From: Lytechinus pictus
Taxonomy: Eukaryota
Direction of reading: 5' to 3'
DNA length: 64,000 bases
Assembly (NCBI RefSeq): GCF_037042905.1
Contig: NC_087251.1
Span: forward strand, 45,076,001 to 45,140,000
The translations under genes and the position numbers were made by a program. Each line of letters begins with the position of its first letter. Positions within the stretch are counted from its first letter, which is position 1. The notes below the pieces were generated by a model, which saw only the letters and a list, made by a program, of their open reading frames with translations, had not been told where the DNA came from and searched no databases. Positions 1-64,000 of this stretch are shown here, piece by piece.

Positions 1-1543
1 TTAGTTCCCTACAGGGCAGTATATATACATACAGGGGCAGAAAGGGGCCATATGGTTTCTAAAGTTTATCAGTGAAAAAAAGGAAAAAGTAGAAGAAAAA
101 GAAGGGAAATAATGAAGAGAGAAGGGTAACAAAACCAGAGGACTGGATTGTGCCAAATAACTCAAAGGTATTCAACTAAAAACAAAACTAAATTATGTCA
201 TCTTTTGGTCATCTTCCCCTAATAAATTACCCTGGTGATGCCTCCCCCCCCCCCATGTCCTCGACTGATATAACTTGATTAAACAGAGACTGGACTAGTT
301 GTAGTGTGTGTGGATTCCAGTCAATAATACCATATCATAACATTTCAGAAAGATATATTTCAAATGGAATCAAAGAATTAATTAAAACAGTAATAATGAT
401 AATAAAATAATGAATAACAAAGGACAAAAAGATGGATCCCCTAAAAAAAAATGAATAAATAAAACATATCATCTGGTTTTTCTTAGTATGAAAATTAATT
501 GACCATGATCATACAGAAATTTAAAGCATGATTAAGAATTTTGTATGATCAAAATCGATTCTGATTCTATTAGACAGATAGTTAATCAATTTCCATCTGT
601 TTCCCTATCATAATCTATAAAGAGAATAAAGAAAGTATAAAACAAAATATCAACAAAAAGTTAAACATAAATGGAAAGTAATATTTGAATAAATACTTTT
701 AAAAGGAAAGTAAGAAAAGAAAGCCTCCCTCAAAAAGAAAAACACAAAAGAAAATAGAAAAACAAAGAAAAATTTAATAAATAATCAAGGGGAAGAAGCT
801 GGAAAGCAAAGAATAAAAGATATTGAAGAGAGAACAAATAAAACAAAATGAGAAGAAAGACGAAGAAAATCAAGGGTAGAAAATAGAACATACCACCCCC
901 TCCCCCCCCCCCCCCCATCGCCTCAGTGCCTTTCCTGTCTACAATACACTCTGATGGACAGGAATTTCCTTATGGCAATTTAAGTACTCAATAATCATAA
1001 GAGGCATATTATGAATATTAATTGCTACCATCAAATAAAGAAAAATGAATACTAGCATGTACTTGGAAGTTGGCAGTTCAGGTACAAAAACAAATGTAGC
1101 CATCCTAATTATGGCTTAATTATGTTTAAGAATAACTGAAAGACAAAATATCAGAAAGATATTCATTGGACAATAATTGAAGATTCAGTAAAACAATATT
1201 GAATCAACTATACAAATTCAATAGAACTGATACATTATAGCTTTTACTTCATGCTCAGTCGGTACCAAACTCCAAAAATAAGAATTTGAAAAGAATTGAA
1301 TGTTTATTAGACAGATATATGGTAGACATAGGTAACTGATACAAAATAGCCTGTGATCAATAGTTAGGCAGCAATGTAATGACTGTCTTTATCATCTAGG
1401 TTTTTGGTTTGTTTTCTCTTGACTTGAAAATAGTGAATCAAAACCAGATTGACAAGTGTTATCTCTTTTGTTTATTCAATCATGGAGTGATTTCTACAAA
1501 TTGGCTCCCCATCCACACCGCAATCAATCAAATCCTCTTCTAC

Positions 1544-1696
1544 CTGACCACAAGATATGGAGGTCTCGCTGAATAAATTGAACAAACCACCGCTTTCCAG
1601 CCGGCTGCATGCGCTACGGCAGCTACGTCCGTCCGCCTGCAATCCAACAGGCTTTTCAAGGGTTTCTTTGGGGTCTTGTCTCTCGATCCCTCTATC
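1544..1696 (-). CDS. Weak candidate downstream exon (153 nt, phase 2-2)
   Basis: Acceptor TTCGTCGTTGCAG| and donor CAG|GTAGAA. Open and phase-compatible with exon 2, but both splice sites are weak and the peptide is unrecognised; may simply be non-coding. Confidence 0.15.
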
Positions 1697-2383
1697 CTGC
1701 AACGACGAAGGTACTTAGAGATCTTTACAGGGTGAAAGAGTGATGGTTGACCTGACCACCGCTCCTGACAGCGTCTTCCATCATGTTCCATTTCACCTCT
1801 TCCTTCATTCCCCCTGATTCCTACAAAGTGGATAAACTTCTTCGCGCTGATGTAACTTTCAATTGAGACCGATCGCTTTCCGATGCGCCACTGATTGTGA
1901 TCTCTCTCGCGCCATTGATGCTGAGTGGTCGCTACACAATGAGTATTGTAATGTGTCTGTGACCCGACTACCGAGTATCCCAGACCCCATGTTTGTTCAT
2001 GTAAAGCTGGCGTTGCTTTGATCAATCAAGTAAATTAATGAAGTGGTAAAATGGATCTCCGGCTGGACTCACAGTGGCAGGGTTCAGGTAGAGCGGAGTG
2101 ACTTGTTGCTAAGTTCTATCAATATCTAAGCTTGACAGTAAACCCCAATCCTTTTGATTTGCACTGATTATTAGTGAGGAAATGAAGGATGATAGCAATA
2201 TTTCACTTAAAACGCTTAAAAGCATGCAATTACCTTTCAAAGCCCTATTGAAAGCAATTCTCACTAACAATATCTAAATTGCAAAGCAGTCTTCCCCAAG
2301 TTTTTGTAAAACTCTTGATCAATTCTATTACCTATAAATGGACTTTCTTGAAAATATGATGATTTTAAAGTAATTCTCTATTC

Positions 2384-2600
2384 TGTGAGGCTGCCTCTTT
2401 CTCTTAATATCTTTTTACAGAAACGAAGTGCTTCAAGGCACAACTTAAGAACTACTATCAGCAATTTTTTATCCGAAATTAGCAATATCATATCAAAGCG
2501 TTATTTATGTGACACTTTATTTAGTGAGGCTGCCTCGTTCTCTTTATTTGTTTAAGATACAAAAAGACAAAACTTAAGAAATACAATTAGCAATTTTCCA
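2384..2600 (+). repeat. Diverged direct duplication, period ~140 bp
   Basis: GTGAGGCTGCCTC..AACTTAAGAA..AGCAATTTT occurs twice. Confidence 0.7.
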
Positions 2601-5040
2601 ACACATGAAACTTATTATTATTATAGAGGTAAAACTATTTTGAATGAATTTCATTTAAAGATATCCATGTTCACAATATAATGCACAGTTTGATGTACAT
2701 AAATTATACAAATGTTAGAAAAAGTTTCTGATAACAATTCAGTTACAAAATGTAATATAATACTTTCAATATAGTACTTGTTTGATTCAATCTGGATCTG
2801 AAAATTTCATTTGCAAAATAAAAAAGTTTTATAAGTAAAAAAAATCACCAACTAAATGGAAATGCATCATTTTTTTTTCTAAACAAGTGTCACTTTTTTT
2901 TTCAAAAGTAAGCACAATCTACAATTAAAGTATTTTACCTTTCTTTTCCCATTCTAACTGGAGTTATATTCACATATTACATATGATGTACTAATATATA
3001 TAACTGTTGCATATTCAACAACATTTTTCAAAGACAACAGGAGCAAAAGATGTTTCCATCAAGTGCATTCACCTCTTTTAAGTATTTGAAATCTACCTAT
3101 TTACCAACGTTTATCACACACAAAATAAAAATTATAGAGGAGATAAAAAGATGGTTTAAAAGACAACAATGAAAACTGTTTTTTCCCCATCTGTGCCAGA
3201 ACTGGGAGGTTGATAAATATGATCACAATAATGGAGCAAAATGTTCATTTGTATTTCTTCTTCAATAATATATAAATGCAAATAAAATTATATGCATTTT
3301 CTGACAAAGTTCATTCTAGAACAAAAATAAAGAGCCAATTACCATGGCAACAATAAGCCATCATTACATTAAGTAGAAAATAATGAATGGAGCCCATTAT
3401 GTTGAATAACACTGCAACTGACAGTGCTGTTTATATTTAAGTCATTAAACTTTTTAAGAAAGAAGTAGAAACTTACAATGAACACAAATCAGAAAGCCTT
3501 ATCATCAATTCAAACGAGACAATTTTTTATCGTTAATTAAAAAAGATGCGATGAAGAAAAGAGTTTATCAACTTACACACTGGTATCGAGTGCTGGGGAG
3601 AAAAGCGCTCGCGGAATATCACAATATAGGCAATCCATACTGGTGCTTCAACTACTAGTACGAGCTATAAGAGATAAGACCCGTTACATGCAGACGGCTC
3701 TATAGCTATGATCTCTCATTTTGATGGGTTGGGGGGTATGATTTTTATAAGCCAGTAAGGGTAAATGAACCTATTGCGCCCCTGGCTTACCCACTTGTAA
3801 AGCCCAACCCACCCAGAATATTCCTCCATTACAATGCAATTGCAGGCTCATTAAAAATGCAAACCATGGACAGAGCCGCGTCCCAACCCCCTCTAACCAG
3901 CCCGGCTTTTGATAGATGCCTCTTTCGGCAATGCCTGACATCTTATTTTGGACAAAACACTCCCCGGGGAAAACGGGAGTCTTTATGATACCTTGCAGAA
4001 ATACAAGGAAGCTAGTTAATATGCAGCCAGCCCCGTCTTCTCTTCCACAGAAAAATCATTTACAACGGGACATCATCAGATTAATAGGCAATGTAGATGG
4101 GAAGGGATCTACCTTAAGCTTTAATGGCAAATCATTACCACCGCTCTTCTTAATCACACCGGTAACAACCGAGGTGTAACCGATTCTAACACCACTTGAT
4201 GCGAAAGAAGGGCCGGTGCCTCTGACTCCTTTTCGGTATAGAGGGGGCCGCCCGGCGTTGACTGGTCCTGCGTCACTTGGCGAATCCTGAGAGACATGCC
4301 TCTAATACAGATTTGACGCTGCTCCTGTGATGCTACATGCATATTGATTTGAGATGGTGTCGCACCAAACATTGCTGAGGGAGGCAAATGGCGAGGGCTG
4401 TAATGTCACTATGTATTGAGTTGACACCAACCGCACCATATTCCCGACACCACCTCATTATTGCCCAATACCCGGAGGTGACTACTTGATACGCTACCAA
4501 ATTAACCATTACAGTAATCAGGTAATTATGGAAATTAAAACAAGTAGGAGGCCAACCCCCACCATGAGAAAGGGAGAGCCTAACCCCGATCCTTTATTCA
4601 TTTACTACTTCTACCATTTCATCAATACTTCCAGGCTGCCGTCATCTGTTTTCATTCATTACCCATGCTCTGAAGGAATACTGGTCCTTATTACCATGAA
4701 GATACTTTATCATCATTACATTTGATAAGAATATAGCATTATTTTGATCGCTTCATCCTTTTAAACAGTCTTTAATGACCCTTTATTCATATGCCGTCGC
4801 TTGACAAGAAGTTCGCTGTCACGTAGGATTATAGTTTTGTGGACTTCCTCTATATGACTGGTAAGTTAAAGTCACTGACCCAAATTCACAAAGATGGATT
4901 TTAATACGTATTATGGAACCATGGTTTATGCAGAATTTATGCCCCAAATATGCATGATTCTGCAACCAAAATGAGGAAAAAGTAATGTAATTTGAGTAAT
5001 AAGCAAAAGATGAGTGCCAATCAATAAAAGCTTGCATTAA

Positions 5041-5639
5041 AGGAAAAGTCCACCCCAAAAAAAGTTGATTTGAATAAAAAGAGAAAAATCCAACAAGCAT
5101 AACACTGAAAATTTCATCAAAATCGGATGTAAAATAAGAAAGTTATGACATTTTAAAGTTTTGCTTTAATTTCACAAAACAGTTATATGCACATCCTGGT
5201 CGGTATGCAAATGAGGAGACTGATGACGTCATCCACTCACTATTTCTTTTGTATTTTATTATATGAAATATTCGAATTTTCTCCTCATTGTCAAGTGAAA
5301 CAACGATTTATTCCTCCCTGAACATGTGGAATTAGCATTGCTTAATATTATATGGTTCAGTCAAGTTGGTCCGTATTGTCAAATTTGTAAAAAAAAATGA
5401 AATATTGTATAATTCAAACAATAAGATACAAAAGAAATAGTGAGGGATAAACATCATCGACTGACTCATTTGCATGTCACTTAGTTGTGCATATCACTGT
5501 TTTGTGAAAAATAAGCGAAACTTAAAAATGCCATAACTTTCTTATTTTACATCTGATTTTGATGAAATTTTCAGTGTTATGCTAGTTTGATTTTTCATTA
5601 TTTATTCAAATCAACATTTTTCTGGGGTGGACTTGTCCT
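5041..5639. mobile_element. Kolobok-type MITE, family A, copy 1
   Basis: TTAA on both sides (5037-5040, 5640-5643), AGG...CCT termini, long imperfect TIRs (about 150 bp) starting AGGAAAAGTCCACCCC; no ORF. Confidence 0.9.
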
Positions 5640-6636
5640 TTAATTATCAGACTCTTCTCAATATTCACGCTCAATTAAGCATAATTAATGTATGAAAATG
5701 CATAAACTGCGATTTCAGAACACAGATTTAAAGCATATAGGCCACTATATTTTAGAAGGTTTTATTAAATATTTTTTTCAGTAAGCCTCTACCCATATTT
5801 GGTACTGTACTAGTTTTTTTTTCTTGTTAATTAGGTTAGTAGGTCAGTCATAGAAGTGACATATATGTTATGCTTAGTCTTATCAATGAACAAATTGAAC
5901 ACCCAGCCATATGGATATGGATATGGAAATTATTCCTGGAATTAGAATAAAAAGACTCTACGTGTAATTCAACACACTGGCTATCAACTGATAATTAATC
6001 TAATCAGGAAGAAGTTTTTTTGTTTGTATTTCTGATTCTTAATAACATTTTCTTTCTCAAACTGTGATAATAACTATGATAATCCTGACTATGACACTAA
6101 TGATACTAACTTTAGTCAAAATGGATAGTGCCTATTTTCATTTTACTATTTGATAGTCTTTCTTTCACCTGAAATCATCTCCTTTCTCTTCTATTTGTAG
6201 AAGCGTTCATTTTTTTTGCCCTGTCTTTCATTGTTTTCATCATTCTGCATTTTCTTCTTCCATTTCTTTATAAGTTTATTCATTTCTTATTCATGAATAT
6301 TTTCCCTTTTCTATAGGTGTGTTATATACCCCCTTAATTTATCTATCTATCTATCTTTCTCTCTCTCTCTCTATCTCTCACACTATCTGTCTTTGTCAGT
6401 CTCTGCTTCTGTTTCTTTGACTCTCTCTCCCCCCCCTTCTTTGCTTTTACAATTTAACAAATAGTGTAATAGGGTAGATAGAAAAAAAATCCACTCAAAT
6501 AATAAAAAATAATACAAATCGTAGATTCAAAAATAATATCAATTTCACAATTTATACTTTACAAGCTGCTGTACACACATTCCTGTGTTCCATGTATATA
6601 TATATGCTCCATTCCCCGCTTGTTTATATCTCGTTA

Positions 6637-7112
6637 GGTGGTTTCAGACCGCCTCGAAGTTCGCCAGTTCCAGGTATTCTCTGATCGGGAAATTTACCCC
6701 GATCAGAAAATACCAGGTATTTTGGCGGTGTGAAAGCAAACTACGCGTAATATCCCCGAAAGAAAATACCCGATAAATAGTAGGTACTTGGCGAAATTAC
6801 GAGAACTTTCGCGGGGATTTTTCCAAGGTCGTGGGTATTTTGGCAGTCTGAAAGCAAATTACGGGAACTTTTAGCCCAGCGTGTCGTTGGGTGCGGCGCC
6901 GTGCATGGGTTGCTGCTGGGCTAGTGATTTTGAATTTCGCGCCTTGCTGCTTATCAGACCATACTGCGCATGCTCGTAACTTAAGGAACTTATCCCGAAG
7001 GGTGTGTTTCAGGGCGGTGTGAATGCAGGAATAATTAATGGGTATTTTTCAGCCTAAAAAAGTTCTCGTAATTTAACGGGGATTCTTGTGATCGAGGCGG
7101 TTTGAAACCACC
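6637..7112. mobile_element. MITE with 21-bp TIRs (Harbinger-like termini)
   Basis: TA|GGTGGTTTCAGACCGCCTCGA ... TCGAGGCGGTTTGAAACCACC|TA; internal direct repeats GGTATTTTGGC(G/A)GT(G/C)TGAAAGCAAA; CpG-rich. Confidence 0.85.
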
Positions 7113-9479
7113 TATTATTTCTATTCTCTTTGTGATCCCTGTTATCTACCTACGGATCATTAACCCTGCAACGAAGGAGGGTTGCTCCCATCAAAAATGG
7201 CTCATCATCCACAATCAAAAGGTGATGGCGTGGAAAGGGTTTTATTAATAAAAATAGAAATAGATTAAAATCAATCACTATAAATCCATATTTCATGCAG
7301 AGTTGCCTTCTATTAGTAGACAACCTATATCCAAGATCCATTTTCTCCCCTTCAATACTGTCATACTGGCGAAACCGGCTAGAAACCGACCGCTAGTGTA
7401 TCATTGGTAATACTGAAATAGCTTTGGTTGGTTTGGAGTTGGTTCTGTTCGTGTGGCTGCAGCCTTATATTAAAAATCTTAATTAAATTACACTAATTTT
7501 CATTATAATTTATAATTTCTCCTTGGGGTAGCACAAGGATATTTTCACAGGGGGGGGGGTCAAGACAACCTAACAGCAGCAGCATTTTTTCTTCAAATTT
7601 AAATAAAAGGTTCACTATGAAATGACACTACCTGGACTTCTACTTTTAATAGAGTTATATCTTATTTCTTCCTTATTCCTCTCCTTTTTTCTTCACTACT
7701 TGAAAAATCATAACTCGAAAAATCACAAGGGAGATCACTTGGGTGTTAAAAATGCCCATGGAATAGACCAGAAAAGGGAATCCTCTATGAATAAATACCT
7801 TTCCATTTATACCAAACCAGACATCCCCCCGCACACACACACACATGATCCAATATTTCTTTATTTTTAACTATCCATATAGTATGTTTCCATTTCCATA
7901 TATATCCTTGAAATGGACCAGAAAATATGGAATCCCCTATCCTACTCTGACACCCCCCCCCCCACCCCCACACACATAGACACACTCCATTTCCCCGAGA
8001 CTATCCAATATTTTTTGTTCCCTTCCACCATACATACACTGTGATACATGTTTTTCTCCCCCATATCCCTTTATATACTCAAAATTTCTTTTTCAATCTA
8101 TTCCTTTTCTGCATATCCATCTCGTTCACTTATCCGTCCTCACAACACTTATTCAGTTCTTCGTGTCTCTATGTTACAATCAATGCACATGTGCCAATAT
8201 ATATTTCCCTTTTTGTCTCAAAATTCCATTCTCGGTCCATCTCCCCTTTCATCTTCCCTACATGTCTTCCCTGTGGAGCTGGAAGGTAACGCATATTGCG
8301 TGTTTGCACATCTCCAGTGGAGAGTACAATATGCTACATTTCCCTCAGATTTGGTTTCGTGCCCTGATCAATGCCGCGTCTCCGCCGAACACTATTGCGT
8401 TTCGTTTTCGCAACGAGCTGCGACTCGCGTCAAGTGCATTATTGATCCGCGGCGGTGCGGTCATGGACTCTTCTGCCAATGTTTCCCCCTGGTCAGGGAG
8501 AAGGATTCACTTGCTGGCTTAGCCTTTGGCGCTCCGGGCCAGTGACCTTCACCTTCGGAAGATGAGAAGAGGATGGATGGATGGATGGAAGGAAGGGTGC
8601 AGGATGGAGAGTCTAGATACATGAGATCACATGACTTTGGGGCAGTGCAGGGATGAAAAAGAAAACATCTTAAAGCTAAATGAAAGACACAAGAGAATAC
8701 CTCAACAATGTCTTACTAGGAATGGGGAAGAATGAACTGGATATTCAAAGGCTTTTTGATAAACATAATTGTGGGGTCGAAAGGTATGACGATATGAGAG
8801 GATATTGATATTTTCATCAATCGTTTTTATTCTGCAGTTGCTGATTCCTTGGAACTAGGGTCCTTTGTGAATTTACTTTTTCTTAAATATATTTTCAAAC
8901 AGTCTCAAGATTTTCATTGCAATGATCATTATGATGTGTATAAATAATTTTGGTTTGAAATATGGAAGAATGGAAAATAGTACTGCTTGAAATGGCAACA
9001 TATATCATTTTGAGGAAATAAATAATTAGAAGTCATATTTTGATAAATTTTGATGAATTCACTCAATACCAGACAGTTGTTAAATATTGACATCAAGATA
9101 AATGGTATAGAATTGCATACAAATAGATATCAAAGTGACTTGAAGAAAAAAAACTGTCACTTATTGAGATAAATCAGATTAAAATGATTCTTTTTAATTA
9201 TTACAATATATTATTGATAACTTGTGACAGAATTTTGACACTACATGTATATGACTTTTTTAACTTACTGATGTAACCTAAAACACATCTTTTAATTCCC
9301 TTTCTTACTCTGTGCGAAATTTTTTAAAAAGGAGAAACTAACTCCCTTTAACACTCCTTCTTGCTAAATAAAATAGAGGTAGTGAAAGTATCATTTTGAG
9401 GCTTTTTAACCCACTACCCACTGGGAATATGATATACATAAAGAAAGACTACAGAAATTTAAGGATTAAAGAAGAAACT

Positions 9480-9848
9480 GGTTTGCTCTTAAGAATTTTA
9501 GAACTTTTGTTTGCCCCATGCCATAATTGGAACCTCGAAAGGTTCTTCAAACAAGCAGAAAGGGTTCTGAACTGTCTTTTAGAACCGTTTTTTTCTACTT
9601 TTGTATATAACATACAGGGTTCTTGATGAAGTGAAGAAACTTGCCAATTTTGTATACACTGTACAACACATAAGGTTCTTTACAACATCAATGGCCCCAT
9701 TGGTTGTGTAAAGAGTCTTAAAGGGTTCCTTCTAGAACCAAAACAGGTTCTAAAGGACTGTTTAGAACACTTATCTGCTTCTTTGAAGACCTTTATAGGT
9801 TCCAAATATGGGACAAAGGTTCAAATCAGCACCTTTTTGCTAAGTGTG
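9480..9848. mobile_element. Degenerate element with GGTTC/GAACC repeats
   Basis: About ten GGTTC/GAACC motifs; ends AGCACCTTTTTGCTAAGTGTG. Confidence 0.5.
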
Positions 9849-11584
9849 TTTAATCATAATTATTGCAAAAGCAGCATCACACATCAGTTGAATGTCGATG
9901 GCAAAATCGCATTTATAGTCAGAATTGGGAATGTTTATATTTCACCATTTACAAAGGCACTTAACCCTTAACCAACTTCTGATTAATAAAGTACTAGCAA
10001 TATTCAATTCAATTCAATGGTTTCTTTATTAACATAAACAGAATGCACAAAGATCAAAAACAATATTTTTCAGTTTACATTCAAAACAACAACAAAATGT
10101 ACCAATACATACCAGCCAAAAAAACAACAACAACAACCTGGGGATGGGGCCACGGATTTTATGATACTGTATAAAGTAATACTGATAATTCATTTTAACA
10201 ACTGGGGATCTAATTATCAAATAGTGTAAATCATACATGAAATTCTTCAAGTCTTTTCTCTCTTACCAGTGTGCCTTCATCTGTGGCTTCAATAAGATCT
10301 TCAGTGCCTATGCACATGAATATAAGCACAACATAACCCAGAGGAAAACAGAGTCTTCTCTTACAATCTGAAAACCCAGTGGGTTACTGTAAGCCTACCA
10401 TGAAACGCTGCATCACATTCAATATTGCCCGATTGATAATGAGGATGTTTTATTGAAAGAAAACAAATTTCAGAAGAAACCAGCCTCGAATGCCCCGAGG
10501 TATGTATGTGGCCTTAGCAAGTCTACCGAGAGCTAGCCTCTAAATGTCGCCTCGTTGAAGATTGCACATACCCCAGATGTAATATCTAGCAGATCTTCAT
10601 CATTAGAATTAAGATTTAATTTGTGGCTGTTCCAACTATCTACGTCGAGATTAATGTGTCTGTCCCACGCTCATCCGGACTGAAAGACCTACATTCATAT
10701 GTGGCATTCTCTAGACTTACAAAGGAATGTAATATTAATACATGGTAGGTAGGTTTAGGGATACTCTTGTTGGTTGTGCCAGCTGCATGAAAGATAATGA
10801 ATACTCTATAAAAAATGAATAATAACAAAATAATAATTTCAATGAGAATGAATTATTTGCATTGAAAAGGGAAATTACAATATCAATATACATATATATA
10901 TATGAATTTAATTCCTTTTCATTTTTTTTTACATTCAACAATTTTAAATGCAGCCTTCTCCCTCACCCCTCAGCATTTGCTAGGTCACAGGGCAGAGAAT
11001 ATTGTATACTTGTGGAAATATAGCTGGAAGATAATCTGAACTTTTATCAATGTCGTCAGTCCCGGGGTGTAATGTCTTTAATGATACCCTCCTGCCTCTG
11101 TCGGATCAATAGTTTTTCATCACTGAACAGCCTCGGACCTGATTAGATCTTCAAGCAAACCAACCCTGGGCCTACAAAGCCTGAACCGAGTCAGTGCATG
11201 GGTAACAAGATAACAGCATAATAGGCCCGGCCCCGGATGGGACGGGTCACGTGACTAATGTTGCCGACCTTTGACCCCCTCATCAGGCTGGATTATTTGC
11301 CATGGCGGCCGTGGTGTTCAATGGGATTGGGATTGAAGGGGTGAACTTTTAACCTGAACTTGGCTAACATAAATGATGCAACCCAAGCGACATACATGGA
11401 AAGCTCTTTCAAGACGGGTTTCACCCATGTCGGATAAGATCCCGAGTCTCGTCATCACGGCGAACAATGGAAGAATCATTCCCATTTCTTCCTTTAGAAG
11501 TTTGGAACTACTTTCTACTGCTGTTATTTAAACTGATTAGAAGAGATCATTCTTTGAAGAAGTTCTTCAATTGATCTAGTTCAT

Positions 11585-11735
11585 GGTCCCATTTCATAAA
11601 GACTTGTTATAATAACAAATGCCTAATTTCTATAAGAAGTTTGATACCAGCCTATTAAGGTGAATGATTTCAGTTACAGTAGGTTTTAACTGTTATTTCA
11701 AATTTGTTATTATACAAGTTTTATGAATTGGGCCC
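11585..11735. mobile_element. 150-bp MITE, copy 1
   Basis: GGTCCCATTTCATAAAGACTTG ... CAAGTTTTATGAATTGGGCC; collinear with 15823-15969. Confidence 0.75.
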
Positions 11736-13729
11736 CAGAACATAATATGGAAAAATATATGGGGTAGAAATTTTCAGAAATATGTGAGGGTATAGAATAT
11801 GGATTCATTCTGACGTCTCTTAATTTCTGTGCTAGCTAGAAACAAGAATCTAAGTGAATTCTAGTTGAAATCTACAATGGCAAAACAAGAACTGAAGAGG
11901 GGTTTATTTGTTTACTAACCTACCTCCATACAGAATATACATACCATTAGTATTTCATTCTTCATCTGAAGCCCTTTCGCCATAGGCCTCAACAGGCAAA
12001 TATTATCTACATATTATCTTTTATCTGAGATATCCTTTTTCGCATTTTAAAAGTAGATATATGACTTCTGGACTCGTTCATTGAATCACTTGATGTAGAC
12101 ATATATATGTTTATCAGTTTCTGTACATGTTTATCAGATTATAAACTTGTTCATGTCTATACCCGTTCAACCTATATTGGAATAAATATTGAAATCATGC
12201 TGGGGACTCCAATGCCCCTCCCCCCTCTCTACTCCAAAAAGAGAATGAAACTGAAAGGAAGAAACAAACACATGTCTACAAACACATCTGATAATAAAGC
12301 AATGGAAACACTGATCCTGGTATGATTATCACCAGACCTGACATAGCATCAACTTAAATAATATAAAAATACATAATTTAGCACCCAGGATAATTCCCAC
12401 CTTCTTCCACCCCCCCCCCCCCCTCCTCATACAGAGTCCCTTGCTAGGCTTCTACTTTGTACTTTGTGCTACCAACTGTGATATGTCTAGACACAATATA
12501 CATACAGGAATATCCAACGTGACAATGGCCTTTGGGCTGTTGTGGTTGCATGGACTAGTGCCTAAGTTGAGAGAGTGATTAGGGTTCTATAAACAGGGGT
12601 ACTTAACCTTAACTGGTGGACAATTCTAACTGTTTACCTGTATACCATGACAACGTAATGTATGCCATAATTTCATGACGTACGAATGAACTTTCTAAGG
12701 CAAAGTGTATTTGTCTGATACTGATATTATTATAGGATTTCTGATCAATAAATACTAAAAAAATATGATGTCTTGTGATATTGACATTATTGAGTAAATG
12801 CATTCTTGGTGTTTTCTACCAAATACATATCCTATAGGCCTACTCATGCAATTACAATATGCAAATTTTCCTTATCATCTAGTATGATCCAATTTAAATC
12901 AACGCCTGGAGTTACAGTAAATTCCCCCCAAAGTACTTTACACATCACAATACCAATTCATTGTATTAAATTCTGTGAAGATAGAAGAATATACATGTTT
13001 TCATATGAATAAAAAAATGTATATGACCTAAGTGCGACTGCTAAAATAAAAATCTGTTTTTATCAGACAGATTTTTTTATTTTACATGAAAATTATTTAT
13101 GATAGGGAGCCAAATCAAAGTGAAATTACTGCATTCCTTCTTTCTTTTTATATACCAAGAACAATCATTACAGTCAGTTTTCATATTCTTCCAAAATGAC
13201 ATGAAAAGAAGAAAACCAACAGTAATTCCACAACATGACTTTCCCTTTAATAATCTTATCTTTCTTAGCATCTGTTTATTTCTTTTCTTTTTATTGAATT
13301 CTGATAAAACAATATTTGAACTATCTCTTTCTATTGTGTCCTATGTCATGGGAAGCTTATCACATTCAGACGTTGATCAAACATTGTCTGCTATTTTCAA
13401 ACACTGGTGTACAATAAGAACATATTTAGCATGAAATGTATATCATCTATAAAAATACATAATCACGATAAATATACATAATACAATATCAGACTTGAAT
13501 GTTTCCAGGTCCAACATAATGCTTTAAAATTTTATTTGTAGGAATATTTTTTAAAGATTTTTTTTTTCAAATTCCATTACAGTGATCATCAGTTGATAAA
13601 CTTTACAATTTACAGGCCCGGGAGTGTTTCCATCTGTTTTTATTAGCTTTTTTAGCAAATTTTTATATTTTATCTGTCAATATTAAAACAAATTATATTA
13701 AAATCTCTTTATATTTCTATAAGGCATGC

Positions 13730-14638
13730 TGAGGGCTAAAATCAACCCAAGGCCACCTAAAGCCATGGCCTCCGATGCCCTAAGAATGGCCTTGATGCCC
13801 TTCTAAATATGTGTGGATTGAAGGACAAAAATAAGTGCCCTTTTGCCCGGGGCCTTGGTGCCCTGCAGTTATCCAGTGCATGTGTCCCATCGAAAAGTAC
13901 ATTTTACTAGTGATATCCTATTTTAATGGCCTTGGATACCCCTTAAGACAGCACCACCTTCCCTTTCCCTCAAAGGGCAAGTCCACCCCAACAAAAAGTT
14001 GATTTGAATAAAAAGAGAAAAATCAAACAAGCATAACACTGAAAATTTCATCAAAATCGGATGTAAAATAAGAAAGTTATGACATTTTAAAATTTCACTT
14101 ATTTTTCACAAAACAGTTATATGCACATCCTGGTCTGTATGCAAATGAGGGGACTGATGATATCACTCACTCACTTCTTTTTGTATTTTATTATCTGAAA
14201 TATGGAATACTCTAATTTTCTCCTCATTGTCATGTCAAACAAAGTTTTATTTCTCCCTAAACATGTGGAAATCCCATTGTTTAAACACATCTTTGTGGTT
14301 CAGTCAAGTTGGTCTTTATTGTCAAATCTGTACAAATTGAAATATTGTATAATTCAAACAATAAAAAAACAAAAGAATGGTGAGTGAGGGACATCATCAA
14401 CTGTCTCATTTGCATGTCACTAAATTGTGCATATAACTGTTTTGTGAAAAATAAATGAAACTTTAAAATGTCATTACTTTCTTATTTCACATCCAATTTT
14501 GATGAAACTTTCAGTGTTGTGATTATTGAATTTTTCTCTTTTTATTCAAATGAACTCTATGTTTGGGTGGACTTGTCCTTTAAGTACTTGCCCTATGAAA
14601 AATTGGCCTTGCTCCTTTGAATTCTTAATTCAAACCCC
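13730..14638. mobile_element. Older GCCC/GGCC-rich element split by the family A MITE
   Basis: Repeated TGCCC and TGGCCT motifs on both sides of the 13974-14579 insertion, ending AATTCAAACCCC. Confidence 0.45.
13974..14579. mobile_element. Kolobok-type MITE, family A, copy 2
   Basis: Collinear with copy 1 in the same orientation; flanks TCAA/TTAA. Confidence 0.9.
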
Positions 14639-14762
14639 ACATGCTTATCTGTTGAGATACAGGTACATCTCATTGTCTGGAATTATTCAAAACCATGGAA
14701 CTATTATACTACTGTGATAGTAGGCCAGTGTTCAAACCAATGGTAGACAGGAGCAACATATA

Positions 14763-15261
14763 TGCTTTTCACACTGTACTTTTTTTCCTTTACCCGGGAA
14801 ATTGGTGGGGCTAAGGGGGGGCCTTAGCCCCACCAATTTCCCGGGGTTAAGCTTAGCCCACTTCGTTTTCACACTACGTTTTAGCAAAGTGGGCTAGCAC
14901 GGTAAATAGTACGGTACCATCTGGCCCTGCAAAAAAGCAGGGTTAGCCGGCTTATTGTGGTGCTAGCACCACAATTGCGGTGCTAAGAGATGCAGTGTGA
15001 AACGAAACCGGACTAAGGAAAAGTGGGGCTAAGCAATAGCCAATCACAGAAGTCGAAATTGCACGCTAATCACGCTCTGTATGGTAAAATCATCAATATT
15101 CATGAGCTGTGGGATAGTCCGGGGTTAAGGCGTTAACCCCGGCTAAGCAGATAGTATGGGGTTAAGAAAGACAGTGTGAATATAAAAAAAGATAGTATGG
15201 GGTTAAGGATAGTCCGGGGTTAAGGATAGTATGGGGTTAAGGAAATGCAATGTGAAAAGCA
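14763..15261. mobile_element. MITE with an internal perfect hairpin and 17-bp subterminal repeats
   Basis: TA|TGCTTTTCACA ... TGTGAAAAGCA|TA; 24-bp perfect stem at 14793-14845; five GATAGT(AT/CC)GGGGTTAAG units at 15113-15241. Confidence 0.85.
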
Positions 15262-15822
15262 TATGAATGTCTTTGCAGGGTAATATAGGTCATGTTCAAT
15301 AGTTTGCATTACAATGCACTGCACGGTGGACCTTGATCCATGATCATTTCATGTATGTATTAATGTAAACATTCGTCAATAATGGATGCATGTGATTAAA
15401 TGATCAAACTCTATTCTTACAGAGCACATTATCTCCCCTGGCAAAGTGCTATCATTATGTGGTTTATCAATCATGAAATAGCATTAAATATGATCTAAAG
15501 ATTAAAAAATCCATGCTATTTACTTCTTTAAAAATTAATGTGCAGAGAAATAACTTTCTTTTAAAAAGGACATTTACAGAGAAGGCAATGTTTCTTGACT
15601 TTCCATTGCCTGAGCATGGCTAGCCAGGGCACAAACTGCCACTTGGGGAGACATTAATCTGTACTTGTATTTAGCCACTCTGTACCCAGGTTTGAAATGG
15701 TATCTGGCTATGTTAGAGTTTAATTGCAGAGATAAAAAGGATGATTGGTGTCAAATATGTCATAATTATTATTCATTATCATGATTACCATTGACACAGA
15801 TCTTTAAGGAATGATCAATCTG

Positions 15823-15969
15823 GGATCCGTTTGATAAAGACTTGTTATCATAACAAATACACAATTTCTAATACAAATTTAGCATCAGCCAATTAAATTG
15901 AATGATTTCAGTAGCTTTAAACTGTTATTGCAAATGTGTTATTAAAACAAGTTTTATGAAACGAGGCCC
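15823..15969. mobile_element. 150-bp MITE, copy 2
   Basis: Same TIRs and internal sequence as 11585-11735. Confidence 0.75.
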
Positions 15970-16342
15970 TTGGTGTCTGGCTCCCACACTTACATCGAAT
16001 GTGTCAACAAATCTAAGAGCAATGGAGATTAATGTAAGAGTTTGGTCCAGGTTTGAATTATCATTTTTATTCTTATCTCTAAATTACAAAGTCTTTTAAT
16101 TAAATTTGCTTTGATGTGCAGAAGAGTTGGATTCAAAGTCCCTGTGAAGATTACAGGGTCACAGACTTCACCTTGTTATCTGTTTACAATCTCTCGTTAT
16201 CACCCTTTACAACTGTGTGCACTCTTCCATGCTTATGCACATTAATGAATCTGCTTCATACTTTGAAAAGTTCAATCAACTGTGTATTAACGTAGGTCTT
16301 CATTTCTTTGTGAATTATCGGATCACCATTTTTATATATATA

Positions 16343-16659
16343 CCTGGGCAGATCCAGGATTTTCCGGAGGATGGGGCTTTTTGTACAGGAAAATTTTGAC
16401 AACCCCCCCCCCAAAAAAAGTTCTTCAATGCCAAATCGAGATCATTTGTTCCAGGAACTATTTGACAAGCAAAAAAAAACGGAAAAATAATTTCTTCACT
16501 ACCAAATCAATGTCATTTTGTTCCATGAACAATTTGACCAAAAAAAGGGGTCAACACTGGCCTATGCATATTCCACTAAAAATACTTTTTGTGCATCTCA
16601 AAAGGGGGGCAAGGGCCGGATGTGCCACCCCCCCCCCCCCCCCCCCCGATTCGCCACTT
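16343..16659. mobile_element. CAG..GGATC-terminal MITE (degenerate)
   Basis: Termini CCTGGGCAGATCC / GATTCGCCACT with poly-C; right end nearly the same as 35971-36022. Confidence 0.65.
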
Positions 16660-19600
16660 ATATTAGTACCCCAAAAACAATGATACCTTTAAAACGCAAA
16701 TCTTCTAGAAAATTTCCTAACATGATTTTTTGGTTAGAAATAATATTTGAGGGTTTTCTATCAGCTTCCACTTATGAACTAATTATTCTCACAGCTCAAA
16801 AAAACTCAAAAATTTATGAAGGTCTCAGACTCTCAGAGATTTCAAAAAATACATGGATGACTATTTGTTTTCTTAATAAAGCATTATTTTTATCCTTCAT
16901 ATAAAAGCCCAATTTGCTGTTTTTCTGCATGTAATTGTGGAATAAAAACAAGGAATGACCATGATCAAATACAAGTTAAAAGAGCTTCTTTTTTTAACTC
17001 AAATAGATTGATATTTTCCCCTGATGTTTGAAAAGAAACTTCAATACAACAGTATTCTGTGCTATTGTATCCAAAAATCATTTGCTATATTCTTTTTAAG
17101 CAAGCCCATCTGGAATGGCCCTAACTGTAACATATCAATCCACCTGTAATAGGATTAAAAACAGTTATACCAAGGGATTAAAATGTTATCAGAATAGTAA
17201 CTGGATATGAAGGATTAGGATTAGAGTATTAGAGGTGTAAGATAAGGTAACTGAGAAGACAAAATTCCACTCAATGAATGTTTACTTAGTGTAGAGTCTT
17301 GTGTCACCATATTCTAAAGTTGATTGATTAAAGACAGTAGCAATAGCTTTACTTTGATAAATCTACAAGGGATTAATCACATTAATGAGAGATTAATGAA
17401 GAGATTAGCACACAGATGAGCATATATAGGGAAAACACAGGAAGCAATATCATAAGAGCAAATTATGCAGGCAAGCTCAAAAGTTAGTGGCATGCATGTG
17501 TTATAGGAATAAGTTATATGTACGAGGAGAGACTTAGGATGCTTGAAAGAAAAATATGATATTATACTTATGTACTTGTATATGGGTGCATTAATGTTTA
17601 GGTATATTATGTATGTGTATGTATATTGTATGCATTTATGTATCTCGTATCTAACATTTCATCCAAGATTGGTATTTTTCTTCTGTTTTTTTTTTCTTTT
17701 TCTTTGTATTTTTTTTTTTTTTATTTGGATACCTCGTTGTTACTATGTTATGTTTATGTTGTATTATTTTTTTTTCTTATGTTTCTTTGTTTTTTATGAT
17801 GATCCTTAAATGTCAGGATTTTATATCAATAAACTTTTGAATTGAATTTGAATTGAATTGAATTGAATTTGCATGTAGAAATGAGGTTTCAGGAACTATA
17901 GGAAAACCAGTTGTGACTGATTTTGCAAGAAATAAAACTGCAAGATTTTTTATATTATAACAATATAGATAATGGAGAGTGAGCAAGAAACTTACACTTT
18001 GTAATGCACAATTGAAGAAAACCATTATCCACCTTTATCATATTTCATGTAGATATGCACAAGTTAGTAAGCATCAAGAGGGGGTAAATATATTTTCTCT
18101 ATTTCAACCCATCCCCCCCCCCCCCCCCCATTCCAAGAATGTGGCAGAAACTGACACATTTATCTCAGACAAAACATTATACATAATCATCATTATAGAA
18201 GTTTTTCTTCAAAAATTTTCTCCAAAAAGAGGTAATACTGATCAAAATAATCAATTCTCATTTTGTTTATTTTCAGAAACAAAGCAAACAATATTGACTA
18301 CACCTCCAACCTTTTACTTTGTACATGAATGGTGTTTTTTCTGCAATTTGATAATGTACAATTTCTATTCAATGCATTTCATATTGAAGAAATATGATGT
18401 GCCAGGCAAGCATATATTTTTTTTAGATAAAAGGCACTCACATGAATGGAAATATGAAAACCACTAAGAATGCCACAGATCAACTTAGTAACGGAGAAAA
18501 GCAAACTTCTTACCACTAAGCTAACCAATAGAAACCACCAACCTCATGATCACAGTCCCTTATACTCTGATTCATGTTAGGTTTCTGCTCTGGACAGCAC
18601 CCTACCCGCTATACTTCAATATCAATCATCACACTTTCATTATAATACTAAATGCCCCCAAAACATAAATATAATGTGTGAAGACAATGTATTGAAACTT
18701 GATATGGAAGTTTACAATATCTGTCTCTTTATTTTTAAGTATATCCACAAAGCTTCACAAATCTAAATTGGGTTTTTCAGCTTGAATATAAAGACATCCC
18801 ATTCTTATATTCAAATTGAACAAGAAAACGTCATCATTTTTCGAAAAATAACGACCTGCAATTTTAAAGCTTAAAGTCTCTTTAATACTATCAAATGAAA
18901 GTCATTATCATACAATGATTTTTGCAGGTATCAATATTTCTGTGTCAATAGCTACAGGACACTCTTCATACTCTGAAACTGTGGGGGAAATGAAGTAGTT
19001 TGTATTCCTGGTGGTTTTAAAAAAAAGACATTAAAAGATATCATTGAATTACACGGAAGGAAAATGCTGTGTGTAGTTACAATTGCTAACACCAAAATGT
19101 TCATAATTTAAATGAGATTATTCTCTCCATTTTCAAACCATAGAACTGTGCATGAATATCCATCAGGACTTTAAAGGATAATCTTCCATCATATATTGAT
19201 TTAGATATAGATTATCATTCAAAATCATTACAACATAAACATTATCATTGGATATTATAAGCAACAAACGAATGCAGAGGACAGAGGGGGGAAATGAAAA
19301 TTGAGTTACATATCCAGCCCTAAAGTGGGCAAATAACGGTAGACTGTTTTTCTCCACGGTGAAATCTAAGCTTACCCTTGTTGAATAGAGACCCACGCTG
19401 ACTTTTCACGCCCCGCCTCAAGCCCAACAATCGGTCCCTCCACCCTTTTATCATCTCTCCCAAGCCTGCTCTTTTTTCATGACATTTGATACTACCAAAG
19501 GAGCATTCCATCAAAGAATATGAAAACTCCTCCTGCTTGTTTATTAATGAATGGACTTCAAATCACAAACTGACACATCTCTCTTAAATCGTGGATTTGG

Positions 19601-19851
19601 GTGCTTTGTTTTCAGGTTCATCAATTCACATGCCACTTCATTTTACCCCCCCCCCTTTTTTTTAACATATCACTTCTCAAAAAGAATCTGAAATCCAATT
19701 ATGATATAAATATCACATTAAATTTGATGTTCAATATATATCCCATTAGCAAGAGGAATATTTGAAATATTAAAATATTCACCGCAAACCAAAACTAATA
19801 TAGAGCAGTAGATAATGAAAATACTGTACAATTACCATGCTGTGTCTCTAA

Positions 19852-20017
19852 TGGGGCGTTGCAATAAACTTACGCTCAATTGCCAATCGAGCGCAAGTCC
19901 CCAAATTAAGCATATTGGTGAATTGAAAGAAAGTTTAGATGCAACTGAAAGCAAAAAATTAACTACAAATGATTTGCACTTGATTTTGTTTTAGATTAAG
20001 TTTCTTGCGGCATCCCA
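19852..20017. mobile_element. Short degenerate MITE
   Basis: GGGGCGTTGCAATAAACTTA ... TAAGTTTCTTGCGGCATCCC imperfect TIRs. Confidence 0.55.
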
Positions 20018-20679
20018 ACAGACAATGCTCAATTCAATAAATAGGTTCCCAAGAATTAGCTTTATAGAAAGGAAGCTTAATAGTAAGTGAAGTATTTAAT
20101 TCATGGTGAGAAATATTAAACAAAGTTTAAAAATATTCAATCAAAGCTTCACAATGACAATATATCTTTTCAAATATTGAAATTACTTAATGTAATTGAG
20201 TTTTATTTTTAAAATATATATTGCATTCTATTACCACTATTGATACAATTAAGTTTTCCTACATTTTAACTTTGATATTGCTAGTGGTAATAGTAGAATG
20301 CAATATAGCAATATATATTTTAAGAATAAAACTATCTTTGCATTGCATAAAGAATATTCATTCAATGCTTTGTATGAATTCTATCAATGTATTGATTGTA
20401 ATGCTTTGGAATATTTTGGATAATTAAAAGAAACTGTAGAAGAGGACTTGAGAATTTGCATCAACAAGTCATTTAGTTTTAAAAAAGGGTCAATTCATCA
20501 AGTAAAGATTCTTTTATGTTGAACCGTTTATTTTTTTATCTTGAAAAAAGAGTATGAATATCAGATACTTACTTTTTTCTTCATTTAAAGACCTAACCTA
20601 AATCATCTCTTATTTTATTAATCATTTTCAACAGTTCCATTTTTATATACAAAACTAATAAAAGTTTTATGCATTTTGA

Positions 20680-20902
20680 GGGGGCAGCATGGGCTATGGG
20701 GCAAAATTTCTAATAGATTGCAAGCAAGCAAGCAGAAATTTTGACCTTTTTAATACAAAATCAAATTTAGTGACAAATTTTTACATAATATTCAGAAAAT
20801 GGTATATTTTACCTCTTTTTCTTTCATTTTTCTTGGTCATGAATAGTTACAGGGAGGGGTCCATGTCCCTCCCCCCCCACCCTCCCAGTCTGTAGACCGA
20901 TG
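20680..20902. mobile_element. Degenerate copy of the same hAT-type MITE
   Basis: TTTTCTTGGTCATGAA...polyC...TCTGTAGACCGATG matches the end of 38804-39068. Confidence 0.55.
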
Positions 20903-21225
20903 ATCCTTAGACAAAACCTGAAGCAAATCATGCATCTCTTCCTTTAACGATGTTGGGATGAGTCACATGTGATTTTGTGATATAAAGACGCAGTATCAGG
21001 AGACATTCCAGCTAATGTAGCATTAACATGATAATTCCTTTCAACAGACATTACCTTCCCTCCTGAAATCACTTGGAACCTCAAGAACTCTTCTCATGCC
21101 ATCCAACTCAGAAGCACATGGATATGAGCCATCGGGAATCTTAAAGACTCATGAGTAGGCCTATCCAGGAATCATAAGTATGATTATGACTATATAATGC
21201 TGATGAGAAGATCATCACTGCTTAA

Positions 21226-21829
21226 AGGGATGGTCCAGACTGGAGACATTTATATCTCAATAAATACAGTAAAATTCACACAGCAAAATGCTGAAAATTT
21301 GATCAAAATCGGATAACAAATAACAAAGTTATTGAATTTTAGAGATTTGCATTATTACGGTGAAACAGTTCTAGGCATGTCTTCATGAATATTCATTAGG
21401 GGGTTGGTGATGTCATATCCCCACTTGTTCTTTTGTATTTTATTATATGAAATTAGGTTTATTCAAAAATTTTCTACCAAGAACTAAAACAATTCGATTG
21501 ACAACTGATTAAGTACATTAGTTATTTATTGCCACGACTTATTTCATCATAATGGAGACACATCATTTACACATGTATGGAAAAATGAAACATTTAGGAT
21601 TTCATGTAATAAAATAAGAAAAAGGAAAGTGGGAATGTGACATCATCAGCCCACCTCATGAATATTCATGATGATGTGCATATAACTATTTTCACAAAAA
21701 AATTGATAAACTTTTAAATTCAATAACTTTGTTATTTGTTATCCAATCTTGATGAAATTTTCAGCATTTTGCTCTTTGAATTTTACTCTATTTATTTGGA
21801 TATAAATATTTTCAGCCCAGACCATCCCT
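21226..21829. mobile_element. Kolobok-type MITE, family B
   Basis: TTAA|AGGGATGGTC...GACCATCCCT|TTAA with long TIRs; shares GAAAATTT(C/G)ATCAAAATCGGAT and TTCTTTTGTATTTTATTATATGAAAT with family A. Confidence 0.9.
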
Positions 21830-22244
21830 TTAAGAGAATGGCTTGAATAGTATGTCTATCACTTATATTTTTGTGGAGCTTCTTTCTAAGCTCACAAGCC
21901 AAACTTTGCTACACTATAATACAATTTGGATAGGACCCTATGAGAATTTCACAGGCTCCATGTCAACTTTCCAGGGCTTTGTGGGCATTCTTTTTTTTGG
22001 GGGGGGATGCAGATTCACCCAAGCCCCTGTTTGACCCCCAAAAATGTTTGGAAATTGTGGACTAGCACCTGAAGAAATGATATATGAAATACTCACACAC
22101 CTGACCTACCCCGCCCCCCCCCCCCCCTAAAAAAAATCTATAGAGCGATTAATTGATACAGCTACTGAGCAGTAAAATAATTTATTTATGTTTGTTTGCT
22201 TAGAAATTCATTACAAAAACGAATGAAAATATATATATATATAT

Positions 22245-22757
22245 AAATAAGTTAACAAAACATAGGAAGCACCAGATTGTTTGTTTGGGGTAATATTTAA
22301 CAGTTTAATAAAATATATATATATATGGATAAATTACAATTTTAACAAGCTTCATCCACGAAAGGATTTCTGTATGAATTAGAAAAAATAGCTAAGAATA
22401 GACCCTATTTTTCAATTTCATAGGAAGCACCAGATTGTTTGTTTGGGGTAATATTTAACAGTTTAATAAAATATATATATATATGGATAAATTACAATTT
22501 TAACAAGCTTCATCCACGAAAGGATTTCTGTATGAATTAGAAAAAATAGCTAAGAATAGACCCTCTTTTTCAATTTGATTTAAATGTTAAAAAAACGATT
22601 TCATATACCAAATGTTGATTGAATTTGATATTAAAACAAAATTTCAGTAATTAAAAAAATTTCAAAAGATAGAATCAATCACCAGACTGCAAAATAAGTT
22701 AACAAAACATAGGAAGCACCAGATTGTTTGTTTGGGGTAATATTTAACAGTTTAATA
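22245..22757 (+). repeat. Near-perfect 158-bp tandem duplication plus a third partial copy
   Basis: Units start at 22261 and 22419 (one mismatch seen); partial copy at 22692-22757. Confidence 0.95.
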
Positions 22758-25309
22758 TATTTAAAAATATTTAAAAGTTTAACACTTTCAGGCAATCTAT
22801 GACTGCAATTTGATTACAACAATATAAACAAATTAATAATGTTCCCTTTTTATTCATTTATGTTCGAACATGCAATTTAAAAGAAAAGTAAGTAATAAAA
22901 TATGTATTTATTTATCGTGCAAAAAATATTTCTATGCATTCTATTTCACTGTGAGAGCTCCCTACATGTAGATGATGTGCTTACTACTGGAATAAATACG
23001 TTTTTAAGTTTAGTTTGAAATAAGGTAGAGTTGTTTAATTCCTAACATTGAGACACTGATATTCTAGGTATGTTAGTTGGGTTAATTAAATCTGATTTGC
23101 TTGTAATGTTGCAGTTCATTTGGGTTGTGGATTCAGGGGTGTATTCAACAGAACATGGAGTGAAAAGAATCTGATCAATTGAAAGTGATTTTCCAAATAA
23201 AGAGAGTCCACAGTATAATAAATAGATTGCATTTCAAGGAGGTGCTATGCATCTTAGGACAGCGGATCTCGCGGCACTTTGCAAGAACAAGAAGCTGACA
23301 TTTTGAACCGTCAATTAAATTCTCTTACTGATTACACAGGCAGGAAACTCAACTCTCCATCAGCCTTTCCCTAATACTCTTTGGAGAGAGGGTCAATAGC
23401 GGAGAGTTGTTGCCATCGAGCAAATTACTCTCTCGGCCGGCCGGGCCGAAACACTAGAATAACTACTTTATCCTGCCGATTGGAATGTCAGACTGATGGG
23501 ATATAAGGTTCACTAATCCAGCCCTCTGCACCCCTACGGCTGGCTGATACGGGGCTGAGCCGAGGGTTGAGTTTCCATCATGATGTCATGTACACACAAC
23601 GTTCACCACTATCCGTCCATGTGCAATATACCGTGCTTCTACGCGTGAAACTGTGTCCTGTATGTCCAGAGTGGCACAATCGTCAAGAGCACAGCTTTTT
23701 AATGGTTAACAACGTGATATAATCACATTGCATTTGAATCAATACTACCATCTGAATATACTTCAATATCAATGAAATATTTAGGCAAGGTTCAATATCC
23801 TTACAAATTAGTTATTTTTTAAATCGCAATTCAAGTGGCAGACACTTGCACATTTAGGATAAGTGTCATATTCTCACAATGCATTTTTATCGTAATTCAA
23901 ATTACAGACATTTTGCAAATTCAATGAATGGAGATTGCTACAGACATAGCCTAATCCATCTTGTCTTCCATTTCCACTTAAAAATTGTGGGATATACTTA
24001 TCGTGGCATTTCTTTAAAAAAATCTAAGATTTCATCAGTCTCTGTATTTTTTTTCACAATGTCATTACAGCCTGACTTTAGCTTTGGCATAGAATTCCCC
24101 CAAATGTGTCAATTATTATTCCAATAACACGAATGGGTATGCCCTAAAGCAAGTATAATGTGGAGAGGATATGAAATAAAATTGGGTTGTAAAACATTAT
24201 GCAATGCAGTATTAAGCCAACCACTTACGAAGTCAGGGATTTCAAGGGTTTTATAAGCAAAAACACAGTACATGTAGCTGTAAAACATGAAATAATTCAA
24301 ATCCAACACAAACGAGACAATATATTTAATAAAGATATATCTCATTGATTCACTCATTCAGTCATTGAACAAATAGTACTGTATAATCTAAAACCTAAAA
24401 ATAAAAGAAATGATCTGGTGGATAAACGCAAAATCATTTGATGAATTCAGCTTCAAAGTGGTTATCACATAGGGGGGGGGGTGTTCCAAATAAGGATTGC
24501 AATTTATTTCAATAGATTTGACTATTAGTCGGGTGCATTGCTATGTCACTGTATAACTTAGAAAACATGCTAATGTTGCACTTTTGAACATTAATTTTGT
24601 CCAAGTAAATTCAACAATTCAAAAATAACTAGCTTCCTCATGTACATCCATACTGGGGAATCTAATTAATAGATAATACCTAGGCAGCATCTGTACATTA
24701 CTGTTCACGATCAATGGTGCAATATGGAAATCTGAATTCAAGGAAAATATCACACAAGCAATTATTATTGATATATCTCCCAAGAATTAATTCAGCATTC
24801 AAATATCCCTCAGAAGTTACCATAAAACATAACCCAACACACCAAGTAGGTTATAAACAGAAGAATTTCATGTGTACATAAAATGTCACTGTAGTCTCAC
24901 ATGAAAAAAAAATCTGTCTGGGTCTTTGTGTGGGTGTGTACAATAAAACCTTTACAAAGTCAACCTGTTCTACTCTACCCCTCTATTTGCAAAGCCGTTC
25001 TTGAAATATGAATAGCAGTGTGCTAAGTTTCATCCATGTCTACAGCTGACTCCGGTTTCTATTGTTGTTTTGAATATCATTTCATACATCTAGGTTGTTG
25101 ACTACCAAACAAAAGATGCACCCAAAAACATTCGCACAACTGTCTGAGCACATTCATGCTACCGACGGAACGAAGTGATGTTGTACTTCGTGTCTGATCC
25201 AGGCAGGGCAAAACACAAAATAAAGACCAACATTGCAATATTCAGACTAACTACAAATATGTGTGCCTCCCACAAAAAAACAACTTGACTGAATAAATGA
25301 TAAAACATC

Positions 25310-25463
25310 GGGGCCCTGTTGTAAAAAAGTCACCATAATTGCTATCCAACGGTTAATATGTTAATAATGCTCAAATGCAAATCAAAGATTTCTTGAAAAG
25401 TTTCCATACGACATGATATTGGAATCAGTTATCACATATTGGTAAATTTATGCAATAGGGCCC
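25310..25463. mobile_element. Short degenerate GGGCCC-terminal MITE
   Basis: GGGCCCTGTTGTAAAAA ... TTTATGCAATAGGGCCC. Confidence 0.5.
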
Positions 25464-25879
25464 TGGTGAACTCTTTCAATTAAAAAAAAAAATCTTCTCA
25501 AACTTGCAGTCTTGTCATTTCTTGCTTTCTAACATGCATTGCATGTGAGTTTTTGTGGGGTTTTCTGGAGAAGGGTGGTTTTTTAATCAGATCATGTTAG
25601 CACCCCACCCTATTGAATATTTTGTACTTTCTGATTAAGCATGAAAAATAAAAGACAAACTCTATGTGGGGCTCTAATCTAAATGTTTACAGTTTGACAT
25701 CAATATAACAATCTGATATGAAAACCAAACCACACAAATATGTTCATAAAGCAAGTATAACCTTTTTCAGTGATTACTTACTTGACCTTTTTTTAATATG
25801 TTTATTCTATACTTTGAACCTTATAATTCAATGATTTTTTTTTACTCCATGTTTATCACAATTAAATCATTAAATTTAA

Positions 25880-26135
25880 CATATTCAATTTCTTGGAAAT
25901 TAATCATTTTGGGGGAGTAAAAATGAAAATGTTATACAGATTGTAGTATTCCATGTGCATGATGTGGTAATCAAGCTTTTGAATATATACAATTTATCAT
26001 GAGTGACTAGGGAAATTTTATATTACTTTCAAACTTAAAAAAGTTGAATGAAATTTTAATTACAAAATTGTAATTACAAAAATAGCTTTGAAGAATTTGC
26101 AGAGTTCATTTAGACAATAGATGGAAGGGATGCTG
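25880..26135 (+). mobile_element. Possible highly decayed L1/Tx1 C-terminal remnant
   Basis: Short translated patches (LIILGS, GKFYITFKLKKV, KIALKN) in the expected order; many disruptions. Confidence 0.3.
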
Positions 26136-27411
26136 TTATTATATTTGATACAGAAGATATTCGAGAGTCACAACTGCAGAATAAGTTTTGAAAAGTTATC
26201 TCACATTAACCATCTAGGCAATACTAGAATGCTGGTAGACAACCAAGCCCCTGTATTCTATATATTTAATAAATAATCAATACACAAATGAATGGTTGAC
26301 CAATTTATAAAACTGATATTAAAACTATTTTGAAAAATTGAATACACTCTCAAACAAACTGAATCAATTCAATTAGTTGCAATACTTCCAATTTAAATAT
26401 TTTCAAGGGGTAGACTAATTATCTATTTTTTACTCTATGGGTATATCTTAAATTATCATCCTGAAAAAATGACTTTGACAATTTCCATCCATATCATTGA
26501 ATAATTCTAATACAGTAATAAAAATCTAGATTTGGTCTAAAAAATGTAAGAAATCACAGCTGCTCCCTGGTTTTGACAAACAAACAGACACTAAAATTTT
26601 AGGTAAATATCAATTCCACACTTCAGGGACATTTCAAAGAATTTCAATTTGACTTAAGTGCAAAATATAATTTATCCATTATTGTTCCCCATATCTTACA
26701 AAACATTTGTAATTTCATATCAACGTTGTATGTTTGGAAGTTTGTTTGTTTGTTTTTATGTCTATATAGTTCGCACTTTGCTTCTCCTTTTTAGTTTTCT
26801 TTTAGTTCTTTTTCTCATGTTGTTTTAGTTATATATTTCTAAGTTCTATACATATTTCAGATGTAAATAACTATACTATTCAATAATTTGGTGGGGATGG
26901 TACGGTTCATGAACAAATTAGAATGACTTCATTGAACTAAAATGAACTAGATTGAACATTTCAAGCCTGTGAAACAAATACAAATACATTGGCAAACAAT
27001 CGTAAGTGATGACAGGAAAACATACAGGAAGACCACAGAGCATCCAGTATTCGGGGCTTCCCGGGTCAAATAATCACTTTGATGATCTTATTCACATCAG
27101 AAAGACAAAAATCAAAACAACTAAGTGACATCTATACAGGGTCAACACGGATGCCCTGCTTCTTGTTGTACATTGCATAAACATGTGCAAAGGAAACAAA
27201 CATTGAACTACACCAGCCATCTAATTTTTTTTTTTTTTACATTCATGATACCATCAATTATTATATTAATTCAAATACTGAAATGTCAGTGATTGGGCAA
27301 CATAATGTGAAACAAGTATTTATGTTTTGACTTCATAGCAATGTAAATTATAAAGGCAGGAATAACTGAATCAACTCAAAAGTTGTTATGTCAGTGCATG
27401 TGTAATCCTTT

Positions 27412-28090
27412 TTTTAGGCATACTTGAATCCCCAGATAGAATTTACTATAAAAACAGCACCTTAACTGAATCAGTCTATATTTTTTCATATGAATTATGA
27501 TTGTAATTTTCCTTTCCAGTTTTTAAGATACCTAACTTTACCAATAAAACAGGGTCTTCAATGCAGATTTCTTTTCCTCCAGTCCAAGATCTCTGTCAAG
27601 TTTTACAGATTCAAATATAATCCATTTATACAATAATATAATACCAAGCACTTGTTTACCCTTAATTCATATAATTACCATCTGCCTTTATCTGAAAAGA
27701 TCTTTTCAACACTTCCGGCAATAACTGAGAGGATCCAAAGTTTTTATATCAGTGAATATAGTATTTTAGGCATACTTGAAGTTATAAATTACCATAAAAA
27801 CAGCAACTTAACTGAATTGGTCTATATTTCTTCATATGATTGTTCTATTCATTTCCAATTTTTAAGAACCTTTTAGTAAATTCACCAATAAAAACACAGC
27901 CTTCAATGCAGTCTAAGATCTTGAAACCCCCAGTTAGAATTTACCATAAAAACACAGCATAACCGAATTTGTCTTTATATTTCTTCATTCATATGATTAA
28001 AACTTTCCTTTCCAGTTTCAAAGATCTCCCGATATTCCCAAATAAAACAGGGCCTACAACTAATATTTCTTTTTTCTTCAGTCCAGGATA
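27412..28090 (+). repeat. Three diverged ~170-bp direct repeats
   Basis: TTAC(C/T)ATAAAAACA..CATATGA..TTTCCA..AATAAAA..CA order repeated from about 27412, 27764 and 27920. Confidence 0.8.
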
Positions 28091-30019
28091 AGTTTTAAAG
28101 ATAATCCTTATACAAAATAACACTAGGTAGTAGGTACTTCTTCACCCAATGTTCCTACATTATCATTTGCCAGTAAAACTCAAGAAAATTTCTTTTCAAC
28201 ACCCGAACATCGCTTTTAGAAGTTTTTTCGTCTACACTCCCCTCTACCTAGCCTACAGTAAACAACTCGTTTTAAGGAAGTTCCGCTATACAGAAAACTA
28301 GATTGGCTCAGAATATAGCCCTGTACGGGAGTTACGTTGTACTTAGAATGCATGTTGTCGGGAGGGCAACAACTAGATTAGGCTGAGAATGTTACCATGT
28401 ATGCATTGGAGTAATGTTGTAGAGCGTCGCAAGGGCAAGAGAGCAGACATTGTGACAGTCATGTTCAGTCTGTCTGGAGTACATAGGTCAGTAAGCAATG
28501 ACCTCATGCTTCAAAGTTGGATATCTTGGTATAGGAGGCATTATAGACAACAACCAAAGTAACCCGGAAGGGAAGACATTTTCAAAAACTCGTGCGAGGG
28601 GCAGAGGTTTCGTCTGTGATGTACGGAGAAAGCGAACTTACACGAATGCCGGGAATAAGATTTTGGAAGGATTTTTTTAGACATAAACTGATCCATGATT
28701 TCTCTATGACAGTCAACATGATTGTCAATCAATGACTAGGCTAAAAACGTCTTAAGAATCAACATAAATTCTAAACCAAATAATATCGCTATAAACCTTA
28801 ACCCATGCTTTTGAAGTAAAAAACCCTCCTATGATCCCTTCTCCCAATCTCTCTTCCTTTCTCTCTTTCTCTTTTTTTCTCTCTTTCCTTTTTTTCCTCT
28901 TTCTTTCTGCCATGATATAAACTTACTCTACCGATTATAAAATTCAGTTGTAAAACTCTGCACTGCTTAGATGACATAATTTAAAAAAATAACATCAATA
29001 AGCACTGCATTGGCTGCAGTTTGAGAAATTGGAACCTTTAACCAAGGTTATTTACTTTAGTTGAACTTAGTATATTAAAAATAATAAATTTAAATCTGAT
29101 CATTAATTTTCAAAGAATTCATTGTCAGATAACATGAAAGAGCACATACAACACTTGAGACATGTGTGAAAGATGCAACTGAATATCTGACTTTTTTCAT
29201 AAAGTTTATGGGTAAAGGTTCCAAGAAAAATTACAAATTGAAAAATTCATATCCAAAACTTTTTTAAGGATTTCAGTGAACAGATAAAAATTTTGAGGAA
29301 GAGATTGAGTTAATTTCTTTTAAAACCATGATGGTACAATATATAAGGAAATGGAGGATAATGTGGAATTTCACCATAAATATTGTATAGTCTAGTTCAA
29401 ATATCAATATAAATCTTCCTTTTCATCAATATTTGTCTTTTGGGGCACTAATTGGTTTTCCTTTTTTGTACAATACTTTAAAACTACTTGTTAAGCATGA
29501 AATGGGATGATTTTTGTTCATTCATTCAAATAAACATTTATTTTCTTCCATTTTCACGAAATGTCATTTTTTTCAATATAAACTATGAAAATTAATGTCA
29601 TAAAAGAGTACAAATTACATAACAGATTAGTTAACAGAAGAAGGCAATAATTATTTAATTATTGTAGGATACAATAACTGAATAGATTTCTTAATTGAAA
29701 TCTAACTGCATAAGAGTAAATCTTATATAATAGATAAACCTATAGGTGTTTGCATGATCAAATCATAACAATTACCAAGAGCAGGAGAGAGATAGAGGGG
29801 GTGTAAATCTTATTAAAATTATCATATAATCATTAATCAGAACTCATATTATAAAGTTCACTACAAACTGTTTTCAGATTGGCTGTTAGAATATGACAGT
29901 TCAATATAATAATTCACATTATTAATGAATCTTCGTCCAAACTTTTGACAGGCTCTAAGATGTTCTGTATTGATTTGCACAAATGCATTTCAGAAAGTAA
30001 TGCCTCCCATCACAATAGC

Positions 30020-30252
30020 CAGGATGTGAAATATCTCTGATTTTTTTTCTATCCATTCATATAATTTCCAATAACAAATCATGATGTATTTTCAAGAATA
30101 TTTTCACCAACTTCAGGGATGTGAAATATCTTTTTTAAAATTATTCATATTATTTCCAATAACAAATCAAGATGCATTTTCAAAACATATTGTCACCAAC
30201 TTCAGGTATGTTTTTATATCTATGATATTTTTTTCTATTCATACTGTTTCCA
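30020..30252 (+). repeat. About 2.5 copies of a ~90-bp tandem repeat
   Basis: ATTTCCAATAACAAATCA..TCACCAACTTCAGG is repeated. Confidence 0.85.
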
Positions 30253-30899
30253 CGGGCAAATTAATGGATTAAAACCCAATGCATTTCAATAAAACCTCAG
30301 CGGTTGAATTTATCTAGACAGTGAACAATTGCACTATCTCTAATATAGGCCCTCTGACACCTGGACTGCCCAGACAGATCAATTCAACTGACAATATTTT
30401 AAAATCAAGACAAGTAACTATTCCAGAAGGAGTCATTTTGAAACCCAATCATAATAAAAGGCTATAAACTTGCAAATCTTGAAAATACATCATTTTTGCA
30501 AAGCAATGCAGTTCATTTAAACTCAAAGCACAGCATTTATGTCTTCATGATTTTCTTTTTTCGTTTTTTTCGTTTTTTCCGTTTTTTTTTCAACTTTCTT
30601 TCAAGAGTGCATTTTCAATAAATTATAAATCATGCAAGCTTGAGAGTTAGAAAACAGTTAGACTGAGAGTTCTAAATAAAAATTTTTGTATGTTAAACAT
30701 CTTTTGCATTTTTACATTTATTGAAACAAGTATGACAAAAAAATATATTTTCAAGAATATCTATATTTGTTTCAAAATGAAGATGCAGTTCATTTTAGAG
30801 TAAGATTTGTTTCATCATTGAGTATGAATAATAAGTCTGAATTGCATTTCAGTTGATATTTTCCAAATGTATCACCATTGTCAACAGTCAAAAGAAAAT

Positions 30900-31606
30900 A
30901 ATGAGGAACTTGTTCTTTCTGCATAAAAATATTAATTTTCTCAAAAGACAAATACCCTCTAAACAGACAAACTAACATTGTTGGAAGTGACGCTGAAAAA
31001 AATATTGGTTTATGTTTTTTATTTTTAAATTGCTACTCTGTAAGTACATTTTTCAGGATTTCAAGTTATTTCAGTATGAAAAAAGAATGTTTTTATTAAA
31101 GGATATGGTTGATTTTATATCAAGTTCTTACATTATCAACTTTCATCATGGAGTAGATAAAGAAGAATCTAAACATATATTATTCTGTATGCACAATGCA
31201 AGATTAAAGCTTGAAGGCCAAGCATATTACAAGTACACAATTCAGTGACAATGAAATTTGTTTTGGAGTTATAACACTCAATTACTTCCATCTTACCAAT
31301 ATTATTGTGTTGTTTGCAAAATATTTCATTTATTCATGTAAATACAAGAATATCAAACCCACTTTTGCTCATTTTATGCTTGGTTTGGAAAATATAGAAA
31401 CAACCAAGAGAATCATTGCTTTTAAACGTAATTTTGGTGACCGTGCATCAAAAAACAATTGAATATTTTGTATACAAAATGAACCATTTATTTGAATTTG
31501 TTTAAAATGTATGCTATTTTTTCATTTACAATGTATCTGTGCATGTGATACTCATGTATGGAATGAGTTGAGAAATATAAAAAATCTTGAAAATGAAAAA
31601 AAAAAA
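30900..31606 (+). mobile_element. Decayed 3' fragment of an L1/Tx1-clade LINE
   Basis: ORF 31211-31462 EICFGV..TNIIVLFAKYFIYSCKYKNIKPTFAHF..RIIAFKRN resembles the Tx1/L1 ORF2 C-terminus; frameshifted FQY..EESKHILFC upstream; A-run at about 31596-31606. Confidence 0.7.
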
Positions 31607-32109
31607 TTATAGGTCAATATATATCCTTCACGAAAATATAAATTATCCTTTAAAATACAATTATGAAAATAGTGTTTTTATATCTTCTATAGATTTACAA
31701 TTAGTGCTAAAATCAGAAGGGGGCTCATGAGGTAACATGGAGACATTCTCCTGCTAAAACATGTCAATTTTTTATTGAGTGAAAAAAAAAATCAATATTT
31801 TATGGAGAGAAAAAAATGATAAGGGTAACCATGCAAACTGTTTGAGATGACTATTTGACCTATCATGGTAATAAAAGTGGTCTTAAAAACATATTAGGAC
31901 TGTTGCTCACTGCAGGTGGTGAGAAGTCTTCTTTGCACCACTGGCTACTTGCAAGTTGATTCAGCACATTCACTTGATTTTTCTATATACAATATACTTA
32001 TTCAAATCATAACGTGGATAATATGACTAGATTTATTCCTTTTAATATTTATACATAGTAAAACTTTGTTTAAAATTGTATATAATGTTGTTTACCAGAT
32101 GAACATTAC

Positions 32110-32288
32110 AGTATTTGTTTAACAGCTAAAACAACCATGCTTAATTTATTGAGAATAAAGTATTAAAATTAAACTTTGATTTTTTTTTAGATATTATACA
32201 ATTATTGTTTAAACTGTTTAAACAACTACTGTAAGGTTCACATAGTTAACAGCATTGTGTAAATTTCAACCAGTGTCTTTACTGTGTA
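32110..32288 (+). repeat. Dispersed repeat, also at 34985-35120 and 35121-35226
   Basis: AACAG(C/T)TAAAACAACCATGCTTAATTTATT ... TTTACTGTGTA is shared. Confidence 0.7.
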
Positions 32289-32843
32289 GGTTTAGTATAA
32301 AAGTGAACTGCCTTTAAATGGAATGAAGAAAAGAACTGATATCTTCTTCAAGAAAACACATGACTAATAGTGTTAAGACTTTTATCAAGGTCAACATACT
32401 GTTATCTTATGAAGATGTTATACATTCATCATATCAGAAGAAAACTGAAGTATAAGCCAACGTGTAATGTTATCATCGTTATTTAGGATTTTCAACATGT
32501 GTGTGCACAGCTGACTGAAGACATTTAGCCAAACCATAAGATTAATCTCTTATGTGATATAAAATGGTATACCTGTTGCACCAGTGCAGTGATGCATTCA
32601 ACTGCATCACACATACAGATTAATACTCTTTCACAGTTGCTAGCTATTCATGCATCATTTCAAACACTCAAAATCAAATTGAAATATCATTTGAAACATA
32701 CATATCCCCCTCTCCCGAATACAAATTCCATTCCCTTTCTCACTAGTATCAAAACTCTCTAATGTAATGTTTTATTTCCAATCATCATAAACAAAATATT
32801 TCAAGGAAATGAGATGAATTATGGTAAAAATAATGGCACGCAC

Positions 32844-32900
32844 CTTGCATTTTTCTCGCTCCACGATTCGATGTCGTACCCAGGATCGGCTTGTGGGATG
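32844..32900 (-). CDS. Putative second coding exon, 57 nt, phase 2-2 (S)IPQADPGYDIESWSEKNA(R/S)
   Basis: Acceptor TCTCTCTACTTTCATTGTAG| with a pyrimidine tract and donor AAG|GTGCGT. Open in the frame set by exon 1; GC/CpG-rich against AT-rich flanks. Implied intron 1 is 587 nt. Confidence 0.65.
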
Positions 32901-33487
32901 CTACAATGAAAGTAGAGAGAGAATAGTAATGCTGGTTAGATTGAGAGATGGAATACTACTGAAGCAAAATACGAGGTGATAGACTCTGACAAAGAATCGC
33001 ATGACTTAATATTTACAGGCACGTACAAAAACATTGAAGGAGACATTGTGATTTTCTGGCGGGGGTACGTGTAAGAATCTTAAAAAGCTCGACATGCCAG
33101 CCACCGGGTGATTATCGGTCATCGAGTACATGCAAGCACGCCGCCCCACGCCAAAGCGTTAGCGTGAGCCATAACCTGCCGTCTGCTTCAGCTAAGCTAG
33201 CGAGCGTGCCTCCTTCGTCTAAACATGTACGTTCGATCACGTACGAAATATGACCGAGATCGGGAGAGGGGAAACTCAAGAAAAAAAAAAGTATGAATGA
33301 AATGGTATTGGGGGATAGGTGCATCGTGGACATGCATATGAGGATATGACACTGCTTGCACGTGGTGGATCGCTGGTAGACAGCATTACTACGTGCACGA
33401 ATGTTGGGATTGATTTAAAGATATATTGTATGTTTTCTCCCTCTCCTTTCAAATTGAGTGTGAGAAGAGAGATGTTGGCAACAGTAC

Positions 33488-33546
33488 CTCGCCGGCGCCA
33501 TGGGGTGCAAACGGGCGAAGTTCAGCACAGGATGCGTCGTGGCCAT
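33488..33546 (-). CDS. Putative first coding exon of an unidentified multi-exon gene (MATTHPVLNFARLHPMAPA + 2 nt)
   Basis: ATG at 33546 in good context (GAAATGG) with an in-frame TGA upstream. 59 nt ending at a phase-2 donor AG|GTACTG. Lies in the most CpG-rich unique segment and splices in frame to 32844-32900. Confidence 0.6.
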
Positions 33547-33554
33547 TTCAACTC

Positions 33555-33635
33555 TCACTCGCCTTTCGTCTCCCAATAAAAATTCTCTCCTTTCTCAGTG
33601 CAGGTTGAAATCGTCGATATTGGCGCCCTGGACAT
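33555..33635 (-). other. Upstream ORF (26 aa, MSRAPISTISTCTEKGENFYWETKGE) in the putative 5' UTR
   Basis: ATG with A at -3 (ACAGCATGT); its stop ends 8 nt before the main ATG, in a different frame. It is the 3' part of track ORF 33555..34022. Confidence 0.4.
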
Positions 33636-33759
33636 GCTGTATTGTGTTGAGATACTGGACGGTCTTAATTGATGTAAACAAATATATTTACGATCCAGGG
33701 CCCGCAAAACTCCTGGTATATCACTTGCGAGCCCGTTAGCGTAGCAGACAAGTTCACAG

Positions 33760-34020
33760 CCCGTTGAATTTAAGCCGATCTTCCGCGTATGTATATACGG
33801 CACATGTGTATTGTTATCAATATATTGCGCTACGTTGGTCGGGGGTACTTGGGATAACATGGTAGCACAGCATTCATGTGATGAAGCATTAGATTCGAAC
33901 GTGACGTCACGTTGCAACCATGCTTGAGTTTGACCTTCACTTTGACCCGACGCAGAGACTTTGGGATGTCTCTCTCCCTCCCCTAATCCTCTCTCTCTCC
34001 ACTTCTCTTCCTCCCTTTTC
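33760..34020 (-). promoter_or_regulatory. Candidate promoter of the minus-strand gene
   Basis: TATATA at about 33792-33798, perfect palindrome AACGTGACGTCACGTT with a CRE core at 33898-33913, TGACCT/TGACCC half-sites at 33931-33948, and a CT/GA tract at 33969-34020. Sits at the CpG step. Confidence 0.5.
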
Positions 34021-34984
34021 ATGTTCTATTACATGAATGCCCTTGAAAATAAAATTAGAATATTTCTGTAGGTTGAAGTTGGGCATCATAGCATTGTTTT
34101 CATCATCATTAGTGCTTGGCGGCGTTGATGAAGAGATCTGATGGTGATGATTACTTTGATGACGATGATGATGATGATGATGAAGATGATGATGGTGTGG
34201 TGGTTGTGACAGCGGTGTTACAGCAACATTATATTCATGTTCGAGGTAAGTCGGGCTGATTTGATGTTTGCGTGATGTTGGGGAATATTGGTTATCATCA
34301 AAGACAAGAGGAAGAAAAAATGAATCGAAATTAAATTTATTTTGGATGTTTGCATTTGCTTTTAAGATTCGCCTTTTAATCACCTAAATGAGGGAAATAC
34401 TTTGAGTTAATTCCCTGGTTACATAAACCACTGATTAACAAAGAAAATCATTTATACCCAACCGAAGACTCTTGAAAAGAGTGACAGTGTCAACTTACAG
34501 CAGTCAGCAAATTTTTCATTTACGTCAACTTACAACCTATTACACCTTTCATATTCATTTCATATAGCAATTTCGATCCATATTCTGAAAAGTATAGTTT
34601 TGAATTTCTCCTGTCATCTTCATTGCTGCTCATGATACAGGCCAATCTTTATATATTTTTGGTTTTAATGAATCTCTGTTCTCTCTAATCAATATCATCA
34701 TTGTATCACGTTCATATTAACATTTAACAAATTAAATCAAATGACTCACAATACTCCTATCATATCTCACCGAAAAATTGGGTGAAATAAAAAGGTACAC
34801 TGTCATTTTAAGCACGTTGTTTAAGTCCGTCATCCTAACAACAAGATGTTTAATATTAAAAAAATAGGCCTATATTATCATTATTGTTATAACGTTTATA
34901 AGACATAGAGGCCTACCAAAAGGTACACCTTTCCACTAGGTTATTTACGCATTCCTGATATACTTATATAGCTGAAATTTACTA

Positions 34985-35226
34985 TAGTTGTTGAACAGTT
35001 AAAACAACCATGCTTAATTTATTAAAGATTATATAAAAATTATATTTTGTTTTTTAATTTGAAACACCAAAAAGGTGTTAAACAAGTGAACAGCCTTTTT
35101 AAACATCGCTTTACTGTGTAACAACCGGGCTAAATTTATTGAAGATTAAATATTAAAAATCAAACTTTGTTGTTTGAGATGTTAAACAATAATTATTTAA
35201 AACTGTTAAACATCTACTGTAAACAG
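34985..35226 (+). repeat. Two adjacent partial copies of the 32110-32288 repeat
   Basis: Direct sequence match; second copy begins ACAACCGGGCTAAATTTATTGA. Confidence 0.7.
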
Positions 35227-35729
35227 TCTTTATACACTGTAAAATATATTGAGTAAAATTTTTACCAGCACGAGGTTAACTATTTTTCCAACCAATTTGG
35301 AGCAGTATTTTACCCAATAACGCATATTGTCAAGTAAGGTTAAAAAAAAAGCAGCAATTACTTTAGAATGGGCAAAATTTTCATCACACTTGATAAATAA
35401 AAATGCCCAATGTTGGTTGGATACACGCCAGTAATTAAATGGATCAATCCATACCATGGGTTCAGAGTGGCAAATCTAGAAAGATGTCTATGCTAACGGA
35501 CATCATAGCGTTATGCTGATCCGTCCAATCAGGTCCCATGTGGTCATTCTAAACCGCAAGTCCGTCCCAACAGCAACTCGATTTGAATATTGAGATTATA
35601 AAAAAGGGACTGAAAATCCTCTGAAAATCGGATGTAAGATAAGAAAGTTAGTATTTAAACAAATTAAATATTGTCTATAGGTGTCGTTGATATTCGAATG
35701 ACAGAACCGATGATGAAAGGTTCCCACTG

Positions 35730-36225
35730 GAAAAAAAACACAGTGTTCCACATTGCGTTCCACAGTGTGGAACACTATGGAATCACCTTCACACTGTTTG
35801 AGCATTTCAACAGTGTGAGTCACATATTCATATAGTCCACTATGTGAGCATTTTTTATGATTTTCCAAGGGATGGGGCACATTTTTCCGAACAAAAAAGC
35901 CCTCACTTTCAAAGGGGGGGCACACTTGGGTATAAAAGCTGTATATTTACATTGCAAATTTGATACGGTTCTCAAAAGGGGGCACGGGCCGGCTGTGCCC
36001 CCCCCCCCCCGATCCGCCAGTGCTGTGGACACTCACATTGTTGACGTGTCTACAGTGTGAAATTATCCTCACACGGTTAAACTTGAGCATTTTAACAGTG
36101 TAGCTAATATTTCCACACAGTCCACACTGTAGACACACTATTATCACACTGTGTGAAAATGTGTTATTTCCAGCATGGTTGGGCCGACACTCACACAATT
36201 TGACGTAAACCCCCGTGTGTAAAAA
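35730..36225. mobile_element. Element built from CACAGTGTG/CACACTGTG motifs, interrupted at 35852-36022
   Basis: More than ten CACA(G/C)TG motifs; TGAGCATTT(C/T)AACAGTGT occurs on both sides of the insert. Confidence 0.5.
35852..36022. mobile_element. Right part of the same GGATC-terminal MITE family
   Basis: CTCAAAAGGGGGCACGGGCCGGCTGTGC-polyC-GATCCGCCAGTG matches about 16598-16659. Confidence 0.6.
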
Positions 36226-36404
36226 CAAAATCTGGATTTTTATATCTGCAAATATCTTTAAAGAAGTTTTTGATTGAATAAGTTACAACAGTGGCGATTT
36301 CACACTGTTCAATTTGATTATTTTCAAATTGGCCTTTTGCCAGTGTAACGTTATCTTGAAACTGAAGCAAGATGAAAATGATTGACATCCATGCACAACA
36401 TATT

Positions 36405-36875
36405 CAGATGACGATGGTGGTGTTGTTGCATGTTGCCATGGCCATGATGGCGGTGGTGATTATGGTTGCAGTGATATCATAAGGATGGAAATGATAATTT
36501 TCATGATGATTATGTTGTTGAGGATGACAATGGTTGAAGTAGTGGTGATGGAGGTGGTGGTGGTAGCAATGGTGGTGGCCAGGCGATGGTGGTGGTGATG
36601 ATGGTGCTAGTGAAGGTGGTGCTGATAGTAAAGGTGGTGGTGGCAATTGCGGTGGCGATGGTGGTGATGGTGGTGATACCAATTAGGAGGATTATGTTTA
36701 CATGTATTAAGAGTTTAATTATAATCCTGATCATGGAGGTAATGATTGTCATCACCATCATGACCACCAGAACCATCACCATCATTGTCAGCAGCAGTAG
36801 CACCACCAACAGCAGCAGCATCACAATCATCATCATCATTATCATCACCATCCATCATCAACACCATCATCATTC

Positions 36876-36907
<32 letters not shown>

Positions 36908-36925
36908 CACCACCACCATCATCAT
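36405..36925. repeat. Degenerate (GGT/GAT)n switching to (CAT/CAC)n
   Basis: Triplet periodicity with a strand switch near 36750. Confidence 0.85.
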
Positions 36926-37899
36926 CACATCATCCTCCTTATCATCAAGATGACGATCACGTTCATTATCGTAGAAGTGTTAGTGCTGGTTGTAGTGGCA
37001 GTGATAATAGTCATCATCATCATCACCATCATCATCATCATCTCCACCACCATCAACATGATCACCATCATCATCACCATCAACATGATCAACATCATCA
37101 TCATTATCACCACCACCATCATCATCACATCATCCTCCTTATCATCAAGATGACAATCACGTTCATTATCGTAGAAGTGTGGGTGCTGGTGGTAGTGGCA
37201 GTGATAATAGTCATCATCACCATCATCATCACCATTACCATTACCATCATCATCACTATCATCATCACCATCACCATCAAGATGATCAACATCACCAACA
37301 TCATCAATATCATAATCACCATCACCATCATCATCACATCATCCTCCTTATCATCAAGATGACGATCACGTTCATTATCGTAGAAGTGTGGGTGCTGGTG
37401 GTAGTGGCAGTGATAATAGTCATCATCATCATCACCATCATCATCATCACCACCACCACCATCAACATCATCATCATCATCATCACCATCAACATGATCA
37501 ACATCACCATCATCATCATTTTCACCACCACCATCACCATCATCATCACCATCAACATCATCATCAACACCATCACCACCACCATCACCATCATCATCAC
37601 ATCATCCTCCTTATCATCAAGATGACGATCACGTTCATTATCGTAGAAGTGTTAGTGATTGTGGAAGTGGCAGTGATAATAGTCATCATCATCATCACCA
37701 TCATCATCACCACCACCATCAACATCATCACCATCAACATCATCACCACCATCATCATCATAATCATCATCATCATCACCACCATCACCACCGCCATCAT
37801 CACATCATCCTCCTTATCATCAAGATGACGATCACGTTCATTATCGTAGAAGTGTTAGTGCTGGTGGTAGTGGCAGTGATAATAGTCATCATCATCATC

Positions 37900-37931
<32 letters not shown>

Positions 37932-38122
37932 CATCATCATCACCACCATCAAGATCATCACCATCATTATCACCATCAACATGATCATCATCATTATCAC
38001 CACCACCATCACCACCGCCATCATCATCACATCATTCTCCTTATCATCAAGATGACGATCACGTTCATTATCGTAGAAGTGGTAGTGCTGGTGGTGCTGG
38101 TGGTAGTGGCAGTGATAATAGT
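36926..38122. repeat. Compound minisatellite: six ~86-bp constant cores separated by variable (CAT/CAC)n tracts
   Basis: Cores start at 36926, 37126, 37335, 37598, 37801 and 38028 (periods 200, 209, 263, 203, 227). Confidence 0.95.
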
Positions 38123-38498
38123 TGTGGTGGTGTGGTAGTGGTGGATGGTGGTGGTGGCGTGTTAGTGGTCGTGACGAGGGTGGTGGTAATGGTAATGTAT
38201 TGTATTTATTTTCCATTCATAAAAAACATGCAAAATACAAAAAATACATCAGATATAATTACAAAATAAAATATAAAATGAATATATATGAATGTCTGGA
38301 TTGCCCACATAGAGTGGTAATTATTACTACTCTGTTCTGCCTAGGGGTCCAGAACGTAATAAATGATAGATCAAACTGTCAATGGTAAACAAGCAATTAC
38401 AAGAATGGCGATGGTAAGAGGGAGTTGAAAGGGGACGAGTCGAGACGTTGATAGTTCAAGAAAAAAGTGATCATTAAATGACGACGACGACGACGACA

Positions 38499-38735
38499 TA
38501 CTGGCGTATATAGGGGGGGGGGGGGGCTGGTGACACTGGACTCCCCAAAAGCTCCATGAGCAAGAAAATAAAACAAAAGAGAAGAAATGAAAGAAAAATA
38601 AAAAGGGTGAAATACTTCCTTTTTAAATATACGGTATATTATTTCAAAAAATCTCTCAGAAAAATTGTGAACTATTTAATATTTTCACTCGCTCGCAACG
38701 TTTGTGAAATATTTACCCCATACGCCACGTTTGAC
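38499..38735. mobile_element. Partial hAT-type MITE, same family, forward orientation
   Basis: CTGGCGTA-polyG start, AAGGGTGAAATA and CGCTCGC motifs shared with 55168-55424. Confidence 0.6.
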
Positions 38736-38803
38736 GCCTTCAAAATATATAGCTCATTTACGGTGGTTAAAGTGCTGAAGATGTTTATTATTGTGGTGGC
38801 CAT

Positions 38804-39068
38804 CAGAGGCGTAATTTTTTTAGGGGGCCAGACATGGCGTATTGGGCTAAGTTTATTAAACGTTTAGAGATAGCTAAGCGAGAGAGCAAAAATGTTGAAT
38901 TTTTGAAATTAAAAAAATCTGCTTTTGTGATAGATACTGACATAATATTTATAAAACAATATCACATTTCATCCTTTTTTTTTCCTTTCCTCCCCTTTTT
39001 TTTTCTTGGTCATGAAAATTTTGGGGGTTCATGGCCCCCAAGCCCTCCCCCCAATCTGTACGTCGGTG
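38804..39068. mobile_element. hAT-type MITE, same family as 55168, reverse orientation
   Basis: Reverse-complement similarity along its length; flanks GTGGCCAT / GTGGTGAT (6/8 match). Confidence 0.75.
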
Positions 39069-41580
39069 GTGGTGATGAAGTGATGTGGGTCTACATACAT
39101 GGTGATGATGAAGGTTATATGCGGCTGTAAGGAGTACGAGTGTTGGTGGTGAAGGAGATGTTATATAATGATAATTGATGTTGTCATGGAAGTGGTATAG
39201 CAGTAAAATAATGTGTGCATAAATAGGAGATAATAACTCTTGATCTTATTTAATTGATAAGAAATGATGCAACCTTAATGCCTTGTTCCGTTACGATCCG
39301 TTACGAGTAACATTTCCGTAGCTGATCGCGATTTTGTTTTCTTTTCTATACAATCACGATTGTCAGGACTGACCTTCAAGATCCGAAACGATCTGACACG
39401 ATTACTCTACGATTTAGACCACTGTAGAAATAAGGTTTCAGGTCGTTATGGTCCGCTATAACTATAGTCCTATATACAATTCTTACCGTTACTCGATAAA
39501 ATAAATATTAAACAAACAAATCTTCAAAATTATGCGTATCAAGGAAGGAGTAATAATGTATTTTTCCGTCATCACAAACATTCTGAAGTTTCCGATCATC
39601 GTCATTCGTCACTCCATTATTTACAAGAAAAATGAGAAAAGGGAAATACGTGTAGGCCTATATACATGATATTGGGCCTGCCGCCTTTTCACCGTTTAAT
39701 AAATTATCACGAAGATTGTTCGAATATCCTGTTTTCATTATCCGATCCTTAAATAGTATATCTTTCCTGTTGATATTGAGCTACGACTTGTTTCCCCGGA
39801 TAAGACGGGTTGATTAGCATACATTTAAGCAATTTTTCATTTTTTTAATCAAAATAAAATAGTTTAAATCGCCCATTGATAAAATCACTAAATTGGCCAT
39901 GTGCCCGTTTCTTCGAATACAAAACCGGTTGAATTGAATATTTCCCGATTTGAAATTCAATTGACAAGCACGAGAGAAGGCGCATTTACATCTAAACGAG
40001 GGAACTTGACGTTTTGTTTTTATTTTGGGGGGTTTTGAGATGGATTCATTCATTAATTCCAAGAGATCTTCGGTCTCCTCAAATGGGCAGCTCTCGCTCT
40101 CTCGCCAATCGGGCAAAGATGAAATTAATTAGGGCTTGCGTATATACGCGGATCAATCTCTGTTAATTTTGTCTGGTAGAGAAGCAGCATGTGGACGGTT
40201 GTTGTATGACCATACAAGCACTGGCACGTAGTCTTGTTGACTAATTTCTGTTTGCTCTTGAAGATTCGAGAGCGTTGACCACTGCGCGGTATATAGCCAC
40301 TTCTGGTTCATCTCTTCAGCTCTTGTTCACTAATTCTTTAATATATATTATAAGACCTGCATAATTATTTCCGAGACTACAAATATTACATGAGGCCCTA
40401 AACTAAAATGACAGTATATAAGTTGTCTTTTATTTACTTATTTATTCACGTTTTGTTTTCACAGGGTAGCCCTTTTAGTTAACAAACTTATTTACAAAGG
40501 GGTCCTGCAACACTAAAAAAACACAAGATTGATATTACAGTATATACATAAAATAAAACCATCAACTTTTCTAAATGATTAAAAATCATTAAATGATTTC
40601 AATAAAATAACGAACACACATGCAAACGAGGGACGAAGCGACCGAATAAGACACGATAGTGTGCTTGCATTTGACGAATAAAGATTTTTATAATTATACG
40701 AGTCTAACCAAAGGTAATATTTTTCCTAGTCACGTCTCCCTTTTTAGAGTGGTGTTTAATTCTACTAAAATCTATTTAATGATGGTGATCTTAACAAATT
40801 ATCATTATCATAATTATATTCATATATAGACAATTTTTTGTACAGCATGGTGTAGTCCCTATTACAATAAAAATAGTAAAAGGGCAGGGAATAAAACTAG
40901 GAGTGAAATGGAATTAATAGACCCCCTCTCACACCCTTACACCATTTGGGAATTCTTAGATACCCCCACACCCTCCCTCTCCTCACTTTTCCTATGTAGG
41001 CCTACAGTTGGATTTCTCTCTTACCACCCCACCCCTCCCCCCATGTTCCCTTCACACTCGAGAGAAGTGTAATGAGAATAGCTCATCTCTAGCTACTAAT
41101 TTGGATTTTTAACTAATTTGTCAGATGTAAGGACCTAATCCATAATTATCCTGTTAATATTTGTTACTTTAATCTTACACTCATTCCGAATGCAATTAAT
41201 TAATGATGAGTGATGACCATACGATACACATGCATGTCTGTCCCCCGAAGTGCTCTGGGTGCAGAAACACAGGATCAGATACCCCCCCCCCCCCCCCCCG
41301 CACACACACACAAGCCCACCCCAAAAGACGCTGTTCTCGCTCTTACAAGCAGTGCTACCCCATGTACAAGTAAGTACATTCTTCTTTGACTTGTAAGATA
41401 TTTTTCAGCTCTTGCACCCCCATCTATTCCACACGGGCCCTTCTTCGTTTGCTCGTCTGAAAATTTTGTGTCCACTCTGGATGCGCCTGTGATGAAGTTT
41501 TATTGAACACGGTCGGATATAATTATGTTTCGACCCGTTTCCTTTTTATATTTCTGTTTATTTGTTCTTCTTCATTGCGT

Positions 41581-41593
41581 AGGTCAAAGGTCA
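41581..41593 (+). promoter_or_regulatory. Perfect DR1 nuclear-receptor motif AGGTCAAAGGTCA
   Basis: Exact consensus; function not shown and it may be repeat-derived. Confidence 0.3.
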
Positions 41594-42100
41594 TCCTCTT
41601 AATTTATTATTTTATTATTATTATTTATCATAAGCTCATAGAGCTTATGATGCTCCACTCATGTATATATATAATATGAATGATTATACTAATATGAATA
41701 TTATGTAATGTTGAAAATAATGTATATATATATATATATGAATAAAATCAAATCAAAATCAAACTTCGGCATATTCATGTAGATTAATAAACCCAAAACA
41801 GAATATTCTCGTCGCACTATCCAATACAGAGGTACATCTCATTATAATACTCTTCATCATCACATGAATTTATTGGAAAATATCGATGCATTAAAAAAAG
41901 GCCTTAAAAACATTTTTCCAGACTACTTGTAATTTTTAGTTCAGATCCCTCATTCTTATACTTTCTTACTTTGTTATCTTGTATATATATTGTAAACACG
42001 TTTTTTTTTTCTTACTTTTTCACATTTTGTCAACTTCTTTATCGTATGTCTAATAAGTTTTTTTCCTTTTCCTGTATTATATTTACATGTATATCTATGT

Positions 42101-42243
42101 AAGGGACCCCTCTGTAAAACAGCGTTGATAACTGAGTAGGGCAATCCCTCCGTCCTTTTAATGATAATTTCTTTGTAGTTGTAAATATATCTATCGTTGT
42201 TGTTATTTTTAATTGACGGAAAATAAATACAATACAATACAAT
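42101..42243 (+). mobile_element. Non-LTR retroelement 3' tail; inverted copies at 40462-40508 and 45169-45220
   Basis: AGGGACCCC..TGTAAA..AACT..GGG(C/T)A(A/T)CCCT-like motif occurs three times, each followed on its own strand by an A-rich or (ATACA)n tail. Confidence 0.5.
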
Positions 42244-43909
42244 GTCGTGTCAAGTCATGTGCATGATATAGGGGCCTATATGCCTTTTTGAACTTGGACG
42301 AAGTTATTTTTATATGCTTCATGAAACTCTCAGAATATTTTAAACAGGGCCTATATAGTTCAAAGAAGAAATGTTTTGGCGAAAAAATTATATTGAGTTA
42401 GGCCTACACAGACACCAGTATGATATTTAACACGCTTCCTGGCGGATAGGGGCAGGAGTGCATGTCAAGGGCGCGGGGGCTATATTTTTTCAAGTGATAC
42501 AAATTACTGAACAAAACAAGTCATACTGAAAGAAATCATGAAAAAGTGAGAAACCTGAGCATTATTGATTAAGGGGCATTGCGTCATCAAGATGATTTTT
42601 TTTCTCTCAATAAACAATTATTTTTGTTTTCCAATTTTCTGCGGGAGAACAGATACATTCATTCTTCTCTAAACCCTAGAATATATCTATTATCCCCCCG
42701 CTGCGCTTACAGTAACATTATAAATCTACAAAAGCCTTATCAGGTGCATAAACGACATATACAAGCCATTTTCCCTATAAATCCATTGGATTTCTGCGAC
42801 ATGCGCTGGAAGGAGAAATTATGCCCCTTTTGTAATTTATTTTTAAAAAATAGCACTGTTTAACTGCCCTATTTGATCTTCATAATTATTACCTGTATTA
42901 TGGCTATCAGCACACGATTCCGCTCGGTCGCTCCGCTCGCACGCCACTGTCGCTAATCGTATTCCATATTCCTGGATACGCAACTGTTAACTGTCCTGAA
43001 TCTTCAGGCGAGGAGGAAGATTTCATAAGGCATATAAAGATGAATAAATATTTATTCGTCCTTTGAATAATTATTTTCACTGGCGATGTGTAAGATGTTG
43101 ATGGATTTTTAACCAATTGACTTCAAAGTGTAGACAAGTTTGTGACAATATCTGACAGATATCCTACATTATCTAAAACAAATTCGACTGTATTGTGATA
43201 CTTTGATATCTAATTTATAAATATGGGTATCATTTGTTATGTATTTGCATTTAGCTCCTTGTCTGACGAGGAAAGTAAAGTGCATTGACATATCTCACTT
43301 AAAGGGAAATGTATTTTGCATTAAAAAGTCAGAGTAGTGCTTTTATGTCAACGCTTTCTTGACACTACTGGAATCAGATGGAAACGGGGTTGCGGAAGGA
43401 ACTTAAAATAAAAGCGGTTTAGGTGAAGGGGGGTCCAGAAATATGAAAAAGACGACTAGCTTGAGAGATAAATAGGCTACACACATGATAATGGAATGAA
43501 CTACGAAGAAAAGGATGTTGAATTTTGAGAAATAGTTGTTCCTCCGTGGCGATGGTGTGTACTTAGTCTAAATCGTGACTGCTCATAAGACGCCGTGCAC
43601 GCAGTCAAACAGGACAACCTACCGACAAAATCCATTGGAAATACGTGTGCATCTGCTAGAAGATGGCAAGCGCTGCGGTGTGCGCAACAAGCGCTGATGT
43701 GACATCACGTACTTAGCTGATGGCACATGCACTTGAGTTGCTCCGAGAAGTCGAGATGGTTACGTTAAAATCTATGACGTCAAAGTCAATAGAATACGAC
43801 AAATATGAATACTACTACCAGCATATGGTGTTTCATCATACATTATTTGTAAGAATGGGAAATATGGGATGTGTTTTTATTTTGCTTTTAACACTGGTAT
43901 CTAAAATGA

Positions 43910-44035
43910 ATTATAAATATATATATATAGAGAGAGAGAGAGAACAATAATAATGATGATAGTAATAATAACAAATAATGATAATAATAATGATGATGAT
44001 AATGATAATAATGATGATAATATAATTATCATTAT
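43910..44035. repeat. (TA)n(GA)n(AAT/GAT)n compound microsatellite
   Basis: Direct reading. Confidence 0.85.
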
Positions 44036-44623
44036 TAACACTTATATACAGCATGTACGTAATGTAAGAAAACAAACAAAAGAAGTCAATATTAAAAAAA
44101 AAACACCCTACTATTTCCAATAACAATGTTTTTCATAAATTGTATAACTGAAAAGAAAAGGAGGTTAAAAAAATATAAACATCTCGAGGTATTATAAACT
44201 ATTGATAAAACTAAAGATTGCATGGGAAATGTTGGGATTTTTTTTGCCCCAGATTAAATACGACCTCTTGTGTCGGTGGCGCAACCCCTGAGGGAAAAAA
44301 TCGTGGCGCCCTGGACCCTGCTCTTTCGAATGTATACAGGTTTGTGGAAAACATGCAGTTCCATGACAATTGCTCCGGCGACAATTGCTCCGCTGTCAAT
44401 TCCACAATTCCAAGGTGCATGTCATATGCCTACATGAGTCGATGTAGTACGTAGAATCGTAACTGTCAAAGATCTACAATCTTACATGCACAATCATTTA
44501 AAATTTCCTTTTTTTTTAAATACAGTTTATCGATTGCAAACTCAAAGTCACAAGACTTTTTTTATCTCACAAGAGTTGATTTTGTCACAGCTATGTCTGT
44601 GCGTATAATAAGTTTGCATTCTG

Positions 44624-44900
44624 AGGTCCGTCTTATATAGAGTTACGATTGATCCGATCAACCTCAACTCTATGAAAATCCATCAGTGTCATAAATTTTT
44701 CTACAAGAAATTTGCCCAATGTCCTTTGTAAACAGTGAGAAGCACACTGAATTTTCAACAACAAAAAAATAATGGACGTATGAATACACATCATATCTAG
44801 AAAACATTTTGAACAAAAAGGCCTTTTAGATGTTGACATTGCTGGCTTTCCATAGTTGTGATTGATCGGATCAATCGCAACTCTTTGTAAGACAGGGCCC
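44624..44900. mobile_element. MITE with about 45-bp TIRs
   Basis: GTCTTATATAGAGTTACGATTGATCCGATCAA ... TTGATCGGATCAATCGCAACTCTTTGTAAGAC; 3-bp flanks CTG/TTG. Confidence 0.8.
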
Positions 44901-45462
44901 TTGTCTATTTCTGCATTCAAGCATTGGCCTAAAGTATGATGTAAGTACATAAACTGTGTAGAGTTTGTATTGATTTATTAAGCAAAAGGATTAAGTGTCA
45001 TCTTTGTCTCCTTAACCACACTCGAATTTCAGTAGCCAAGACGTATATGTATTATGAGCATTATAATGATTTTTTTATAAAAAAAACATGACATCTTTCT
45101 TCTTCTTTTTTTTGATTGGCTTCCAAAACATTAACTTATGTTTATTTTTTTTTTCTAATTTTATACTGCAGGGTTGTCCTGTTCAGTTTTGAAAAACTGC
45201 TTTACAAAGGCGCCCCGCAGTTAAACACACTAATCATAAACTATTATTAACAATACATCGAGAGTGGATAAATTGGTAATCTAAAAAGTAGATACATGAA
45301 TAGCACTGTCAAAATGAAAGGCTTTGCATAGTTTTTTTTTTTTTTGGGGGGGGGGGATTTAATATAAACAGGCATGTACAAGTCTGAACATATACAGGGA
45401 GAACATTAAACAAACACCAGCTTCAACAAGAAAATCAGTCTGGTTTATATTTTTAACAACCA

Positions 45463-46394
45463 CAGGTGCGGATCTAGCTTTTTATCCAAGAGGGGGGGGG
45501 GGGGTTTACGAGAAATTTAACAAGCAAATTTAAAAAAAAGTTTTCACTACCAAAAGCAGGTCTTTTGGGTATAGAGAAATTTGAAAAGCACAAAATAGGG
45601 GTAGGTTCCAAAATTTGTTTTAAAGGGGAATCCAGCCTTGGCTATACAATGTTGTGTTGGGAAGGAGAAAAATAAATTAAACAGAATGGTGAAAGTTTGA
45701 AAGAAATCGGACAAGCAATAAGAAAGTTATAGCTGCTTTAAAATTGAGATCACTAATACTATGTAGATTTCAAATTGGCAACTGGGTAAGTAAATTATGA
45801 CAAGGGGCAAGGACAACTTTCCCATAGGCCATGTACTTTATTATGAGGGATTTGTGGTTTTCTCCTAAGTACCCATTCACCTGGGGCAGTAATCTAAATA
45901 TAACCCAGGTAGTATATTGTTTTATGTCCTCATGAAAGAAAAATATAATTTGAAATAAAACTTTTGGGAAAAATGACATATTAGCCATAGTGTGTATTGG
46001 AGTACATGGAAGAGTAGTCCTTGCCTTACATCACTATGACATCCCATATGCGGCCAATTTGAAAAATGACATTTTAGCCAAAATATGTATTGGAGTACAT
46101 GGAAGACTAGTCCTTGCCATACATCACTATGACATCCTATATGCGGCCAATTTGAAGTCTCCATGGGTATAGTGATTACCAATATTTACAACTTTTAAAA
46201 ATTCATAACTTTCTTGTTGTTTGTCCAATATTGTTCAAACTTTCACCTATCAACTTGTCTGATTTTTCTTTTCCTCATAAAAAACAATTTTTTTATTTGG
46301 GTTGGATTCCCCTTTAATTGGCAGCCCAAAGGGGAGGGGGTTACCCCATTCCAGTTCAGTGGGTTACCCCCCCCCCCCCGTAGATCCGTCACTG
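45463..46394. mobile_element. CAG..GGATC-terminal MITE interrupted by the family C element
   Basis: Termini CAGGTGCGGATCTA / TAGATCCGTCACTG, each next to a poly-G or poly-C run; internal similarity to 16343-16659. Confidence 0.7.
45624..46313. mobile_element. Kolobok-type MITE, family C, with an internal 2x93-bp duplication
   Basis: TTAA|AGGGGAATCCA...TGGATTCCCCT|TTAA; tandem units start at 45968 and 46061. Confidence 0.88.
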
Positions 46395-47039
46395 AACAAA
46401 ACAGCGTAAGAATGTGAGAGACATTTATTTCGAGAAAACTACACACGCCCTCACTCTCTGTTACACTGTTACAGCATTGAACTTGAATATGATTTGAAAA
46501 TTGGGAGGTCTGTTTAAATTTGCCATAAGACCCTACTGCTTTAAGAAGCATTTATATATATATATATAATATAAATATATATATATATATTACGATTATG
46601 ATATAGCATAATCTAATTGAATTTAAGTTAATTCAACTATAAAAGAGGTATATCTAAAATCATGGCAAACAGTCACGTATGCAAAATCATGGTTTGGACC
46701 ATGATAGAGGTCAAATTGCTTGTGAGGGATGACCCAATTACAAAAACGTAGTAGAAGTAGTAGAATAATAGTATTCGTCGTCGTTGTCGTTACCGTAATA
46801 GCAGTTTTTTTTTAGTTTAGGGAGAGTGACAACACTCATTTTCTTTCAATAATAAATACCGTATGTAAAAACATACAATTGTCATACATTTGGATATAGA
46901 TATACAAATATAATCATGAAACATAAAGATGAGATTTTTTTTAATAATGAAAGAAAAAGGTGTCCCAAATAGAAGTAGTAGTATTCGTCGTCGTTGTCGA
47001 AACCTTAATAGTAGTATTAGTGGTAGAAGTAGAAATATG

Positions 47040-47096
47040 AGGTGGTAGTATAGTAGTAGTAGTAGAAGTAGTAGCAGCAGCATCATGATCAGCAGC

Positions 47097-47141
<45 letters not shown>

Positions 47142-47443
47142 TGTAGTAGTAGTAGTAGCAGTAGTAGTTGTAGTAGTAGTAGTAGTAGTAGTAGCAGTAT
47201 TAGTAGTAATAGTAGTAGTAGTAGTAGTAGTAATAGTAGTAGAAGTGGTAGTAATAGTAGTAGTAGTAGTAGTAGGAGTAGGAGTAGTAATAGTAATAGT
47301 AGTAGTACAGTATTAGTAGTAGTAGCAGTAGTAGTAGTAGCAGTAGTAATAGTTATAGTAACAGTAGTAGTAGTAGTAGTATTAGTGGTAGTAGTATAGT
47401 GGTGGTGGTGGTGGTGGTAGTAGTAGTGGTAGTAGTAATAGTA

Positions 47444-47525
<82 letters not shown>

Positions 47526-47639
47526 TAGTAGAAGTAGTAGAGTATAGTAGTACTAGTAGTAGTAGTAGTAGTAGTAATAATAGTAATAGTAGTAGTACAG
47601 TAGTAGTAGTAGTAGCAGTAGTAATAATAGTAGTAGTAA

Positions 47640-47728
<89 letters not shown>

Positions 47729-47735
47729 ATGATAG
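47040..47735. repeat. (TAG)n microsatellite
   Basis: About 700 bp of TAG repeats with variants; explains the poly-Ser, poly-Val and poly-Leu ORFs. Confidence 0.97.
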
Positions 47736-48690
47736 TAAAAGAAAAAGAAGATAAGATATTAGTCGAGTCGCTAAGCGTTATCTACTACTATATACCACTA
47801 CTGCTACTACTTCTCCTGTCATAATAAGTACAACATTATAAATCATTTACGAAAGTTAGGCTTTCCTATAGCGACAAGATGATCAACGATGTTTAGCATA
47901 ATGTGACGTAATACTGTCACACACAATTACATGACAGACACTATCATTTTGTTTTCTTTAAGTCTGAACATCTTCCATTACATGGAAGCGAATGTAATAT
48001 GTTCTTCCTTTTCATAATTATCATTTTCCTGAGACTCACTAGAATATTATGTTCTGCTCAAAAACATAATCCGTACAATATAACTAAAACGAAAATAACT
48101 TAATACCATTTTTTCATAGTGAGACCTATATCGAACCCCAACGCGGCTATCTCCTTTTTATTTTATATATCATAACTTTTACTCTCGCCTCATATATTCT
48201 GCTAATCAATAATTAATAGAAATTGCTATTACATTAATAATTGGATTTTGTTTATATTACAGTTAAGTCCTTAAATATACGTGTAATCTATTCAATTATA
48301 CTCCATCCCGTACTTTACCCCAAAGCCATTTTTAAAAAGAATTTATTCATCAAAATTTTGATCGCAATAAGCAGATGATGGTAGGGAGCGGGGGGGGGGT
48401 CTGACTTTTGTGTACAAGTGCCAAATGAAATTATGTGGTAATAGAAATTGGCATATGATTTTCATATCAAAATATTGTAGTGAACTTCGTAAAAAGTCTA
48501 AAAGGTCACTGCTTCAGAATGATTTTTTTTAGATTTAAAATAGAAGTATGATTATGATTATTTTTTTCAAGACTAACAATAATTAGAATAAATATTAATT
48601 TTCAGACAACCCACATCGTCAGGTCTGAAAAACCTTCCACTTCTTATTTGAATTGCATCTATATGAGATGGATCTCATATAGAAATTTAA

Positions 48691-48975
48691 TGAATATTCA
48701 ATTCAATATACACGTAAATGTCACATGAATATTCAATTCAGTATAAATGCCACATGAATATTCAATTCAATAAACACGTAAATGCGACATGAATATTCAA
48801 TTCAGTATATAAATGCTACATGAATATTCAGTTCAATATAAGTGCCACATGAATATCCGAATCGATATACACGTAAATGCCACATGATGAATATTCAATT
48901 CAATATAAATGCCACATGAATATTCAATTCAGTATAAATGCAACCTGAATATTCAAATCAATAAAAATTCAACAT
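48691..48975. repeat. Minisatellite of nine 29-38 bp units, TGAATATTCAATTCA(A/G)TATA(CACGTA)AATGCCACA
   Basis: Nine units read directly; three long units carry CACGTA. Confidence 0.9.
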
Positions 48976-49349
48976 ACAATCATATTAAATTAACCAAACA
49001 ACCAAACCAAACTAATATCATGTTTACATAATAGAACAATTTAATCATGAGAGAAATCATGTATATAATAATAGACAGGTGCTTATGATTACTCATCACC
49101 AGGGTTGTCGATGTCGAAGTCAACGTCACTTCAACTAAACACTGTCTATGATATATCGCACAAAATATCCATGTTTTATCAGCATCGTGTGATGTCTGTA
49201 CATTCTCAAAGATTCGAAACTCCTGCTCCCCCGTAAATCTTCAGCTTTAGTTGAAACATTCATGTGAATATAAAATGACATGCTTATTGTTAAACAACAT
49301 TTAATTGGCTATGTATTTTAATCTCTTTATCTATCATAGTATTGAATTA

Positions 49350-49533
49350 TCTTTATATCTATTTATCTACCTTTATATCTGTCTATCTATCTATCTATCA
49401 ATCTATCTATCTATCTATCTACATGATCTATCTATCTATCTACATGATCTATCTATCTATCTACATGATCTATCCATCTATCTACATGATCTATCTATCT
49501 ATCTACATGATCTGTCTGTCTGTCTGTCTGTCT
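49350..49533. repeat. (ATCT)n with a 21-bp higher-order unit ending ACATG, then (GTCT)n
   Basis: Five CTACATGATCT interruptions at regular 21-bp spacing. Confidence 0.9.
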
Positions 49534-49535
49534 TT

Positions 49536-49785
49536 CATGGCCGTAGGCAGACATTATTCCAGGGAGGGCAAGACGCATACAAACTTTCGCAGATGCTCGA
49601 AAGCGAGAGAGCGAAGCGACCAAGCTTGACATGGAGGCACTTTTATATTGTCTAAAGTAAAATTGAAGGATTTCGTGCACAATTATGGTGAATTTTTTTA
49701 ACATTTTCGGTAAAAAATGCAAGTTTTCTCAATTTCGGGGACGGGGGAAGTCTCCCCCCCCCCCCCCCGCTGCGTACGGTCGGCC
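49536..49785. mobile_element. CA(T/G)GGCCGTA-terminal MITE
   Basis: CATGGCCGTA start, poly-C then TACGGTC end, internal GAGCGAAGCGA motif. Confidence 0.55.
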
Positions 49786-52700
49786 AACTGTCTATAGTTC
49801 TTTCTTTGTAGCTGGCTGTTAAATAACAAGAAGAATCGACTTTCTTGAAGAAGTGAATAAGGCTGCACTCAGACAAATATTGGTGTGGAAGTGTGCATGT
49901 GGTCCATTTATTTTTTTTTGTATTTCAAACCCATTCTGATTTTTCTTGCCCATTAGTTTATATAGAACATATAAAAAAGGAAAAATAAAAAAAAGTCATT
50001 GGATATAAGCCGTACACAAATTTCCACCGAATATTTTATATTTTTAAATTTATTGAGACAAATAATTAAGGTCTAAAAATACAGAAATGTTTGATAAATC
50101 CGTATAGTGTTGAATCCTCCATACTTTGAGATAGTCAAAAGACGGTTCCTTCAAGATGAAGACGTAGTTTATAATGTACTTGCAAAATAAAAGTTTTAAC
50201 ATAATTTGAGCCAAAAAATATATGAATCAATTAACACAATAATCTCTGTAATATCATAATTCTATTATCATTAACATTGTTATCATAATCATAATTTTTC
50301 AATAATTCATGATTATAAAATCATCATAATTATGATTACATTACCATTGTTTTATCTTTACTCTAATTATTATGACTACTATCATCATAATTATTATATT
50401 ATCCTCCCTATCAACATAAGTATCAGCATATTAATCACATTGCTCGCCATCATTATTACAATTAATTGAATTGTAGATGCTTATAATGTGGTAAAAATGT
50501 AAACAAACAACAATACCAGATCTCAAATGAAAAAACAACAAACTTTTATATTCATATATAAGCACTCATGACAATGTTAACGAGTCTGCTTACGATAAAA
50601 TCCAATATTTTACTTCCATGAATACATAATAGCAAATAATTTTCTTAATTGTGATTTTTATCGCAAAATATATCACATTATGTAATGTCAATGATTTCAT
50701 CATTATTATGAACTGCTACTTTAAAACCTGCTACTGTGTTTTTGAGAGAGAGAAATTATGGTCGTAAATTTAGAGCGGGTTTAAAGTCGTCTAGTGTTTT
50801 TCCAGTTGCTTTTCGATTACTGATTTATAACTCTGAACATTTGGGTGGAACTAGTTCTCCGATCAGCCCCAATAAATCAAGAATCATTTATATTTTCAAA
50901 TCAAAACCTCTTTCAAATAGTACTGAAAAACAATCTTAACTATATTATCCGATCAGATGAGTGTCAATGCGATTCTAGTAAAAATTACCGCAAACATATT
51001 AAGTCTATAATCATGATAATTCGACGAAATCATCGTATTCTACGGCTATCAGCATAGTTCTATAGCTAACATCAATGACGAGTATAATTATTCTAGCTAC
51101 ATTCTAAAAAAATCAAATTAATTCACTATACGAAGAGAGTAAACAAAATTCATTGAGAGAGAGTGAATTTCTTCCATTAAAAATATAAATAAATGTGTGT
51201 GAAACATTCGGGGTTTTTTTCCCAATAATTTTAGAAAGTATAAATGACCAGAATTACATATCACTATTTTCAGTTTTATCATTTAGAAATACAATCAAAT
51301 TAATTTTGTGTTCATGTGATTATTGTCGTCATACGTTCTCGCCTTCTCGGCAATACTGGACTATATTTCGGGGAGGGGGTATCCCAAAATTCTGCTGATG
51401 TTAATTAGAACAGTACGAGTCAGTAAAATATTATTTACTTTACTGTATAACATCAACATAAAAAATACAAGAACTACGTCACAGGTTTAGCAGGGGTGAC
51501 CGCCTAAATAAGTTTTGAAGTATATAGCAGAAAAATAGAAGAAAGGGAGATAAATGGAGATAAAGAGAATGAAGAAAGAAAAAAAAGAGAAGTTTGTGTC
51601 ATGTAACTATATTATGTTCCAATCGTTAACGTGAGGAAAATGAAGTTACCCTTATAGTTAATCTTGCCTCCCCTATCCAAAAAAGGGGGCATGCCGTCGC
51701 CCCTGTAAGAAACGTGATGTGCTCTCGAAAATAATAATCTGTCACATGACATACATTTCTGGATTTCAAACTGCCTGGAAGAAAGAGCGCAAATTCATAA
51801 AAATAATTCTGTGTAGCAAGACTTAATATATATAATAAATAAAAAATAGGATCATTTATGTCATTCTTATAGGGTGTTGAAAAATAGTGCGGTTCAATTT
51901 GTTTACATAGGATGTATATCATTTCCCTTAATATAATATTGAAAATATAAAGTTGGGCGTTCTCGAGATATAAAACAGATAATACGATTGTTTTGAATTA
52001 CTGTATTTCTTCTCATTATGGAATTCATGATATTTGAAAAAGGGGAAATGTGACTCAGAGAAGATTCATGATGATTTCGACTTCTACAGATGTGGAACTT
52101 TATCAGAAGGACGATCATAAACACAAAACCCTGAAGTATATTCTTTAAGACGATCATGCTGAGTAGTCTGACTGATTTTGAATCAACGGATATACGGATT
52201 GAACGGAAATATCATGTCTTATTCCGCCTGAGCCGAGTAGCTAAAATTCCACCCAGAAGTAAGGCGAGAACCCGTGCCTAATCGCCGATAGGTTTATACT
52301 TGCCGAGCGCTAATGAACCAAAATATCGTACTTTTCTTTAAAAATTGAGTTTTTAAAATAGTTGGATTACAACAAGAAACCTTTCTGTAATGAATCAATA
52401 ATCATTTCAACAAGCAATGAGGTCGTACATAGCCACCAGGTCCCCCCCCATAAAAAAATTAGTGAAAGCTCATTGCGTTCGATCTCACTCAATATCATAT
52501 TACTGGAATAAGGTTTTAAGAATCAAGAAAATTACAAGTAAAACATATTCGTGTACAGATCTGAACCCCGTGTCTATAGTGGTTTATCAAAACCCAGCGT
52601 TTTCATAAATTCATGCAAGATTGATGCCTTCTTTTGCAAAACTTTTGTCATTACAATGCGACTACGATAATATGGTTAATATAATTCATTTGCAAGTATT

Positions 52701-52899
52701 TATAGTGTTCTTTCTTATGATTACTTTAACAAAACCGCCACTTATGTTTGAACAATATAAAATGCATCCAACTTTATGTAATCTTTAGCCAATAGTGAGT
52801 AAACAATGGAAATTGAATGAATAAATGAAATGCACCGCAAAGGCAAATAGTATGAATTTGTATCCATATTTCACGTCGGTCTATATGTCTATAGAAAAC

Positions 52900-53006
52900 G
52901 GATGGTGATGATGATGATGATGAGGATGATGATATTGAGGAAGAAGATGATGATGATGATGATGATAATGACAATAATGATGATGATGACGATAATAATA
53001 ATAATA

Positions 53007-53062
<56 letters not shown>

Positions 53063-53187
53063 GATGATGATGGTAGAAATGATGACGATGATGATGACTA
53101 TAGTAATAGTTATGGTGGATATAATGGTGATGATAATGTCGATGAAAACGAAGATGACAATGATGACGACGACGACGATGATGATGG
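52900..53187. repeat. (GAT)n microsatellite
   Basis: Direct reading; explains the poly-Met and poly-Ile ORFs. Confidence 0.95.
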
Positions 53188-54233
53188 TAAAATTAAGAAG
53201 GTTGATACATCTCATAAAGCTTTGCAGGTGATGCAAAACCACTTAACGATTTTATTTATCAGAATATAAAATGACAAAACCCATAATTTTAAAGGCAAAA
53301 CAATATTTTTAAAAACTTACCTAAACTGATATCGTAATTCTAAGCAACATGGATTAGATCTATAGATGCATATAATTATCTACTTATGATGATTACAAAC
53401 ATCATTGTTTGCATAATAATCATGGGTTTTGGGTGAATTACTAACATTATTTAAAATTTTGAAAATCTTTAATGTTAACTTTTTAATTATAAAAAATAAT
53501 CACTTGGTTCAGAAACAATATAGTCTGCATTGTATTTTGATTATTAATTTCTAAAAAGACTCCCCCGGCTCTCTTTCACCAACCCCCTTCTCTCTCACCC
53601 CCCCCTCTCTCTCTCTCTCTCTGCACCCCCCCCCCCCCCATCCCCACCCCCGCATTTACACTCTCTTCGTATTTCTTGTTCCATCTTCCTGTTCTTTCTG
53701 CTTCGACTGACAACGTCCATTGCTGTCTATCCATCTCCACTTTTTTTAATCAGAGCTCAAGACTTATCCAAGTATTTCACCTTGCCTTAAACTTGGAGTT
53801 TTCTCTCTCTTCAGTTAACCCAAATCATGCCAATGTGAGAATAAAAGAACATTATTATCTGCGTTTGACGGTCTTTAACCAGTCAATATGCAACCCATTT
53901 GATGAGCGGAGGGAAGAAGCATTGGTCTTGTTTGCGCGGGTCAACAAGCCGACAGCTTCGGCTCAAGTGGGCTCGGCCGTGCGGTGGCGAGGCGTGACTC
54001 GAATCCGCAACAAGTGGGCTAAGAGCAGCCTAGCTGTTGGAATCATAAGAATTACAGAATTCTAGCATTCTGCCATTCTGTGTAAAGGGAAATATGTGTC
54101 GAAAAACGAAGTAACTTACGTGAATGTGTTCTACATCGAATAAAATAAATCATTAACTACATATTCGTATAGACATAATGTCTTACTGTAACGTTTCATA
54201 AATAAAATACAATTGATTCACTCATAAAAATTA

Positions 54234-54507
54234 CACTGTTAAAGAAAAAAAGCAAAAGTTTTTACAGGGAAAAAAGAACGACTAGTTCTCAATACTTATA
54301 AAACAGAAAATTTTCTGCAATTTAACAGAACAGTTCCTACCCCCCCCCCCAAAAAAAAAACGGATTAAAAAAAAAAATTTATTACAGGAAATTTGTAAGG
54401 TTGTATAACCCCATGAAAAATTCTGTACTTTTTACACAATGTAAGACGTATTCTCGATCGAAATCTTGCTACAGGACACCTTTTGAAGAAGAAATGTTCT
54501 CACAGTG
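54234..54507. mobile_element. CACTG-terminal (CMC/EnSpm-like) MITE, copy 1
   Basis: TA|CACTG ... CAGTG|TA; internal TTTTCTGCAATT and AGGAAATTTGTAAGG motifs shared, inverted, with 61926 and 62649. Confidence 0.7.
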
Positions 54508-55167
54508 TAGCATTTCATATAAAGGGAATAATTTATTTCCTTTTTTCAGACACATGTTTTTGCCGAATAGGAATGACGATTGACACCTTGCAGAGTTCTT
54601 CAATAAAAAAAAACATAAACTTTTTTCTGTGACATGTGGGATGATGCGTTTTAGATGTCTTAATTATTAATCAACGTTTTGCTTTTTTTTTCTAATATAT
54701 AGGCCTATTGATATATATCATCTTATTTGTAAATAACTCAATGCACACAAGTTGGAGATGATACGTGCAGAAAAGCGCTTATCATTCCATCGCTTTATTT
54801 GTCGAGGAAACATATATGAGAGGATAACAGTTCAATGTTACATGCAATGTCAATAAATAGGAACGTAATAAAATCGATATATATCCACATTCATGTGATA
54901 ATGATAATACAGTTATGGCAGCGGCCAAAGTATGATACCGATAAATTTTATCTCCTCAACCAAGTCTTTAAATGATTCACTGAACATTGATCGAATGTGT
55001 TTTTCTATATTTAAAATTCTGATTGACTCTTTGGGCTCCCTTTTGATTGAAATGTAAGTAATGTATCAAATCACAAGACAAAACATTAGAATAAATGTCT
55101 GTATATTATATTGTCTGGTATCAAAGATAAACATTGAAGTACAGAGTGTCTCTGATATGATGCAGAT

Positions 55168-55424
55168 CAATGGCATACAGATGTGCGGGCGGGGGGCACT
55201 TGCCCCAAAAATTTTCACGACCAAGAGAAAAAAAAAGAGAAACGGAAAGAGAGAAGGGTGAAATATGACATTATTTTCTGAATATCATATAAAAATCTAT
55301 CACAAAATTTGAATTTTGCAACAAAATTATCAAAATGTTGCCCGCTCGCTAGTAACTTTCTATGACTTTTACGCGATACGCCATATATAGCCCCCTAAAA
55401 AAATTGGGGCTCATTACGCCACTG
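55168..55424. mobile_element. hAT-type MITE
   Basis: TIRs CAATGGCATA / TACGCCACTG; 8-bp flanks ATGCAGAT / ATACAGAT (7/8 match), consistent with a hAT TSD. Confidence 0.8.
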
Positions 55425-55731
55425 ATACAGATATTCATGATATTGCAAACTATACATTGTATAAAGATTGCAGGAACATTAACCAATAGTTTTGAATATT
55501 ATGATTCATGTTGTTACAAACATAAAATTGAAAAGAAAGGGAATAAGTGGAAAGTTATTGCATTATGGTAGTAAAATGTCTCTAGTTAGTCGCCTACTCT
55601 TTCGCGAATGTAAAAAAAAATTAATATCGAGCATAGTCACTGTAATGGTTCGATTACTTTTAGAAAGTAAACACACAGGTATATGTGAACCTAATCTAAA
55701 CTTGGAATGGTCAATCTTAGAAGTTCCCATT

Positions 55732-56459
55732 TTATTCTACATAATATTTTGATGAATGTAAATAGGAAAAGAGGTTCAAAGTTATTTTACACCATTATTT
55801 CAAATAATATAAGTATTAAGTCTAAAGCTGAAGAAAGATGGATAAATATTTTACAAGAAGAGATTGATTGAAAATCTGTATGGTTATTTAATTTACAAAC
55901 TGTCAAAGAAAATAGAATAACAGAGTTTAATTATAAGTTATTACATAATCTTTTACCTCATAGATATAATTTGTATAAATGGAAGTTAAAAGATTATCCT
56001 TTATTTTCACATGACAATGAAATACAAGACAGCGTACATTTATTTGTAACTTGTAAAAAAACACAATTATTCTGGAAAAAAATTAGTAGCATTGTGTATA
56101 AAGTTGTAGGTCTTAATTTTGATTTTAATGTTGCTACTTTGATAAAAGGATGTGAGTTAAAAAACAAAAGTATAGAATTTTGAATCTTATTATATATGCA
56201 AGGTATGCTATTTATTCAATTTTTATTCGAACAGAAAGTCGGAGTTGCAGATTTCATGAGTTTGGTATACTTTGTTTATTCGAAAGGTTGATTTGTAATC
56301 GTTTAGAAATAGAGAATCGTTGTAAAAGTAAAAATTTGTGTATTTTTTAATACAGTATTGTTGAAGAAAATATTTTATGCTTTGTATGGCATTGTTTACA
56401 TTTTATGTAACTATTACATGTGATTATTTATCAATGAAATTATTTTTAAAAGAAAAAAA
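55732..56459 (+). mobile_element. 5'-truncated L1/Tx1-clade LINE (ORF2 C-terminal zinc-finger region, 3' UTR, A-tail)
   Basis: Reads EID*KSVW..KENRITEFNYKLLHNLLPHRYNLYKWKLKDYPL..HLFVTCKKTQLFW (zf-RVT-like) with a stop at 55869; A-rich tail; 13-bp TSD AGAAGTTCCCATT at 55719-55731 and 56460-56472. Confidence 0.88.
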
Positions 56460-57310
56460 AGAAGTTCCCATTATATATTACTTGAATTAATATCCGACTG
56501 GTAAAATCTCTTAATCGCAATTAAAAAGAAATACTCCAATAAGCATTGCTCATTATGAAATATTTATGATTTCAAAGGAATGCTTAATCCTCTAAACAAA
56601 AGAATTCCGTTCTGAGAGAGGGAGTAGGAGAATAAATACGAAACCTAAAGTATTTTCAGACGATAACAAAATTGTTTCAACAATGATGAGAGTCTTTCTG
56701 AACAATTTCTTGTCACTAAAATGCATTATCATCAATGATAAGTACAATTTGCAAATGATGCATCATATATGCTCTTTGTCAGTGTCATCATCTTTACTCA
56801 ATAAGATACCAAGTTAATGATAAAGTTTTTTTTATTCAAATGTTATTTGAAAACCAATGTTTAACTTACTAGACATCCAGAATTGGTATACGTGAGCCGA
56901 ATAGGGTTATGCATGGGTGAAAACTTTGTCTCGACTTGGTCATAAAAGGAGGTTTCTGAAACTTGAGAGAAACCAAATGGTAACCCTTCATCAGAAATTG
57001 ATCTCAGTCAGCGTACCAAGGCGTGGTTGATATATACATTAGCTCTCATAATATATAAATAAAATCTTACTAAGACCAAAGCTGTGGTAAACTAACGATA
57101 ATTTATAAGTATTCACAATTTTCTTGTATCTGTCATCTTAAGTTGACAAAGTGTATCATTGCCTTATTAATATTTCACTTGTTTATTTTCATCGTAATTG
57201 CATCATTGAACAAAGCATCCAAATCAAGGCATTAAATAGAGTGCTGATACTGTATCATGTCAGAGGAAAATATGATATTTTTTGTTTATGGTTCTTTCTT
57301 TCTGATTAGT

Positions 57311-57546
57311 AACACTCTAAATCGCAGGATTTTCAATAAATCCAGGTGGTCTGTATAGTTAGGGACCAACCGAATTTTGGATTTAGTTTGAATTCTAATA
57401 TTTGTTTTTAAATCTCGATGTATTTGAAATTCATATCCTTTGAGATTTAAAAAATAATCTTTAGGATTAAAACTAAATCCATAATTCGATTGGTCCCTAA
57501 CTACAGCCCACCTGGATTTGTTTTAAATCCTTCAATTTAGAGTGTT
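57311..57546. mobile_element. Foldback element, almost entirely palindromic
   Basis: Imperfect inverted arms of about 105 bp (AACACTCTAAAT...ATTTAGAGTGTT; TAGTTAGGGACCAA / TTGGTCCCTAACTA) around a short spacer. Confidence 0.85.
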
Positions 57547-58579
57547 TAGACCATCTGATAGGAGAGGAAAAACCCCGACAACTTCGTTTATCTCCAGTTC
57601 GTATGTCTGTTTGTTTGTGCGTCTATTAAATTTCAAATAAGAAAGTGTACACATCACGTGTAAGTGGAAATTCAAGAGACATACCACTTTGAGTCCTCTA
57701 CGAGGGACTTAACGTTGAGGGCGGATGCTATACCAAAGGGCACTAATTCAGTGATAATGTATATGACCATGCAGGCTCAACATCAGATCACTTTTATCAT
57801 TCGGAAGTGTTCGGTAACTCGTTTACTTTGCTTTAAATACCATTGAATTACTGATACTTTTTTTCAAAAAATGACCAAAAGTGACGAAAAGTATAGTTTA
57901 CAGTCAGGCATGTTTACAGTCAGGCATGTTTACAGTTGACAGAACTCACAGACAACCACAGGCTCAAACATTTGATTGTGTCATAGTCTTCTTATATTAT
58001 AATTTTGTGTTTTAACTTCCTCGTCGAAAACTATATAATATTGACTCATTCGTCACCCGATCATTAAACTAATTATGTTTTACCCTAGGAAGTAAACAAT
58101 CTCCAAGGATCTAGTTCAGTTCACGAAAATGAGATGTTTTTACTTTTTAACATACATCATTTTCATCAAACATCAGGGGCAAGATTCGTAATCGATATGG
58201 GGTGTACTAGCAATTTTGTTGAAAATTGAAGGATTGAAGGATTGATCACTCGGCTCCTACTAAGAGGAATGTGCTTAGGGACATTATCTCTCATATATTT
58301 AGAGTATAAATTAATCTAACAATAATTAATTGTAGCTTTATAGTAACTGGTTTGCCAAAGACTTACGATCGATATCAATTGTGTAATTGATTGTATATTT
58401 TCTATGGACAGGGTATATCCTTTACTCAATATTATGGTATAACATAATGATAATAACACGTGAAATAATAGGTATTTTAATATCATGTGCGTAATCTCCA
58501 AAGAAATGAATCGACCATTATTTTCATGAATTTGATATTATTATGCACGGAAACAACCATTAATGTATATACAAACCAC

Positions 58580-58775
58580 TTTTCAGGATTTCGAAAAGCA
58601 ATTACCCCCTCCCAGATTTAAAAAAAAATTATGAAAAATAAACAGCCACGGATCCCAAAAAGATTCACAAGCAAAAAAACAAAAACAAAATGAAAAAAAG
58701 TCATCATTCAGACAAGAGGGGCATTTGGTATCTCGAAAAAAAAATTGACAAGCCAAAAAGAAAAAAAAAACGTCA
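58580..58775. mobile_element. Internal fragment related to the GGATC-terminal MITE family
   Basis: Repeated TTGACAAGC-polyA and TCACAAGC-polyA motifs, as in 16390-16510 and 45510-45590. Confidence 0.4.
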
Positions 58776-60951
58776 ATCCCGACCACAGACTTGAAGTCAT
58801 GGAAAATTAATCTTTAAAAAAAGAGAAAGAGCAAGTACTTTGCATGTGCTCAGTTTTAAAATGGATTGCCTTGGTAGTATAGTGCTGGCCATCGCAGAGG
58901 GCAGAGTTGTAAAATGTAGTGAAGTGGTGAGCTACTCTGTTCGAGAGAGGTGAACTCGTAACTGTTATTTCATGATCATTTTTTCGATTTGAATACAAAT
59001 TTCGTTCGTTATGACCACTGTCAAATTCATTCTCAATTTCACACTTATTCATTTCCAACAGAAAGACGTTTCTATTGATTTTTTACAATATAAATCAAAT
59101 TATTGTCATGCAACAAATGAATTTACAGATGAAATAACTAATCAGCTATTATTTTTATTGTCCAAACTATCTATTTTGATTGTTAAAATTCCATGTAATA
59201 AAGTGATTGAAATTGTACTTTCTTTTAAGTAAAGTATGGTATTGTAATCAACTACTCTAATATTGGTAATAACAATATTAATGATAATGACTATTATAAT
59301 GACGATAATACTTTACTGTAATAGTAGTAACTATTATTAACTCCAAATACTACTACTAATAAAAGCTATTTTCATCCCTTTCATCATTTTCGTTGGAAAT
59401 TACATTTCGGGTTTCAAATGCTGTATTACTATTTGTCTTAATTTCAAAACGTTAGCGCTTTTGACAATGTATGTGTTATTAAAATGATTAATAGAACCAT
59501 ATGATTACATGATTGCAACATACTAATTAAACTGACAGATAAATCATAAAATTTGAAAATAAGACTTGTCATTATTTCTTGATGTTAATTGATTACTTTA
59601 TGGTTTTAAATATTATCCTAATTATGATTTTGGATATATTATCAGAAATATACAATTAATCAAAATTAGACTAATCACAAATGTCTATCTATTTCCCATT
59701 GACGATAAGATTATGACATCATCAAGTCTAATGATTTTGGTGGTTTTGCATAAATTAGAATTTAAATTGTCATTTACCATTATGATGTAAGAGATAAAGA
59801 ATTTCATATCACAGTTTTGATACCTTAATTGTGATTTTCTTTTGCGAGTGCTTATACAATTCTGCTAAAACTAACAATATAATGTTAATTGATATATGAA
59901 TAATAAAAAGAAGGGGAATTTCTATGGAGATCCATTAATAATTGTAGATCCAATTCTTTCTTGAGCTAAATAAAATCAATTTCAACCACCCCCAAAACCG
60001 TGTATGAAGTGTAATTTTCATTATGACGATTACGACATGACAATCAACTGATCAAAATTGTGTGCAACTCGTTATAATGTCTCGCACGCTTCGGAGCGTT
60101 ACGGTACCTCTTATAAGCCATCGAAGAATGTACCAAACCACGTAAAAATTATTTCATATACATGTAAATATAAATCGATTTCCTCTCCGCATTTCCTTCG
60201 TTAAAACCTACAAATAACGATCCCCTTCATTCGATCAATGGTTTATATTAGCTATCCATACGCAATCATAAATAAAGTTGGATTTTATTTGAGACTGAAT
60301 GGATACGCGGAGGGAGTCTTGAAACGAAAATATCAATCAAAATCTTGTGAAACAATGTTAGGGAATATTGTGGTGGGCAAATAATTAATGGCTGAGGTAA
60401 AAAATCAGCACGAAACAGGATTTTCTTGGACTGACAGTTATTGCGTTAGAGTGGCATTGATTTTTTTTTATACGGATGTAAAAGGCTTTGGATGAATAAA
60501 TAGGATGTCAGTCAAACTCTGAAATGAGATAAACTTACAAATTAATTATTCTTTGTCACCCATTCAGCTTAAAATCAATGAAGCCATACACCATCGATTA
60601 TGATAAAATAACATATAAATATAGATTAGAAAGAAGTTATCACACACCAGCACAAAGCACGTTAATTTCACGACTTTCAAGACGAAAGGATTATTGTAGA
60701 TATAAAACAAAATGATTGGATTGATGAATAAATGAAACAAAAATCAGAGTGTATTCGATGCTCTTAATGACCTCGCTTATCATGATCATCATCTCAGCAC
60801 TAATTCTGCTTTAAGTGAAATTTCACAACAAATTACATTCAAATTTAATAATCAACTTGTCACTTCTTTTCAAACATCGATCTTCTTTAGGCTACATGTT
60901 AACCATTGGTGATTAGTCTGATACAAGACAATATTCGGGTTTCTCAAGTTA

Positions 60952-61251
60952 TACTGTAAAACCTGGAGTGTTGATACACAAAACACGCAACTTGTGTCAT
61001 TGGCAACAACACCATGAAGCATTTAATCTACACCGTGAAGTTTACATATAACACTGAATTAAAGAGTGTAAAATTATCAACCAAAGGTGTTGTAATAACA
61101 CCCATAGGTATCATTGAACTAACACCTCAAATTAAACACCGACCGGAGTAAAGGACTGGTGTAGTCATCTTAGAAGTACACCAATCAACACTACATTTCT
61201 GTTGTGTATAGGTCCTACACATTAATATCACTAGGTTGTGTTTCTACAGTG
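60952..61251. mobile_element. CACTG-like MITE rich in ACACC/GGTGT motifs
   Basis: TACTGTAAAA ... TCTACAGTG termini; many ACACC/GGTGT subterminal repeats. Confidence 0.55.
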
Positions 61252-61302
61252 TAAACAAATTCTCCTTAAAAGTTATTGCGGCAGTGTCGAGGATACCTTT
61301 AA

Positions 61303-61913
61303 AGGTCAAGTCCACCACATGATTGTTGATTTGAATAAATATAGAGAAAAATCAAATTAGCATAACGCTGAAAATTTCATCAAAATCGGATGTAAAATAA
61401 GAAAGTTATGGCATTTTAAAGTTTCGCTTATTTTTCATAAAAAAACCCAGTGATATGCACAACTCAGTGACATGCAAATGAGACAGTCGATGATGTCCCT
61501 CACTCACTATTTCTTTTTTTGTTGTTGTTGCTTGAATTATATAATATTTAATTTTTTAACAAATTTGACAATATGGACCAACTTGACTAAACCATATAGT
61601 ATTAAACAATGCTATAATTCCAAATGTTCAGGGAGGAATTATTGTTGTTTCATTAGAAAATGGGGAGAAAATTAGAATATTTCATATTTCATATAACAAA
61701 ATACAAAAGAAATAGTGAGTGGATGATGTCACCAGTCTCCTCATTTGCATACCGACCGGGATGTGCATAAAACTGTTTTGTGAAATTAAGCGAAACTTTA
61801 AAATGTCATAACTTTCTTATTTCACATCCGATTTTGATGAAATTTTCAGTGTTATGTTTGTTGGCTTTTTCTCTTTTTATCCAAATAACTTTCTGTTGGG
61901 GTGGACTTGTCCT
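61303..61913. mobile_element. Kolobok-type MITE, family A, copy 3 (inverted relative to copies 1 and 2)
   Basis: TTAA at 61299-61302 and 61914-61917; same TIRs; internal asymmetric segment is reversed. Confidence 0.9.
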
Positions 61914-61925
61914 TTAATCTCACTG

Positions 61926-62153
61926 CACTGAGTAATCTTACAAAAATGGTGTTTGGTGATTGAAACCTTACAAATTTCCTGTTAAAGAAACTTTTGTTTG
62001 CCCCCCTTTTTTAATAGACCCGTCGTATTGAATTGCAGAAAATTTCCCGTTGTAACAATTTACAGAATGTTTCTATTATTTTTTTTCTGTGAAATCTTCT
62101 GTTTTTTTTATTTTTATTTCTTCCTGTTAAATATTGTTTTTTTTCTAACTGTG
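61926..62153. mobile_element. CACTG-terminal MITE, copy 2
   Basis: Reverse-orientation match to 54234-54507. Confidence 0.6.
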
Positions 62154-62648
62154 TAAAACTTTTTGTTGTATACCACAATTCGTATGAAAAATACAAAACA
62201 ATCTCGATTCACTGTATCGAAGAAAAATGGCAACGAAGCCCGATGCTTCTTTACAGCTTTATAACGAACTTTGGTGAAAGAAAGTTGGTTACGATACTGA
62301 CAATACGCTTCTTATAATCCTCGCACGGACCAAACAGATCATGCACGGGGTGACTGAAACTGCCGAGAGACAATCTGGTGCAGGATTTTTATTTGCTCTA
62401 TCATTTTTGGTGATTATTCGAGTGTCTCATTTTTTTTCTGCGTCAAGGCCAACTCTTTATTTCCTATGAATAGATTAACAAGTTTTTATCCTCTCTCCCT
62501 TATAGGCATATAGTTTGAACAGTAAAAAATAATAATTTTCATGAGTTATTGTGATGATTTAAACCTTATCACTTGTCAAAAATTTCTTCTTTATAATCCC
62601 CCAAAGTTCCTGCATGCACAGAGCTCGCGAACACCTGCAATCTTACTG

Positions 62649-62827
62649 CACTGTGAAATCTTACATGTAATGTGTAAAGTGGCAGAAAACTGGTATTTGG
62701 TGTTTGAAACCTAACAAATTTCCTATAAAAAACTTTCCCCTTTAAAAGAAAAAAAAACATGATCTGTTAAATTGCAGAAAATGTCCTGTTATAATTTTTG
62801 TCTTCAAAATCTCCTTTTTTAACAGTG
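62649..62827. mobile_element. CACTG-terminal MITE, copy 3 (shorter)
   Basis: CACTGTGA ... TTAACAGTG with the same internal motifs. Confidence 0.65.
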
Positions 62828-64000
62828 TTCTATAAATATGTTAGACATTTTTAGTAATAATGAGCTTATCGTTGTTTTCAAGGCCTTTTCAACTCACAGA
62901 CCATGTATTTTACCAACTACGATATAGCAAGCACTACATGAAATATTGTCAGCAGAATTAATAGGGAAATGACAACACTCATATAATCAGAAACAGATAG
63001 ACAGAAAAGATAGATAAAGACAGAATCATTACATTGAAATCGAAAAAAAAAATCATAAGCATATATAACAAGCAATACACGCGAAATTGGAAAAGAAGGG
63101 AGCAAAACATATTTTTTTACGGTTGTAAAATGAATAGAACCAATATAGTACATTTTACCCTATAATATGCTGTTGAAAGTGATTATATCCAATTAAATGT
63201 AAAAAAAAATTGTTTAAAGTTTACATGAACCTGTTTTAATTGGATTCATGAGTTTCTAGAAATCAACCACATACTCCGTAGACCTATATCCTCTGAACAG
63301 AGAAATTTTGCATCTATTTATGTATATTGATGCATGGATATATGAACATTGTCATAAACGAGGAAAAACAGGATTATATAAATAAATACATGCATACAGG
63401 TTGATATCAAGACAGGACGATTTCAAAAATTGTGTAGATTTTGTAAGTATTGTGATAATAAATTAATTCAAACACATTAACGTTATCATTCCATTAAAAG
63501 GCAAACTTTTGCTAATAATATAGCAGTAAATCATCAAACTACATTTGTAATAAGCGAGGGTAAGTGGTGAAAATTACAAACTTTAGATCCTATTCAAGTT
63601 CCAATTGTAGGTTTCTATTGGATTAGATTTGGACGATTAAAGGAATTTTGGATGTGTTTTTTTTACCATGGTTTTTTGTCTCAATAATTTCTTTGCAAGC
63701 CACGTTGGGTCATTGTGTAGCTTAATATTCGATATGTTTGTACAAATGCTAATGGTAGATTAAATCTTGCATATCAAATCACAATTTCAAGTGCTAGCCA
63801 CTCGTGTTGGAGTGTGCAGCGATGTAAACTGTCAGCGTTTATACGTGACTAAAGCAGTATTGAAACTTTTTTTTGCAATAGATTGCAATTTTTCCACTCC
63901 AACACTCCCTAAATGCGATAAGTAAGAACATTTTTTGTACTATAAGTTTCTCTTCTCATTTCTGTGACGGCGTCCCGTTTTTAAAAAGCAGCAATCCCAA

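Follow-up and report, generated by a model that had tools for sequence, protein, structure and literature searches.

The two short stretches at 33546-33488 and 32900-32844 on the minus strand of the window (the whole 64,000-nucleotide stretch of Lytechinus pictus DNA analysed here) probably make up coding exons 1 and 2 of an ordinary protein-coding gene that is transcribed leftwards. The frame opens with an ATG at 33546-33544 (context gaaATGG), and the coding end of the likely first exon (33488..33546, minus strand) comprises 59 coding nt, i.e. 19 codons plus 2 nt, ending in GAG in front of a phase-2 donor (GTACTG). The likely intron 1 (32901..33487, minus strand) is a GT-AG intron of 587 nt with a CpG-rich middle, whose 3' end consists of a pyrimidine tract and TAG; the likely exon 2 (32844..32900, minus strand) has 57 nt, is of phase 2-2, and ends in AAG in front of GTGCGT. 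Phase is 2 at both donors, and the joined frame is stop-free over 38 whole codons plus 2 nt. The 59-nt ATG exon and the 57-nt exon of the original prediction, with canonical GT/AG sites and matching phase 2, were confirmed in the sequence; the predicted 39-codon frame is indeed open, its count of 39 including the split codon. Skipping of the symmetric exon 2 would, as proposed, preserve the frame arithmetically. Both pieces escaped the open reading frame track because they are short and spliced.

The term micro-exons, used in the original prediction, is a misnomer: the 59-nt piece would be no more than the coding part at the end of a first exon, and exon 2, at 57 nt, exceeds both the 3-27 and the 28-51 nt classes. 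Measured against the classes of PMC12626424 (3-27 nt for microexons, 28-51 nt, and longer than 51 nt), exon 2 resembles microexons in being short and frame-preserving; it differs in falling into the class above 51 nt, and the 59-nt piece differs in that it would belong to a first exon.

The strength of the splice sites was estimated with a crude weight matrix of approximate base frequencies. Of the 3327 minus-strand GT sites, the donor of exon 2 belonged to the best 0.24%; of the 3126 AG sites, the acceptor of exon 2 belonged to the best 1.5%. The donor of exon 1 was weak (score 0.68), reaching only the top 7.8% of the minus-strand GT sites.

Base composition changes at the same place. The CpG observed/expected ratio was 0.42 over 1-32800, 1.01 over 32800-34100 (where GC was 0.45) and 0.75 from 34100 to 64000. 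A single change point fitted best at 32,800, at exon 2, and the ten best positions all fell within 32,450-32,950. The 1-kb blocks with a ratio below 0.5 were 24 of 32 on the left compared to 5 of 30 on the right (the blocks are not independent), with medians of 0.34 (n=32) and 0.75 (n=30), respectively. This places a CpG-rich, probable promoter beside a CpG-depleted body, as expected at the start of a gene. GC was 0.66 in the 59-nt piece but 0.38 over the 100 nt that follow it; exon 2 had 0.53, with flanks of 0.38 and 0.27; GC steps were present at all three intron-facing edges of the two exons. GC at third codon positions (GC3) reached 0.84 in the 59-nt piece, a value calculated from 19 codons only, compared to 0.44-0.56 in three rival upstream frames; in exon 2 it was 0.56, equal to GC1. 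On the minus strand G exceeded C in 25/32 left blocks and in 16/29 right blocks, and among eight poly(A) and splice motifs just one showed strand bias (p=0.043, uncorrected), the rest being not significant. The predicted gene start running leftwards is thus indirectly supported by the CpG change point, the GC steps, GC3 and the start context; the protein searches yielded no homologue. Sequencing runs were looked up as well, and no RNA run was listed for the region: 18 of 24 rows share part of 32700-33900, 14 of them only presumed to be RNA (shares of 0.10-0.28, two organisms), so that they weigh neither for nor against splicing.

We infer that a methylated gene body, starting at the two exons, takes up the left half of the window: 1..32843 (minus strand; CpG ratio 0.42, bounded by the change point) is likely to be mostly intron 2, with MITE-like repeats, and 33547..34100, CpG-rich and upstream of the ATG, is the likely promoter and 5' leader on the same strand (ratio 1.01 over 32800-34100). 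CpG depletion marks a methylated domain; the owner gene and its direction are not given by the depletion. According to PMC8291442 (Xu et al. 2019), sea urchin and other invertebrates have mosaic methylomes, in which promoters are hypomethylated and methylation is directed at gene bodies. The window resembles this pattern, with a CpG-rich start followed by a CpG-depleted domain, and differs from the cases of that paper in that methylation is here deduced from CpG depletion alone.

Under the preferred reading, Pol II would start a few hundred bases upstream of 33546, in the CpG-rich promoter at about 33.6-34 kb; the spliceosome would join 33488 to 32900, and 32844 would then be spliced to a distant exon of phase 2 on the left, for which 1696 is the best candidate and which would otherwise lie outside the window. 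The 38 residues would form an N-terminal leader of low conservation, and the CpG-depleted body would be that of a methylated, broadly expressed gene. If real, the two exons would complete or correct a single gene model at its 5' end and mark a promoter; they would also show that, where a genome is methylated in mosaic fashion, the CpG step can reveal a gene start without data other than the sequence. For the specialist this would be no surprise, and no long-standing question would be opened unless the gene were notable or alternative N-termini were used. The presumed promoter contains a perfect 16-nt palindrome at 33898..33913 (listed without a strand), whose core we take to be CRE-type; it is one of 4 perfect palindromes of at least 16 nt passing the scan filter in the window, and its core is one of 3 such cores, so it is a weak sign only.

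The proposed structure, a sea urchin gene that likely continues leftwards through a long intron, is a common architecture. According to PMC3460201 (Tu et al. 2012), internal exons of the sea urchin average 177 bp and introns 1753 bp, intron lengths are long-tailed and greatest close to the transcription start, and computational models often miss or misdraw the 5' exons. Two short exons ahead of a long intron, as proposed here, would agree with that account. The present gene would depart from the typical ones in the length of exon 2 (57 nt compared to the mean of 177 bp), in an intron of 31 kb, which would far exceed the mean of 1753 bp, and in that the long intron would be the second and not the first.

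The encoded protein was searched for in several ways. The exon-1 frame gave no candidate among proteins of 77-2000 aa; the exon-2 frame, compared with 1.84 billion representatives, gave 3 matches, all of them to repeat proteins, weak and summed over repeats, which were rejected as chance. Neither Pfam (18 frames) nor NCBIfam (4 frames) showed any match at cut-off, the ESM Atlas gave no usable match, and the PDB sequence matches (best E 0.48, to T7 lysozyme, followed by 0.66 and 1.4) were rejected. Metagenome contigs contained no exact match to the 21-nt exon-2 pattern, and none of their 594 pattern matches to the exon-1 frame was confirmed. These blanks carry little weight because each exon provides about 19 residues and the exon-1-frame search covered proteins of up to 2000 aa.

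Two resemblances were followed further. A likeness to the N-terminus of dUTPase, a short look-alike of its first strand and of motif 1, was rejected. No dUTPase was among the PDB matches of either exon frame, though the PDB sequences include dozens; there was no Pfam or NCBIfam match, and against a dUTPase profile the joined model had a local score of 16 compared to a shuffle mean of 18 (the profile, of 80 enterobacterial sequences only, has low sensitivity). The other is a possible likeness to the start of a SAM domain, whose first helix would be expected to continue with a W-hydrophobic motif in the next exon. Such a motif followed 31 AG sites, just one of which (24414) lay behind a fair pyrimidine tract, and none of the 31 was among the open-exon candidates; the exon in question may be beyond the edge of the window.

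The lack of a matched homologue in any protein or profile search would also agree with real exons whose main coding start is elsewhere, the transcript being either a 5' leader with an upstream open reading frame or a long non-coding RNA, and the main frame lying further left (e.g. at ATG 1791) or nowhere. Exon 2 is stop-free in all three frames, so that its frame is fixed by the choice of ATG alone, and its GC3 does not exceed its GC1; in addition, sea urchin genes can have a remote first exon that is untranslated, as described for blimp1 in PMC3460201. We nevertheless consider this reading unlikely, given the strong start context, the GC3 of the 59-nt piece and the matching phase, and the blank protein searches on which it draws are weak, with about 19 real residues and the proteins above 2000 aa skipped.

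Quite unlikely, in turn, is that the gene and its exon 2 are as proposed and the first exon ends at another donor, 33558, with the start at 33635, 33860 or 34022, or that both donors are used, giving two N-termini. Donor 33558 scores 2.26 in the weight matrix compared to 0.68 at 33487, and has phase 2 relative to an open frame of 156 codons, whose ATGs are those at 34022, 33860 and 33635. Spliced to exon 2 from this donor, the frame stays the same as in the main model and meets no stop; the ATG at 33635 has A at -3. Read on from ATG 33635 without splicing, the sequence gives a 26-codon upstream open reading frame (33555..33635, minus strand), which reaches the rival phase-2 donor and ends 8 nt before the main ATG at 33546. 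Against use of donor 33558, its frame lacks the codon-position bias of the 59-nt piece (GC3 0.44-0.56 versus 0.84), GC peaks beyond this donor and falls at 33488, none of the 43 candidates from the protein search with the upstream frame reached an E of 10 or lower, and other GC-rich patches in the window likewise contain frames of at least 150 codons.

A choice of acceptor exists as well. The tandem acceptor 32958/32955 (minus strand) precedes the exon-2 acceptor at 32900 by 58 and 55 nt and scores 4.44 at 32958, compared to 4.34 at 32900; its use would bring a premature stop after 37-38 codons. The bases that follow the tandem acceptor resemble the start of exon 2.

The proposal of two exons followed by a long intron leads to the exon on its far side. 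A strict exon scan passed none on the plus strand and, to the left of exon 2, none on the minus strand either. Under lenient settings, a search for stop-free exons behind a phase-2 acceptor returned 24 rows from 16 acceptors; the three highest-ranking rows start at 1696. The candidate exon 3 found there (1544..1696, minus strand) has 153 nt, phase 2-2 and a GC of 0.53; its frame stays open with or without exon 2, and its acceptor would give an intron 2 of 31,147 nt. The other 15 acceptors of the lenient scan were weaker, 13 of them being closer to exon 2. The candidate had no codon-position bias, the protein search with it gave 10 candidates with none at E up to 10, and neither Pfam nor the PDB provided a homologue. 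Extended to the right, 1791-1544 (minus strand) begins with an ATG at 1791 in a gaaATGG context like that of the main start, and runs for 82 codons plus 2 nt to a phase-2 donor. The segment 1696-1544 may consequently be read as the best exon 3 candidate, as the closing part of an alternative first exon that opens at ATG 1791, or as a decayed element. The predicted intron of 31 kb or more is plausible, and the best candidate would give that length; 13 weaker acceptors would make the intron shorter.

Taken together, these alternatives would make a bolder reading, which we regard as very unlikely: an unannotated, lineage-specific gene head with mix-and-match N-termini, in which exon 1 would have two phase-2 donors (33558 and 33488), the 57-nt exon would be optional, a rival acceptor that introduces a stop could tune output by decay, and 1791-1544 would be a further phase-2 first exon, all feeding into one downstream exon of a large protein. 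Very unlikely too is a chance meeting of GT/AG sites and an open frame in a patch of high GC, a promoter or an enhancer, the CpG step then having another cause. In its favour, shuffled 64-kb strands contained a mean of 0.375 exon-2 patterns, so that this pattern by itself is not rare, and 1/40 block shuffles of the minus strand contained the full model; this last result flatters the model and is suggestive only, because the thresholds were set after the fact at the model's own scores. Against it, the model coincides with an independent signal, the CpG change point, and the GC steps match the proposed exon edges. At those thresholds the two-exon model occurred a single time in the window, both strands having been scanned.

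The suggestion that the gene is a regulatory one, drawn from unique CpG-containing islands in a large intron, was not supported: the body is CpG-depleted overall, which in invertebrates fits housekeeping genes better than HOX or signalling genes, and 2 of the 7 CpG-rich patches of the left half are transposon-like. According to PMC8291442, housekeeping genes are usually hypermethylated, and HOX and signalling genes unmethylated. A classic developmental regulator would be expected to have a CpG-normal body, and the body here had a CpG ratio of 0.42, an indirect measure; PMC8291442 shows the pattern for HOX and signalling genes only. On this analysis the gene would more likely be broadly expressed than a classic developmental regulator.

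None of the 7 CpG-rich patches had a second copy in the whole window. Two of them (about 6635-7114 and 14793-15256) showed an inverted-repeat, transposon-like build and are likely remnants of DNA transposons with terminal inverted or palindromic repeats. A MITE-like element of about 600 nt, with inverted arms of about 150 nt, was present in three copies (5053-5646, 13969-14586 and 21221-21834). Given these inverted-repeat patches and MITE-like copies, the CpG-rich patches are not all regulatory islands. The patches at 11000-11560 and 23200-23720, which are CpG-rich, have no second copy in the window, hold no long frame and lie inside the presumed intron, are possible enhancers or alternative promoters. 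A further GC-rich patch (3650-4750) contains several broken frames of 80-100 codons, with no Pfam match at cut-off, and is possibly a decayed mobile element. On the plus strand, 55872-56183 had a weak match to the reverse transcriptase zinc-binding domain (E 0.003, below cut-off) and is likely a LINE fragment.

Rfam showed no match in the window. Two tandem arrays were also observed. At 22261-22757 a 158-nt unit is duplicated in tandem almost perfectly, and part of it is present a third time. A minisatellite at 36750-38160 consists of 6 units at a spacing of 200-263 nt, with a conserved 24-nt core in a (CAT)n matrix, and translates to His-rich peptides; its spacings are all 2 modulo 3, so successive units shift the frame and coding is unlikely.
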